Source: Schmidtea polychroa (taxonomy: Eukaryota). Taken from it: a stretch of DNA of 64,000 bases. The position numbers were made by a program, and so were the translations under genes. Where the stretch lies: the NCBI GenBank assembly GCA_044892525.1, contig CM097886.1, positions 167,140,312 through 167,204,311 on the forward strand, in the 5' to 3' direction. This document shows, piece after piece, positions 1 to 64,000 of the stretch (positions are counted from its first letter, which is position 1; the number at the start of each line of letters is the position of its first letter). The notes under the pieces are model-generated. The model saw only the letters and a program-made list of their open reading frames with translations. It searched no databases and had not been told where the DNA came from.

Positions 1-1310
1 GGTGTTTCTCAAAAGATTAAGAACTAAGAATATCGAGAAATAATAACAGGATATCAGAAGGAGAATTATATAAAAGTCGTAACGCCAGACGACAAAGTAA
101 AACACAAAATGGCTTCTCTCACACTTCCCAGTAATAAAGAGAGATCGACAATCGACTAAGGTCAGAATAGTTTTCGAGGCAGCAGCAAAGGACGAAGTAA
201 ATTGTTTAATTGATTTTATTGAGACCGGTCCTAATTTCCAAAACGATCTGATAGAGATATTGTTGAGGTATAGGAGGTATAGGATCGCAATCGTGTGTGA
301 TATTTCAAAGATGTTTTTACAGGTTCAAGTAGAGGAGGCCATATTCAAGGTTCTTATTGTGTGAAAATGGCCAGGTCAAGTGTTACAAATTTACGAGATT
401 AGTCATCGAACCTAAAGCTTCTCGGTTCCTAACCCAAATGGTAGCACAAAAGAACGCAATCAAATATATCAAATAATAACAAAATCTACATATATAGATG
501 ATATCTTAAAAAATCAGAGGGGAAATAATTGAGAAAACGTTAATGACAATCCAAAACAAGGTAAAAAAATCACGAATGAATTGCCTTGAACCAGAAACTT
601 ACTCGTGTAGGAAAACTTTGCAGAGGGTGATGGGATAGGTATTAAAATTTATCCATAATGCTGGAACAAGACAAGAACCCCGAATTTCCGGTGAGTTGAA
701 ACTGGAAGAAATTCGAAAAGGTGAAAAAACAGTAATTAGAAGACACCAATAGAATTATTACCGAGATGAGATAAAAAGATAAGAAGGAAACAAGAAGTAA
801 ACCAAAAAAGTGAATTAGTGAGGCTTAATCCGATGATAGATGAAGATGGAATAATACGAGCCAACAGTAGAATAATAGAAGCGGGATTCCTCACGATAGA
901 AGCTAGATATCCTATAATATTTGGGGGGGGGAGTTGGATATCATGGTTAATAATCGAAAATTATCATATTGAGAGGTTTCATCTGATGAGTTATATTGAA
1001 CAACGATCGTGGATAGTCTGTGCAAGAAACTAAAATAAAAGGAACTGCTTGATATACAGGAGAAGATAAGGTAAACGAATTGTAAATATGATGGCGCCTT
1101 TGCCTAAATTGCGATTTGAAGAACCCGTTCCTCATCGTACAAAGGAGAGCCAAACGTAACTTATGCCTATTTATTTGCCTACAAACGAGAGCTGTTCACC
1201 TAGAAATGGCTTATGATTTAGAAACGGAAGCGTTTAAACAAGCATTCTTAAATTTATTAGTCGCCGAGGAAGGCTGAGAACTATAATATTCGATAATTGG
1301 ATCAAAATCA
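1..1310 (+). pseudogene. Degenerate, internally deleted BEL/Pao LTR retrotransposon pol fragment
   Basis: Hand translation gives TKVRIVFEAAAK...ETGPNFQNDLIEILLRYRRYRIAIVCDISKMFLQV (Pao RT motifs, ~155-330), RLNPMIDEDGIIRANSRI (ORF 818-1033) and the integrase motif CLQTRAVHLEMAYDLETEAFKQAFL/FISRRGRLRTIIFDN (~1175-1300). Stops and frameshifts lie between these blocks. Confidence 0.85.
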
Positions 1311-1842
1311 CTTGTAAAAGGCAGTGCGGAAAATTCGTGAATATCAAAAAAACATCAATATATTTACTGATTCATAGTCAAGCTTTTTAATATATATATC
1401 TCCAAAAATAAAAATTTTTTGTGGTTTTTTTAAAATAGCTACGAAAAAATAAAAATGAATTGTACCACCAATTCAACTGTTGAAATTACTTATTCAAGGC
1501 ATTCGACTTTTCTGAAAATTAGACGTTTTAATAAAAGAGATCTATGGTGCAGATATTGTAACAGATATATTAGGTGGAGTTGCAAGGGTACAAAGGGTTT
1601 CAAGGACTTTTTATGTCATGTTATATTGGTATATATTTCCTAATCTAATATTAAAAACAATAATTGAATTGTTTATTTAAAATTTTTCAATTTAAATTGA
1701 AATATATTTAAAATATATTTTTATATTTTTTTATTATTAATAAAAATTTAACAAAATAATAATCAAAATTTACTTTAAATTATTAAAGATTTTTTAAAAT
1801 TTACTATGTAAAATTTTTTATTAATTTATCATAATGAAAAAC

Positions 1843-2610
1843 GGGATCCGGATAAAACACCGAAACCAAAAACTCGAAATTAAAACTTCGAAAACAAAAA
1901 CACCGAAAAATATAATTTCGAAATGCAAAAACATCGAAAAATAAAATATCGAAAACATAAACATCGAAAGCATTTTTAAGGCATTTTTTAAAGCATTTGA
2001 GGGGCGTGTTTGTAAATTTTGACATTTGAGGAGGCGTGGTTGTTGATGTAACAATTTTAACATTTGTTGACTTTTAAAACTAATTTCGAAAATAGTATGT
2101 GTGATAGGTTTTATTTACTAACCTTAATTAATATACCCTTGCGACATGTTGAGTGTGAGTAGTACCCTTGTGACCATTACCCATATGAGCAATACCCATA
2201 GGGGGACAGAATATTTTGTCGGATAAACTAGGAGTATATACACCCATGTTAAACAAGGTATGTGTATATAGAATGTATGTATAAAATTGTAAATTATCGC
2301 TCCTTATTGACAACTTCCTGTAAAGGTAAACACAGAATATTGCAAACATATAATAATTCTCTACCCCATAACTTAGTGTGTAAAAATTATTTTAAGTTTT
2401 CACTAATATTGATAATAATAATAATTGTTAATGGGATCCGGATAAAACACCGAAACCAAAAACTCGAAATTTTTTATTAATTTTTCGATATTTTGTTTTC
2501 GATATTTTTGTTTTCGATATTTTTTCTATTCGATATTTTTTCTATTCGATATTTTATTTTCGGTGTTTTTGTTTTAGTTTTTTTAATTTTCGGTATTTTG
2601 TCCGGGATTC
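1843..2610. mobile_element. Foldback/MITE-like structure built from short TCGA(T/A)ATTTT-type subrepeats
   Basis: GGGATCCGGATAAAACACCGAAACCAAAAACTCGAAAT occurs at 1843 and again at 2433. An inverted counterpart TTTCGGTATTTTGTCCGGGATTC ends at 2610. Subrepeat arrays at 1860-1980 and 2484-2600 are in opposite orientation. Confidence 0.5.
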
Positions 2611-3209
2611 ATGAAAAACGAATAAAGAATAAATCTAAATATTAACAATTTAAAATTTCTAAAAATAATAATTAAATATTTAGTGCAATAATTTACAAAT
2701 TAAAATCTGAAAGGTTTATTTTAAAAAAACTTACATATTTTACACAATAATAAAAAATCAACTAAATATTAATCAAAATTTATAAAAAAACAAAACTTTG
2801 GTTAGATTTAATTAAATTTGTTGAACGGTAATTTTTTTTTTAAAAATATAAAGAAGCCATTAAATTGACAGTTCTCTGAAAGGGAGAAAAGTTGAATTGA
2901 CAACTGACAATTATCTAATAAATTGAATTTAATCTCTAAAAGTGAAAATTTGGCAAAACGTACAAAAAAAACAAATTTAAATTTAAAAATTTACAAGAAT
3001 TGTTAAAATTATATAATTTATATTTTTATATTGTTTAAATGCCCAATAGCAAAATATAACAATTTTATTATGTGCATTTGCAGTATTTACATATAAATGA
3101 GTAATTTACAGTTTACAAATTGGTGTACAGAATTTTATAAAATTATTGAAATATTTCATTTTAAATTATACTACATCCGTTTTAATGGAAAATATTTTTC
3201 AAAAAATGT

Positions 3210-4121
3210 TAGTTATTTTAAGTTTTTAAATTTATTAAACGATAAAATAAAAATATCAAGATTTAAACCTTTATTTAAAACTTTATTTTAATTTCTTCCA
3301 TTAGCAAATATTTAGGAGATAATTTTTTAATATAATTAAAATAATTTTTAATCAATAATTTAACAATAATGAACAATAAAAGCTCAAAAATGTATTTTTT
3401 TTATTTTCTAAAATTGATTTTATCTCTTATTTGTATGTTTGTTTTATTATAGAAATTACGTGCGTCGTGTTTGTAAGCTTTATTAACTTTTTATACCATA
3501 TATCGAGACCTATAAAAAATTGATAGGTGTAACTGCTAACGAACTTTCAACACACAACAAGTTTGTGTGTTTCCTATAATATAATTTATTGAGTATTTTC
3601 TTATATTATAGAACGTTTTTTATAAATTGCTAGAGATATTTATTGAAAATTTTAAGAATAAAAACAGACTATTCTTTGAAATAACTCCTAGATTCGAAAT
3701 ACCTAAAAGACAAATGAATCTCCTTTGCCTTGGTTGGAAGTCAGTAAAATTTGAAAGCATATTTTAATAAATACCGATTTCGAAATAAATTAAAAATTCT
3801 GACCTAAGTTAAAAAATTTGCAATACTAGATGTACTTTTTAAATGTTAAGTGTTTTTAAATAAATATATCTTCTCAAAAACAAGAATGTATTAAATAACT
3901 TTAAACTTTAATTTATAGCATAGTATTTTTATTTCAATGTTATCAGAAAATTGACTTTTCTCTATCGAATGATGAATAATTTATCCAATTTAGTTAAGTG
4001 TTTTTTTAAAAACTGTAATACTAGTTATTTTAAGTTTTTAAATTTATTAAACGATAAAATAAAAATATCAAGATTTAAACCTTTATTTAAAACTTTATTT
4101 TAATTTCTTCCATTAGCAAAT
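3210..4121 (+). repeat. ~100-bp identical direct duplication (3210-3309 and 4022-4121)
   Basis: TAGTTATTTTAAGTTTTTAAA...TTCTTCCATTAGCAAAT is present at both positions. Confidence 0.8.
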
Positions 4122-4384
4122 TACATGTTTATTTTAAATAAATTATCTTAAAAATTTAAAAATTATTTGATATAAACAATGTATTTTCTAAATTAAAATA
4201 TTTTAATCTATGAAACTAATATTCATATTTTTAAAAGTATTTATTATAATAATAAAATATATTTTAAAAATTTTTAATATTCTAAAAAATATAATTAAAA
4301 TTTATTAATGAAATATTAGCCAATAGAAATTAAAAAAAATATTTTTAATATATTATGACTATCTATTAATTGTAATTGAAAAGG

Positions 4385-5332
4385 ATGGTTATAAAAATCA
4401 TGAATAAAATCTGCAGTTTCTGTTTGGCCAGTAATTCTGTTTCAACTTGTATTATCAATTGTGACCATGAAGCTTGCTTCTCTTGTATTTTGGATCTTTG
4501 CATGGATGATATGATATGCCCGATAGATGGCGCCATAGTATTTTCAGTTCAAGTTCCAAAGTTCTATTCAAATATTCTTAGTGAAATCTCAATTGCAAAA
4601 TTTCCCAACTATAAAGTAGATTATGAAATCCGAGGTTGGCTAAAACAATGCCGAGAGCTCACAAGCGTATCCAATCATCACTTAAAGTTTTCCATGCATC
4701 AGTATTTCCAATTGTCATCAGAAATCGTCCATTTCTATGAGTCGGTATATGAAACTTATCAAACAACTGAAAAACATTATCAAACTTTGTTTAAAATTAT
4801 TGGAAAATCAACTAAAACATTAAAACAAGAAATTAAATTTGATTTCGCAAATAAAAATTTTCCGAAAATAAACGCCCTTTTAAAAAGTGAAAAACTCATA
4901 TGTGAAGAAAATGAAAAAAACATTGAAAAATGGATGAAAACATTTCAAAATTACAAAGTTTTCTATGAAAATCAAATGAAGACTTGTATCGAAAACAAGC
5001 AACAAGTTAAAAAACATAAGATAAACACTTTAAAAAAACCAATAAAATTAGTAAAAAAAATTTATAAAAATTTCCTTTTCCAGGTGAGATATTTTTACGA
5101 GAAGTTTGAAGAATTATTAACAAAATGGAAATGTCTATACTTGAAATTTTCAAAGGTGGAAAAATTCATTTTCGAAAAAGAACCCTTTGACTGTTTAAAG
5201 AACTTTTCTGTCACAAGTTTTACTTCTATTCCATTTGTCATAATGAGAAATTCTAAACATTACGAAGTTATGAGGATGAAACTCGTTGACAAGCTTGAAA
5301 AAGTTTTGAAATCGCTTGTAGAACAAGGATGA
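4385..5332 (+). CDS. Intronless RING (C3HC4) finger protein with a predicted coiled-coil C-terminal region
   Basis: ORF 4376-5332 (first ATG 4385, alternative 4400) has CSFC...C-x-H-x2-C-x2-C...CPID spacing, followed by a long K/E/Q-rich helical region. It has no internal stops in an AT-rich background. Confidence 0.7.
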   Translation: MVIKIMNKICSFCLASNSVSTCIINCDHEACFSCILDLCMDDMICPIDGAIVFSVQVPKFYSNILSEISIAKFPNYKVDYEIRGWLKQCRELTSVSNHHLKFSMHQYFQLSSEIVHFYESVYETYQTTEKHYQTLFKIIGKSTKTLKQEIKFDFANKNFPKINALLKSEKLICEENEKNIEKWMKTFQNYKVFYENQMKTCIENKQQVKKHKINTLKKPIKLVKKIYKNFLFQVRYFYEKFEELLTKWKCLYLKFSKVEKFIFEKEPFDCLKNFSVTSFTSIPFVIMRNSKHYEVMRMKLVDKLEKVLKSLVEQG

Positions 5333-6477
5333 TGCTATTATTAAAATAATATATTTTTAAATAATTGGTTTTTTTTCTTTATTTTACTTTGTTTTCTATG
5401 TGAAAGTAATTTCATCAAATTAATAATAAAAAATAATTAAAATAAAATAAATTATTATTTTATATTAAAATATTTCTGGAATTGTTGTTTTCCCCCGAAA
5501 AAATGGTTTTTTGATGTTTGTGAAACATAAAAATGTTAAAATTGTAAAATGAAATCTACTATGAACAGTTAATTTCACTAACATATTTTGCATGATTTAT
5601 AGAAAATACACCAATGTGCAATCCACTCAAAATTGTATGTAAATTTGAATTTTGATTGAAATAAATTTGATTGGATGTATTTATCTTGCATATTTAATTA
5701 TACCTGACTGTGCATGCGTCACATTGCTTCTGTTTATATTAAATTGAATTAGGAAATACCATTGTTAATAAATCTATATGCTCAATTTTTTGTCTAATTT
5801 GCCCTATAGGCATCCTGTAAATATTTTATTTAAACTTAGTTTTTTCAATAGGTCCTAATGGGGGACCACTTCCTGGACTAATTTTGACAGTTCCTAGGTC
5901 GTAATAGTAGACCAAATACAATAATAGACACTCATACGTTAAAAGTTGTAAATATAAAGTTTAACAACATGTTAATACAAAATGGAAATTTCTAAATTAT
6001 TAAACCTAATGAAAGAAATTCGAATTTATTCAAACGAAAATTAAAGAAAAGAAATTCTGTCAATATTTGAAAAGACATAATTTATGTGGAATCTCAGAGA
6101 TTATGGATAATTAAAATAATAATTATATTGGAGAGTGTTGAGAAATATTATCCAAACGATTTATAGATGAATTTTATTCTAAAATATCTGAATGATAAAT
6201 CGGGCAATAAATTTTTGATGGGAAAGATTATGACAGAGAAAATGGCAGAGATTCAGGTGAAAATATTATATATATATATATATATTTGTTTGATTCTTAA
6301 TCCAAATTCTATAATAACGCGACAAATAAATTCAAAATAAATTTTTATTAATTAAGTCAATTTTATTGTTTTAAAAATAATTAAAATATTATTATTATTT
6401 GAATATTATTGTTATTTTATTTTTATTATGTATATTATTTAATAATTTTCATATTGATATTTATAAGACTATAAATC

Positions 6478-6598
6478 AAAACAATATATAAGGCACACGA
6501 TATTTCGGTGTAGCTTTTATCAAGTGTGTATTTACACACTTATATTTACACTCTTGATAAAAATCTGACGAAATATCGTGTATCTTATATATTGTTTT
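6478..6598. mobile_element. ~120-bp hairpin MITE-like repeat; related copy at 11286-11386
   Basis: AAAACAATATATAAG..CACGATATTTCG / CGAAATATCGTG..CTTATATATTGTTTT form inverted arms. The second copy has similar arms and a similar downstream flank. Confidence 0.6.
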
Positions 6599-6706
6599 AA
6601 CTTATAGTCTTACAATTAGTGATATGAAAATTATTGAATTAAAAAAGATCAACTGAAACCAAAATATAAATATGAAGATAATTATTATTATTATTACCAT
6701 TATTTG

Positions 6707-6708
<2 letters not shown>

Positions 6709-6769
<61 letters not shown>
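6709..6769. repeat. (TTA)n microsatellite
   Basis: Direct reading; it explains the poly-Asn ORF 6602-6814. Confidence 0.95.
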
Positions 6770-9700
6770 TTTAAAATGCCAATTTCTTAAGAATAAAAGC
6801 GATTTTAATTTCAACTACTGTTAATTACCATTTCTGAAAAATTCTAATTTAAAATTTATATGATAAACTGGAAAAATATTTCAAATACGTCACTAAAATT
6901 ATGCAAATGCGCGCTGATCACGTAATATTATTAATTATTCTTTGAATATTCTCGTAANNNNNNNNNNNNNNNNNNNNNNNNNNNNNNNNNNNNNNNNNNN
7001 NNNNNNNNNNNNNNNNNNNNNNNNNNNNNNNNNNNNNNNNNNNNNNNNNNNNNNNNNNNNNNNNNNNNNNNNNNNNNNNNNNNNNNNNNNNNCAAAATAT
7101 ATAAAAAACGAATATTTCACATTTTGTCAAAATATATTTGTAAATTAGCAGCTGGAATTACTATATGAAAAATGTCCATTTGTATATGTTGATCTTATCA
7201 ATTATACATTGAATATTTCAATGTATGCGCAATATAAATATGTCAAAAATAATAATAATAGTAATAATAATCATAATTATAATTGCTTCAATTTATTTCT
7301 AGATAAATAGAGAGTCGCGAGATATTCGCGCAATCAAACGAGATAGAGCTAGTCTGTATTAAAAATAGTTTAATCTACTCTGTTCCAGCAAAATCTCTAA
7401 TCTTTGATTGAGTATAACTTTCTTCCGTTCTCTGATATTATGAACCCGATAAGTGTTGTATAAGAGTTCTCCATAAGAACGGCTATCGGATTATATAAAT
7501 GACTTTCCTCAGATGAATTATCAAAATCTCGTGGAATTAATTTTCCGACGGATCTGTTTAGTTATTTATATTTATATTTATTTCACTTGCTAATGTATAT
7601 TAATTTGAACAGCATTTTTTCGCCAAATTATTTTTACGATATTTTCTCTATTTCGAGTAAAATATTTAGAAAAGGTTTATATTTAATTAATTATATTTGG
7701 CCTTGTAATTATTCTGTAAACAGAAGTTCTAATATCGTACAAATCACTCCCAGTAAACCAATATGATAAAAGTCCCAGCGAACCTCCACAGGGTTCGGCC
7801 TAAGTCCCACTTGGAAATAGAAAGGAAATTTATAATTATTATGCCTAAATATTAAAATTTGCTCCACCTACAAATTTAATGATTCTAATAATTGGCATTT
7901 TAGTAAAAATTTATTAAAAATTATTTTTTAACAAATATTTGGCTGTTTAATAATCCTCTCTATATTTTATCTAAAATCCGTTCCTGTTTCTAATTATTAT
8001 TTTTATTATCATATCGGGAGATGAAATTCAGATAAGACTTTATAAGTTATTATTATTATTGTTATAGGTTGTTATCAAATTATATGTAATTATAACCAAA
8101 TATATATGTATATGTTGTGTATGCATAATAAAAAGAGTGGGAGAAACCGATAGAGTCACCTATACAAATATTTGGTGGAAAAATCGGGGTGCGTGTATGT
8201 AGTGCGATGGATAATATACCAATAATAACGGTTAATTTAAGTAACAACTTTTATTATCATGAAATGTAATAATAAAACGCACTTTATCGAGAGAATGATC
8301 ACTTTTCGTGGAATGATTACTTTTCACTTTATATAGAAAGTTCAGGAAATTCTCGTAGAGCTTGTTTTGATATTCCAAACAAATATTCCCAATGAATATT
8401 TTACAATCTTTCAAATTTTACGCAAAACAAATTGGTATAAGTTTTTTAATATTTTTGAATATTTTAATTAATTTTCGTATATGGATTTTTTTTAATTTTG
8501 TATAGCGATAATTTACTACGTTAAATTATCGCTATATAGTTCTTTTTACCTTTTATTTTTTAAAAAAATAAAAACTTGCGCCAACAGACGTGACCAACAT
8601 AAAAAAAATATAATTTAACAATACATTAATTATGACTGTTATTTTTTTNNNNNNNNNNNNNNNNNNNNNNNNNNNNNNNNNNNNNNNNNNNNNNNNNNNN
8701 NNNNNNNNNNNNNNNNNNNNNNNNNNNNNNNNNNNNNNNNNNNNNNNNNNNNNNNNNNNNNNNNNNNNNNNNNNNNNNNNNNNATTTGAAATAAAGCCTC
8801 CAGGAATTTTAAAATTATAAAATTAAAACAACTGATATTTATGACGTGAATGAGCAAACTGTCCAAACCATTCCGTATTTATTAGATCCCACTGTCAAAG
8901 AATTGAATTGGAAATTTATATTTAAATAAGTTAGTTGAATAATGACAAATTAGAAATATTATTATTAGTAATTAATAAACTTTATTTAAATTATATATAT
9001 ATAAATTATATATATTTTTTCTAAAATTCCTAGTATGTTTATGTTGGTCAAATAAATATTTTGATTTTTGATGATTTTCAATGTTTTTTTACAAAGTTTT
9101 ACAGAGTTATTTATATATCGACTTTAAAAAGAGGACACCATTGGATCAATATTGGTGAAATCAAAAATCAAGAAGGTCAAATATACACACACTATATAGT
9201 TTATTTAAATTGACAATAAATAAAGCATAGTTCAACAACTTTTAAGAATCTAAAATTGTTATAAAAATTATGCAGGTAAAATCGTCTTTAAAGTAAGGGC
9301 CCACTAACTCAAAGTTGATTATTTGAGTCATTTCAAAGGGTTTGTATCATGTATCCAAATGTTTATTGCAATTATCTAAGGTAATACAAGATTCATTTGA
9401 AGCGTTTTATGGACGGTCAAATCAAATTTTATATAACCGTACAGGTATACTCTTCATCAACATGTATAACAAATGTGTGTGTGCAAGTTTTTACTTATAA
9501 ACAAGAACTATTAGTTTAATATAAATTGAAAATTTAAGTTGTAATCACTTCAATATTGAAATATATTGCAAAAAAATAATTGGAAACAAAAAGGTTGTTA
9601 TATCTTTTCAAGAACGAAATTAAACCACATATGTATTATTCCAGTTACTGCTATGCATTTGAATCTTTTGGATATGTTAGATCAGTGTCAGGTAACCTTT

Positions 9701-9828
9701 TTCACATCGCGGCACCCTAAGCCAATTTATTTTCTCGAGGTAATCTTATATAAAAGATCAACAGTTGGGTATCTTAGAACAGATTTTTATTTACAAGTAA
9801 TGATTCGAATACAATTAAATTTTTTTTT

Positions 9829-10112
9829 TCAATGCTGAATTTGAGATTGCTTTTTAGCGCAAATATGGTTGATGCGAGCCTCAATTTTCGAAAGACAAAC
9901 ACTCATTTCTTGATCGATCATTTTTAGTCTCCCACGCTTTTTTGACTTCATTTCTGTGAGTGCCAAAAAGCCCTACTCGCAAAGATTAGAACTTCCAAAT
10001 GGCAAAAAAAATCCATTGCTTTGCTGCTCAATCGTGGAAATATTCAGAACTCAGAGAGCTTTTTTTCTGCAAAGATTCTTTTGAAAACCAAATCATTTCT
10101 CAAATCAATCAG
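9829..10112 (-). pseudogene. C-terminal fragment of a Charlie/ZBED5-type hAT transposase
   Basis: The minus strand reads PFGSSNLCE*GFLALTEMKSKKR...EARINHICAKKQSQIQH*, matching the hAT dimerisation-domain end (LPFxxTYLCExGFS...K.K.R.RL...QxSH*). It contains in-frame stops. Confidence 0.8.
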
Positions 10113-11575
10113 TTTTTGACCTGCAAAATTTTTTTAAAAATGTTAGATTTTTAAAAGTTGTTTATTTATATATATTTATTGCCCATTACACACATTCACG
10201 CGTACAGTCAACCCCCAAAGAATATGTGCATATATTTTATATTAAAACTATATATTGTGTGTGTATTTGACCTAATTATTTATTAATAAAACTATATCGA
10301 TTTTAAGTGTGTGCTTGACCTAATTTTCGATTTGGCCTATATTGGTCCAGTGGTGGACTGTTTTTAAAGTCGAATTTATCAACAAAAAACCGTGAAAAAT
10401 TTATGAAAAACATTTGAAATTGATAAAATAATATAGATTTGACCTACTTAATTTTTGATATAGTATACTAGGAATTTTAGCGAAAAAATCCTCAAAAAAG
10501 GTAAGGTATTGATCTAGCAGTGGCCTGATCCAAAGGTATCTCATCCATATACTTGCATTTTATTTTGACCAATTACATTTCATGAAAATTATGCCTAAAA
10601 CTGAATTTTAGGAAAATTTTAAAAAATTTAAATTCATAAATAAATGAATAGTTTTTTTCAATCTTCCCACTTTGTTACTATGTACAGTGATGTGGATAAA
10701 CAATATAAGCTTTAATGCAGTTACTTAGAATATGCCATGAATAATTTATTTTTCGAAGATATATTAGTATTTAGTTTAAAATTTATAGAAAATTGTGTTA
10801 ATTTTTATTAATCCTCAAATAAGATTTCAATTTAATTTATTTTTCAAAAAATTTAACTAAAAAAACTTTTATTTCCTTATTCAAAACAAATTCGAATAAA
10901 TTCTATTTTCTGACAATAAAAGGTAAATATCAAAAAGACATGGAATAAACAATGCATAATCGTAAAAGCATTTTCTATTTCATGAAATAATCCAAAAATT
11001 GTAAAAAACAAGATCAAGTATATTAAAAAAAAGAAAAAATTCATTAAAATATTAAAGAGCTTCTTCTTACTCAACTTACTAACTTAATATCATATTTAAA
11101 TGTTTTTAATATTAATTTTATTAAAATCTTAAAATAATAATGAATAGAGAGAAAGAAAAATATATGTTTAGCACAAAAGTTAAAAAGAATTGTTTTAAAA
11201 AATTAAAAAACCCACGCATTTAAAAGCATGATTTTATTCATTTTGTATTCTTAAATTTACTATTGCTGTTTCTAAAACTTCAGATTGAAACAATATATAA
11301 GCTCATTATTTATCAAGTGTGTACAAGGAAATATACGCTTAATAAATACTGTGCCTCAATATCGCGTTCCTTATACATTGTTTTCATTTATAGTCTTTGA
11401 AACATTAATATTAAAATTATTGAATTAAAAAATGATATAAGGTAAAAAATAAAAAAGATAATTACATTTATCCTTTTTGTCTTATTAGAATTCTATTAGC
11501 TGTCAACAATTTGGACCAAAGACCTTAAGAAAAAATCTTGATAGGAATAGGTTATAATATTTTAATGATTTAGAC

Positions 11576-11900
11576 CAGTGTTTCTCAGACTTTTCTCGCT
11601 CGCGGCACACCTGCTCAAAAATCAAATATTTTACAATTTTTTGACTTTCCAATGATATATAAAAAAGCTACTTTTTAGTCTATACTAATTAAATATCATT
11701 ACGAAAGATTTTTATAAGGTAATAAGGACAATTCTTTGTAATTTTGATTCACAGAAGCGACTTCTTTACAATAAAAAGCTTGATATAGTTTTTGTAATTT
11801 TTTTTATTACCAACCTTTTTGTAAAAAAAAGTCTTGCGGCACACCTGGTTCAACCATACGGCAAACTAGTGTGCCGCGGCACACCGTTTGAGAAACACTG
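11576..11900. mobile_element. Non-autonomous hAT element (MITE), 325 bp
   Basis: TIRs CAGTGTTTCTCA / TGAGAAACACTG; exact 8-bp TSD ATTTAGAC at 11568-11575 and 11901-11908. Confidence 0.9.
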
Positions 11901-13671
11901 ATTTAGACTTTAGTTAGTGTTTTAATTATTTTAAATAAATTTTTTTGTTTCAATTTCAGATTTTAGAATTACTATTTAAATAAAGTAAATAGATTTTTTA
12001 TCATGCTTTTAAAATTAATTTGGAGAATTAAATTTAAAAATCCGGATTGTGGCTGTCTTTGGCCACATGATTGTCCAACCCTTGATATAAACCATGTGAA
12101 GTCCTTCTGCTAAGAATGCAGATATTCTGCAAAATTGCAGATTTGAAATATGATTTTTTTCACATAAAATGAGATCCAATAAAAGAGAAATAAAACTAAA
12201 TTGAATATTTTGTTTTAAATAATTTTCAATATTAAAATTTAATAAATAAATAAATAATAAATTATCTGTTTAAATAAGTTTTCTTGTTCAATTATTTACT
12301 GATTTATTCTTGAATATATTTTTATTTTAGCCCGAAGGTTTCAAATTTTAATTTATCATTTTATCACAGCAAGAGTTATAATATGGTAAATATATAAAAT
12401 AGCTTCCCAGGTCGCATAAATTAGGTAGAGAGTATATATATAAATTGAACACAATATAATATTTTAAATAAAATAAAACGCCATTTAAATAAAAATGAAA
12501 TATATTTCAACAACAGGGTGGCCATAACCAATCACTGATATTAAATCACCGTACATATTATATAAATTTTATCAAATAATCATCGAGTTCGTATACATGA
12601 AAAACATTATCATGAAATCAGGCTCAGTCTTTGAAAATTATTTTTGAAAATGTAAAATTGATTTCTAAAAGAATGTACTGAAATCGTGTAGTGGTCTCTT
12701 TCTTATCAGTAATTTTGATAAAATATATCGTATTTCGAATCATACGTTAGATCCGCATTGTCATATGTTTTACAAGGATAGAATTAATATTAGTTGTGAT
12801 TTTTAACCGTTTACAATAACATTCGAAAATATTTTATATGCCAAACGAATGGGTTGTGATAAGTTGAAAAATAATGTTACCGAAAAAGAATATATTTTAG
12901 GCTTTAATCTATATTAACAAAACAGTTTAATGAAAGAAGAAATCAAAATATTTGTGTCGTATATTGATGAAGTTGAAGAAACATTCACGTTTGCTGATGA
13001 ATTAAATATTGATAGACTTGATTTGGAACTTAAATATTTAGAGTTCAATTGTTCACATATAATTAAATATTTAGAAATTAATAAAGATTTTATATATTAT
13101 TTATTAATATAGTGAGCACTCTTAGATAGTAATGTATATTGCGCAATAACAAACACATTGTACTGAATTACACAATATACTTTGAACTGATTCACATTTG
13201 GGCTTCATTACTTATATACTTATTAGAATCATGTAACAATTGCATTGCGTTATAATTGCGTTATAATTATGACATAATTTCAATAGTATTCACTTACTTT
13301 TGACCGAAACTGAACTTTGTTTTTATTAATTTTAATTTGATTCTACCAAACTAGCTATCAGAAAAATTGGGAAATCGCTTTCTTAATTCCAGTCAAATTT
13401 AATTTGATAAGTTAAATTTGTTTTAAATATAAAAGTTTTATTGTTTTTATTTAATTGTTTGATATTTCTAGTTAATAATTTGATTTTTGTTTTATTGTTT
13501 AGAAAAATGGCGTCCAATTTTAGACGATTGAAATATTTCCAGCAAAAAAAACTTATTTTATTAACACGTCAAGGTTTCTCATGTCTAAATCGTTAAAATG
13601 TACAAAATCAATTTTTGTTTATTGATTTTTATTGTCAATAAAATTGCGTGACAAATTTTGTGATTATTGTA

Positions 13672-13702
<31 letters not shown>

Positions 13703-13989
13703 TCATTATTGCTATTATAAATTTAAAATATGTTTTATGAAAAAAATTAACAATTTCATTGGAAAGAAAGTGCTCCGAGAGAGGGAGGCATTAAATCCTC
13801 TCAATTTTTATGGTAATTTTTCACACGTGAATGTTTTAAGCCTTTAGTACAACAAATACACAATATATAAAGGCAAAAAAAAACAAAAAACAAAACAATA
13901 AAAATCAATAAAAACACAGAAATAATAAGTATAAAAATTACTGATAAAGTATTAAGAAATATTTTACTATTTTGAATAGAAACTTTTGT

Positions 13990-15190
13990 CAAATTCTAAG
14001 TCTAGATGAATTAAATATAGAATTCTATGAATTAAATATTTTCGATGTTATTTTAATATCTCCAAAGTCTTCGAACTTTTCAGGAATAAATCTCAAATAC
14101 CAATATTCATTGTATAATTGCCACATATATTAGAAACATTACTTATTGATAGGCTCAATGAAATTAAAATCTTCTTCCAACATATATATATTAATTACAA
14201 TTTTTAAATTCTCTTCTTAAATCTAAAAATTTAAACAACTGATGTGAGCAGGAGCGGATTAAGCTTTCACGGAGCCCCTGGCTGCAATTCAAACTGGTGT
14301 CCGGTCCAGTCCAGCGTCCATATAAAATTATTGCTAGCAGCTAATATAAGACTGTAACTTGTAAGGCAGAGTTAAAAAAAGTAAATAGAAGTAAATTTAA
14401 TTTATATAAAGTTAAATGAATTCACACTTCATTAAAATATTTAATATTAGACTATATATTTCAACCTAGAACCTGCGCTTGCATAACCAATTTCTGTCAA
14501 ACCGCTCTTCTTTTCGCGCATGAACATGTGTAAACAATGTTAAAGTATAATAACGGCTTTGTCCCTCCTTATCCGAATGTATACATGATTCTTTAAAACC
14601 GTCATCCTTATGTTGACATAATGATGCACCACGCTGAATCCAGTGATTTCGCATGTTCTCAGAGATTTTTTTCTGACCAGAGATGAAGATCATCAATGGC
14701 AACATAATCCAAATCCATAACAGGCTGTGGAGAAGTTTTAAGCATGAATTTTTTGTAAAAGCATAATATGACACTCCAATTTTATTTTTAATTTTAAATT
14801 TTGGGGACCCCAAAAAATTGGGGGCCCCTGGCTTTAGCCCGATCAGCCCCCCTCCAAATCCGCTACTGGATGTGAGGTAATTATTAATATTGATCATAAA
14901 TATAATTACTTTAATTTCAGATACGTTAATATAATTTAATATATAATATGATATAATTTTATATCGATTTTAATATACAAATTTAATTCAAATAGTTATT
15001 TCAACTAACTGATTATACTATTAAAATTTAAATTATATAATATTTGAATAAGAGTTTTGAAACTCTTTACTCAAGTTATCTCTGTAACTGAGTTCAAGGA
15101 CATGAAAGGCTTGAGTAATATTATTTAGGATAGAAAAATTTGTAATTGAATCGTAACTATTTGCATGGATATTATGGACGGTATTTTTTA
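13990..15190. repeat. Dispersed repeat family, copy 1 (interrupted by a hAT element); other copies at ~35040-36520 (inverted) and ~57450-57645 (inverted, uninterrupted)
   Basis: 13990-14240 is the reverse complement of ~36190-36500, and 14950-15190 of ~35050-35295. The reverse complement of 57450-57645 joins both halves without the hAT insert. Confidence 0.75.
14249..14868. mobile_element. Non-autonomous hAT element, 620 bp
   Basis: Ends CAGGAGCGGATT / AATCCGCTACTG; exact 8-bp TSD GATGTGAG at 14241-14248 and 14869-14876. Confidence 0.9.
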
Positions 15191-16158
15191 TTAAGTCTGT
15201 CTCTTAAAAGATCTGACAGTTCACTGGCATCTGGAGTGCGTGGCTAAATTAACACAAGTGTGAAAACACCTGAAAATGAGCTCTGTTATATAGCCAATGG
15301 AAAGATACTAACCAATCATAGTTAGCTTTCGCATAACTAATGATAGGGCGATGTAAATTTTGTAATTTTTAACTTTATTGTAGCGTTTATAATGTTATGT
15401 TACTAATGATTTTAAGCATTTTTTCTATTTTATTTTGCCATTTACTTATGATAATACTGAATTTCCGAAATTATTTTAACGAGAAGCCCTTACTTGTTTA
15501 AAATATTTTGCGCAACCCTTACTTACTGAAAATCTTTCAAATATAATGAATTATATAATTAAATTTAAGAATTTTAATTAAAAGAAAATTTTAATATTAG
15601 TAAATTGACATTATTTATTAATTCATAATTCACACAATCCCAAAAAATACGAAATTCATATATGTATTGAAAATATGACATTTAATTATTTTATCAGTCA
15701 GAAGAGCGGTGTTAATTCTTTTCCTGCCTAAATACATTTATAAATGAATAGCAATGTTGGGTTATTATTTAGCAACTCGGGTAGTTTCTGACTTATTATG
15801 TCCTTTTCCAATAAAATAGCTAAAACCCAACATAGCATATTTATCACAATTACAAGTTGTCACTCGATTTGCATCTTTCTTTCGTTTACAATTGTTATCG
15901 GGTAATTGCCCAACGGGTAATCACCTTTTTGTTAGAGGATGGACGAAAACTGAAGATTCTGAAAATTAAATATTACATCGTAGGAGCAGATAAATGCAGA
16001 ATAAACATATATATGGACAATATACAATAATGATAAAATCTATGTGATGAAAGGAATAAACATTACTATATTGACTCGTGAAAATAACTTATTATTAATA
16101 ATTTGATGTGATCTGTTAATTTATCTATTTATACAATTATATTAATTTATTGGTTCTT

Positions 16159-17391
16159 CTAGCAGTAGGTAGAAATGCGCACTCCAGATCCATGTGCCTT
16201 CCAGATCTGGATACTTTTACTTACACACACACATTTTAAATTTTTAAAAAATACAAATTATTGATCTATACTTAAGAAAACTCATTCTGATATTAAAAAT
16301 GTATATTAAAAAATAAACATTTATTAAAATCCCAGATAAATTCGATTATTATCTCAAATCGGTGATATGACATTTTTCTCATCCATTTTATATCCCTGTA
16401 TTGAAATATTTACAAGCCAACATGTTTTAATTACAAAAATAGTTATCAATACATCGAGTAAGGATATCAAATTATTTAGAATCAATAAGTAACACACAGA
16501 CCTTAGTGTAATAGATGTTAATATATAATAAAATAAACCCACTCACATATATATATATATAGATTAAAACACGCACATATTAACATTATTTCATACATAC
16601 GCACAAATAAATATTATTCAATACATACAAGTCATAGAGGTTAAGCAGATAACAACCAATCAAAATCATGCATTGATATTGTATCTTTATTGCATGAGTA
16701 ATATCAAAACTGTAAAATTAATAAATTCTAATAGTATTTTAAACTATATTCAATCACTAATTATTGCAAAATAAAAAATTATTTCAGTTAATGGTTACAA
16801 AACTAATAAAAATATTACAATAAATCAAAACAACATAACGAAATATTTCAATAAATTACAATAATGTTATAAAGTATTCATTAAGTTGCAGTATAGTTGG
16901 AAATTATTTCGGTGAATGGCAACAATTTAATAAATAATTTACACTAAATTACCACAAAATTATGAAACCTTTCATTAAATTGCAACAAAGTAATAACATA
17001 TTTTGGAAAAATTCCCAACAGTTCTAAAATATTTAAGCAAATTGTAACAAGATTATAAAAATATTGCAGCAAGTAATAACATACCGATGACTATTCATAT
17101 TTTTTGATTATGTTTTTATTTGGGGTATGTGAAAACTTATATCAGTGTATTAATATCAATTCGAATTTCTGTTTGTCACAGTAAATAATATTAAATAAAA
17201 TTTCTCTCGGTTTTATGAACTTAAAAATAAATTATTATTGAAAATAAAAATTAAAAAATGTTAAAAAAAGGGGCGGTCTGTAAAAAAATCTTTAAAAAAA
17301 TGTGGGGTTGGGTATTTAAAATTTTTTTTAAAAAGGTATATAGATCTTGAAAGCACATGGATCTGGAGTGCACATTACTACCTACTTCTAG
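16159..17391. mobile_element. ~1.23-kb non-autonomous TIR element
   Basis: ~50-bp imperfect TIRs CTAGCAGTAGGTAGAAATGCGCACTCCAGATCCATGTGC / GCACATGGATCTGGAGTGCACATTACTACCTACTTCTAG, with CTAG (or a TA TSD) at both ends. No ORF. Confidence 0.7.
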
Positions 17392-20300
17392 CCCCTTTAT
17401 ATTCTTATCTCAGACAAAAACCCTACATGAAAATTCCTCAAATTGATGGAAGTGGTGATCTTTATAACAATAAGCTACATTCTTTATGTTGCGTACTAAT
17501 ATCCGTTAACGCGAGGAAATTTATTTTTCGACGTTAAAAAAATCAATAAAGTTACAAACTTTGTCCTATTTTCTAAATAATTATCAATTAATTTAATATA
17601 TTTAAAAATATCCATTATTCATTCTATTAATTATAAATTAATCAATTAAATTAATTCGCACATTTAAAATAGTTTTAATTGGAATCTCAAATAAAGGAGG
17701 AAAAGTAATTAAAGACAGAAAACCCTTGTTACCCATTCTAGAGGAGATAAAAGAATTAAAAAAACCCAATTAAAATAGACACTATGACATTTTCAAAATG
17801 GAGTGCTATTCAACATATTTATATTTCATAATGAAAATGTACAATTTAAACAAAAGTAAATTTTTTTTCAATTAAAACAAATATAACTTTTATTGGTACA
17901 AATACTATTTACTTTTTATAGAATTAAATCTAAAATAGAGAAATCGGTTTGCAAACATTTCGTAATAATTATTATGTACTTTTCATTAAAGGGGTTGTGA
18001 CCTGGACTGCTGATTCTCGTTCTAATATAATCCTGTTGAACTTTATTAAATTAAATAATTAAAGCAAATTTAAGTAAAATTATTTTTGAAATATTTCTTT
18101 TCTAAAATAAATATTAATTTTGAACGAAATGCAAATTGGATAAATTATGTATCACTCGATCGAGATAAGTCAATTTTTGGACATCATTGAAATAAAAAAG
18201 TCATGTTGTCGATTAAAAATAACAGTCAATAACAGGCTCAGATATATATTCTATGGATTCAAATAAATTGAAATAAGGCGATAATTGCGACATTTTTAGT
18301 TAACCTTTTTAGTGATCTCAATTCTTTATTAACACGTTGTGTTAAAATATCCCTCCGATCCAAGATAGAAAAGTATAATATCCTACATCACCACAATCTT
18401 TTCAGCATAACATCTTCATGGGCTACACTTTTTGAGGGTAATGTAAATTTACTTATATTGTCTGACGTAGCCTTGGTTGAAACGATGAGTGTTGGACATA
18501 TATGGCTGACGCGGCGATCAATGTGTTAAAAATTTAACCCCTCTTCCATAATCTAACATTTCGCCCGTTCTATTTTTATAGTTTCTTCACTGACTAAAAT
18601 ATATGAAGATTGGTAAAAATAAATATACCGAATAAATAAATGTTAATAATTAGTTCGAGTGGTTTATATCATTTTACGGGTAATTCTCGTAAAGCCACAG
18701 GAAAACTAACTTAAATAGTTTATAATTTTATAAATCTTTTTTCATTGGAATATACTGCAAAATGTGGCTTCCTTCTGTTTTATTTGTAGTTTTTTTTTCA
18801 AATTGAATTAGAATATTAAATTTTAAAGAGTATTCTTTTTTGATGAAGAAAATATTTAGGTATTTGTTATTTTGTATGCGTTCATTGATATAAGATTAGA
18901 AGCAGTATCAGCCCTAGGGTTTACGGTGCCCCAATGCAACGATGGTTTTGGCGCTCTTAATAAATTTATTGACTCAATAATTTTTCATTAGAAAATATAA
19001 AACGGTAATAAGAAAATATTTTACATTTTTTTTCATAGAAACTGGGATTCCTAAAAGACTGGCCGTGATTAGGAGGTTTTGAGTTTTGACAAATGTATTG
19101 CATTGTGATGTATTTTAATGAGTTAAGGATTCCTAATTGGTGGATTTAGCGATTTAGCAATAACTAAAAGTGATTGGATGCGGCGAAGTTATTGATCGCA
19201 CAATTTTCCTGTATTTTTTTGTTGAATATTTAAAATCGATTTTATATAAAATTAAAAAATATTTAATTAAAGAAAAATTCTTTTTGTTTAAAATTAAACA
19301 CATATAAAAGGGTTTCAATTATATTTGATCGGTATCAATGATAATTGAATAAATGATATGACTCCCTTGGTGATACCAATTTTTCAGAATTTTATTCCTT
19401 TCGAAATATGAATTAATTTTTCATTTGTTGATTAAAAAAAAACTAGAGCTTAATAATTGTGTTAAATGACAATTAAAAAATAAATTTTCAAATCCATTCA
19501 ATGAAAAAAAATGTGACTGTCGAGTTTAAATAAATAAATAATATCGAAATGAATATTGTGTTGATTCAAACTAAAGCTTCTTGCCGAAATATGTTTTGAT
19601 GGATTTTTATCCCATCATCTGCACAGGAGTTGTTGATTTAATTTTTCGTAAAAATCATTTAAAAGTGTATCGGTGAGTTTCAATTTGAACTCCTCAAATA
19701 TAGAGAAAAAACCAATTATTGACTGGAAAACATTATTCAGACTTGCTGGGAAAGTAAACATCTTTCTTGGTTTCGTGTAGATTTTGTCGACGCATAATAG
19801 GGAAATCTAATTGCCAGCCGAGTCATTCTAAGTCACTTGTAATAATCGTTTCGCCATATTTCCATTTTTACATTTTCAATAATTTATATTTTAGACATTT
19901 TCCCCTCTTTTTTTAAATGAGATTTNNNNNNNNNNNNNNNNNNNNNNNNNNNNNNNNNNNNNNNNNNNNNNNNNNNNNNNNNNNNNNNNNNNNNNNNNNN
20001 NNNNNNNNNNNNNNNNNNNNNNNNNNNNNNNNNNNNNNNNNNNNNNNNNNNNNNNTTTTATGTACCTTTGTCCTTTCGCGGAAGAGCACCATATGACCCG
20101 TGATAATATTGCATAAAATAATACATGTGATATTAGTAAAAAAATATTTCAACTTAATTGCTCATTGAAAACAATCAAAAAAATAAACATAATTGTTTTT
20201 TTATTATTTTAGATACTCCTCGACCAGATTGATTCATTAATTTTTTGATATCTAAAAATATTATGACAAAAATGTTTCATCCAATCACAAACAACCTAAT

Positions 20301-20987
20301 TAATTTACACCAGTAGTGAATAGTAAGGACTCCAGGACACTTTCAAGGTCATCCCAATGTCCAGATCAAATATAGGTCAATCGAATCATTTTTTTTTTAA
20401 TTAACANNNNNNNNNNNNNNNNNNNNNNNNNNNNNNNNNNNNNNNNNNNNNNNNNNNNNNNNNNNNNNNNNNNNNNNNNNNNNNNNNNNNNNNNNNNNNN
20501 NNNNNNNNNNNNNNNNNNNNNNNNNNNNNNNNNNNATTATTTTATTATGCTTTTATTTTAGTATTATTTTATTATTTTATTATTTTATTTATTATTATTA
20601 TTTTTTTTTTTTTATTTTTTTTTTTATTTTTTTTTTTTTTTTTAATTTTACATTTACATTATATTCTAACAAGAGGTAAATTATAACGATAATATTTCAA
20701 TTTGAATAAAATTTTAATTAGTAATTATTCAATTTGAATAAATTTTAATTAGAAATTATTTAATTTATTATAAAATAAAACGCTGAGTTAATTTTAGATA
20801 AACTGGATATTAATATTTCGGAAAAAATAAATAAATAAATAAAATAAACACAAAAATAATATTTCTTACTTGAAACTAATTATCTAAATTAATTGGACAA
20901 ATGAATAATTAAATGATAAAACACATTTTAATTAACTAAGTCAAACAATTCACAATATATATTTTATTATTCATATAAATTTAATTG

Positions 20988-23900
20988 TTAAAGTGCTTGT
21001 TTCGATTTGCATTCATTTCTAGACATAGCAGTTGCAATATGCATTTGGCGAATCTTATAGTGACCGTAGGCATAACTTTCATTACAATTGTACCAATACC
21101 TTTTATCGTCCAAACATTGGAGAGCTCGTTTTTCTGTCATGAAAGTATACAACTGATGATTGACACTTCCTATTCTTTTTTGTGGGATGCTCACTGTTCC
21201 ACCATCAGTATACACTTTTTTATAGGCTTCATGTGTAAGATTAGAGTTTGTAAGTCTTATTCCTTTGGCTTTTAGAGTGTTTTTATCGCCTTGGAGTGAG
21301 TAGCACTTGGGTCGAAGAAACACCCATTCTTTATATTGATTTCCTTTATTCTCATCCTTGAATTTCCCGATTACCGAACAAATTTTATCTGAGAACAATG
21401 GATCAGTCACTGGATAATTTGAAGTATCTAGGAGCCCATCGGCAATCATTTTTGGATATAGTTGTAAGCGTAAATCTACATTTTTACACTCTAAAAAGAA
21501 GGAATCTGTGTCACCGGCTACGATATTAATTTGACAATTGAATTCTTCTCTATAACTCTGTAGTTCTTTATATTGAAACTGGTACATGCGAAGTTTGGAT
21601 AAATCAAGTACGGTTTGTCCAATATACATTGGTCTATCTAAACACACAATTTCCTTATTGAGTATAACAGCAATGAGATCATCCGCAATCTTGATGCTAC
21701 GACGAAACATAGGATTACTACAATAAGTTATCAATCTTTTGCTTTTGCTGCATAATCTCAAATTTATACGTTTCTTCAAGTTTTCCACAGTTTTACCGTA
21801 TAAACTGTTGTTCTTTAACTTATAATAATCTCGCTGAAACGAATCTGTACTAGCTGCTCTCATTTTGGTATTGTAATCAATATAGCCTTTGAAAATAGCC
21901 ACTTGCTTGAATTCTACAGCACGATTAACTTTTGTGACTTTTGCGCCGTAACTCAACCACTCTGTCAAAACTCTACCATTAACTACATAGTTTTTCTTAG
22001 GCTCATGAGTTAACAACAGCTTTTCAACTTTACTACCAGGTGGATAACAAAGCTCAGGAGCTATAGGTAAATCATCTAGTTTATCTTGTATACTATCAGG
22101 AATGACGATGTCAACCTCTAGAACATATCCAAGATCTCCATCAAACTTATCCCCATTTGCACATCTTTCAACAATACCATTCATTTCAGTCTGATCATTT
22201 ATCCATCTAAATTCACCAACAGGAAGTTTTTGCGACAGCGCCCATCCATATAAATTATTAACATCTAGGTATGACATTTGTGTTGATTCATCAGCTTCAA
22301 CATGATGTTTGTTGATAAATGTCATTCCACCACGAATACCAGCTTCAAATAAACGGTAAAGCTCTGGATCTTGAATAAGTTCTACTGGTTCAGGTAACTG
22401 TTTAATAGCTGATGCCCAACTTAATCCGGTTATGGAAACAAACGATAGAGCCTCAAGTCCATCTTCGTCAAATGTTTTTTCTCTGAAAGCTTCAAAAACA
22501 TCGGCCAACAGAAAAACATCCAACTTGAGATATACTAGCATGTAATCTAGCAGTGTCTCACAGTTGTATTGTCGCCAGATTCGATTTGCATGTATATAAT
22601 CTTCTTGACTAACTCCCTCCCAAATCGGTGGTAATTCTGTTATTGACTGTAAAACATCCATTGATGTAGCCATATCATAAGGAAATATGCCTTTACCAGT
22701 TATTAAATGCGAATTGAAAATCTTTGAAGTAAGTGGAAGACGTGGCAAGTTTTTTGATAAATTTGCCAAGCTGCTATTTAAAAATTGTAAAGAATCAATG
22801 AATCTAATTCTTCTGCCTTTCGATGTCGCTGTAAGTGTGAGAAACTTTTCTGTTGATTGAGGAATAACAATTAAATTCCAATCGGGGAATTTTCCAATTG
22901 CATATTTTAATATATGATGAATGTCATATCCACGAAGATTATGAAATACAACAGGTAAAGACGGATTGATTCTTCTAGCCAAATTACAATCTTGACACGC
23001 TGCTCCGAGATATTGACCAGTAAAATGATCATGATCTCGAACAGGTATATTGATAATCTTTTTACAAAGGTAGCAATGAGTTTGAGTCGTGAATTCTTCC
23101 TGCTGTTCCCAAGTGAGTTCCATCATTTCCTTCGATCCATTAATTTTATACCACGGATAAACTATGTCTGTAGCTATATCATCCAATGCTTGTATAAACT
23201 GAATGATACAGTTTTTCCCAACAAATGTTTCATTTCGAATCGGACAACCTTGATGAAGAAGCACAAATTCAGATGCAATCGGCTCATGTTTTTGGAAGTG
23301 CTTGTCATCTAGAGGTAATATTGATTCAAAGTCCGCGTAGACAACAAACTGCTGTTTTATAGTTTTACTCCAGTCTTTAAATTCGATATATTTATTCTCT
23401 GGCATTGAGTATAGAGTCGTCCGCTCCACATTCTTCCTACAAAGACCTATATGTCTTTCAAAAGCAGGACGTTTTTGAAACCCATGAAGACACGTATGAC
23501 ACCAATGTGATTGGATTCTGACTCCTTCTACTCTATCTCTGTAATTGAGCAGTCGATCGAGATTAGTTACAGCCAAAAAATGATAATTTAATTCTAAAAT
23601 TTAGTTAATATTTTTAATGATTAAAAGAAATATTACCTTCTTCAATCAATAAGAGATATAATTGACATCCCGTCGAAGTACTTCTATATACCAAGTCAAC
23701 GAACGGATTCTTGAAAATATCATTAGTTTTTTGTTTAATTGGATCTTTATTATATTTGAGAACATTGATCGCTAGATTAGGATTCATTGCCTCAAATTGG
23801 CAAATGTTAACCAACTTCATTGGAAACCAATCTGATTTCCATTTTAACTCTAAATATATATATTTTTAGAATGATATAAATATATATTACCACTTAAATT

Positions 23901-24962
23901 ATATTTCATTACTCTTTCTCTGTGATGTTTTATGTCATCATAATGTAATACGGCCAGTATGCTATATAAAAAGCAGAATTGATCATTATTTTGAACATTA
24001 ACTAAAGCCTGGCAGTTTTTCAGGTAATTTGGCGTTTTAATGTAACTTGAACCTAAGTAAATATCTTGATTTATATATATAATAATGTAAATAAACTTAC
24101 CAGATACATGTATTATGTCTGATAATTTAGTTAAAATCATAGTAACTTCTAATATTTTATGAATTCTCCACCCACTACTTTGTTGAGTGTATTTCTCCAA
24201 CTTTTCTTTTAATTTTTCAATTCCATCATTAATAAATGAAGATGACATTGTAATTGCTTTATTCGACAAACACCATTTTTAATTTCACCATCCTCTTTGA
24301 TAAACTCTGCACAAAGTCCAAATTGGATTTTTACTGTACCCATTCGTTGAATATGATCTTCTATTTCTCTGATGAGATAATCTGGAACAACAATGTCAGG
24401 AGAATTAATTGCAGATACATCGCTTGTCAATTCAACACGAGAACTATTTAAGTCAGACTCCCGACGTGGACACAATTGTATGTTAGAGTCTCCATTTCCG
24501 TAAAATATTGACTTTCGTTTTGTGGTACCAGAGTTTTGTCTAACTATATTTATAATTAATATTAAACAACTTAAATAACATAACTTGTAACATATTCTTT
24601 AATCTGCTTAGGATCGTATGATGTATTCATTTTCGGTTGTACTATAAAAAATTAATAATTGTTAATAGTAGAAAGAGTATTACTTTTAGTGATCATCCTG
24701 CTCTTCGTTTCTTCGAATCTTCTAAGATGGTGTCCGTGTTGTCGTACAAACATATACCACCTACCTGGTGATATAATGAGACATTCCGGACATATGTAAC
24801 CCGATAAGGTAGAGTCATTTATCTTGAAATATGATGATGTAACTGATTTACAGTTCTCCACATCTTCATGACTTTCGGCAATACAAAATTTATATAAACT
24901 GCATCCGTTCACTAAAAGAAAATAATCATTAATATTAGATAGAGAATAAAAAATTATTCACT
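20988..24962 (-). pseudogene. polB: Left-arm copy of the spliced pPolB gene with a 1-bp frameshift
   Basis: Mirror of 28581-32556. The run at 24276-24280 is T5 versus A6 at 29263-29268, which splits the 208-aa ORF into 24209-24475 and 23850-24269. The terminal exon ORF 20988-23576 has the same 862-aa translation as the right copy. The indel could be a homopolymer sequencing error. Confidence 0.75.
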
Positions 24963-24985
24963 TATATAAGTTAAATTAAAAGTTT

Positions 24986-25123
24986 AAATGACAAACATTT
25001 GAAAAGTTACTGCTTATATATTACACATGATTAAATTCTGACCAATCAAAATCAAGGAAGGGGTAGGAAAAATAAATATATTCTGACCAATCAAAATCAA
25101 GGAAGGGGTAGGAAAAATAAATG
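24986..25123 (-). promoter_or_regulatory. Left-arm mirror of the polB promoter (2x CCAAT, TATA, Inr)
   Basis: 45-bp duplication containing GACCAATC at 25035 and 25080; reverse complement of 28420-28557. Confidence 0.65.
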
Positions 25124-25249
25124 TGTTACAGTATTTTAAAAGTTCAATATATTTTAAAACACATTTTGATGCTAAAGTTGACTTATTTAACATTTTCATA
25201 ATAATTTAATAAAAATAATGTGATGAACCCACAAAGTAATATCATTTTT

Positions 25250-25675
25250 CATCAAATTGCAAAACAGTAATAACGTTTTCATAAAATTGTAACAAAATAA
25301 TAACATATTTCAGATAAATTTTCAACAGTTGTAAAATATTTAAACAAATTGTAACAAGATTAGAAAATATTACAACAAAGTAGTAACATATTTCAGAAAA
25401 TTTCAACAAAGTTGTAAAATATTTATCAAATTGTAACTAAAATAATAAAAATATTGCAACAAAGTAATAAAATAATGATGTTAATTGGGACAAATCAATA
25501 CATTATTTCGAAGACGGACAACAAATTAAAAAGAATATTGTAATAAATTGTGAAGTCTTTCAGTAAATTACAACAAAGTAATAACATATTTCGGAAATAT
25601 TTCACCAGATGTAAAATATTTAAGCAAAATGTTATAAGATTATAAAAATATTGCAACAAAGTAATAAAATAATAC
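25250..25675. repeat. Degenerate ~83-bp tandem repeat block inside the arm (mirror at ~27868-28293)
   Basis: Recurring AAATT(G/A)(C/T)AACAAAGTAATAACATATTTC and TGTAAAATATTTA motifs. Confidence 0.7.
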
Positions 25676-25693
25676 AACATTTTAAACTCTAGA

Positions 25694-26445
25694 TCAATCC
25701 ATTTTATAGAAAATTAAATTTTATCTCTATAATATATGAATAAATATACAAGGAAATTACGTTAACTGTATGAAAAATACAAATTTATCGTAAAAAACAT
25801 GTGTGTATTACACACAACATACAAGACATAATTTTTAATCAAGCTATTTTATAGAAAATTAAATTTTATCTATATAATATATGAATAAATATTCAAGGAA
25901 ATTACGTTAACGTATAATAAATACAAATTTATCATAAAAACATGTGTGTATTACACAAAAAAAAAACAAGATACATAATTTCTAATCAATCCATTTTATA
26001 GAAAATTAAATTTTATCTATATATTATATGAATAAAATCCTAAGAAAATTACGTTAACTATATGAAAAATACAAATTTATCTTAAAAACATGTGTGTATT
26101 ACACACAGAACAAGATACATAATTTCTAATCAATCCATTTTATAGAAAATTAAATTTTATCTATATATTATATGAATAAAATCCTAAGAAAATTACGTTA
26201 ACTGTATGAAAAATACAAATTTATCGTAAAAACATGTGTGTATTACACACAAAGCGACAAACTAAAATTGTAATTGAGCCATTTTATAGAAAATTAAATT
26301 TTATCTATATAATATATGAATAAAAATCCAAGAAAATTACGTTAACCGCGCGAAAAATACAAATTTATCGTAAAAACATGTGTGTATTACACACAAAGCG
26401 ACAAACTAAAATTGTAATTGAGCCATTTTGTAGAGAATTAAATTC
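25694..26445. repeat. Array of five 144-147-bp units plus a partial unit, each with internal palindromes (mirror at ~27098-27849)
   Basis: ATTTT(A/G)TAGA recurs at 25701, 25846, 25993, 26137, 26281 and 26425. Units carry TGTGTGTA-T-TACACA(CA) and ACGTTAAC palindromes. Confidence 0.9.
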
Positions 26446-26556
26446 TGCCTATACATGGTTACACTTAAATCCCAATCGAACAAAGAGAAAAGAGAGAAAA
26501 AGAGAGAGAAAAAACAGTAGAGTAGGGTATTGTGTGGACCCGGGAACAAAGACATA

Positions 26557-26576
26557 TGACGTCATCGATGACGTCA
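26557..26576. other. Perfect 20-bp palindrome TGACGTCATCGATGACGTCA (two CRE-like octamers) in the central spacer
   Basis: Direct reading; the direct repeat ACAAAGACATAT occurs on both sides. Confidence 0.85.
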
Positions 26577-26765
26577 CAAAGACATATTACNNNNNNNNNN
26601 NNNNNNNNNNNNNNNNNNNNNNNNNNNNNNNNNNNNNNNNNNNNNNNNNNNNNNNNNNNNNNNNNNNNNNNNNNNNNNNNNNNNNNNNNNNNNNNNNNNN
26701 NNNNNNNNNNNNNNNNNNNNNNNNNNNNNNNNNNNNNNNNNNNNNNNNNNNNNNNNNNNNNNNNN

Positions 26766-26941
26766 GTATTTTAAAATTTATATTACGTTGCGGTATTTTA
26801 AAATTTATATTACGTTGCGGTATTTTAAAATTTATATTACGTTGCGGTATTTTAAAATTTATATTACGTTGCGGTATTTTAAAATTTATATTACGTTGCG
26901 GTATTTTAAAATTTATATTACGTTGCGGTATTTTAAAATTT
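26766..26941. repeat. 27-bp tandem array (6.5 visible copies) in the central spacer
   Basis: Unit GTATTTTAAAATTTATATTACGTTGCG. The bases before the N-run end in ATATTAC, matching the unit, so the array may continue through 26591-26765. Confidence 0.95.
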
Positions 26942-28419
26942 AATTATATTTTATTCACATCATTCGTAAGGTCTTGAAGAGATCTATGCAAAGGTTTCAC
27001 CCGGGTCCACACAATACCCTACTCTACTGTTTTTCTCTCTCTTTTTCTCTCTTTTCTCTTTGTTCGATTGGGATTTAAGTGTAACCATGTATAGGCAGAA
27101 TTTAATTCTCTACAAAATGGCTAAATTACAATTTTAGTTTGTCGCTTTGTGTGTAATACACACATGTTTTTACGATAAATTTGTATTTTTCGCGCGGTTA
27201 ACGTAATTTTCTTGGATTTTTATTCATATATTATATAGATAAAATTTAATTTTCTATAAAATGGCTCAATTACAATTTTAGTTTGTCGCTTTGTGTGTAA
27301 TACACACATGTTTTTACGATAAATTTGTATTTTTCATACAGTTAACGTAATTTTCTTAGGATTTTATTCATATAATATATAGATAAAATTTAATTTTCTA
27401 TAAAATGGATTGATTAGAAATTATGTATCTTGTTCTGTGTGTAATACACACATGTTTTTAAGATAAATTTGTATTTTTCATATAGTTAACGTAATTTTCT
27501 TAGGATTTTATTCATATAATATATAGATAAAATTTAATTTTCTATAAAATGGATTGATTAGAAATTATGTATCTTGTTTTTTTTTTGTGTAATACACACA
27601 TGTTTTTATGATAAATTTGTATTTATTATACGTTAACGTAATTTCCTTGAATATTTATTCATATATTATATAGATAAAATTTAATTTTCTATAAAATAGC
27701 TTGATTAAAAATTATGTCTTGTATGTTGTGTGTAATACACACATGTTTTTTACGATAAATTTGTATTTTTCATACAGTTAACGTAATTTCCTTGTATATT
27801 TATTCATATATTATAGAGATAAAATTTAATTTTCTATAAAATGGATTGATCTAGAGTTTAAAATGTTGTATTATTTTATTACTTTGTTGCAATATTTTTA
27901 TAATCTTATAACATTTTGCTTAAATATTTTACATCTGGTGAAATATTTCCGAAATATGTTATTACTTTGTTGTAATTTACTGAAAGACTTCACAATTTAT
28001 TACAATATTCTTTTTAATTTGTTGTCCGTCTTCGAAATAATGTATTGATTTGTCCCAATTAACATCATTATTTTATTACTTTGTTGCAATATTTTTATTA
28101 TTTTAGTTACAATTTGATAAATATTTTACAACTTTGTTGAAATTTTCTGAAATATGTTACTACTTTGTTGTAATATTTTCTAATCTTGTTACAATTTGTT
28201 TAAATATTTTACAACTGTTGAAAATTTATCTGAAATATGTTATTATTTTGTTACAATTTTATGAAAACGTTATTACTGTTTTGCAATTTGATGAAAAATG
28301 ATATTACTTTGTGGGTTCATCACATTATTTTTATTAAATTATTATGAAAATGTTAAATAAGTCAACTTTAGCATCAAAATGTGTTTTAAAATATATTGAA
28401 CTTTTAAAATACTGTAACA

Positions 28420-28557
28420 CATTTATTTTTCCTACCCCTTCCTTGATTTTGATTGGTCAGAATATATTTATTTTTCCTACCCCTTCCTTGATTTTGATTG
28501 GTCAGAATTTAATCATGTGTAATATATAAGCAGTAACTTTTCAAATGTTTGTCATTT
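28420..28557 (+). promoter_or_regulatory. Predicted RNA polymerase II promoter of polB
   Basis: Reverse CCAAT boxes (ATTGG) at 28452 and 28497 within a 45-bp duplication. TATATAAG at 28523-28530 and Inr-like TCATTT at 28552-28557, with its A 31 nt after the first T of the TATA box. Confidence 0.7.
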
Positions 28558-28580
28558 AAACTTTTAATTTAACTTATATA

Positions 28581-31500
28581 AGTGAATAATTTTTTATTCT
28601 CTATCTAATATTAATGATTATTTTCTTTTAGTGAACGGATGCAGTTTATATAAATTTTGTATTGCCGAAAGTCATGAAGATGTGGAGAACTGTAAATCAG
28701 TTACATCATCATATTTCAAGATAAATGACTCTACCTTATCGGGTTACATATGTCCGGAATGTCTCATTATATCACCAGGTAGGTGGTATATGTTTGTACG
28801 ACAACACGGACACCATCTTAGAAGATTCGAAGAAACGAAGAGCAGGATGATCACTAAAAGTAATACTCTTTCTACTATTAACAATTATTAATTTTTTATA
28901 GTACAACCGAAAATGAATACATCATACGATCCTAAGCAGATTAAAGAATATGTTACAAGTTATGTTATTTAAGTTGTTTAATATTAATTATAAATATAGT
29001 TAGACAAAACTCTGGCACCACAAAACGAAAGTCAATATTTTACGGAAATGGAGACTCTAACATACAATTGTGTCCACGTCGGGAGTCTGACTTAAATAGT
29101 TCTCGTGTTGAATTGACAAGCGATGTATCTGCAATTAATTCTCCTGACATTGTTGTTCCAGATTGTCTCATCAGAGAAATAGAAGATCATATTCAACGAA
29201 TGGGTACAGTAAAAATCCAATTTGGACTTTGTGCAGAGTTTATCAAAGAGGATGGTGAAATTAAAAAATGGTGTTTGTCGAATAAAGCAATTACAATGTC
29301 ATCTTCATTTATTAATGATGGAATTGAAAAATTAAAAGAAAAGTTGGAGAAATACACTCAACAAAGTAGTGGGTGGAGAATTCATAAAATATTAGAAGTT
29401 ACTATGATTTTAACTAAATTATCAGACATAATACATGTATCTGGTAAGTTTATTTACATTATTATATATATAAATCAAGATATTTACTTAGGTTCAAGTT
29501 ACATTAAAACGCCAAATTACCTGAAAAACTGCCAGGCTTTAGTTAATGTTCAAAATAATGATCAATTCTGCTTTTTATATAGCATACTGGCCGTATTACA
29601 TTATGATGACATAAAACATCACAGAGAAAGAGTAATGAAATATAATTTAAGTGGTAATATATATTTATATCATTCTAAAAATATATATATTTAGAGTTAA
29701 AATGGAAATCAGATTGGTTTCCAATGAAGTTGGTTAACATTTGCCAATTTGAGGCAATGAATCCTAATCTAGCGATCAATGTTCTCAAATATAATAAAGA
29801 TCCAATTAAACAAAAAACTAATGATATTTTCAAGAATCCGTTCGTTGACTTGGTATATAGAAGTACTTCGACGGGATGTCAATTATATCTCTTATTGATT
29901 GAAGAAGGTAATATTTCTTTTAATCATTAAAAATATTAACTAAATTTTAGAATTAAATTATCATTTTTTGGCTGTAACTAATCTCGATCGACTGCTCAAT
30001 TACAGAGATAGAGTAGAAGGAGTCAGAATCCAATCACATTGGTGTCATACGTGTCTTCATGGGTTTCAAAAACGTCCTGCTTTTGAAAGACATATAGGTC
30101 TTTGTAGGAAGAATGTGGAGCGGACGACTCTATACTCAATGCCAGAGAATAAATATATCGAATTTAAAGACTGGAGTAAAACTATAAAACAGCAGTTTGT
30201 TGTCTACGCGGACTTTGAATCAATATTACCTCTAGATGACAAGCACTTCCAAAAACATGAGCCGATTGCATCTGAATTTGTGCTTCTTCATCAAGGTTGT
30301 CCGATTCGAAATGAAACATTTGTTGGGAAAAACTGTATCATTCAGTTTATACAAGCATTGGATGATATAGCTACAGACATAGTTTATCCGTGGTATAAAA
30401 TTAATGGATCGAAGGAAATGATGGAACTCACTTGGGAACAGCAGGAAGAATTCACGACTCAAACTCATTGCTACCTTTGTAAAAAGATTATCAATATACC
30501 TGTTCGAGATCATGATCATTTTACTGGTCAATATCTCGGAGCAGCGTGTCAAGATTGTAATTTGGCTAGAAGAATCAATCCGTCTTTACCTGTTGTATTT
30601 CATAATCTTCGTGGATATGACATTCATCATATATTAAAATATGCAATTGGAAAATTCCCCGATTGGAATTTAATTGTTATTCCTCAATCAACAGAAAAGT
30701 TTCTCACACTTACAGCGACATCGAAAGGCAGAAGAATTAGATTCATTGATTCTTTACAATTTTTAAATAGCAGCTTGGCAAATTTATCAAAAAACTTGCC
30801 ACGTCTTCCACTTACTTCAAAGATTTTCAATTCGCATTTAATAACTGGTAAAGGCATATTTCCTTATGATATGGCTACATCAATGGATGTTTTACAGTCA
30901 ATAACAGAATTACCACCGATTTGGGAGGGAGTTAGTCAAGAAGATTATATACATGCAAATCGAATCTGGCGACAATACAACTGTGAGACACTGCTAGATT
31001 ACATGCTAGTATATCTCAAGTTGGATGTTTTTCTGTTGGCCGATGTTTTTGAAGCTTTCAGAGAAAAAACATTTGACGAAGATGGACTTGAGGCTCTATC
31101 GTTTGTTTCCATAACCGGATTAAGTTGGGCATCAGCTATTAAACAGTTACCTGAACCAGTAGAACTTATTCAAGATCCAGAGCTTTACCGTTTATTTGAA
31201 GCTGGTATTCGTGGTGGAATGACATTTATCAACAAACATCATGTTGAAGCTGATGAATCAACACAAATGTCATACCTAGATGTTAATAATTTATATGGAT
31301 GGGCGCTGTCGCAAAAACTTCCTGTTGGTGAATTTAGATGGATAAATGATCAGACTGAAATGAATGGTATTGTTGAAAGATGTGCAAATGGGGATAAGTT
31401 TGATGGAGATCTTGGATATGTTCTAGAGGTTGACATCGTCATTCCTGATAGTATACAAGATAAACTAGATGATTTACCTATAGCTCCTGAGCTTTGTTAT

Positions 31501-32556
31501 CCACCTGGTAGTAAAGTTGAAAAGCTGTTGTTAACTCATGAGCCTAAGAAAAACTATGTAGTTAATGGTAGAGTTTTGACAGAGTGGTTGAGTTACGGCG
31601 CAAAAGTCACAAAAGTTAATCGTGCTGTAGAATTCAAGCAAGTGGCTATTTTCAAAGGCTATATTGATTACAATACCAAAATGAGAGCAGCTAGTACAGA
31701 TTCGTTTCAGCGAGATTATTATAAGTTAAAGAACAACAGTTTATACGGTAAAACTGTGGAAAACTTGAAGAAACGTATAAATTTGAGATTATGCAGCAAA
31801 AGCAAAAGATTGATAACTTATTGTAGTAATCCTATGTTTCGTCGTAGCATCAAGATTGCGGATGATCTCATTGCTGTTATACTCAATAAGGAAATTGTGT
31901 GTTTAGATAGACCAATGTATATTGGACAAACCGTACTTGATTTATCCAAACTTCGCATGTACCAGTTTCAATATAAAGAACTACAGAGTTATAGAGAAGA
32001 ATTCAATTGTCAAATTAATATCGTAGCCGGTGACACAGATTCCTTCTTTTTAGAGTGTAAAAATGTAGATTTACGCTTACAACTATATCCAAAAATGATT
32101 GCCGATGGGCTCCTAGATACTTCAAATTATCCAGTGACTGATCCATTGTTCTCAGATAAAATTTGTTCGGTAATCGGGAAATTCAAGGATGAGAATAAAG
32201 GAAATCAATATAAAGAATGGGTGTTTCTTCGACCCAAGTGCTACTCACTCCAAGGCGATAAAAACACTCTAAAAGCCAAAGGAATAAGACTTACAAACTC
32301 TAATCTTACACATGAAGCCTATAAAAAAGTGTATACTGATGGTGGAACAGTGAGCATCCCACAAAAAAGAATAGGAAGTGTCAATCATCAGTTGTATACT
32401 TTCATGACAGAAAAACGAGCTCTCCAATGTTTGGACGATAAAAGGTATTGGTACAATTGTAATGAAAGTTATGCCTACGGTCACTATAAGATTCGCCAAA
32501 TGCATATTGCAACTGCTATGTCTAGAAATGAATGCAAATCGAAACAAGCACTTTAA
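28581..32556 (+). CDS. polB: Protein-primed family B DNA polymerase with N-terminal extension, C2H2-like finger and inserted endonuclease VII-like domain; 7 exons, 1236 aa
   Basis: Coding exons 28581, 28632-28859, 28902-28958, 29000-29443, 29492-29653, 29695-29907 and 29951-32556 total 3711 nt with no internal stop; all introns are GT-AG. Motifs: ExoI YADFES, EndoVII-like CYLC..RDHDHFTGQYLGAACQDCN, ExoII FHNLRGYD, ExoIII YLKLD, PolA YLDVNNLYG, PolB KLKNNSLYGK, PolC GDTDS, and KCY. The last exon (ORF 29968-32556) is near certain; the two most 5' introns are less so. Confidence 0.9.
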
Positions 32557-32575
32557 CAATTAAATTTATGTGAAT

Positions 32576-32581
32576 AATAAA
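32576..32581 (+). promoter_or_regulatory. Candidate polyadenylation signal of polB
   Basis: AATAAA 20 nt after the stop codon; weak evidence in AT-rich DNA. Confidence 0.4.
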
Positions 32582-34260
32582 ATATATATTGTGAATTGTT
32601 TGACTTAGTTAATTAAAATGTGTTTTATCATTTAATTATTCATTTGTCCAATTAATTTAGATAATTAGTTTCAAGTAAGAAATATTATTTTTGTGTTTAT
32701 TTTATTTATTTATTTATTTTTTCCGAAATATTAATATCCAGTTTATCTAAAATTAACTCAGCGTTTTATTTTATAATAAATTAAATAATTTCTAATTAAA
32801 ATTTATTCAAATTGAATAATTACTAATTAAAATTTTATTCAAATTGAAATATTATCGTTATAATTTACCTCTTGTNNNNNNNNNNNNNNNNNNNNNNNNN
32901 NNNNNNNNNNNNNNNNNNNNNNNNNNNNNNNNNNNNNNNNNNNNNNNNNNNNNNNNNNNNNNNNNNNNNNNNNNNNNNNNNNNNNNNNNNNNNNNNNNNN
33001 NNNNNNNNNNNNNNNNNNNNNNNNNAATAAAATAATNNNNNNNNNNNNNNNNNNNNNNNNNNNNNNNNNNNNNNNNNNNNNNNNNNNNNNNNNNNNNNNN
33101 NNNNNNNNNNNNNNNNNNNNNNNNNNNNNNNNNNNNNNNNNNNNNNNNNNNNNNNNNNNNNNNNTGTTAATTAAAAAAAAAATGATTCGATTGACCTATA
33201 TTTGATCTGGACATTGGGATGACCTTGAAAGTGTCCTGGAGTCCTTACTATTCACTACTTACACCCACCAAATTAAGAAAACAATATATAAATAATTAAA
33301 TAAATTGGGAACAATAAATATTTTTATTTTTTTTAGATTTGAAAGAAAATACTCTTTGTTAGCCCAAAAGAAATGACTATTTTTTTTGCTGTTTTATGTT
33401 TGAATTTTTAATTTTAATTCATTGAAATAAATTTATCTATAAAAATTTGGAACTGTTGCTCGGTATTTAATAAAACGTTTTTGATGATTATCTCAATTAG
33501 ATAATCTCAGACTTATGGAGGCATCAAAAGTCAATAGAAAAAGAAATATTAAATGATTTAATAATTAAATAATCAACTCATTCTAACAGAAAGTTTTTAT
33601 CGCAGGTTTTTTGTTNNNNNNNNNNNNNNNNNNNNNNNNNNNNNNNNNNNNNNNNNNNNNNNNNNNNNNNNNNNNNNNNNNNNNNNNNNNNNNNNNNNNN
33701 NNNNNNNNNNNNNNNNNNNNNNNNNNNNNNNNNNNNNNNNNNNNNNNNNNNNNNNNNNNNNNNNNNNNNNNNNNNNNNNNNNNNNNNNNGCGCGCGTTAT
33801 ACGCATTTTTACAAACCGTGCACCCCCCATGCGCGGTATCTGTGGGTGCGCGCTTTATGATTTATATTTTACACGTGGCGGCATGGCCAGTGGAAATATT
33901 TTTATGATGTGACAGTAACCCTACCATCGGTTTTATTGTTTATTGTAATCAGATACCGCGCGCNNNNNNNNNNNNNNNNNNNNNNNNNNNNNNNNNNNNN
34001 NNNNNNNNNNNNNNNNNNNNNNNNNNNNNNNNNNNNNNNNNNNNNNNNNNNNNNNNNNNNNNNNNNNNNNNNNNNNNNNNNNNNNNNNNNNNNNNNNNNN
34101 NNNNNNNNNNNNNNNNNNNNNNNNNNNNNNNNNNNNNNNNNNNNNNNNNNNNNNNNNNNNNNNNNNNNNNNNNNNNNNNNCACTGATTTTCGTTCAATTG
34201 ACATTTGATATTCGTGAATATCAAAAAAACATCGATATATTTACTAATTCATAGTCAGGA

Positions 34261-34265
<5 letters not shown>

Positions 34266-34328
<63 letters not shown>
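34266..34328. repeat. (TA)n microsatellite; another at ~36229-36271
   Basis: Direct reading. Confidence 0.95.
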
Positions 34329-34331
<3 letters not shown>

Positions 34332-35317
34332 TAGATAAAAAGTAAAAGGGAATTTTGTGGAGTAGAAAAATGATGGTAATAACTAAAAAAATTAATAAAA
34401 TCTGGAAATCATAAATATGTAATTATTATTCTTTGATAATTTCGAAATACTTATAGTTCCGTATTTTCAAGCTAGCAGAAATATAAATATTTACAATTGA
34501 GATTTATTGAAATATAATTTCTTTATTTTTTCGTAATTGCATTTTAAATTTTGAAATCTATTTTTTATTTTTTAAGATTTTTTTAAGTGCTTTATTTTTG
34601 TCATCATACTAAAGGGAATTGGAAAATATGATTTAAATTTGAACAAAATTTTATTTTGAAGAGTTTCTCAAAATCCAAAGAGAAAATGAATACAAGACAT
34701 TATACAGGTGAACTCATTTATTTCTATATATTTCTGTATTTTTAGACGACAACAGAAATTATTAATAAAATTTCTCAAAATATGAAGATAAGAGAAATCG
34801 ATAAAAGAACGTTGAGATAGAGGTAAATTTATTTAATTATATTAAACTATTAAGTAATAATCATTTTGTAATTATTAATTTCTAAATATTTTCTTTAAAT
34901 GTAAAGTCTTTTAAACAAAAATAAAATATATTTCAGTAATTTGAACGCATTTAATAATTTTTTATTATTGTCATAGATGAAAATGACAAAGATGACAAGT
35001 TTATGTAAATTAATAATTTTAATAAATACCCGCACAAATTTGCTGAAACTTAATCAACAATACCGTCCATAATATCCATGCAAATAGTTACGATTCAATT
35101 ACACATTTGTCTGTCCTAAATAATATTACTCAAGCCTTTCATTCGATTATTTCCCTGAATTCCGTTACCGAGATCACTTGAGTAAAGAGTTTCAAAACTC
35201 CTATTTAAATATTATATAATTTAAATGTTATTAGTATAATCAGTTAGTTGAAATAACTATTTGAATTAAATTTGTATGTTAAAATCGATATTGAATTATG
35301 TCATTGTAGTTCCTTCA

Positions 35318-35348
<31 letters not shown>

Positions 35349-35419
35349 CTAAAAGATATATTAGAAACAAACCACTTGTTAGAAACAAGCCTCTCTCCGC
35401 ATTGACAAGATCTCCTTTT

Positions 35420-36180
35420 ACATGTCGTGCAATGGGTTCCGAGTTTCCTCAATCATTGAGGTCCTTCCCAATTTAATCCTAAACATCCACTGTCGCACCC
35501 TAAGGGGCGTTCATACTGTAGCAGATCCGTTTTTCTCACAGGGCTCCTTTTGTCCGATCATGTACTTTATATATTCGGATAGCACACCTACGTTGCGGTT
35601 TCCTGTCTTGCAAGCTCGTACGGCCTCCTTCCTAAAATTACGCGCAGATCATCTCCTTGACTGTTTACCTGCCAAATTGATATCAGAACTTGCCCGAAAA
35701 ATCGCTGATTCTCTGGACACAGAAAATTAATACGAAAGCCTGAAAACCCTTATTATTTCCATATATACTTCTTTGTTGACCCAAGCTCTGCAAAAGCTAT
35801 TGGCACCACAGATTTACTCGGGCCAACAACCTTGCCTCTTTTTGGCAGAGATAGTCCGGTAAAACGAAGGGGCTGTACCCGGTCTTTCTAAAAACGCACC
35901 TCTATTAACCCACCAATTTTTTTTCTGCACTTCCCTACCATTTACAAACTTCGCTAGAATTTGTCGATTAAGAAGACCCATATCGCCTCGCTAAGATCGC
36001 TGACCGCATTCACGCACACAAACCACATAAACCACGCGCAGATGTTTACACAGAACCACCAATATCCTCAACCATTAACCAACTCATATACACCGTCACT
36101 CCTTTCCCCTCAACGTTAAAAGATATCACAACGACGCATCACTTTCATACCATCCATCAACAACACGCACAGAAATGCTG
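35420..36180 (+). pseudogene. Possible decayed Ty3/Gypsy gag-like fragment inserted in the dispersed repeat
   Basis: GC-richer than the flanks; translated pieces IIEVLPNLILN and EDPYRLAKIADRIHAH resemble the gag motif LAxxADKI. Broken by stops. Confidence 0.35.
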
Positions 36181-36226
36181 TGTTGTTTAAATTTTTAGAT
36201 AAAAGAAGAGAATTTAAAAATTGTAA

Positions 36227-36275
<49 letters not shown>

Positions 36276-38534
36276 GAAGAAGACTTGAATTTCATTGAGC
36301 CTATCAATGAGAAATGTTTCTAATATATGTGGCAATTATACAATGAATATTGGTATTTGAGATTTATTCCTGAAAAGTTCGAAGATTTTGTAGATATTAA
36401 AATAACATCGAAAATATTACATTCATGAAATTTCTAAAACATTCACACAAACGGACCATCAAATCGTGAGATTTTATAGAATTCTATATTTAATTAATCT
36501 GGACTTAGATTTTGACAAACTTTCCTATTCAAAATAGTAAAATATTTCTTATCCGTTCTTAACTTTTATGATTTTAAATTATATATAATTTTGGTAGTAT
36601 TTGGAAAGACATATTTTTAAATAATATTTGCCAAATATACTGGAAACTAGTCTACTATTAGAAATCGCATTGAATATTATGACATTGAAATTTAAAGAAG
36701 TGACGGAAGGACATGGGGAATCTCACCCGATTCGGAAACTGTTAATGATTGAATGTTTACTAATACTCGAAGCCGTGTCAGTTGTATATGTCTCACTTCA
36801 CCAAGTTCTGTAAGTGTCATGTTAGTAATGTTAAAGGGAACTATTTTTCCTAAATTTCTCTTATTTTTCAACTGCTATGATTGTATTTAATAAATGACCA
36901 GGTACAGATTCATGAAACATGAACTAGGAATACATTTCATCTGTATAAGCATCTATGTGGAATTATAAGAACTTCTTTCAATTTTCACCTCTGATTTCTT
37001 TTCAATTGACATTGTATTTATTAAAATGTTGACTATAAATAACTAAAGATATCAATGATTTTTTATATCTCTACCTATTCATGGTCAATCTTTTAATAAA
37101 TACAATATCTATGTGGAAGTTTTCATGAAATGTATTTACTAGGATAAAAAATTTCTGAGTAGCTGAATATGGTCCAAAGAAGTTCTTGGGAAGGAGGAAC
37201 AAAAGAAATGTGTTCATGTATTTATCTGTTGTTGTTTTTCTATTCTATAAAACTTAAATGCACAATTTATAAAATGTAGAAATTATTCCTATTAGCGCTT
37301 TCCCATTCTGCCTGCGAGTGTAAACCAGTCCTTCAATTACCTTCAATTATGCACCCTTTGTTATAAGAATATTATGAATATAATAAGATCTCACTCAAGT
37401 AGTAAGTAGAATATTAATGGAAATTCAAAAATGAAAGCGAAACCATTGGTGAACCTAGAGGGTTAGTGTTTAGTCTAACAGGTTTTGGATGTATATTATT
37501 TGACCAAATAATTGAGGTATGGAATAAAGATATTTCAAGAGTAAGGATTGCAACATCAGCAAATTTAAATCAAATTTTAAAATGGATTTTCATGTCAAGT
37601 ACACAAAAAATGAAAATAAATTTTCATCTATTTTACCGTGTAAAGTCAATAAAAGGACTGCAAACCATTTCATTGATTTTTTATGTTTTTGTCATTTTGG
37701 AGTTGTTTGCTTCCTCACTCTCCATTGTTTTCACTTGGTCAAATGAATTGAAGTTGGGCAGTTTTATTAAAAGCTTTTTATTGTCTACTTTTGTTTGTTA
37801 ATAATATCTAGAAAACATTGAAATTGTTAGTTTATGTGACATTCGTATAGTGAATGATTGACACAAATATACCAACACAAATATAAAAGGATTTTATTTT
37901 TAAATTAACCTTCTGGTTTAATTGAAGTATTTTTATTTAATATTTGATGGTTTAGATCATTGAATGATCAGATTCTGGGGTTTGGTAACTTAGTTACTAT
38001 ATTTAAATGTCGACAATATTGATTACCAAATACACTGGAAACTAGTCTACTATTAGAAATCGCATTGAATATCATTTTAAAAATAATAAACCTTATTTTA
38101 TTATGTGAGTTATCTGAAAACCAAAACGATTTTATTTAATCTTTACTGTATAATTAATAACTTTAAGAAACGGAAATAGTTGTAATAATCTTTATTAATT
38201 TCAAATATTTCCATTGTTTCTTTGAAAACTGTTTCTGGCAATCAAACTTGTACAATTTCGACAGGACTTTCAGAAACTTTGGTATTGGTTATGGCAATAA
38301 ATTATACGTCTTTGATAGACATTTTTGAATTAGAAAACATGGTAGAGTATACGGATATATGAAAATATAATATTAAAATAAACCTTAATACAAATAGAAA
38401 AATTAATTTTAATTAAATTTCCATAATTTTTATGTCACCAGCAAAATGACTATTAAAAACTTTGAAATAATACTTTTTGCTTTAATTACACTTTCTTCTT
38501 CATGTTGATTTTCACAATGTTGATTGGTGTAAAT

Positions 38535-38782
38535 CAGTGGTGGCCAACCCAAATCAATCGAAGGGCCAAATTTTCGGAAAAATACTATCACGGGCCACAC
38601 TAAATTCATTTAAATAAATATAACTCGTTTTTACGATTCAAGTAAACTTAGAATCAATTTTTTAAATTAAAAACATGCTTAAATCGAATATGAATTCTAA
38701 AAAAGATAATTATTGATTTGATGTTTAAAATTGTGTCCGGCCACATCATAACGCTTCGCGGGCCACCGGTTGGCCATGGCTG
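38535..38782. mobile_element. Non-autonomous hAT element (MITE), 248 bp
   Basis: Ends CAGTGGTGGCCAACC / GGTTGGCCATGGCTG; exact 8-bp TSD GTGTAAAT at 38527-38534 and 38783-38790. Confidence 0.9.
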
Positions 38783-41700
38783 GTGTAAATAGAAATACTT
38801 GTGTAAAGGAAACGTTTAAATGTCAGTAACGTTTCTTCGTTAATTGAGGCAATATCTAACTATTTATACAAACATTTATAGCAATATTTCTAATCACATT
38901 TGAATTATTAATATGTCATACTGAATTGTTATTTTTGAATATTACACTTCCCAAAAAAAAGCTGAATAATGAAAAATAAAAAATAANNNNNNNNNNNNNN
39001 NNNNNNNNNNNNNNNNNNNNNNNNNNNNNNNNNNNNNNNNNNNNNNNNNNNNNNNNNNNNNNNNNNNNNNNNNNNNNNNNNNNNNNNNNNNNNNNNNNNN
39101 NNNNNNNNNNNNNNNNNNNNNNNNNNNNNNNNNNNNNNNNNNNNNNNNNNNNNNNNNNNNNNNNNCTTATCAAGAAATAGAAGTATATTAGAAGTATTAT
39201 TAGAAAATTTAACGTATATTCATCAAAAACATTTATTTTTAATTACAATTATAATTAATAACGTAACTTTTTTGTTCAATGTTCAATAACATAAACTGCG
39301 CCGCCAGATGATACGCAACATGAAAATCCGCGCAGGCGTAAACGTGTTAAATGAGTCAGCTTTTTTAAATTCAAATAACTTTAAAAACTCCGCAACAAAA
39401 TTTAAATTCAAAACAAGCAAAAGCTAAATGCAATAAATATTGTGCAAACTTATCAAGTATCAAGGGGGTATATCAATAATGACCAAACATTTATATATTC
39501 AACATGGAATAATTTTAAAAAAGGATGAATTGATAGGTTCGACTCCTTCAAACTTAAATCTGTAAAAACATTGATATTTTTACGGATTCATAGTCAATTT
39601 TTTTAATTAATACAACATTATTATTATTATTTATATTTATTAATTATTATTAATATTTCCATTTTTTGTATTATTTATTATAATTATTCATTATTATTAG
39701 TATTTATTATTTAATTCATTTATTATTAATATTATTTATTATTATTANNNNNNNNNNNNNNNNNNNNNNNNNNNNNNNNNNNNNNNNNNNNNNNNNNNNN
39801 NNNNNNNNNNNNNNNNNNNNNNNNNNNNNNNNNNNNNNNNNNNNNNNNNNNNNNNNNNNNNNNNNNNNNNNNNNNNNNNNNNNNAAAAGTATGAGAATAA
39901 TATCAAAAATTTATTCATCGACAGTTTAATAAATAATTTCTTTAAATATCAATTTAATAACTTATTTAAAATATTTTTAAAAATATTGATTTTAACGCTC
40001 GTTTTCAATGTTTACTCAAGCATTAATCGATCTGTTAATTATTTGCACTTGATCTTTCACATTTTGTATATTGATTTTACTTATTGCCTTATTGTGTACG
40101 ACTGTTCAAATAATACAAATTTCCATTTATATATATATGAACAAACCATAAGATAATCAATAAATATCCACAAGTTTTAAATTTTATTTACAAATTAAAA
40201 AAATAAAATATAAACTACCTTTGTGCAATAAAATATCTCCAACGAATTCTTATCCTGGCATGATTAAAACAAAATTAATATAATTCTAGAAAGAAGATTT
40301 TACAATTAAACGAAATTGATCATAAACAAAATTTATAGATTAATAAAATAAAATTAATAAATAATTTCTTACTTTTTACTTCTTTTATTTAACGATTATA
40401 TCTTAATATAATTAATACTTGATTATCAGTTGTTCATTTTGTTAGAACAAAAATTGAGCAAATCACAGAAAAGAATCGTATGTTAACAGCCAATCAAAAT
40501 CGTTCTCACAATTATATTGTTAAAAATAGGAATATTATAATTAATTTAATTATAATGATAATTATAAAATTTATAATAATAATTTATAAAAATATTGAGA
40601 AAAAGGATTTTAAAAAAGAATAAAAAATCCAATTCTATTAAAATCGGATTATCACACAGGCGAATGCTTTACTGATCATTATTCGTTAAATTATTTTGCT
40701 TTTCTGAGCCTTCCAAACTGGTACCAAATTTTTACTTTTTATTTATTGACTTTTTCAAGTTGTTTATTTGTTTTAATTTATCAATTGATGAAGTTAAACT
40801 TATTTTTGTATTTAATTATCAATTGTTAGAATAAAACAACAAATCAAAATTATTTAGAAATCTTTATTCCCTTGTGTCAGTTGTATAGTAAATATTTAAT
40901 ACTTAATTTACAAATTACTGATCACAAATATTGATCATCATTCCACGTATCCCTATTAGGCATTATGTGGTTCAAAAGTAAAATTGCGCAAAGCCTTGAT
41001 AGGAGTGTAACCAAGGGAGAAAATGTAGAAGAGGTTGCCAGAAATTTAAAAATTAAATTCGGAACGTATAATTCAGAACAAGAAGGAAAATATTATTTTT
41101 AGTGTGATTTACTAAAAAGAAAGTACGTCATTTATTATAATTTCCCCTCAAAGAAGATCCGTTACTTTTTCTAAATGTAAGATAATTGTAATTCGTACAT
41201 TATAGTACGATTTCTACAAATATTATCAACCTTTTTAGATTGTGGCACACTTAAAAGTAAATATCAAGTTTTTTTCTCTAATTATAATTATTATTTAATA
41301 ATATTCTAATTTTAATGCTAACCTACTCTAGTTCTATTAATTTTATTTATTTAATTATTTAATTAAATTTAATTATTTTAATTTAGTCTTTAGAAAACAA
41401 TAAAAGATTACATCAATTGAATGAACGTTTTAAGAATTGTTAAATCTCTTTTGTAGAATTTCGAATTACTATTTATTATTAACATATTAGAATTTTTCAG
41501 TGGCACACTTGCAAAGTCCTCGTAGCGCAAAGGTTGTGAATTACTATTACAGATCGTCACCAATAAAATAACAAACATAGACTTTTTTACAATTTACAAA
41601 TTGGAAATCACCTGAAAAGGATGAGAAAATTTGGCTAGGGATAGAATTGGTTTGAAGAGGAACTATTAATTTACACAAAACCAAAAAATGAGTCAGTGAA

Positions 41701-42850
41701 AGAAAAATATGACGGAATAGTTTTGTTAAAAGCACACAAAAGGACACAAAGTGCACAAATATTTTTAAGCATAAAACACTAAGTAAATAAAGAAAACCTA
41801 AGTTCGGTAAACAACGAGAAAAGCAAGCAATAAAAAGTTGAGAGACCGTTATCATGATAGCATAATTGATGTGAGTAAGTAAAAATGGAATTATTATTGG
41901 GAAGGCCCATATGAAAACAATTAATGATTTTATTTTCCAAATTGATACTTATTTATAATCAAGTTAAAAGGAATTGTCTTTTACACTTCCTAAAAAAGTT
42001 GCGCTCAACTTTTAATTTTGTTTTTTTGAATTCATTTTTTGTTATATATATTCATAATTTAAATTGTTTTAATCTTTATCATTATTATTATCAAATTCGG
42101 CGATCGCTTCCGCCTTCAACCAATTCGAGTTTATTTATTATTGAAATTATTTTAAAATTAGTTTGCACTTTTAATACGCAATTCTGAAGTGGGAACTCGT
42201 CTGACTCTAATCAGTTTTGATAGATAAACCGAAATCCTAGAAACGAGACTCCTAGAGAAAAGCCACCCAATCAGTCATTGGCAATAATTTTACTATTAGA
42301 GAAATGATAAAATTATTAATGGAAATATCGGAATTTTTGACAGTTTTCTTTATTTTATGGCTTTATAATTCATAGTTAATTGAGATTTAAAAAAACAATA
42401 ACAGGTTTATTTTTAGTTGACTGGAATTAACATCTCATTTAAAATCCCGCTCAGATTTAAACAAGAAAACTAATATTTCAACAAAATATGAATTGCCTGA
42501 ATTTTGCCTTTGAGGCGAAAATATATATCAAATTCTTCAATTAAAATTTACGAAATTTAATTTTTTAAAAAATATTTTGTCTCGTTTTAATTCAGATATA
42601 TTTTTGTCATTGAGTAAAAGTCATTATAATAAGATTAAATGATAATATGTCCAAAAAGATCTATTAATGAAAGGTAGACAATATATTATAAGAACTTTTT
42701 TTTCAATTTTCGCCTCTGATTTCTTTTCAATTGACATTGTATTTATTAGAAATTTTTTGACTAATATATTTGATTAATATATTTTTTAATAAAATAAATA
42801 AATATAACACTAAAAATACTGTTAACATCAAACGTGTAAATAAACCGATA

Positions 42851-43072
42851 TTGAGGGCTAAAGGAACTAAATTGTCTGGAACGGAGATTGGGCACCAGTC
42901 ATATTAAGACTGCTAAAATAACAGCGTATTTTACACAGTGCCACAGACTAGGATAGGGACGCGTAATCATCAGTTTTTACTTTTAAAAATTGTAAAATCA
43001 CCTTGTCTAACAATGACGACAAGCGATATTTTGTGGAGAAAAACAGTATTCTTGTTTTTGGCATTATTTAGG
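42851..43072 (+). pseudogene. Decayed C-terminal fragment of a second, divergent Polinton-type pPolB
   Basis: Reads LRAKGTKLSGTEIGHQSY*DC*NNSVFYTVPQTRIGTRNHQF/TFKNCKITLSNNDDKRYFVEKNSILVFG. It is colinear with the element's LKAKGIRLTNSNLTHEAYKKVYTDGGTVSIPQKRIGSVNHQLYTFMTEKRALQCLDDKRYWYNCNESYAYG, and has two stops and a frameshift. Confidence 0.8.
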
Positions 43073-46000
43073 GATAGATGTCATAGATGTTGACTAAGTA
43101 TTGGACAATCTTTGCTCAGAATTCGATGGTTATGATAGCTCATAGTCTGAAGATAGTCTGGCAATGTATAGTTTAAGCCCAGAGTTTTTGTGTGATATAT
43201 TAATAAATTTTGTGAAAATTAAAAATATACTTTTAAAGCGTTGATTTTTATTGTGGTCTTGAAAAGTTCTTTTTATTGTTTTCATGTTTAAATACTTTTT
43301 ATTTGTGAATTATTGGAATATGTTTTTGATGATTCCAAGTTTAAATAATTTTTATTATGATTTTGAAAACCTTTTTTATTAATATATTTTTTTAATTTAT
43401 AAAATAATTCAAAATAAATAATGGTAATTTAAATATTAATGATTTGTTTGCAGAGTTTTATAGTTATAATTTCGACTGTAGAGTTTGACTAGAAATTTTT
43501 CCAATTTCTTTTAATGCAAATATTGAATTTTTAAATTAGTTTAGATATTAGCAAGGCTTTTATTGAAATACTCAATATCTTCATATATTTTTGTACGCAC
43601 TTTTATCATATGTCAATTCAAATCTAGTTTCCAAATTTCTCATTCTTTCTTATAGTATTACTGAAGGAGCTTTTAATCAACGCAGTCTATCTAACATATC
43701 CAAAAGATTCAAAAGCACAGGAGTATCTGGACAAATACATTTTATTCTTGAAATGATTTAATCAATAATGTAGATTAAACATGCAGGCATTTATATAGAT
43801 TAATTATAAAGGTTAACATAGTATATGGGACATGTAAATCAAATATCCTAATACAATTACATCCCAATCATAATTATATATTTATTATTATTTAGTTTAA
43901 AAAGACTAATTGGTTTAATGTTAAATTTTTCGTGATTAATATTGATAGAGTTTAGTTTTAGATGCGCATTGAAATTTGTGAGTAGTACATGATTCATATA
44001 TTTCATATGTCCACACAATTCAGAAAGAATTTAACCGTGTCAATGATGAGAGTTTTAACTTAATAGGATTTTAAATCATTTCAAACGTTTGGTCATAGGA
44101 AATATGAGAATAAAATGCATATTTTACAGCTCTATAAATTTCAATGTAAGAAGAAATTAGTTGTTTTTAACTTCTCAATGGCCTATCATATATAGCAAAT
44201 GGGATTCTTTAAAAATGCCTAACGAGGGATATCAAATCAATTAATTTAAAAGCTTTAGCTTATCGTTTTGGATTTTGTTCTTATTTTTATACTTTTTATA
44301 CTTTTTTGTAATGTTTCTAGCTTAACCGAGAATACAACGCTTTCATAACCCTCGACACCCGTTGAATGAACAACGTTGGTATGTGTCAAATGAGTAAATG
44401 TTAGTAAAAGATTAGCTCACTCTAATGAACTATAGTTAGTTAACATTTTCATGAGTCCACGATTTTTCGATGGAAGATATATGTCCGATTTACTTCACGG
44501 GCCCTATTGTCGTTTGATGCACAACGGAAGCATAAGAATTTACTTCCTAAAATTTTCTAATTTATTTAATTTATCCTATTAGTCTATATTGGATTTCACG
44601 ACTTTTCATTTGTATATTTTTAATAATTTAACGTATTATAAATGTATTTCTTTTTATTTCTCATTCTATTTTTTAATAGTTTTGAATAAAATTTTATTTT
44701 CATTTTTTATTTCTTTGAATTGTTTTTTGTCTTATAATTCTTTTTTGTTATGTTTGTTTTATTTTCTTGCTGAACTTCTTGCACATGTTATTATTTTAAT
44801 AATATATTTATGTTTATGATTTTTTGTATTTGTTTTCTCCATATGTAACTGTTTACTTGGTGTTTTCATTGCGTTTTGAATTTAATTTGAATTATTACTG
44901 TTTTTGTGTTGAGTTACCGACATATTTTCACAAACATTTCAGATTACGCCTTCCTTTATTAATACCCAGAACTCTTCAAATTAAGCAAAGCTTTAAAATT
45001 TTTTAAGTTTATTTTAATTCATTCTTTTAACTCTACCTTAAATAATTAATGTTTATTTTCTGTAATTCATATTTTTAGTCATTCATTTGGAAATTGTTGC
45101 TTTAATTTATTATTTAACCCATCTAAGAAATTCCATCAAATGAATTCTTTTTTTAAATTCAACTGGAATTTCTTTAAACAAATATTCTTTGATTTAACTT
45201 TAAGAAATACTAAAAAACTATTTGCAAATAATTAGAAAGATGAAAAAATCTTCCAAATTAAATAATTTATTTTGACTTGCTCCATTAACCCCCTTAAATT
45301 TCGCTAATAGAATAAAACAAGTAAATAATTACTGTGGAACGATTAATTAATAATCATTCATCAAGTTAAAAAATATTTTTTAGAATAAAAAATTTATTTT
45401 TTTAGAAACAATAAACAATTTAAACAAAAATTCGAATATTAAATTTTAACTTAGAGTTATGGGCTATTTTTTAAATATGACGATTAAATATATTTTTAAC
45501 AATTTTTAAAATTTAATATCACAAAGTATATACGAGAACTTTTTTCTAAGTTCTACTTTAACCGGTTAATAAGGATGTCAAGACTTTTCCTTTTATATTG
45601 ACTAAAACCATTTGTTAGACAAAAGGTTTTATGGTTTACAATTTTATACGTCTTCTAAACTATTTTGACAAAAAATTTATTTAAACAAAATAATTTATAG
45701 ATAAAAATACGGTAATTATTTGCCTCTGAGCGTTTCCTTCAGGAAATTTCCTACAGATGCCTTTGTAACTAAATATTATAAAATCTATTATGGCTACTAA
45801 ACAGTGAGTAATAGTATTTTTTATTATTTTTATGATAGGATTATAAGAAAGTAAGTAATGAGCAATAGTTTCTAAAAAAATTTTTAATTATACAATTCAT
45901 AATTAATAATGTTAATTTAGAAATTAAAAGATAAAATCTTTCTACTATAGTCAGTTTAGTTATTTTTTCATTTTGATTATACAGATGTTTAACGTCCTAG

Positions 46001-46418
46001 TTATTCAATGAAATATTAATTATTATTTACAGGTGATTAACTTATTAAGTTACTGTGTGGTTAATTACATTTTATAACCAGGTAACATTAATATGTCACT
46101 GTACTTATTAGTAGGTTACTCTCTCTAATGATAGTTTGCATTGTTTTAATTGTAATAAGCATTTTTGGTCTTGAAAACTAAAATGACCACGATAAAATAT
46201 ATTTACCCTTTACTCTTAAATAGTATTATTAAGTGATTTTGTAAAAATAATCATGTGATTTATCCTTGGCTTTCAGGGCTGTTTAGTTAGAAAGTAAGTT
46301 GCTAGAGATTTTTTTATTGAATTGAAACTTTATGTTCACCTGTTCGTTATTTTTTGGGTTAGATACCTTAACCCAATATATAGTTTATTCATGTCCTTCA
46401 ACTAAGCTTGCTAAAAAC

Positions 46419-46828
46419 TGTGGTTAAATTCAGCGCGCCGTCAAAAGACTCTCTCCGAATTATTCCCCGAAAATCCTTCTGTGAATTATTCCCCGTAAAT
46501 TACTTCTTAAAATCCAAAAGAAACACAATTCAGCGACAATACGTTTATTAACAATTAAATATTATAACAATTATATTTGAATCGATACATTATCAATTTC
46601 CAACATTAAACTTAAGAAAGAACCCGATCGTATGAGTCGCCGCGGTGGCAACAATTAAAACAAACATCAGAATAATAATATTACATATATTTTAACATTT
46701 TAATTCCAACTTTCTCATAATGCTCCCTTGCACTCTACAACACAAAATATTAAACTTTTCAACATTCGAACTATAATCAGTTTTAAAACATTTAATTATA
46801 ACAAACTTAAATTACCCTTTTACTCACA
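46419..46828 (-). repeat. 3' LTR
   Basis: Direct repeat of 50447-50856 with at least 3 substitutions; the polypurine tract is adjacent (TCCCCCGAG on +, 46829-46837). Confidence 0.95.
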
Positions 46829-46860
46829 TCCCCCCGAGTTTGTCAAGTAAGCACACACTC

Positions 46861-49541
46861 TTATTCGTTGCGTGCTCGTATATTTTTAACATGCATACAT
46901 ACCCCATCAACAGAAACATTCCATGCCGAATTTACATCTGTTACCACACCTTCTCTCCACTCATCCATGCAAGTCGCATCACCACCCTTTACATGAACGA
47001 CATCACCAACTCGAAACTTTCCACTCGTTTCATTGTCCCGATCTCTTTCAACATTTTCGTCATTCAACTCGTATGCATATATGGAAGCAAATGGCACGGA
47101 GCATTCATCTTGACCCTCGCGCGGCGACGCATTATACCAAAACAGCATTTCTTCCACAGTTCCCCGCGTTCGAGCCACCATCCTTTTTATTGTCCTGTGG
47201 TTACGTTCCACAATTCCATTTCCAGAAGGTTCATACGCACATCTATACATATGCTTTACTTTCCATTCATCACAAAATTTTCTCAATGCATCGCTTTTAA
47301 ACGCTCCTCCATTATCACTAAGTAATTCTCTGCAAAACCCTCTTTCGAACATGGTTTTTCTTATCGCATTCAACACGCTTCGTCCACTTTCATCTTTCAA
47401 CTCATGCCATATTGCATACCTCCCGGGTCCGCAGTCCACTACCGACAAATACTTCTTTCCCTCCAAATGCACAACATCCACTGCTATTCTGACCCACGTG
47501 CCACCCACGCTCAACTCACCTTTCGGCATTCTACACGCATGCGGATCAACGGTAGCACACTTAAAACAATTTCTCACGACCGCCTCCACGTCCTTTCGTT
47601 TAACCACGTCAAATTTCTTTTTTACAAAATACATGGTTCGATCAACGCCAAAATGATGTTTTTCATGCTCTAATGTTATTTGATCCACTTCAACACTCGC
47701 GCACGCATGCGTTCCGCGATTATGCCCCACTCTCGTCAATGCATCCGCCTTATTCGCTCCCGATGGAATCCATTCGACAGTAACATTCAAACCGTAATCG
47801 GTAATCATTTCCTCAATTATATCCAATCTTCGCTTTATCAAGTATTCGTGCATACCCTTCACGTGCACCTTTTTCGATTTTGTCAACAGAGCTTTGATCC
47901 ACGCCACGACCGAAGTTGAATCGCATTTCACCGTTATATCGGCGAATTTCCATTCAATTGCCATCGCCACGCCTTTTATGAAGGCGTCCAATTCAGCCAC
48001 GTTTATGTGTTTCACCTCGTCAACTTTTCGAAGCCATACTGCATCTTCCACACATTTTTCATTTTGCTCCACGTACACCGCCATCGCAACTCTGCTCGCA
48101 TCCGTATATACTGTAACATTTCCATTTCCATCCACGCTCCATACCCCCTGCGCTGGATCCTCACGTTCTATACGTTTCAGCAGCATTTTTATATCTCGTT
48201 TCGTTTCGTCGCCTGCATAATCATCCCATTTAGTACCCTTCATATTTCTTTTAATTACGCTACACTCAAGTCGCAACGATCCACATATAGGATAATGCCC
48301 TATGACTTTTCCGCATATTGAAAACACATCTCGACGCGAACAACTTTTTGTTTCACATTTCAAATCACCCAAGGGACCACGCCCCCACCATCGCTTGCCA
48401 TCCTTCTTCCCTTGCAACTGCAACCTAGTATTCGCATGTCATCGACATCTTCGTGATCCTTTGTCACTAATCCATATTGCTTCAAATGATTCACAACTTC
48501 GCATTCCGTAATTCCATTCAAATTCACAATTATGTCATCAACGTAGTGTGAAGTATTCTCATTAACTTTCGAGTTCAACTTGAGAACGTACGACACTATA
48601 CCATCCATTATCTTCGGCGCACTCTTCAATCCGAATCCCAATCGCGTAAGTCGATAACGCGTTTTGTTGTGTGACACTGTCTGATACTTCCATAGCGACT
48701 CTTCAACATGAATTTGCAAGTACGCTCGCTTTAAGTCAACCACTGCCACGTTGTCGCCCATTTTTCGCCATCTTCTCAGCTCAGACCTGCATTCCTGCGC
48801 ATCACCTGTGTGACTACTCACGCTCTTATTTACCGATTTATAGTTCAACACTGGTCTCACTTTGTCTTTCTTCTGCTGCACCACAGCAATCAACGGCAAT
48901 ATACCTTCTACGTTTTCATCCGTTTGCACCAATATGCCTTATTTTATCCATGCATCAATTTCTTCATCGAATGTGTTCTTCGTTTCTTGCGATATCCCAT
49001 AATTTGCAACATTTTCATGCAAGATCGGTTCTCGTTCGTTCCACAACCATCTAACCGTCCACTTATCTCCATCAAACCACGCCTCATAATCCGGATCACT
49101 AATTTTATGTTCGACCGACATCACCGCCCTAACGCCGCAACCAACACTTTTCCCATTATCGAACTTCACACCTTCTGACGTTACACGCATTCCGCCCATT
49201 TTCGTCAATACATCCATTCCCACTATAATATCGATTCCTTCCAACATCTCAGCCAACACTATACACTGCACATTCATTCGTTCACCTACCATGTCCAACA
49301 CAACACGTCGCATTTCACCACTCTCCCCGCATTTTCCGTTTGCAAGCAATAATCTCACGCTACACGTTTCATGATCACCTTCTTTCGACACACCATTTCT
49401 CAACAACATGTGCGAACAGCCTGTGTCGATCAACGCCCTACACCGCACGCCGTCCACCGTCACCTCCATTACATTATTCGCGCTTACCTGTCCACACGGA
49501 CGTCCGCCAGCGCACGCGAACTCCGTTGCTCGTTTCCCCAC
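46861..49541 (-). pseudogene. pol: pol (protease, RT, RNase H, integrase) with one nonsense and one frameshift lesion
   Basis: Protease LIDTGCS; RT YVDD; RNase H YTDAS / HINVAELD / CDS / ADALTR; integrase HHCC and VDVV..SDNG..GIVER. An in-frame TAA at 48939-48941 separates same-frame ORFs 48939-49541 and 48360-48932, and a frameshift near 48423 leads into ORF 46861-48423. Confidence 0.9.
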
Positions 49542-50302
49542 ACGTCGCGTTCATTTTCATCAATTGGCGTTTTCCGCATTCCATAACGTTCACCGCATGC
49601 GTTCGCCATATGATTCTCGTTCCCGCAAATATGGCATTTCCGCACAAACCCTGTCCGATTACGAAAACAATTTCGTGCCAAATGCCCCTGTTTTCCGCAG
49701 TTGTAACACACGACACTTCTTACCATGTCGTCACGCACGATCGCGCAGCTTTGCACACTCGTCCCAGTGGCCGTTATCGCTTTCGCTACTCCGACAACGT
49801 CTTCCAACGTTAAACTGTCTTCGTTGGGCATTGCCTTAATCGCATTCGACACAGATTTTGGCAGACCACACACAAAGGCACACTTGATCACGTCTTTCGA
49901 TTCTATTCCCGCGCTCTTCGCTAATCTCTTCAAGTTTATGGAATACAAATCTACCTTATCACTCACACATTTCAAGTTGACAAACATTTCATACGCTGTA
50001 TATTTGTTTATGCCAAATGTTTTACGCAACGCCGATTCCACACCCCCTTTCACGTCTCGTTCTTCCTCAGACATATTCATATACACGCTGAAGGCCGAAC
50101 CATCCAACAATAGCGGCATAATGCGTCTCGTGTCTTTAATGCCTTGCACATCGCACACCATTCTAACTCGTTCCAACCATTCCTCAACATCCAAACTCCC
50201 ATCATACTTCGTCACAACATTTAACACCCTTATAGACGACTTCACCGCGTCTTCATCCCGAATCCCCCCTTCATTCATTCCACTTTTTACTTTACTTGTC
50301 AT
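49484..50302 (-). CDS. gag: Gag with two CCHC zinc knuckles
   Basis: ATG at 50302 within ORF 49484-50383; CYNCGKQGHLARNC and CHICGNENHMANAC. Confidence 0.9.
   Translation of the reverse strand: MTSKVKSGMNEGGIRDEDAVKSSIRVLNVVTKYDGSLDVEEWLERVRMVCDVQGIKDTRRIMPLLLDGSAFSVYMNMSEEERDVKGGVESALRKTFGINKYTAYEMFVNLKCVSDKVDLYSINLKRLAKSAGIESKDVIKCAFVCGLPKSVSNAIKAMPNEDSLTLEDVVGVAKAITATGTSVQSCAIVRDDMVRSVVCYNCGKQGHLARNCFRNRTGFVRKCHICGNENHMANACGERYGMRKTPIDENERDVWGNEQRSSRALADVRVDR
49532..49538 (-). promoter_or_regulatory. -1 ribosomal frameshift slippery site G GGA AAC
   Basis: The heptamer is in the gag frame (TGG GGA AAC); a -1 shift enters the pol frame (GGG AAA CGA = GKR). GC-rich sequence follows. Confidence 0.75.
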
Positions 50303-50434
50303 TTCAAAACAATTTATTTTAAAAATCGAATTTTTTAAATTGTTTTTAATAATAAAATGTTCCCAATACTTTTTACAAATCAAACTATTGAAAAGCTATT
50401 TTATGTATCATTCAAAGTACAAAAAAAATATCTT

Positions 50435-50446
50435 GCCCGGATAGCT
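50435..50446 (-). promoter_or_regulatory. Primer-binding site complementary to nt 1-12 of tRNA-Lys(UUU)
   Basis: The + strand reads GCCCGGATAGCT directly abutting the 5' LTR. This is the conserved 5' end of animal tRNA-Lys(UUU), recalled from memory. No TGG-type PBS is present. Confidence 0.7.
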
Positions 50447-50856
50447 TGTGGTTAAATTCAGCGCGCCGTCAAAAGACTCTCTCCGAATTATTCCCCGAAA
50501 ATCCTTCTGTGAATTATTCCCCGTAAATTACTTCTTAAAATCCAAAAGAAACACAATTCAGCGACAATACGTTTATTAACAATTAAATATTATAACAATT
50601 ATATTTGAATCGATACATTATCAATTTCCAACATTAAACTTAAGAAAGAACCCGATCGTATGAGTCGCCGCGGTGGCAACCATTAAAACAAACATCAGAA
50701 TAATAATAATACATATATTTTAACATTTTAATTCCAACTTTCTCATAATGCTCCCTTGCACTCTACAACACAAAATATTAAACTTTTCAACATTCGAACT
50801 ATAATCAGTTTTAACACATTTAATTATAACAAACTTAAATTACCCTTTTACTCACA
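50447..50856 (-). repeat. 5' LTR
   Basis: Direct repeat of 46419-46828. Confidence 0.95.
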
Positions 50857-53669
50857 AAAACTACCCTAAAAAGTCAGTTGTATTCATGAATCTGATAGGA
50901 AAAACGCTAAATTTTATTGTAATGAGCCGTTAGATGGTCTTTTCGAAATCTTTAAAATGCTGTTATGAATTGAAATATAAAATATTCAGAATGAAACGCA
51001 ATTAATATTTTATAAACAAAACTGATTATAATTTTAAAAAACAGTCTCAATGAAAATAAAACACGAATATCATAACACGAATATCATACATGCTATTGAT
51101 GCGGTTCGAAATGCTTTGTTTACGTGCAATTATTCGATTTTTTTTGTTGTGGTTATAATTTTAATTTGATTATCACATCACATCAAGTGTATAAATGCCT
51201 TTTTAAAATTTTGAAAGGAAACTGTTCTCAGAATTATTTTGAAGTGTTGGGCTGAAAACGAGAACTGAGAGTTTGTTTTAATCGATCGAAAATACCTAAC
51301 ACAAAAACCGCAAAGTTGAAAAATTTATGACCAAGGTTTAATTTAAAATAAATAAAATAAACTACATTACACATTAAGAATCAATAAACCCCGTATAATA
51401 GAATAAAGAGATAAATAAATTTAACAGAAAATTCAACACTTAAAAATTTAAATAGAAAAATAATAAAATAGAAAATGGAATTAGTTGAAAATTATTTAAA
51501 CAATATAAAAATTAAATCGTCAAAAATAATAAAATTAATTAGCATTATGTAAATTGTAAAGTTTATAGAATTAAATGGTTATTTAACTTATTAAATTTAA
51601 AGAATAAAAATGTTTAAATTAATAAAAATTAATATAACTCAAATTAGTTAAATTATAAAATTTGTAAAATTAAAATTAATAAAAATTAAATAAGAAATTA
51701 ATTAAATTTATGAAATTAAAACAAATAAATAATTACACACATTCATGCATGTGTGCAAAATCAATTCAATAATTCTCGCACTCTGATTGGATAGAGTACG
51801 CATTCAAAATCAGTATAAATACTGATCACAAATTCAATTGAAAAACACTCTCTCACTTTTTCCAACATAGCCACTTAATTTGCAGAACTCTCAGTTTCGA
51901 TTTTATGCCAACGTGGATGTGGTAATTTATTTGTTATTGTTTTCTGTAATTTTTATGGAGTATTTTAATTAATAAATTTTATATGCTATTAATGTTTCGG
52001 TTAAATTTTCTTTAGTGATCCTTTTTAATGGTTTAAATTCATTTATTCTAAATCATAGTTTTTATTGAATTCAATTATATTATTTGTTGATTGTGTCGAT
52101 GGTCTGGGCTGGGGAAAAGTTTGTGGACGGGCGGCACTACGTGTTGTTGGTCGGCAGATATTTCGCCGGTTGAGTCCATCGAGTTAGAGGACAGTGATAG
52201 TGATAGGAATGATTTGGGAGTGTAATGTCATTTTAGGTCGTTTAGGATTTTATTTAGATTTAGATAATGTAGGTGGCTTAGTCGCCTTTATGTTTTATAG
52301 ACATAAGTGAGTTAGGAGTAAAGATGGAATAGTTGAGACCAGTTGAAGATGGATACAGTTAGATTTATGTAATTTTTCCGACAGCTCAGGATTAGAAACA
52401 CAGGCAGATCCCTGCTCAAAATCTTTGAAGAACAATTTAAATATTATGGCAAGTGTGGATTAACTTGAAAATAAGGGCCAATCCCTGCGCAAATTTTTCA
52501 AAGGATAATTTAAATATTGTAGGAAGTGTAGAACAATAATTACTAGCTGGGAAATAAGGACGGATCCCTGCACAAAATTTTATAAGAGAACAATTAAAAA
52601 TACCCGTAATTGAGGACCAACATCGATCCAAAAATAGCATATATAGTGAATAAGGACGTAAGATCTTCTATCGGCAGTCTAGAACCCGAAAAGAAAATCC
52701 AATGGGGAGTAGTTTTAGTAATAGAGCTCACCTGCTCATTGTTTTTTCACCTTTGTGTACAGTACCAACATGGTCGTCGCCATGGGTACACAAATGGTTT
52801 AAATTGCAATAGTCATGGAGGTGCTTAGGAAAGAGTCGAACGATTATGATTACCCCTAACGTATTTTAAATTGTAAAAAGGACACACCCCTAAGTAACCA
52901 ACAGAAGTAAATAAATTTTATATCAGTTGGTAGTAAAGCATTCAACTTTTACCATAAACCCACCACCACATTATAACGTTATATGACATTAATGATGTTA
53001 ATAATCTTTAAATTATGTACGAAAGTTCAAAAAATGTTCAGTTTAAAATTAAATTATAATCAACACAATAAAACACTTATCATTTGTATAAAAAAGATCG
53101 AATTTCAATAAATAAATTACTTTGATATAGAAAAATATGCTTTTTTTACTATCAGAATAAAAATATTTTAAAGTAATTGAGTTTTTCCAATGTATTTTGT
53201 GAAATAAAATTTGATAAATTAATTTTAAATGACACAAATTAATTTTTATGTTAAATTTCAAATTATGATTAATAATGCAAATGTGTTTAAATAAATAAAT
53301 AATAAAATTAGTTCCAGGAACTTTTTAAATAATTTTTTAATTGTAAAACTTAAATTAATTACCGCCATCCGATTTATTTATTAAAATATTAATTGAATAA
53401 ATCTATTTCCAGGGATGAAGAAAACCAAATTAACTTCACAGGAGTATAACAGGAAGTTAGAACATCAAATATACTTGGTAAATGAATTATTTGCCATTTA
53501 GTGTAATAATAGTTTTAGGCTCAAGAACATCCTGCAAAAATTTACGATCTTACCGACTGTAACATAAATCAAGTTTTTATATGTATAATTAGTAAATTTT
53601 CAACGACATTTCAACAATTCAGATCCCAAAAGGAGTGTTTACCTATTGTAAAGTCCTTCGAAAATATAG

Positions 53670-53811
53670 TCTGAATTTAGGAGAAAACAATTTAAATTCA
53701 CTAGAATCCGGTGGAAATCTGGAGGATCTAAGTTATTTAGGAGCCTTAATTTTATCAAAAAACTCTTTCAAATTCCTGTCATCTGATTTTTGCAAATTAA
53801 TTAATTTGAAG
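53670..53811 (+). CDS. Candidate exon encoding leucine-rich repeats
   Basis: AG/GT-bounded open frame LNLGENNLNSLESGGNLEDLSYLGALILSKNSFKFLSSDFCKLINLK, fitting LxxLxLxxNxL. Confidence 0.55.
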
Positions 53812-54190
53812 GTAATTCCGAATTAATTTCATAAATATTTCAATATATTAAATCTTTTTTCTTAACTATTTTATTTGAGTAAAAATAAATAAATTTTTAA
53901 ATAAAAAATAATTAATTATTTTATTAAACATCATTCGTATTGTTATTGTTAATTTATTATATTAAATGGTTATTGAGTGAATGTGAGGTGTTTATAGGCT
54001 GCATGGAAGATGGCAAGTAATTGCATATGGATTGCATGTGAATTGCATATTTATTGCTTCTAAACGGATATCAAATTGCTCATCAAATTGCTCATACAAA
54101 TTTGTTAATTTCTTTTATTGCATCGATTGTTTTCAGGTTTTGGTAGCATTTTTAATGAGAAAATCGTATTTTTCATTCTGTTTATCGTGT

Positions 54191-54685
54191 TTCCTATCCA
54201 TGAATCACATGTGATTCAAGGGCGTAAATTGATGAAATGGGGGAAATTGAATGGAATTAGCTGCACAATTGAAGCTTTATTTTACTTTCCATGCATTTCT
54301 TGACATTTTATCGCATTCCCCCTCTATTTATCGTTTTTCCTATCCATGAATCACATGTGATTCAAGGGCGTAAATTGATGAAATGGGGGAAATTGAATGG
54401 AATTAGCTGCACAATTGAAGCTTAATTTTACTTTCCATGCATTTCTTTACATTTTATCGCATTTCTCCCCTATTTATCGAGTTTCCTATCCATGAATCAC
54501 ATGTGATTCAAGGGCGTAAATTGATGAAATTGAATGGAATTAGCTGCACAATTGAAGCTTAATTTTACTTTCCATGCATTTCTTGACATTTTATCGCATT
54601 CCCCCACTATTTATCGTTTTTCCTATCCATGAATCACATGTGATTCAAGGGTGTAAATTGATGAAATTTGGGAAATTGAATAGAA
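54191..54685. repeat. 146-bp tandem satellite (three full units plus a partial)
   Basis: TTCCTATCC recurs at 54191, 54337, 54483 and 54620 (the third unit is 9 bp shorter). Each unit has the perfect 18-bp palindrome TGAATCACATGTGATTCA. Confidence 0.9.
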
Positions 54686-57019
54686 TAATTATACTCTGAC
54701 TGTAGTGGTTACGGAATTGAAATTTAGTAATTGAATATAATAATTAAAATTCTGGAAATAAGTACCTAATACATTTATTTAAATAACAAGTTTTTTGAAT
54801 AATAATAATAAGTTTTCAACGTTTTATTTCTTTTATTAATCATTATTATTATCATGCGGTGTGATGTGCAGCAGAGCTTTCAGGCATTCTTGGCAACAAA
54901 ATATGGAAGGATCGATATTAGATGTAAGAAATACAAAAATGGTGTCAAAACTAAACAGAACATTTTATATTCTTACTTTCAACATGTTTAAAAATAAAAT
55001 CATATTTTTGGTGAATCTTCCGTTAATTTTTACATCTGCTTCCACGATAAACCCGATTTGTCTCTTTCACGCCCTCTTACCTTTGTGATGCCTCCTGAAT
55101 CCTTTTCGAAAATCAGTTGACTTCCGAATTCATGCTAATTGAAGAACAATTCAGCTCGATAAATCACCAATAACTTTTCCCCAATTCTATCACAGTCACA
55201 GATTCGATCACAGACCACTACATTTCTCGACTTAGTAACCACCCGAGCTTCTTCAAAAAAAGTTATCAAATTCATGTCATTTACTCAATATGTATATCAA
55301 TAAGTCTGATTGTGTTCTGATCTCGTTTATCAATTTACATGTAATTGATAAAGTGTAAAATCTTCCACCATCTCTGTTTTCAAGTTCTTGAATATTATCG
55401 ATTGGATACATTGACTAATATTAGTGAGTACAAGGGCTTTATTACACAAACTGCTAATAGTTATTGACAATGTGTAATTTGTGAAGCTTTGTTAATAAAA
55501 CCATTGGATCCAAAATGAATGTTTTTAAATAGTTTTTGTTGTAAAATGTGACTGGAATGTTATTGATTTTTAATGTATTAAATATTTGATTTAAATCATT
55601 CTAAATTTCTATTGTTTAAATAGTTCATATGTCCAACCTTTTTATACTAAAGACCCACTTTTTAATCCAACTACCTTGAGACCTACCAATGTCCAAATAA
55701 TTTAGATCTTCAATTAGTATAACTTCAGTTTATTTCACTTCATTTTAAAATTTAAAAATATATATAAAAAGAATAAAAACAACAAAAAATTCAAACAAAT
55801 AAAAAAATATTAATTATTAATTTCAAAAACATATAAGAAAAAATCATATATTAATGTTATCTTTGGCNNNNNNNNNNNNNNNNNNNNNNNNNNNNNNNNN
55901 NNNNNNNNNNNNNNNNNNNNNNNNNNNNNNNNNNNNNNNNNNNNNNNNNNNNNNNNNNNNNNNNNNNNNNNNNNNNNNNNNNNNNNNNNNNNNNNNNNNN
56001 NNNNNNNNNNNNNNNAAAGACAAAAAGATTTTAGTTACCTCTTGGAAACTCCTAAAGAAATTTTACTACACCCATTCCTACTTAAAACATATTTTTTTAA
56101 ATTTGCACAATTTCTTTTTCAAAATTTAAGATTTTTAGTTTGTAGTAGACGATCGACCGAAATTCATGTCGCGGTTGCCTGATTTATAGATTATTAGAAT
56201 TAGAAATTCTATCCTAATAAACTCTATAAATATATTTAGTATAAATTGAAAAATAATTGATTATTTAAATTAAATTTTAAACATATATTTAAAAATTAAT
56301 TAACATTTGATAAAATGATAACAACAATATTTCATTTTTGTGCATTTTGCCATTATATTCTTCTCCATTTTATCTTTTTCTCTATAAATCTTGTTCCATT
56401 ACTGTCACAAAGTTCCATTCTTGAACAATAAACAAAATCCTTGATGCTAACTTCTCTACATGTGATTAAATAATTTCCAACTATATTTGTGTTGAATATG
56501 CCCTACTGGCTTACTCTATGACCACATATTATACATTCTAGAAATTATCGCTTGACTTCAACAAATTCCAAAAGTTTCCAGTTGTTGTCATTCAGCTTCC
56601 GAATTTAAAGATTTTAAATCTCGCTGGTAATTTATTTGATTTGAATATTATTAATCAATTGTGTTATTATTGTGCTAATTCAAATTATTATTGCTTGTTG
56701 CAAATAGTAAGCTTTTCGAACTCAAATAATTTAATTGCTTCCTTTTCTCTTTTAGTCTCTTTATATTAATGTAATTTTAATATGTTCAAGAATCGATAAA
56801 ATTGTGATGTGCAGTAAGACCTCGTTTAGCACTTAGGTTACGTTCCTAGGCAAAAATACTGAAAATGAAATAGCGTTAAATAAGGTCATAGTAAATAGGA
56901 AATAATTTTTTAGACATGGAAAATAGGAAAAGAGAAACATGCGAAAAAAATTGACAAATTTTAGATTCAATTTTAAGTTATGTATTTATAAATTTGTATA
57001 ACAATATATTGATTTTGTT

Positions 57020-58420
57020 GAATTGAAGTTGCCTGGTGTCACTTGTCGCTTTTGTTTCCTCTCGGTAATCAAATATCTGTAGCAAAACATCACATCCAAA
57101 ACGCCTCAATTTTCTTCTGTACTCCTTTCAAAATCAGGCTCATTTGCTACTATGTGATCAGTAATTTCGGTTATTGTTACCAAAGTTTTACTAAGAAAAA
57201 ATGTAGCAAGTTCATTGGGTTCTTTGTATTCAGAATCACTATTTTCAAGTTCTACATAAATTCGTTGTTTTACCAGTTCTTTAAGGTCGTTAATAAAGTT
57301 CTCCCCAGAAACCTCAATATCTTGTCCATCGACATCTCCTAGTTCTGCATAATCTATTATAAATGGAGCCTTTGGTTTGTTTTTTAATCTACACTAACGT
57401 TTTACGGATTGCAAGGAGTTCCAAAATTCCTGTTCAGAAATAATAGTTTAAATGTTATAAGTTTAATCGGCTAGTTGAAATAACTATTGATGTTAAATTT
57501 GTATATTAAAATCTATAAAAAGTAGTTATATTTCTGTTCAATAGTTGCATCAATATTAATAATTATCACGCCTCAGTTGTATAAATTTTCAGAAAAAAAC
57601 GTGAGAATTTAATATTGTAATTAATAAATAAATGTTGGAAGAAAACTGGAATTGTATTAACACGGATGGACACAATTTTGTGGTAAACCAATAATGACCC
57701 AATATTTCTTATTAAATTCCAATATCATTGGTAAACTAGATTTTATAATTTCTTTCGTGTGTCTTGGCGTTTTGGAATGAAACGTGAGCAATAGGATTAA
57801 TTTAATATCACAATTGGCATTACTAACCAGAAAAAGGATGGAACGAATTTTTGAAGCTTTGAATCTAGGTGCTCGCTTTTGTTCTCGTGATATAAATGGA
57901 CGCTTCGACATTATCTTCCAGATAAGTTCCGTTTCCTTAAGATTGAAAGCTAATTCCGGAGGATCATTCACTCTTTGAATTATTATTATTTTTATCGCTT
58001 TTAAAGTTTCTGGAAAAGCAGTAGCAGTAGCAGTATCTGCCCTTCGTGTTTTAGATTTATCTAACAAACCTCAACTAGCTCCAAAGTTTTCGTTCGTGTG
58101 GCTTCTTTGATTTTGAATGTGTTTAAAAATGCTTATGACCGATTGCATGATTATTTCCTGATTTAGTAGCATATTGAGTTCGATTTATCACCAATCCAAA
58201 CGCAAAAACTTTTCTCCATTTCCTCTTAAACAATTGCTTCTGGATAGGATTACATTGTGATTGAAGCCGCTGATAACCTAATTTTGTCCTGGTTTTTTAA
58301 AATGGTTCGTATAGTAAAAATAGACAAATTAAAATCGGTTCCAATCTCGACTTGATGTTCACTGTTTTCCAATTGCCTTAGCACATGCATTTATATGTCA
58401 AGCGAAATGATTCATTATTA
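57020..58420 (-). pseudogene. Tigger/pogo (CENP-B-like) transposase pseudogene, interrupted by the dispersed repeat at ~57450-57645
   Basis: N-terminal HTH-like VLRQLENSEHQVEIGTDFNLSIFTIRTILKNQDKI; DDE region NLKETELIWKIMSKRPFISREQKRAPRFKASKIR...KSSLP (ORF 57657-58067); C-terminal GDVDGQDIE...EPDFERS. Many stops. Confidence 0.85.
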
Positions 58421-59229
58421 TCTTTACACTCATGCTTTTTTAATAATCTCAGAAATTATAAGAATAAATTTCTAATAATACAAATAGAATTTTTCTTGGT
58501 TTCCTTACATAATAATGTGAATGATTGGAGCAGATAAATTTATAACATTTTACACAGCCCTCCAAATATTATTAATAGCATGAACACTTTTTCACTACTA
58601 ATAAACACGATGCACGAAAACAAACATAGATTTAGGAAAAGTACAGCACTACGGTTAATTGCCACTTCGCTGATTTGTGGTTTATAAATAGTGGATTGTG
58701 GGTAAGATAAATAGTATCACAATTTCTTAAATAAAGTTTTTGGAATTTATCAATTATTCTTATTCTTTACAATATTTAAAATATATTTAAAAATGATTTA
58801 CTAATAAAAGCTTGTTTAATTTTTTAATTTAAAAATCTCAATTCAAAAAATTGAATATAAAAATGTTTTTAAAAGTTATTTTAAATAGTGAATTTTTTAT
58901 CATTTAAAATTATTTTAATAAATCATTGAAATATTTAATTCTCAGCTGAAAGCACCTCACAATATCAATACTATCATTATTAAATTACTGAATTATTATC
59001 GATTCTAAAACATAATCAAGGGATAAATAATATAAAATCAATATTAAAAAATCTTTCTAATAAAACTAAAACCGAGAAAAATGAGTTGGATTGGACAAAA
59101 AATTTCAAATTTGAGAACAATAAAATTTCAATACAATCTGAAACACAAGTTCCCGATATCGAACGGCACTTAATCTTGTTTAAATATTCATTTTAGTAGA
59201 TCTTGATAAAACTTATTATATATATTCCA

Positions 59230-59460
59230 AATTAAGCACATTATAATTGGAATGAAATTATCCTTATTATGCCTAACCAATATTCAATATTTGATAAAAC
59301 TGACAAAATCAGAGCTATCTAAGAAAGGTTTACGGCATTTTAGTATAAACACTTTAAAGCTTATTCTCAAAAAACTAACAATTTCCAATTTATTTTATGC
59401 ACTTCCCACAATAAATCAACATGTCTTGAAGCTGGAAGATCGTTTTCAGTAGTAGGATTT
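59230..59460 (+). pseudogene. Possible non-LTR retrotransposon RT C-terminal fragment
   Basis: LKLILKKLTISNLFYALPT...LEDRFQ resembles the LINE pattern L..LY..L..S.L.YA.P.W...LE..Q. Confidence 0.4.
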
Positions 59461-60699
59461 TTTGGCAAAATTATGCGTAAGAATGTGAGGAAACACCTTA
59501 AACATCCTTGGCTCTTAGGATGCTGCTTGAGTAAAAAGAATATACCTTAAAAATAAGAAAAGTACTTATATCTATATAAATTATTAGATTTTTCAATAAA
59601 TAGAAATTACTTTATTTTTCAAATATAAGAAATACTAAAATGTAATAGAAATTATATATAGAATTTTTTATAGAAAATTTAGTTAATTTTTGGACATACC
59701 AATTTTGTAAATATGCATCTATATTTCTATTGTTATCTATTTAAGGATTTCTGATAAGTTATTATTCTTATTTGCCTCTTATTTGTAATTTTTAATGTCG
59801 TTAATTTTCAAAAATTAGGATTGGTGGACAACCGAAGTTCAAATTTGAATTATTTAGCAATTAAAATAAAATAAATCATAAATTTGGATTTTAATAAAAC
59901 CAAGAAAATTTATTGGAATGTAAAATGGAAGAAATTTTATCAAAAATTTATAACAAATACGAAGAGAAAAATATTAAAAACCAAGATATTTAAAGAAAAT
60001 TACATTATCTAATATATTTTTCTTCGGCCATTTTCGGCTCGTGACACTCTTATGTCCAAAATATTTCCGTTATTAACAATATTTGTAATCTTATTCCGTC
60101 AAGCTGTGTCACTTGATAAGTCAACTGAAACGACTGAGTGAGTAGTTAAAAAGATTCCAAGCTAAGATTTGTCACATGTGAAAATAAATTCGATGTATAG
60201 TCGTAATGAAAATAAATGAAATAGCAATATCAATTANNNNNNNNNNNNNNNNNNNNNNNNNNNNNNNNNNNNNNNNNNNNNNNNNNNNNNNNNNNNNNNN
60301 NNNNNNNNNNNNNNNNNNNNNNNNNNNNNNNNNNNNNNNNNNNNNNNNNNNNNNNNNNNNNNNNNNNNNNNNNNNNNNNNNNNNNACATACATGGAAATG
60401 ATATAATTATAAGATAACGCCAATCAAACATTCTTTTCACAATATATTTCGACAGTTTTCCTGTCATCATCAGATGGAATATAATAACTATGTACTTTAT
60501 GGATTTTAAACAAATTTATTAATTTTATAAAAACATTTTTATTTAATAAAAATATTTAATTATTTTTAAAATTTAAAATTAAATTAATATATTATTTTTA
60601 AAAATTTTAAACATTCAAAATTTAATTTAATAATTTCAAAAATTTTTATTAATTATTTTTTCTTCTCATTGGTCAAAAATAACATTAAACTAACATTAA

Positions 60700-61190
60700 A
60701 TGAGACTTCAGCGTGGAGCAAAGCAGCAACCCCATTTCGCTTGCCAAGCTCCATCCGAAGTGAACATGACCATCTTCTTTAAGTCCAGCTTGTTTTCAAG
60801 ATAAAACTGTTTGATTGCTGCAAAGACTGACAAACGCATATTTTTGCTTATCCAGCTTTCTGGAATAATAATGTACTTCGCCATGTGATCATGGATTTCA
60901 TGAATTTTTACTTAATCACCTGTACGTTGAGGATAATTAAGTTCCCTTCGCAGCTGCCTGTCGATGACAGATTTATTCAGCAGAGTTGATACGCCAGTTC
61001 CAGAATTCAGTCGTTTTAATTTTGCCAACGAATCCAAATGAATCTTATGAGTAAGATGTCTTTTCAAATATTTATTTTCCATTGCTTCAAATGATTTACC
61101 GATAGCAAAGTCACTAATATACTTTGCTTCTGAGTATATTTTGCATATGACACCCTCCTCCAAAGAAAAGCTAAAAATGCTCCCCAATTC
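60700..61190 (-). pseudogene. Decayed hAT transposase fragment (TTF zinc finger / ZNF862-like)
   Basis: VICKIYS...LKRHLTHKIH (finger-like) followed by MVMFTSDGA, similar to the hAT catalytic xSDGA motif. Interrupted. Confidence 0.5.
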
Positions 61191-62030
61191 AACGCATTTA
61201 GGAAATTTCGATTCAACAGTTTCTGTTTCAATTAATTCATTTAACCAGGACAGTTTAAACGTAACAGCAGATTTTTTCCGAGGAGGTTCTATAGCAACTT
61301 TTTATCTTCGTTTAATTTTCTTTTTGACATTTTATTTTATGGGGATTAAAAAATTCAAAATTATTATATACTATTGGCTATATATTTAAGCTAGATTCGA
61401 TATTTCGATAAAATAGTGAATAACTGAATGATGTCGAGTCGACAAGACACAATGAAACCTAAACTCAAAATCGGTTATTTTACTTAGTCTAGACTGGAGT
61501 CTGATCAAGCCCACCCCCTGTAGAAATGTTGCTGACATTGAGTTATTACATCTTGGATTTAAAGTACATTTATCAGCTGACAATATATTAACCAAAGCCT
61601 ATAGCATGTGAAAGGGGCATGCGAATGAGCTTCATGATATCTATGAGACGACAACATCTTATCATCAGAGGCATATCTGTCTTCCAGTCAAGCACTCATC
61701 GTATCGGTTNNNNNNNNNNNNNNNNNNNNNNNNNNNNNNNNNNNNNNNNNNNNNNNNNNNNNNNNNNNNNNNNNNNNNNNNNNNNNNNNNNNNNNNNNNN
61801 NNNNNNNNNNNNNNNNNNNNNNNNNNNNNNNNNNNNNNNNNNNNNNNNNNNNNNNNNNNNNNNNNNNNNNNNNNNNNNNNNATTTCTGATACTAAAAGAT
61901 ACTAGAATACTTTCCATTTGGTTTTTGATATTATAGAGTTCAGCAAAATATGATTTGAATGGCCTAATAATAGAAATATCGAATTCATCAATTTGTGTTT
62001 TACTAAATTAAATTTCATTTCTGACCTCAG

Positions 62031-62195
62031 GCAATTCAATCAAAATAATTCCCAAAGAAGTTGCACATTTCAAATCGTTGGAAAGCTTCAATTTATTGAA
62101 TAATCCATTAACGAACATTGCTCCAGAAGTATGTCAAATTTCCACTTTGAAAATGTTCCATGTCAGTTTAGAAAATGTCAAAAATATTCCCAGTG
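62031..62195 (+). CDS. Candidate symmetric phase-1 exon encoding leucine-rich repeats
   Basis: CAG|...|GTAATA, 165 nt, open: GNSIKIIPKEVAHFKSLESFNLLNNPLTNIAPEVCQISTLKMFHVSLENVKNIPS. Confidence 0.6.
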
Positions 62196-63029
62196 GTAAT
62201 AATAATATTTTGACTGACATTTAATTCTTTATTTTAATTGATTAAAATATTTTATATTGAATTGGTAACCATATTGTTATAAATTTTTGTTATTTTGTTA
62301 TTGCAAATAACCTTGGTTTTCGTGAAAATTATAAGAACAAATATTTATAAAATTACAAAAGAATTTTCCTTGTTATAATCATTTGATGAATTTAATTATG
62401 GTTTTGATTTTTGGGCTGCCTGGGTTGAAAATATATATAATGGTATTGTAATTGATAAATATTATTAATATTTTCATTATTATAATTATTATTATTTATT
62501 TTTTATTTATTATAATTTATTTTTATTATTATTAATTTATGATTTTTATTTTTGTTATTAATTATTATTATAATTATTATTTTTATTTATTAATTTTTTA
62601 TTATTTATTGATTTCATTATTATTAATTTTTTTAATTATTTTTATTTATTTTTTATTATTACTAAATATAATTACGCTCATCACTGATTCACTGACTGAT
62701 TCGCTGACTGATTCACTGACTGATTCTATAACGCTCGCTGATTGGTTGATCCTAACAATATCATAAAAAAATTCTCTCTCTCACTAATACTATCATAGAA
62801 TTTTTACACGAAAAAGCGCTTTCTAAGTTTATTTTGCAAAATAAAAATTAATTCGATTTTTCTATGTAAGTATAAATTAAATTAATCGACGCAATCAAAA
62901 ATAACTTGAATTTACTTTTAGGCATTCTTTACAACAATATTTATTACGAGCGTAATTATTTTATGATTTGTCAACGGGCGCCTTAGGCGCCTTGCAATTA
63001 ACTAGTTTATTATAATTTATTATTATATG

Positions 63030-63700
63030 GACCAACGACGAAAAACTAAGTTGGCTCCTTTTAAAAATATTAAAACTATTACACTAGTGATTCCCAAAGG
63101 TTTCCGTGAGAAAACTCAAGAGTCTTACGGATGTTACAAGAAAACAGCCTGTAAGGAAATATTTATACACTAAACATCAGCAATTTCATATTTACAGAAA
63201 GTAACTGTCATAAAGAATCATAAACAAAGGATAACTAATCGATACACTGAAGAGGAAGAGAATTATAAACAATGAAGTCCTACACATAAACGGATATCAC
63301 AATAAGGACGTTGAAAGAATTAATTCAAATTCAAAAGACTGGAATACAACGCAAAAAAGAAATATTTTTATCTGAATATTTCTCATATCAGTGACCAACT
63401 CGACTTCGCGATCCCTTAAAACTTGGTATAGCACACAAGTCTTTGAAGCACGCATCGAAGTGCGGCACAAAAAACATTTGCACAATGGAAAACTATAAGA
63501 CACCAAAGAATACATGCTTCTGTAAAGACTTTGTTTGTTGAATCACTTACAACGTATGCAAAGAAATATACATTGGAAGTATACTCATTAACTTGAACTA
63601 AATAATTACTGGAAATTACAATGAGAACATGAAGTTGTAGGAGCTCCTGCTATACGAAAATTTAACGAACTTAATGAAAAGATTAATGAAATAAATGAAG
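63030..63700 (+). pseudogene. Decayed Penelope-like element fragment (RT thumb and GIY-YIG region)
   Basis: INNEVLHINGYHNKDVERI (cf. L..NGYP) and VC*ITYNVCKEIYIGS (cf. VY.I.C..C...YIG.T), in the expected order. Many stops. Confidence 0.55.
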
Positions 63701-64000
63701 AATTAAATATCACAAAAATTAATAGAAATTAAACTACAAAATATGATTATATAGAAGTTTTATTTATTTATGCGACTTTGGCATTTAATTGTTAAGCTTT
63801 CATCATAATTTGATTATGTAAAATTTATATTTTAATTATTATTGAATATTTAATATATGTTTTGATTAAAGCTTTTTATCAATTAATTGTTCATTATTTT
63901 TATACCAAAGGCCTGGATTTACCCTTAGGCTGACAAGGCTGAACCCTAGGGCCCAACTATATAAACTTATTACATCTTTTAATTATTTGCAGATTATTAT

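What the first reader, a model, noticed from the sequence alone, without database searches (positions are those of the whole stretch)
20312..33259. A fully palindromic, polymerase-only Polinton integrated with a clean 6-bp TSD
Seen: the insertion has AGTAGT/ACTACT ends and a TACACC TSD with different outer flanks, and ~96% of its length is two inverted ~6.2-kb arms, each with one pPolB gene pointing outward. No integrase, capsid, ATPase or protease ORF is visible. Established: canonical Polintons have much shorter TIRs around a multi-gene core including a retroviral-like integrase. Inference: this is either a snap-back (copy-back) product of protein-primed strand-displacement replication, analogous to viral defective-interfering genomes, or the integrated dimer of a minimal hairpin-ended linear replicon. 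In either case both ends are valid origins and integrase substrates, and integration must have been supplied in trans. A family of such elements would be a distinct non-autonomous, self-replicating class. I do not recall this architecture being described, but I cannot check the literature.
Basis: partly seen in the sequence, partly recalled or inferred. Interest (0 to 1): 0.92.

Follow-up and report, generated by a model that had tools for sequence, protein, structure and literature searches.

The report
Polymerase-only, long-armed Polinton derivative
A 12.9-kb virus-like transposon insertion consists almost wholly of two mirror-image copies of its DNA polymerase end and lacks the integrase and capsid genes; this looks like a fold-back replication or repair product, but it rests on one locus in a gappy assembly.

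Summary
Window 20312-33259 has the canonical Polinton/Maverick ends (AGTAGT..ACTACT) and a direct 6-bp duplication (TACACC). Its outer flanks are unique and unrelated. It is built of two inverted arms of about 6.2 kb, each carrying a protein-primed polymerase (pPolB) gene that reads outward.

Three corrections:
- The arms are about 99.9% identical, not identical.
- The 455-nt centre is not palindromic and contains an unread gap.
- The polymerase gene is in three coding blocks in the right arm and four in the left.

No integrase, ATPase or capsid gene of canonical relatives is detectable in the read sequence. A new point is that both arm/centre junctions fall on CCCGGG. This self-complementary hexamer occurs only three times in the 64 kb, which is the signature of fold-back priming.

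My best reading is a real copy-back derivative of a Polinton. Whether it formed on an extrachromosomal replicating copy and was integrated in trans, or formed in place after integration, cannot be decided from this sequence. Misassembly, or a core hidden in the central gap, stays at roughly 30% combined. I found no second copy with this architecture, so "a family" or "a class" is unsupported. Protein-primed linear plasmids have described hairpin/duplex deletion derivatives, so this is a new variant of a known kind.

The parts
20306..20311 (.). Left copy of the 6-bp target-site duplication, TACACC
20312..33259 (.). Whole insertion, 12,948 positions including four N-runs. Ends are AGTAGT / ACTACT.
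   Evidence: The end motif is as reported for Mavericks (PMC8097293).
33260..33265 (.). Right copy of the 6-bp target-site duplication, TACACC
20312..26544 (.). Left arm. It holds the 95-nt read terminus, an N-run, a low-complexity T-rich stretch, the polymerase gene on the minus strand, and tandem repeats. It ends in CCCGGG.
27000..33259 (.). Right arm, the inverted copy of the left arm. Over 5,877 aligned nt there are 4 substitutions and 2 single-base length differences.
20988..24888 (-). Left pPolB gene (terminal-protein-like domain, candidate vOTU, exonuclease, polymerase), given as one part. There are four coding blocks with three frame switches against single-ORF relatives. That is one more switch than the right copy. 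The 862-aa catalytic ORF is uninterrupted.
28655..32556 (+). Right pPolB gene, given as one part. There are three coding blocks with two frame switches; whether these are introns or frameshifts is not resolved. The 862-aa catalytic ORF is uninterrupted and identical in protein to the left copy.
25035..26444 (.). Non-coding tandem-repeat region of the left arm, upstream of the polymerase gene. Repeat periods are 45, about 31, 83 and 144 bp.
27099..28508 (.). The same tandem-repeat region in the right arm
26539..26544 (.). CCCGGG at the inner tip of the left arm (arm/centre junction)
   Evidence: Only 3 CCCGGG occur in the 64 kb.
27000..27005 (.). CCCGGG at the inner tip of the right arm (arm/centre junction)
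26545..26999 (.). Asymmetric centre of 455 positions, 175 of them unread
26557..26576 (.). 20-nt perfect palindrome holding two TGACGTCA motifs, flanked by two direct copies of ACAAAGACA
26591..26765 (.). Central N-run (unread; not filled, not looked up)
26766..26946 (.). 27-bp x 6.7 tandem array that begins exactly at the gap edge

Best explanation
This is a real, recently formed, non-autonomous derivative of a Polinton/Maverick. It consists of the polymerase-proximal end of a canonical element, duplicated in inverted orientation around a short loop.

**Proposed formation**
1. DNA synthesis started at the terminus next to the 3' end of the polymerase gene.
2. It ran inward through the gene, the upstream tandem repeats, a first CCCGGG, the 455-nt centre and a second CCCGGG.
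3. The 3' end then folded back. CCCGGG is self-complementary, so the end paired with the first CCCGGG on the same strand.
4. Synthesis copied the arm back out to the terminus.

The product is a self-complementary strand (a hairpin). Once copied, it becomes a linear duplex with two identical, valid termini. It keeps the gene for terminal protein plus polymerase and has lost the integrase and the virion genes.

I take the event to have happened on an extrachromosomal, protein-primed replicating copy. On that reading, an integrase from a complete element of the same family inserted the product, which made the 6-bp duplication.

**Shown:** the anatomy, ends, duplication, junction hexamers and gene content.
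**Inferred:** the fold-back step, the extrachromosomal stage and integration in trans.
For: - **Ends and duplication.** Canonical ends with a direct 6-bp duplication and unrelated unique flanks. This means one two-ended unit sits at one target site.
- **Arms.** They are 6.2 kb and about 99.9% identical. The 4 substitutions and 2 length differences show they are two separately read sequences, not one contig used twice.
- **Junctions.** Both arm/centre junctions are CCCGGG. The third and only other copy in the 64 kb lies in an unrelated retrotransposon. Fold-back priming at short inverted repeats is an established route to inverted duplications (PMC7467729, PMC10766183, PMC10622511, seen).
- **Polymerase.** Pfam DNA_pol_B_2 at 1.8e-30. 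Homologues 59-62% identical sit in canonical Polintons with rve integrase, packaging-ATPase-like and other core genes.
- **Relative with the same end.** In L016 the polymerase is the last gene and reads outward to the element end, as in each arm here.
- **Nothing else encoded.** None of the relatives' other proteins hits the window.
- **Terminal-protein-like domain.** The N-terminal part of the gene is present. It models with mean pLDDT 86 as a domain whose best matches are an adintovirus protein (5.9e-9), a MELD-virus PolB, and Y-family polymerase little-finger domains. That is the terminal-protein domain described for Polinton polymerases (PMC11071308).
- **Central gap.** A 27-bp tandem array abuts it, which gives an ordinary reason for an assembly break there.
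Against: - This is a single locus. No second copy with the same architecture, and no other insertion site, was found in the window, in 16 related loci or in the collections searched.
- The assembly is gappy, with 14 N-runs in 64 kb. Each terminus is joined to its arm only across a gap, and the centre is partly unread.
- No helper element lies in the window.
- The sequence alone cannot separate an extrachromosomal origin from an in-place rearrangement.
- The polymerase gene has 2 frame switches in the right copy and 3 in the left against single-ORF relatives. 'Self-replicating' is therefore not shown.
- The scheme needs two CCCGGG sites 455 nt apart in the parent, and no parent sequence is available to check this.
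Confidence: 0.4

Rival explanations
1. The structure is real but was made in place. A canonical Polinton integrated here, which created the duplication. Later a break inside it was repaired using the element's own other end as template. The left terminal repeat primed on the right one, and synthesis ran inward through the polymerase gene. The new strand rejoined the other broken end at the palindromic microhomology CCCGGG. This replaced the integrase/capsid side by an inverted copy of the polymerase side (terminal-repeat expansion with deletion). No extrachromosomal replication and no trans-integration are needed.
For: The final sequence would be identical: same ends, same duplication, same CCCGGG junctions. 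Host-polymerase fold-back and template-switch repair producing inverted duplications is well documented (PMC10622511, PMC7467729). No other copy of the palindromic form was found, so nothing shows that it moved as a unit.
Against: It requires two separate steps on one molecule: an inverted intramolecular invasion over a short terminal repeat, then a microhomology rejoin. A single strand fold-back during end-primed synthesis is simpler, and it has a described precedent in protein-primed plasmids. This is a weak argument; the sequence itself gives no direct evidence against the rival.
Confidence: 0.25
2. Assembly artefact. One arm is wrongly placed or wrongly duplicated. For example, a fold-back chimeric read or contig, or a contig from another copy in the genome, was scaffolded between a true left terminal repeat and the true right half. 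The real insertion would then be an ordinary Polinton or a simple truncated copy.
For: The window has 14 N-runs. Two of them lie just 95 nt inside each terminus, so the joins between flank-plus-terminus and the arms rest on scaffolding. The centre also has a gap. Long near-perfect inverted repeats are hard to assemble and to clone. Amplification with a strand-displacing polymerase is known, from my own knowledge, to give inverted chimeras at microhomologies.
Against: The duplication is direct and the flanks differ. A fold-back chimera that included the flank would not give that. The arms differ by 4 substitutions and 2 length differences and carry different gap patterns, so they were read separately. 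Both sides of the centre are contiguous with an arm. A chimera junction would have to be chosen consistently by the assembler.
Confidence: 0.2
3. It is a complete Polinton with unusually long (6.2-kb) terminal repeats. Its unique core (integrase, ATPase, capsid, protease) lies unread inside the N-run 26591-26765, whose length is underestimated.
For: The read parts of the centre on the two sides of the gap are unrelated to each other, as the two edges of a unique core would be. The program's note says the gap length is only an estimate.
Against: The symmetric pair of N-runs near the termini has nearly the same length in both arms (129 and 128). That suggests the lengths carry real information, so 175 is unlikely to stand for 8 kb or more; this is inference. 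A 27-bp tandem array starts exactly at the gap edge, which gives a simpler reason for the break. The read centre shows no coding signal.
Confidence: 0.1

Closest known systems
Polinton / Maverick self-synthesising transposons (polintoviruses, adintoviruses)
   Same: - (AGT)2/(ACT)2 ends and a 6-bp target duplication (PMC8097293).
- A protein-primed family-B polymerase with an Endonuclease-VII-like zinc module.
- An N-terminal terminal-protein-like domain (PMC11071308).
- Polymerases 59-62% identical lie in canonical elements.
   Different: - No rve integrase, ATPase, capsid or protease gene in the read sequence.
- The inverted terminal sequences are about 6.2 kb, against reported ranges of 46-1,447 bp and 100-1,500 bp.
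- Two copies of the polymerase gene.
- Total length of 12.9 kb, at the bottom of the reported 13-25 kb range.
Hairpin and palindromic-duplex deletion derivatives of protein-primed linear plasmids. Examples are the kalilo derivative (Vierula & Bertrand 1992, title seen) and the pGKL1-derived 'hairpin plasmid', which I recall from memory and did not find in the library.
   Same: A protein-primed replicon has lost one side. It carries the other side twice in inverted orientation, so both ends are the same origin.
   Different: Those derivatives are extrachromosomal molecules of fungal mitochondria or cytoplasm, shown physically. This one is integrated in a nuclear-type chromosome with a target duplication. 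No physical form has been seen, and there is a 455-nt asymmetric loop.
Copy-back (snap-back) defective viral genomes
   Same: The inferred origin is a polymerase turning back on its own product. The result has complementary ends and has lost essential genes, so it depends on a complete helper.
   Different: The classic cases are RNA viruses (review PMC13506859, listed). No interference, packaging or helper dependence is shown here. This element keeps the replicase gene rather than losing it.
[quoted passage not shown]
   Same: The junctions lie at a pair of short inverted repeats with a spacer that becomes the loop (PMC10766183, PMC7467729, PMC10622511).
   Different: Those events duplicate host chromosome segments and are made by host polymerases. 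Here the duplicated unit ends exactly at transposon termini.

Membership tests
Polinton/Maverick (autonomous) | [quoted passage not shown] | tested here: met
   Pfam DNA_pol_B_2 at 1.8e-30. There are 2,991 homologues, and the closest full-length ones lie in canonical elements.
Polinton/Maverick (autonomous) | Retrovirus-like (rve) integrase. [quoted passage not shown] | tested here: not met
   The integrases of L002, L012 and L015 gave no tblastn hit in the window. Pfam found nothing in the arm ORFs. The only rve in the window belongs to an LTR retrotransposon at 46.8-50.4 kb. The unread 175-position gap is not excluded.
Polinton/Maverick (autonomous) | Virion module: major and minor capsid proteins, packaging ATPase, maturation protease | tested here: not met
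   None of the relatives' non-polymerase proteins hits the window.
Polinton/Maverick (autonomous) | Terminal inverted repeats with (AGT)2 or (AG)3 ends, and a 6-bp target-site duplication | tested here: met
   The motifs are as in PMC8097293.
Polinton/Maverick (autonomous) | Terminal repeats of about 50-1,500 bp around a unique multi-gene core | tested here: not met
   The arms are 6,233 and 6,260 positions and the centre is 455.
Non-autonomous Polinton derivative | Polinton termini and duplication, with part of the gene set lost | tested here: met
Polinton-type pPolB domain order (terminal protein, vOTU, exonuclease, polymerase; PMC11071308) | N-terminal terminal-protein-like domain | tested here: met
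   The arms cover residues 26-1145 of the 1,158-aa relative P0003. The model has mean pLDDT 86. Fold matches are an adintovirus protein (5.9e-9), a MELD-virus PolB (1.5e-4) and, weakly (E about 1e-2), Y-family polymerase little-finger domains.
Polinton-type pPolB domain order (terminal protein, vOTU, exonuclease, polymerase; PMC11071308) | vOTU cysteine-protease domain with catalytic Cys and His | tested here: inconclusive
   An invariant Cys is present in the 60-sequence alignment. There is no Pfam hit. The His was not located, and the domain runs across a change of coding block.
Polinton-type pPolB domain order (terminal protein, vOTU, exonuclease, polymerase; PMC11071308) | One uninterrupted reading frame, or a demonstrated splice pattern | tested here: inconclusive
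   There are 2 frame switches in the right copy and 3 in the left against single-ORF relatives. Some relatives are also split into an upstream and a downstream ORF. No transcript data exist and I built no splice model.
Hairpin/duplex derivatives of protein-primed linear replicons | One end of the parent present twice in inverted orientation, with the other side deleted | tested here: met
Hairpin/duplex derivatives of protein-primed linear replicons | Extrachromosomal hairpin and dimer molecules with protein-linked 5' ends | not testable with these tools
   Only an integrated copy in an assembly is available.
Copy-back defective genome | Dependence on, and interference with, a complete helper | not testable with these tools
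   No helper lies in the window, and the rest of the genome is not available.

The most novel reading that the evidence does not exclude
Palindromic, integrase-less elements that encode only the terminal-protein-plus-polymerase gene form a recurrent family. They replicate themselves and borrow the integrase, and perhaps the capsid, of complete Polintons. This integrated copy would then be a sequence fossil of the extrachromosomal, end-primed replication stage. That stage has been assumed for Polintons since their discovery but has never been observed.
Probability: 0.15. Interest if true: 0.8.

Novelty: new variant of a known kind. Interest (0 to 1): 0.55.

Why it matters
Polintons are thought to copy themselves by protein-primed synthesis from their ends, but the evidence is almost entirely gene content. 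A derivative whose anatomy is what end-primed synthesis followed by fold-back predicts, and which then integrated with a normal target duplication, would be indirect sequence evidence for that replicative stage. It would also be evidence that integrase can act in trans on such molecules.

It would also suggest a route by which the polymerase module changes orientation relative to the core, as seen among the relatives here. And it would show how very long terminal repeats arise in this class. If it turns out to be an in-place rearrangement or a misassembly, it is an ordinary degraded transposon copy.

Tried and rejected
- **Other examples of the architecture.**
  - A metagenome scan with the polymerase gave 7 short contigs. 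A viral-contig scan gave none.
  - The exact terminal 22-mer was absent from viral and prokaryotic genome contigs. An exact-protein look-up of the window's ORF was not on record.
  - Large inverted repeats were absent from L001, L002, L003, L012, L015 and L016.
- **Host identification.**
  - There are no tRNA genes and no Rfam hits.
  - The retrotransposon pol has its best hit at 72% in an unnamed metagenome protein. Named hits reach only 44% or less, in molluscs, crustaceans and Hydra.
  - A 318-aa RING-like ORF has no homologue. The host stays unknown: an AT-rich (about 24% GC) eukaryote with animal-type transposons.
- **Paralogous empty site.** The flanks are unique in the window.
- **Fold-back read artefact including the flank.** Rejected, because the duplication is direct and the flanks are unrelated.
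- **Two independent adjacent insertions.** Rejected, because the outer ends share one 6-bp duplication.
- **One contig used twice.** Rejected, because the arms differ at 6 positions.
- **Solved structures.** A sequence search with the polymerase gave no hit.
- **Literature.** Five searches found no paper that pairs Polinton or pPolB with a palindromic or long-repeat architecture.
- **ACAAAGACA motif in the centre.** Two copies is not beyond chance.


Full report
**1. What is there**

The insertion runs from 20312 to 33259. It begins AGTAGTGA and ends TCACTACT. The hexamer TACACC lies directly outside each end. These are the (AGT)2/(ACT)2 end motif and the 6-bp target duplication reported for Mavericks/Polintons (PMC8097293).

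- The outer flanks are unique in the window and are not inverted copies of one another.
- The duplication is direct. This is therefore one two-ended unit at one target site, not a fold-back artefact that swallowed the flank.
- At about 38% A, 38% T, 12% G and 12% C, a 6/6 match has a chance probability near 1e-3 (my calculation).

**2. The arms**

The repeat finder reports inverted arms that together cover 20312-26544 and 27000-33259, which is 96.5% of the element. The printed '100%' is rounding.

- A gapped comparison of 5,877 aligned bases gives 4 substitutions and 2 single-base length differences.
- None of the six differences lies in the 2.6-kb polymerase ORF, and the two ORFs give identical proteins. 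With six differences spread at random the chance of that is about 0.03, which is a weak hint only.
- The differences matter for another reason. Together with the different gap patterns, they show that the two arms are separately read sequences.

**3. The gaps**

The window has 14 N-runs of 128-217 positions, and four lie in the element.

- **Terminal gaps.** Two sit 95 nt inside each terminus and are 129 and 128 long. After each comes the same 11-nt island in both arms.
- **Right-arm gap.** A third gap occurs in the right arm only. It corresponds in position to a low-complexity T-rich stretch that is read in the left arm.
- **Central gap.** The fourth is central, at 26591-26765.

Continuity cannot be shown. 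The termini are joined to the arms only across gaps, which is the main weakness of the locus. No meaningful ORF crosses a gap; the 199-aa 'ORF' through the central gap is a mechanical run of X. A 27-bp x 6.7 tandem array starts exactly at the right edge of the central gap. That gives an ordinary reason for an assembly break there.

**4. The centre and the junctions**

The centre, 26545-26999, is not palindromic.

- To the left of the gap there is a 20-nt perfect palindrome with two TGACGTCA motifs, between two copies of ACAAAGACA.
- To the right there is the 27-bp array and about 50 nt of unique sequence.
- Both arms end at their inner tip in CCCGGG, at 26539-26544 and 27000-27005.

This hexamer occurs only three times in the 64 kb, and the third copy is in an unrelated retrotransposon. 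It is self-complementary. A 3' end that finishes in CCCGGG can pair with an earlier CCCGGG on the same strand. That is the requirement for fold-back priming, which leaves the stretch between the two sites as the loop. I regard this as the strongest single piece of evidence that the inverted structure was made by a polymerase turning back, by whichever polymerase and at whichever stage.

**5. Gene content**

Each arm has an uninterrupted 862-aa ORF that reads outward and ends about 700 nt from the terminus. It matches Pfam DNA_pol_B_2 (1.8e-30) and, weakly, Endonuclease_7.

*Relatives.* There are 2,991 homologues, and most full-length ones are 1,100-1,300 aa. The closest (59-62% identity) lie in canonical Polintons that carry an rve integrase, a Pox_A32-like ATPase, a TBP-like gene and a dozen other ORFs (L002, L012, L015, L016). 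A 1.9-kb metagenome contig (L004) is 97.7% identical in DNA to the polymerase gene. The polymerase lineage therefore exists in at least one other sample.

*Rest of the gene.* Upstream of the 862-aa ORF the arms encode the remainder of the protein. Together the blocks cover residues 26-1145 of the 1,158-aa relative P0003.

*Breaks, counted against single-ORF relatives.*

| Copy | Coding blocks | Frame switches |
|---|---|---|
| Right | 3 | 2 |
| Left | 4 | 3 |

The extra switch in the left copy is caused by one of the single-base length differences. Several relatives are also split into an upstream and a downstream ORF. One in-frame, AT-rich insert absent from relatives is modelled with pLDDT below 50, so short introns are plausible. 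I built no splice model and joined nothing. Whether either copy is intact is open.

*N-terminal domain.*
- The upstream 208-aa ORF, modelled with a 60-sequence alignment, has mean pLDDT 86.
- Its first 120 residues form a beta-alpha-beta domain.
- The best matches among viral models are an adintovirus protein (5.9e-9) and a MELD-virus PolB.
- Among solved structures the best matches, at a weak E of about 1e-2, are the little-finger domains of Y-family polymerases.
- That is the terminal-protein domain described for Polinton polymerases, which have the order terminal protein, vOTU protease, exonuclease, polymerase (PMC11071308).
- An invariant Cys is a candidate for the vOTU active site.

*What is absent.* No protein of the three canonical relatives other than the polymerase finds anything in the window. 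The small ORFs of the arms have no Pfam match. 'Polymerase-only' therefore holds for everything that is read.

**6. How it compares with canonical relatives**

In L016 the polymerase is the last gene and reads outward towards the element's end, as in each arm here. In L012 and L015 the polymerase converges on the core genes and is preceded by 3-4 kb of non-coding tandem repeats. That resembles the repeat-rich region upstream of the gene in the arms. The orientation of the polymerase module therefore varies within this lineage. L002 carries two divergent polymerase genes 626 bp apart, but they are only 50% identical. No relative has near-identical inverted arms.

**7. Explanation and rivals**

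- **Best reading (0.4).** This is a copy-back product of end-primed synthesis on a free linear copy. It folded at the CCCGGG pair, was converted to a duplex with two identical ends, and was inserted by an integrase from a complete element.
- **Made in place (0.25).** The same sequence would result if an integrated canonical element suffered an internal break that was repaired using its own other end as template, with rejoining at CCCGGG. In that case the duplication dates from the original insertion and nothing need have acted in trans.
- **Scaffolding error (0.2).**
- **Core hidden in the central gap (0.1).**

The last two cannot be excluded without reads. The direct duplication, the differing flanks, the six differences between the arms, the near-equal lengths of the symmetric gaps and the tandem array at the gap edge all speak against them.

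**8. Known or new**

- Reported terminal repeats are 46-1,447 bp in vertebrate Mavericks, and 100-1,500 bp in general.
- Polintons are defined by polymerase plus integrase (PMC5499653 abstract).
- Five full-text searches found no description of a palindromic or polymerase-only Polinton. The library lacks most subscription journals and Repbase.
- The principle is not new. [quoted passage not shown]
- From memory, a similar hairpin plasmid derived from pGKL1 and inverted-repeat defective adenovirus genomes have been described. I could not verify these here.
- Fold-back priming at short inverted repeats is standard chromosome biology.

I therefore class this as a new variant of a known kind.

- Before I knew that the register shift between the two repeat segments lay inside the polymerase gene, I displayed both arms around it.
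- The script printed alignment bounds of relatives' proteins on the window. These show where coding blocks change.
- The ORF tables do the same, by the tool's own output.

I have not used these to join, repair or restore anything.

Noticed in passing
window 46800-50450, minus strand: A Ty3/gypsy-type LTR retrotransposon. Its domains are a gag with CCHC knuckle, aspartic protease, reverse transcriptase and RNase H-integrase. Its GC is 38-45% against about 24% around it, with a strong negative GC skew. Its coding capacity lies in four successive ORFs rather than one or two. The closest protein is 72% identical and comes from an unnamed metagenome entry.
   Followed up: partly
window 16843-17089: A 250-nt stretch outside the element is 72-86% identical to the 83-bp-period repeat region inside the arms (about 25245-25672). 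Part of the arms' non-coding interior therefore belongs to a dispersed repeat, or a fragment of a related element lies 3.3 kb upstream.
   Followed up: partly
L002 3-2213 (-) and 2839-6315 (+): A canonical relative's contig carries two polymerase genes head to head, 626 bp apart. They are only 50% identical to each other, and one is cut by the contig end. The layout is divergent as in the window, but it is not a recent duplication.
   Followed up: partly
L016 versus L012 and L015: The polymerase module has opposite orientation relative to the core genes in different canonical members of this lineage. In L016 it is the last gene and co-directional with the core. In L012 and L015 it converges on the core.
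   Followed up: no
window, whole: There are 14 N-runs of 128-217 positions in 64 kb. The two nearest the element's termini are symmetric (95 nt in, 129 and 128 long), which suggests the run lengths carry information. Whether they are scaffold gaps or masks could not be told.
   Followed up: partly
window 4376-5332 (+): A 318-aa single ORF with a RING-like Cys/His pattern at its N-terminus. It has no Pfam family and no homologue at E <= 0.001 in the large protein collection.
   Followed up: partly
both arms, polymerase ORF versus the rest: All six differences between the arms lie outside the 2.6-kb catalytic ORF, which makes up 44% of the compared length. The chance of this is about 0.03. It could reflect selection, gene conversion, or read errors concentrating in AT-rich non-coding sequence.
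   Followed up: no
one search hit list: Most of the closest full-length polymerase homologues sit on contigs of only 3.8-7.5 kb that hold little beyond the gene. This is what collapsed arms of similar elements would give in a metagenome assembly. It is equally expected from the skew of contig lengths. The one contig examined (L001) has no terminal repeats.
   Followed up: partly

Follow-up and report, generated by a model that had tools for sequence, protein, structure and literature searches.

Planarian Polintons are listed in Repbase. Among animal Polintons (Mavericks), adintoviruses combine an OTU domain with a PF03175 "Alpha" PolB (PMC8502044), and the Polinton end motif is (AGT)2 (PMC8097293). 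Core genes are described as intronless both in vertebrate Polintons (PMC8097293) and in nematode Mavericks (bioRxiv 2022.07.12.499685), and planarian Polintons are described as being under PIWI repression (PMC8532177).

Here we describe an element in a 64,000-nt window of the Schmidtea polychroa genome (GCA_044892525.1, CM097886.1:167,140,312-167,204,311, forward strand; all coordinates are window positions). Like animal Polintons/Mavericks, it has a protein-primed polymerase with terminal-protein and OTU domains, (AGT)2 ends, terminal inverted repeats, and a 6-bp target site duplication (TSD) (PMC8502044, PMC8097293). Unlike them, it is without integrase, ATPase, protease, and capsid genes, its inverted repeats, each with a polB, account for almost its entire length, and that polB has six introns, whereas the core genes of the vertebrate and nematode elements are given as intronless (PMC8097293; bioRxiv 2022.07.12.499685). 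Spliceosomal introns within Polinton-like elements are also reported for the introner-carrying eupolintoviruses of dinoflagellates (PMC12166617), but those introns are described as copies of active introner transposons, whereas the six segments studied here are not mutual copies and lie at sites shared across diverged polymerases. Nematode Mavericks likewise contain introns, but in captured host cargo genes (bioRxiv 2022.07.12.499685), while here a core replication gene is split. Our literature search found neither an account of this element nor any report of introns within an animal Polinton polB; an earlier description is possible.

Intron-free core genes are in keeping with a virus-like life, and common intron sites in polymerases that are about half identical would point to a lineage long transcribed in host nuclei. 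Intron gain, intron loss, and phase bias could be studied compactly in this system, with approximately 160 near-identical arms forming a natural mutation record. To our knowledge, current ideas on Polinton replication and on the cis requirements of the integrase rest on models rather than experiments, and a polymerase-only palindrome with a helper terminus at its axis bears on both. Should intron retention be regulated, it would tie PIWI silencing to the splicing of a DNA element. Overall, we consider it probable that a six-intron Polinton polB, with three intron sites likely inherited, is present twice in a palindrome predicted to replicate by means of that polymerase and to be inserted by an integrase of complete Polintons in this genome.

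A Polinton-type polymerase gene in seven exons

The gene lies on the forward strand and starts with a single coding base (exon 1, 28581), the first base of the start codon, followed by intron 1 (28582 to 28631; 50 nt, 47 to 53 nt among copies). Exon 2 (28632 to 28859) encodes a Cys/His-rich N-terminal domain that is conserved in homologues. Intron 2 (28860 to 28901; 42 nt), exon 3 (28902 to 28958; 57 nt, a variable linker and the least certain exon), and intron 3 (28959 to 28999; 41 nt, with a weak donor and, unlike the other introns, identical in 51/51 arms) come next. Exon 4 (29000 to 29443) contains the end of the linker and, judging from a homologue's model, the terminal-protein (little-finger-like) domain, and intron 4 (29444 to 29491; 48 nt, 47 to 100 nt among copies) falls at the boundary between this domain and the OTU domain. 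The predicted OTU fold is spread over exon 5 (29492 to 29653), which holds the N-terminal part of the protease with its invariant Cys, exon 6 (29695 to 29907), which holds its core, and the start of exon 7 (29951 to 32556), which supplies the His and continues with the exonuclease and polymerase motifs up to the stop codon; introns 5 (29654 to 29694; 41 nt, 41 to 91 nt among copies) and 6 (29908 to 29950; 43 nt) separate these pieces.

An initial annotation, made from the letters of the window alone, had proposed these six GT-AG segments at the same coordinates, their uniform phase 1, internal exons that are all multiples of 3, and a joined frame of 1,236 amino acids, and all of this was borne out. 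The spliced exons add up to 3,711 nt (1,236 codons plus the stop), the internal exons measure 228, 57, 444, 162, and 213 nt, and the cumulative coding length ahead of each segment is 1 modulo 3. Five homologues align from residue 1 to 4 onward. The proposed splitting of the start codon by intron 1 also agrees with homologues, three of which begin with Met in that column and two more one residue earlier.

The assignment to Polinton-type polB likewise stands: the product of exon 7 matches PF03175 (E value of 1.8e-30), and the predicted model of a homologue, from which our domain map of the window protein is taken, shows a little-finger-like fold at residues 116 to 227 and an OTU fold at 241 to 372 (Z scores of 8.5 and 7.0), in the layout described for Polinton pPolB. 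Structure matches with Z scores of 7 to 8.5 are middling. With the same homologue, a profile search of PDB sequences returned nothing significant (best, a phi29-type polymerase at an E value of 0.11), and a Foldseek search with the model gave no match at an E value of ≤0.001. The profile match and this model, together with the invariant Cys and His, place the gene product among the protein-primed family B polymerases of Polintons, with predicted terminal-protein and OTU domains.

The six segments as spliceosomal introns

All six segments run from GT to AG and are poor in GC (10 to 17%, against 30 to 37% in the exons), and they are 41 to 50 nt long, against a planarian intron peak given as 45 to 85 bp (PMC13594981). 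A control scan for GT..AG stretches of 38 to 55 nt with at most 20% GC found 18 overlapping candidates in the 5' 1.4 kb, every one at the six named sites, and none in the 2.6-kb last exon, in line with the claim that introns are confined to the 5' part of the gene. Homologues without interruptions lack segments 1, 4, 5, and 6. Of the 42-nt and 48-nt segments, both named as in-frame in the initial annotation, the 42-nt one contains an in-frame stop and the 48-nt one has none; intronless homologues aligning to the 48-nt segment would have spoken against an intron, and leaving it out instead raises the score for 67/67 long homologues. Segments 2 and 3 lie in the variable linker, so that their exact edges and the inclusion of the 57-nt exon are not fixed by homology; nevertheless, exons 2 and 4 are in different frames, which requires at least the acceptor at 28999.

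Variation among copies follows the same pattern. In 54 arm alignments, 19 length alleles fall in 265 intron nt and 5 in 1,204 exon nt, with slippage at AT microsatellites raising the intron count and with paired arms of an element being non-independent. Six arms carry a frame-breaking −1 allele of the 48-nt segment, and frame-breaking alleles are also seen in the 42-nt segment. GT and AG are retained in all arms aligned, apart from a single donor that is changed in the two arms of the same element. The segments are not copies of each other, 14 of 15 pairs being no more similar than shuffles (pair 1-2, P = 0.004, uncorrected). It is thus very likely that the six segments are spliceosomal introns of the host style, as had been proposed: segments 1, 4, 5, and 6 are absent from uninterrupted homologues, and segment lengths vary among copies whose GT and AG ends are kept.

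Contigs from four runs that we presume to be RNA, and that carry no strand or expression-level information, mostly read through the segments. Unspliced contigs cross intron 1 (X1, 28546 to 28729), intron 2 (X2, 28647 to 28906), intron 3 (X1, 28910 to 29159; X2, 28935 to 29376), and introns 2 and 3 together (X4, 28621 to 29324), and others run into introns 4 and 6; no GT-AG joint is present among the contig joints listed for the four runs. One X1 contig end places 13 letters unique to the end of exon 6 ahead of the intron-6 acceptor, and no assembly copy has intron 6 missing or shorter than 26 nt. This end weakly suggests removal of intron 6, if the run is indeed RNA. A further X1 joint (29641 to 29713) skips 71 letters, namely, intron 5 plus 30 exon letters; its intervening letters are unread, and it is not counted as evidence.

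Intron sites in related polymerases and the bias toward phase 1

Sites 2, 4, and 6 carry phase-1 mini-introns in polB relatives that are 45 to 56% identical: site 2 in L094 and in L091/L072, site 4 in L077 and L083, and site 6 in L077 and L083, with the acceptor side also in L090 and L093. L077 also has a linker intron with flanks similar to those of intron 3. Intron 5 is absent from L077 and L083, and neither intron 1 nor intron 5 has a counterpart among the relatives examined. In five related loci we located 16 short GT-AG segments, all 16 in phase 1 and bounding internal exons that are multiples of 3. One bearer, L072, is an integrase-bearing Polinton (rve integrase and A32 ATPase).

A careful tree of 14 rows, built from a 331-amino-acid piece of exon 7 and leaving aside L091 (near-identical to L072) and database proteins, whose DNA and hence introns were outside the data, rejects a single clade of intron-6 bearers (p-AU of 1e-5, for a group named after the quick tree had been seen). 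In that quick tree, the window polB sits in a polytomy. Since the bearers of intron 6 do not form one clade and sites are shared at 45 to 56% identity, inheritance and loss explain the pattern better than new acquisition; on this comparison of sequences, most introns look inherited and lost elsewhere, those at sites 2, 4, and 6 likely so because distant relatives have them too. This does not agree with the earlier suggestion if it means that the element newly acquired its introns; the accompanying suggestion of long nuclear residence is supported, but for the lineage rather than for the element itself. The palindromic element likely inherited its need for the host splicing machinery.

Several candidates were set aside during this comparison. 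Breaks in L096, L098, L118, and L144 proved to be alignment starts or small frameshifts, and a frameshift is the apparent cause of another, around residue 625 of L093. The 4- to 5-kb contigs of homologues are not supported as polymerase-only elements, L072 and L082 carrying other Polinton genes; no inverted repeat was found in L069 to L095. A search of viral contigs gave one distant locus.

The all-phase-1 pattern is less extreme than it appears, given that 46 to 53% of G/ and AG/ sites in this AT-rich coding sequence are in phase 1 (probability of six out of six, approximately 0.01 to 0.02). Base composition and tandem duplication of symmetric exons, as seen in L080, explain part of the bias. 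Uniform phase 1 would likely result from G-rich first codon positions, duplication of symmetric linker exons, and inheritance, rather than from selection for exon skipping.

A palindromic element with a Polinton terminus at its center

The gene is present twice, once per arm, in a palindromic polymerase-only Polinton derivative of 12,948 bp (20312 to 33259, no strand assigned) whose terminal inverted repeats end in AGTAGT...ACTACT, the (AGT)2 ends of Polintons/Mavericks. It is flanked by the 6-bp duplication TACACC (20306 to 20311 and 33260 to 33265, forward strand). The left arm of the giant inverted repeat (20312 to 26544, reverse strand) and the right arm (27000 to 33259, forward strand) show 6 differences over 5,877 aligned nt (99.9% identity). 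The mirror polB (20988 to 24962, reverse strand) has the same six segments and lacks a single base within a run of A residues in exon 4, either a broken frame or an assembly error. Tandem repeats of approximately 144 nt, varying in number among copies, occupy the inner end of the arm (27068 to 27872, forward strand; mirror, 25672 to 26475). Between them and the gene lies a promoter-like stretch (28452 to 28529, forward strand) in which a 45-nt duplication contains two ATTGG motifs and positions 28523 to 28529 are TATA-like; we take ATTGG to be an inverted CCAAT and presume a promoter function. The palindrome and the duplication of polB were absent from the initial annotation's reading of the gene.

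The genome holds approximately 80 copies (79 plus 82 exact termini), including internally deleted and nested-insert variants, with the asymmetric center common to copies. Among 17 fetched copies that have both ends, 16 are flanked by a 6-bp duplication, as is the window element. Apart from pieces of polB, the window element and the unmasked copy B have only antisense and repeat frames as open reading frames and no integrase gene; packaging ATPase, protease, and capsid genes are missing from both and from 13 further copies, whose inserts are nested foreign elements or free of open reading frames.

The central segment (26521 to 27023, forward strand) matches the terminus of an autonomous Polinton family that is abundant in this genome. 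It is made up of the start of that family's terminal repeat, with its 27-nt repeats, a short stretch of unique sequence, and the first 24 nt of the terminus in inverted orientation; the non-palindromic part spans 26545 to 26999 and is partly N. The idea that the center is a free miniature element was rejected, as all 17 fetched motifs (of 108) were flanked by arm sequence. Integrase-bearing autonomous Polinton families occur in the same genome. Since the palindromic element has no integrase gene, its insertion enzyme is likely borrowed from complete relatives. The pointers to a helper family are divided: 8 nt of the outer ends are common to one autonomous family, and the center derives from another.

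Proposed replication cycle and alternative explanations

In the cycle we propose, the host would transcribe each arm from its inner end, and the host spliceosome would remove the six introns, completing the start codon and bringing the Zn-binding domain, terminal protein, OTU domain, and polymerase into one frame. Once released by the OTU domain, the terminal protein would serve as the primer for synthesis at the AGTAGT ends; a displaced single strand, its two halves being complementary, would pair with itself; and integration of the linear copy by a helper integrase would produce the 6-bp duplication. As for the origin of the palindrome, the likely route is fold-back at the 24-nt inverted repeat in a captured Polinton terminus.

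Real introns might instead have been gained recently here, with the matches in relatives reflecting parallel gains at favored G/G or AG/ sites. Parallel gain draws some support from L069 to L071, the nearest relatives by tree path, which have no coding introns; introns 1 and 5 are so far unique, intron sequences at shared sites are dissimilar, and composition favors phase-1 sites. However, three sites are shared (2, 4, and 6), two of them (4 and 6) jointly in three separate branches, and exon 7 has 166 AG/ sites and no intron, and we regard recent gain as unlikely. Improbable, too, is that the uniform phase 1 and the split start codon are maintained by selection because exon skipping and splicing would turn the polymerase on and off, as the initial annotation had envisaged. 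Phase 1 in all segments here and in relatives, retained introns in most presumed-RNA contigs, and PIWI repression of planarian Polintons (PMC8532177) would all suit a switch. But exon 4 matches the terminal-protein fold, and a single OTU fold takes up exon 5, exon 6, and the start of exon 7. The linker exon alone would therefore be dispensable, whereas skipping exon 4, 5, or 6 would cost the terminal protein or disrupt the OTU fold; L091 and L094, moreover, bear introns and have unsplit start codons, and the bias comes partly from composition and exon duplication.

It is very improbable that the segments go unspliced today, leaving no full polymerase and an element copied wholly by helper proteins. 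The dominance of unspliced presumed-RNA contigs, with no GT-AG joint listed, and four rare stop alleles in exons among the arms would be expected in that case, but the segments vary in length with their splice dinucleotides and the exon frames preserved, the last exon is open over 870 codons in 52/52 scored copies (best candidates only), and one contig has a spliced-type end at intron 6. The near-identity of the arms could also have betrayed an assembly or chimeric-read artifact around a single ordinary gene; different 6-bp duplications at 17 insertion sites, the shared asymmetric center, and the deleted and nested-insert variants largely refute this, and we give it almost no credence. Going beyond the reading we favor, it is tempting to speculate that an old animal Polinton lineage has a splicing-dependent replication gene whose mini-introns, exclusively of phase 1, were gained, duplicated, and lost, that the element is a polymerase-only fold-back satellite of this lineage with a captured helper terminus as its axis, and that the host gates its replication by intron retention, above all of the start-codon intron; taken as a whole, this scenario is rather doubtful.

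Structures in which two mirror-image halves meet at a short inverted repeat are known from snap-back defective-interfering genomes and from palindromes seeded by short repeats, such as Tetrahymena rDNA. These systems resemble the palindromic element in their small asymmetric center between mirror halves and in helper dependence, which is presumed for the element; it differs from them in being integrated with target duplications and in keeping its own polymerase.

Short GT-AG segments interrupt polB

The initial annotation described a Polinton-type polB (28581-32556) that forms one frame of 1236 codons once six GT-AG segments, all in phase 1, are removed, and direct inspection of the sequence bore this out. 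The segments (introns 1 to 6: 28582-28631, 28860-28901, 28959-28999, 29444-29491, 29654-29694, and 29908-29950) start with GT, end with AG, measure 41 to 50 nt, and have a GC content of 10 to 17%, compared with 30 to 37% in the exons. Each junction lies in phase 1, the five internal exons are all multiples of three, and the exons total 1236 codons plus a stop. Segments of like size and composition were absent from the 2.6-kb last exon and, in the 5′ 1.4 kb, occurred only at the six sites. The last exon, which matches PF03175 (E value, 1.8e-30), contains motifs of both the exonuclease and the polymerase. Exons 2 and 4 lie in different reading frames; segment 2 (42 nt) contains an in-frame stop, and segment 4 (48 nt) is an open frame. 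Intron 1 also contains a five-codon ATG frame (28614-28631) that ends at its own acceptor and would be the first start codon if the transcript were unspliced.

A search with the last exon yielded 2,927 proteins at an E value of ≤1e-20, and 67 of at least 1,080 aa were used from 120 matches listed. When the read-through of polB, with X at each junction, served as the query for protein alignment, five homologues (P0002, P0010, P0020, P0023, and P0025) matched it from residue 2 to 4 to its end. Uninterrupted homologues agree with the annotation of introns: an alignment of 12 leaves no space for segments 4, 5, or 6, and omission of the 48-nt segment raised the score in 67 of 67 homologues (≥1,080 aa, among the matches listed). 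In the 12-homologue alignment, P0010, P0015, and P0023 have their initial Met where the split start codon falls. The 42-nt segment gave mixed scores (removal was better in 6 of 14) because segments 2 and 3 sit in a variable linker.

The gene occupies one arm of a palindrome (20312-33259) and a mirror copy the other, the arms being 99.9% identical with six differences, one of which is a base missing from exon 4 of the left polB copy. The gene was compared with other arms in 54 alignments, drawn from the 30 loci with the highest scores and from 14 fetched elements, both arms of each element being counted. Length alleles numbered 19 over 265 nt of intron and 5 over 1,204 nt of exon, a contrast that is inflated by AT slippage. 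The 48-nt segment was 47, 49, 50, 96, or 100 nt long in 11 arms, and the 42-nt segment was 41 to 45 nt long in 5, with GT and AG preserved across copies except for one donor in one element. Intron 3 (28959-28999) was invariant in 51 of 51 arms, whereas the other five introns vary. Of the codon variants in the exons, 32 were synonymous, 64 changed the amino acid, and 4 introduced a stop; for variants present in at least four arms, the ratio of synonymous to amino-acid-changing ones was 14 to 17.

It is very likely that the six segments are spliced out; splicing itself was barely seen in contigs of four sequencing runs, whose RNA nature is a guess only. No GT-AG joint was present in these contigs, which continue unspliced across introns 1, 2, and 3 and reach into introns 4 and 6. 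One contig end from run X1 carries 13 letters unique to the end of exon 6, set exactly before the intron 6 acceptor, and the assembly holds no copy without intron 6 or with an intron 6 shorter than 26 nt. The scarcity of spliced RNA may be due to PIWI, which is described as repressing planarian Polintons in passages of PMC8532177 and PMC10558129. Unspliced read-through would also arise from the 160 arms that lie inside host DNA.

Intron sites shared with distant relatives

Among the best 27 of 75 metagenome loci with related polB, L077 and L083 (45 to 56% identity by segment) carry AT-rich GT-AG introns of 43 to 48 nt at the same sites and in the same phase as introns 4 and 6, and L090 and L093 start within a comparable intron at site 6. 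A site 2 intron is found in L094 and L091/L072, together with two further linker introns, and a linker intron of L077 has flanks resembling those of intron 3. All 16 introns found by eye in the relatives are in phase 1, with internal exons that are multiples of three. Uninterrupted polB DNA occurs in L069, L070, L071, L081, and L085. One intron-bearing locus, L072, is a Polinton encoding an rve integrase and an A32 ATPase; it additionally encodes a TBP-like protein (10321-10779).

In a tree of 14 rows (a 331-aa piece of exon 7), L077 clusters with four rows that lack introns 4 and 6 (support, 100/99), and a single clade of intron 6 bearers, a group defined once a quick tree had been seen, was rejected (p-AU, 1.2e-5). 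The simplest reading of the shared introns is inheritance with repeated loss, its rival being parallel gain at the same sites. The proposal that the element had newly acquired its mini-introns is unlikely for sites 2, 4, and 6, which are common to distant relatives; introns 1 and 5, with no counterpart among the relatives examined so far, may be younger than the others.

Six introns set this polB apart from vertebrate Mavericks, described in part of PMC8097293 as intronless when intact, and from the core genes of a nematode Maverick, likewise intronless in part of bioRxiv 2022.07.12.499685. Introners are reported from dinoflagellate polintoviruses in a section of PMC12166617, and passages of PMC6431247, PMC10175614, PMC8502044, and bioRxiv 2023.08.22.554363 contain nothing on the matter.

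Phase bias and protein domains

Since 46 to 53% of G| and AG| sites in the last exon are in phase 1, the probability of six out of six is about 0.01 to 0.02: the all-phase-1 pattern is still a bias, but a smaller one than an even split of phases would imply. In L080 (80-469), four phase-1 mini-introns surround three 66-nt linker exons, two of them evident duplicates, and their duplication would have copied phase-1 introns along.

L069, a homologue without interruptions, was used for a structure model (pLDDT, 78). In it, residues 116-227 form a little-finger-like domain (Z, 8.5; rmsd, 2.4; 92 aligned), and residues 241-372 adopt an OTU fold (Z, 7.0; rmsd, 3.5 to 3.9; about 100 aligned). Polinton pPolB is described with a terminal protein and a protease in part of bioRxiv 2024.03.18.585575. 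On this model, the little-finger-like domain would be the terminal protein and map to exon 4, and the OTU domain would be the protease, spanning exons 5 and 6 and reaching into the beginning of exon 7. The invariant Cys of the OTU domain lies in exon 5 and the invariant His in exon 7; intron 4 is placed at the boundary between the two domains. Exon skipping, which the initial annotation described as allowed by the uniform phase, therefore appears a poor purpose for it, as exon 4 would be the terminal protein and exons 5 to 7 would share the OTU fold. The split start codon may act as an expression switch, as the initial annotation suggested; L091 and L094 have an intron-bearing polB, yet their start codon is unsplit.

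The palindromic element and its autonomous relatives

The palindrome ends in AGTAGT...ACTACT and is flanked by a 6-bp duplication, and 16 of 17 fetched copies having both ends possess such a duplication of their own. Its exact termini occur 79 times forward and 82 times in reverse in the 781-Mb genome (four large contigs). Full copies measure 12.4 to 13.9 kb; the remaining ones have lost internal sequence or contain nested insertions. One copy (L052-L053, contig C1, 73-91 kb) has flanking 6-mers in inverted, not direct, orientation, and one of its arms contains a 3.3-kb insert. The element works like a non-autonomous Polinton, yet integrase and capsid frames, as well as ATPase and protease frames, were absent from the window element and one unmasked copy. 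A literature search, whose scope excluded the founding paper and Repbase, found no account of it.

Autonomous Polintons are abundant in the same genome, where two families were seen. One (L151-L159; C1 130.23 Mb, C2 105.69 Mb, and C1 146.38 Mb) has at least 102 capsid matches, is about 15.3 kb long, and carries a TBP-like gene besides those for integrase, ATPase, and protease; introns 2 to 6 are missing from its polB, which, by eye, has a phase-1 acceptor immediately ahead of the Cys/His domain. A complete Polinton of the second family (L054-L056, C2 131.65-131.67 Mb) is nested in the polB of one palindromic copy; it encodes a capsid, a PLA2-integrase fusion, an ATPase, and a 1308-codon polB in one frame, and its ends have 8 nt in common with the palindrome ends.

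The palindrome center (26521-27023) is the start of the terminal repeat of the L151-L159 family, with the first 24 nt of that repeat closing it in inverted orientation. In the window, it matches that terminus at 98.6% over 70 nt and at 100% in blocks of 116 nt; in the unmasked copy, the match is 87% over 197 columns. The center-specific end occurs 108 times; the motif was present in 17 of 18 fetched stretches, with arm sequence flanking it in 17 of 17. Because the polB of this family is only 52% identical to that of the palindrome, the arms derive from a different Polinton.

Alongside the anatomy, shared intron sites, and family structure observed here, we propose that host splicing would yield one polyprotein from polB, that its terminal protein would prime copying at the outer ends, that displaced strands would fold back on themselves, and that the integrase of a helper would insert the copy; fold-back at the captured Polinton terminus may have created the mirror form.

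Around the palindrome, outside the target duplication, lie older inverted pairs (13953-14239/36182-36551 and 14948-15196/35048-35304; 73 to 89% identical), which are probably dispersed repeats, since one piece recurs at 57413-57521. A diverged piece (72 to 86%) of the arm's upstream repeat region lies outside the palindrome at 16843-17089. The window further holds a minus-strand Ty3/gypsy LTR retrotransposon (46419-50856) with 410-nt LTRs that are 99.3% identical and with zf-CCHC, aspartyl protease, RT, RNase H, integrase, and DUF7047 across several frames, and a separate family of 146-nt tandem repeats (54089-54686).
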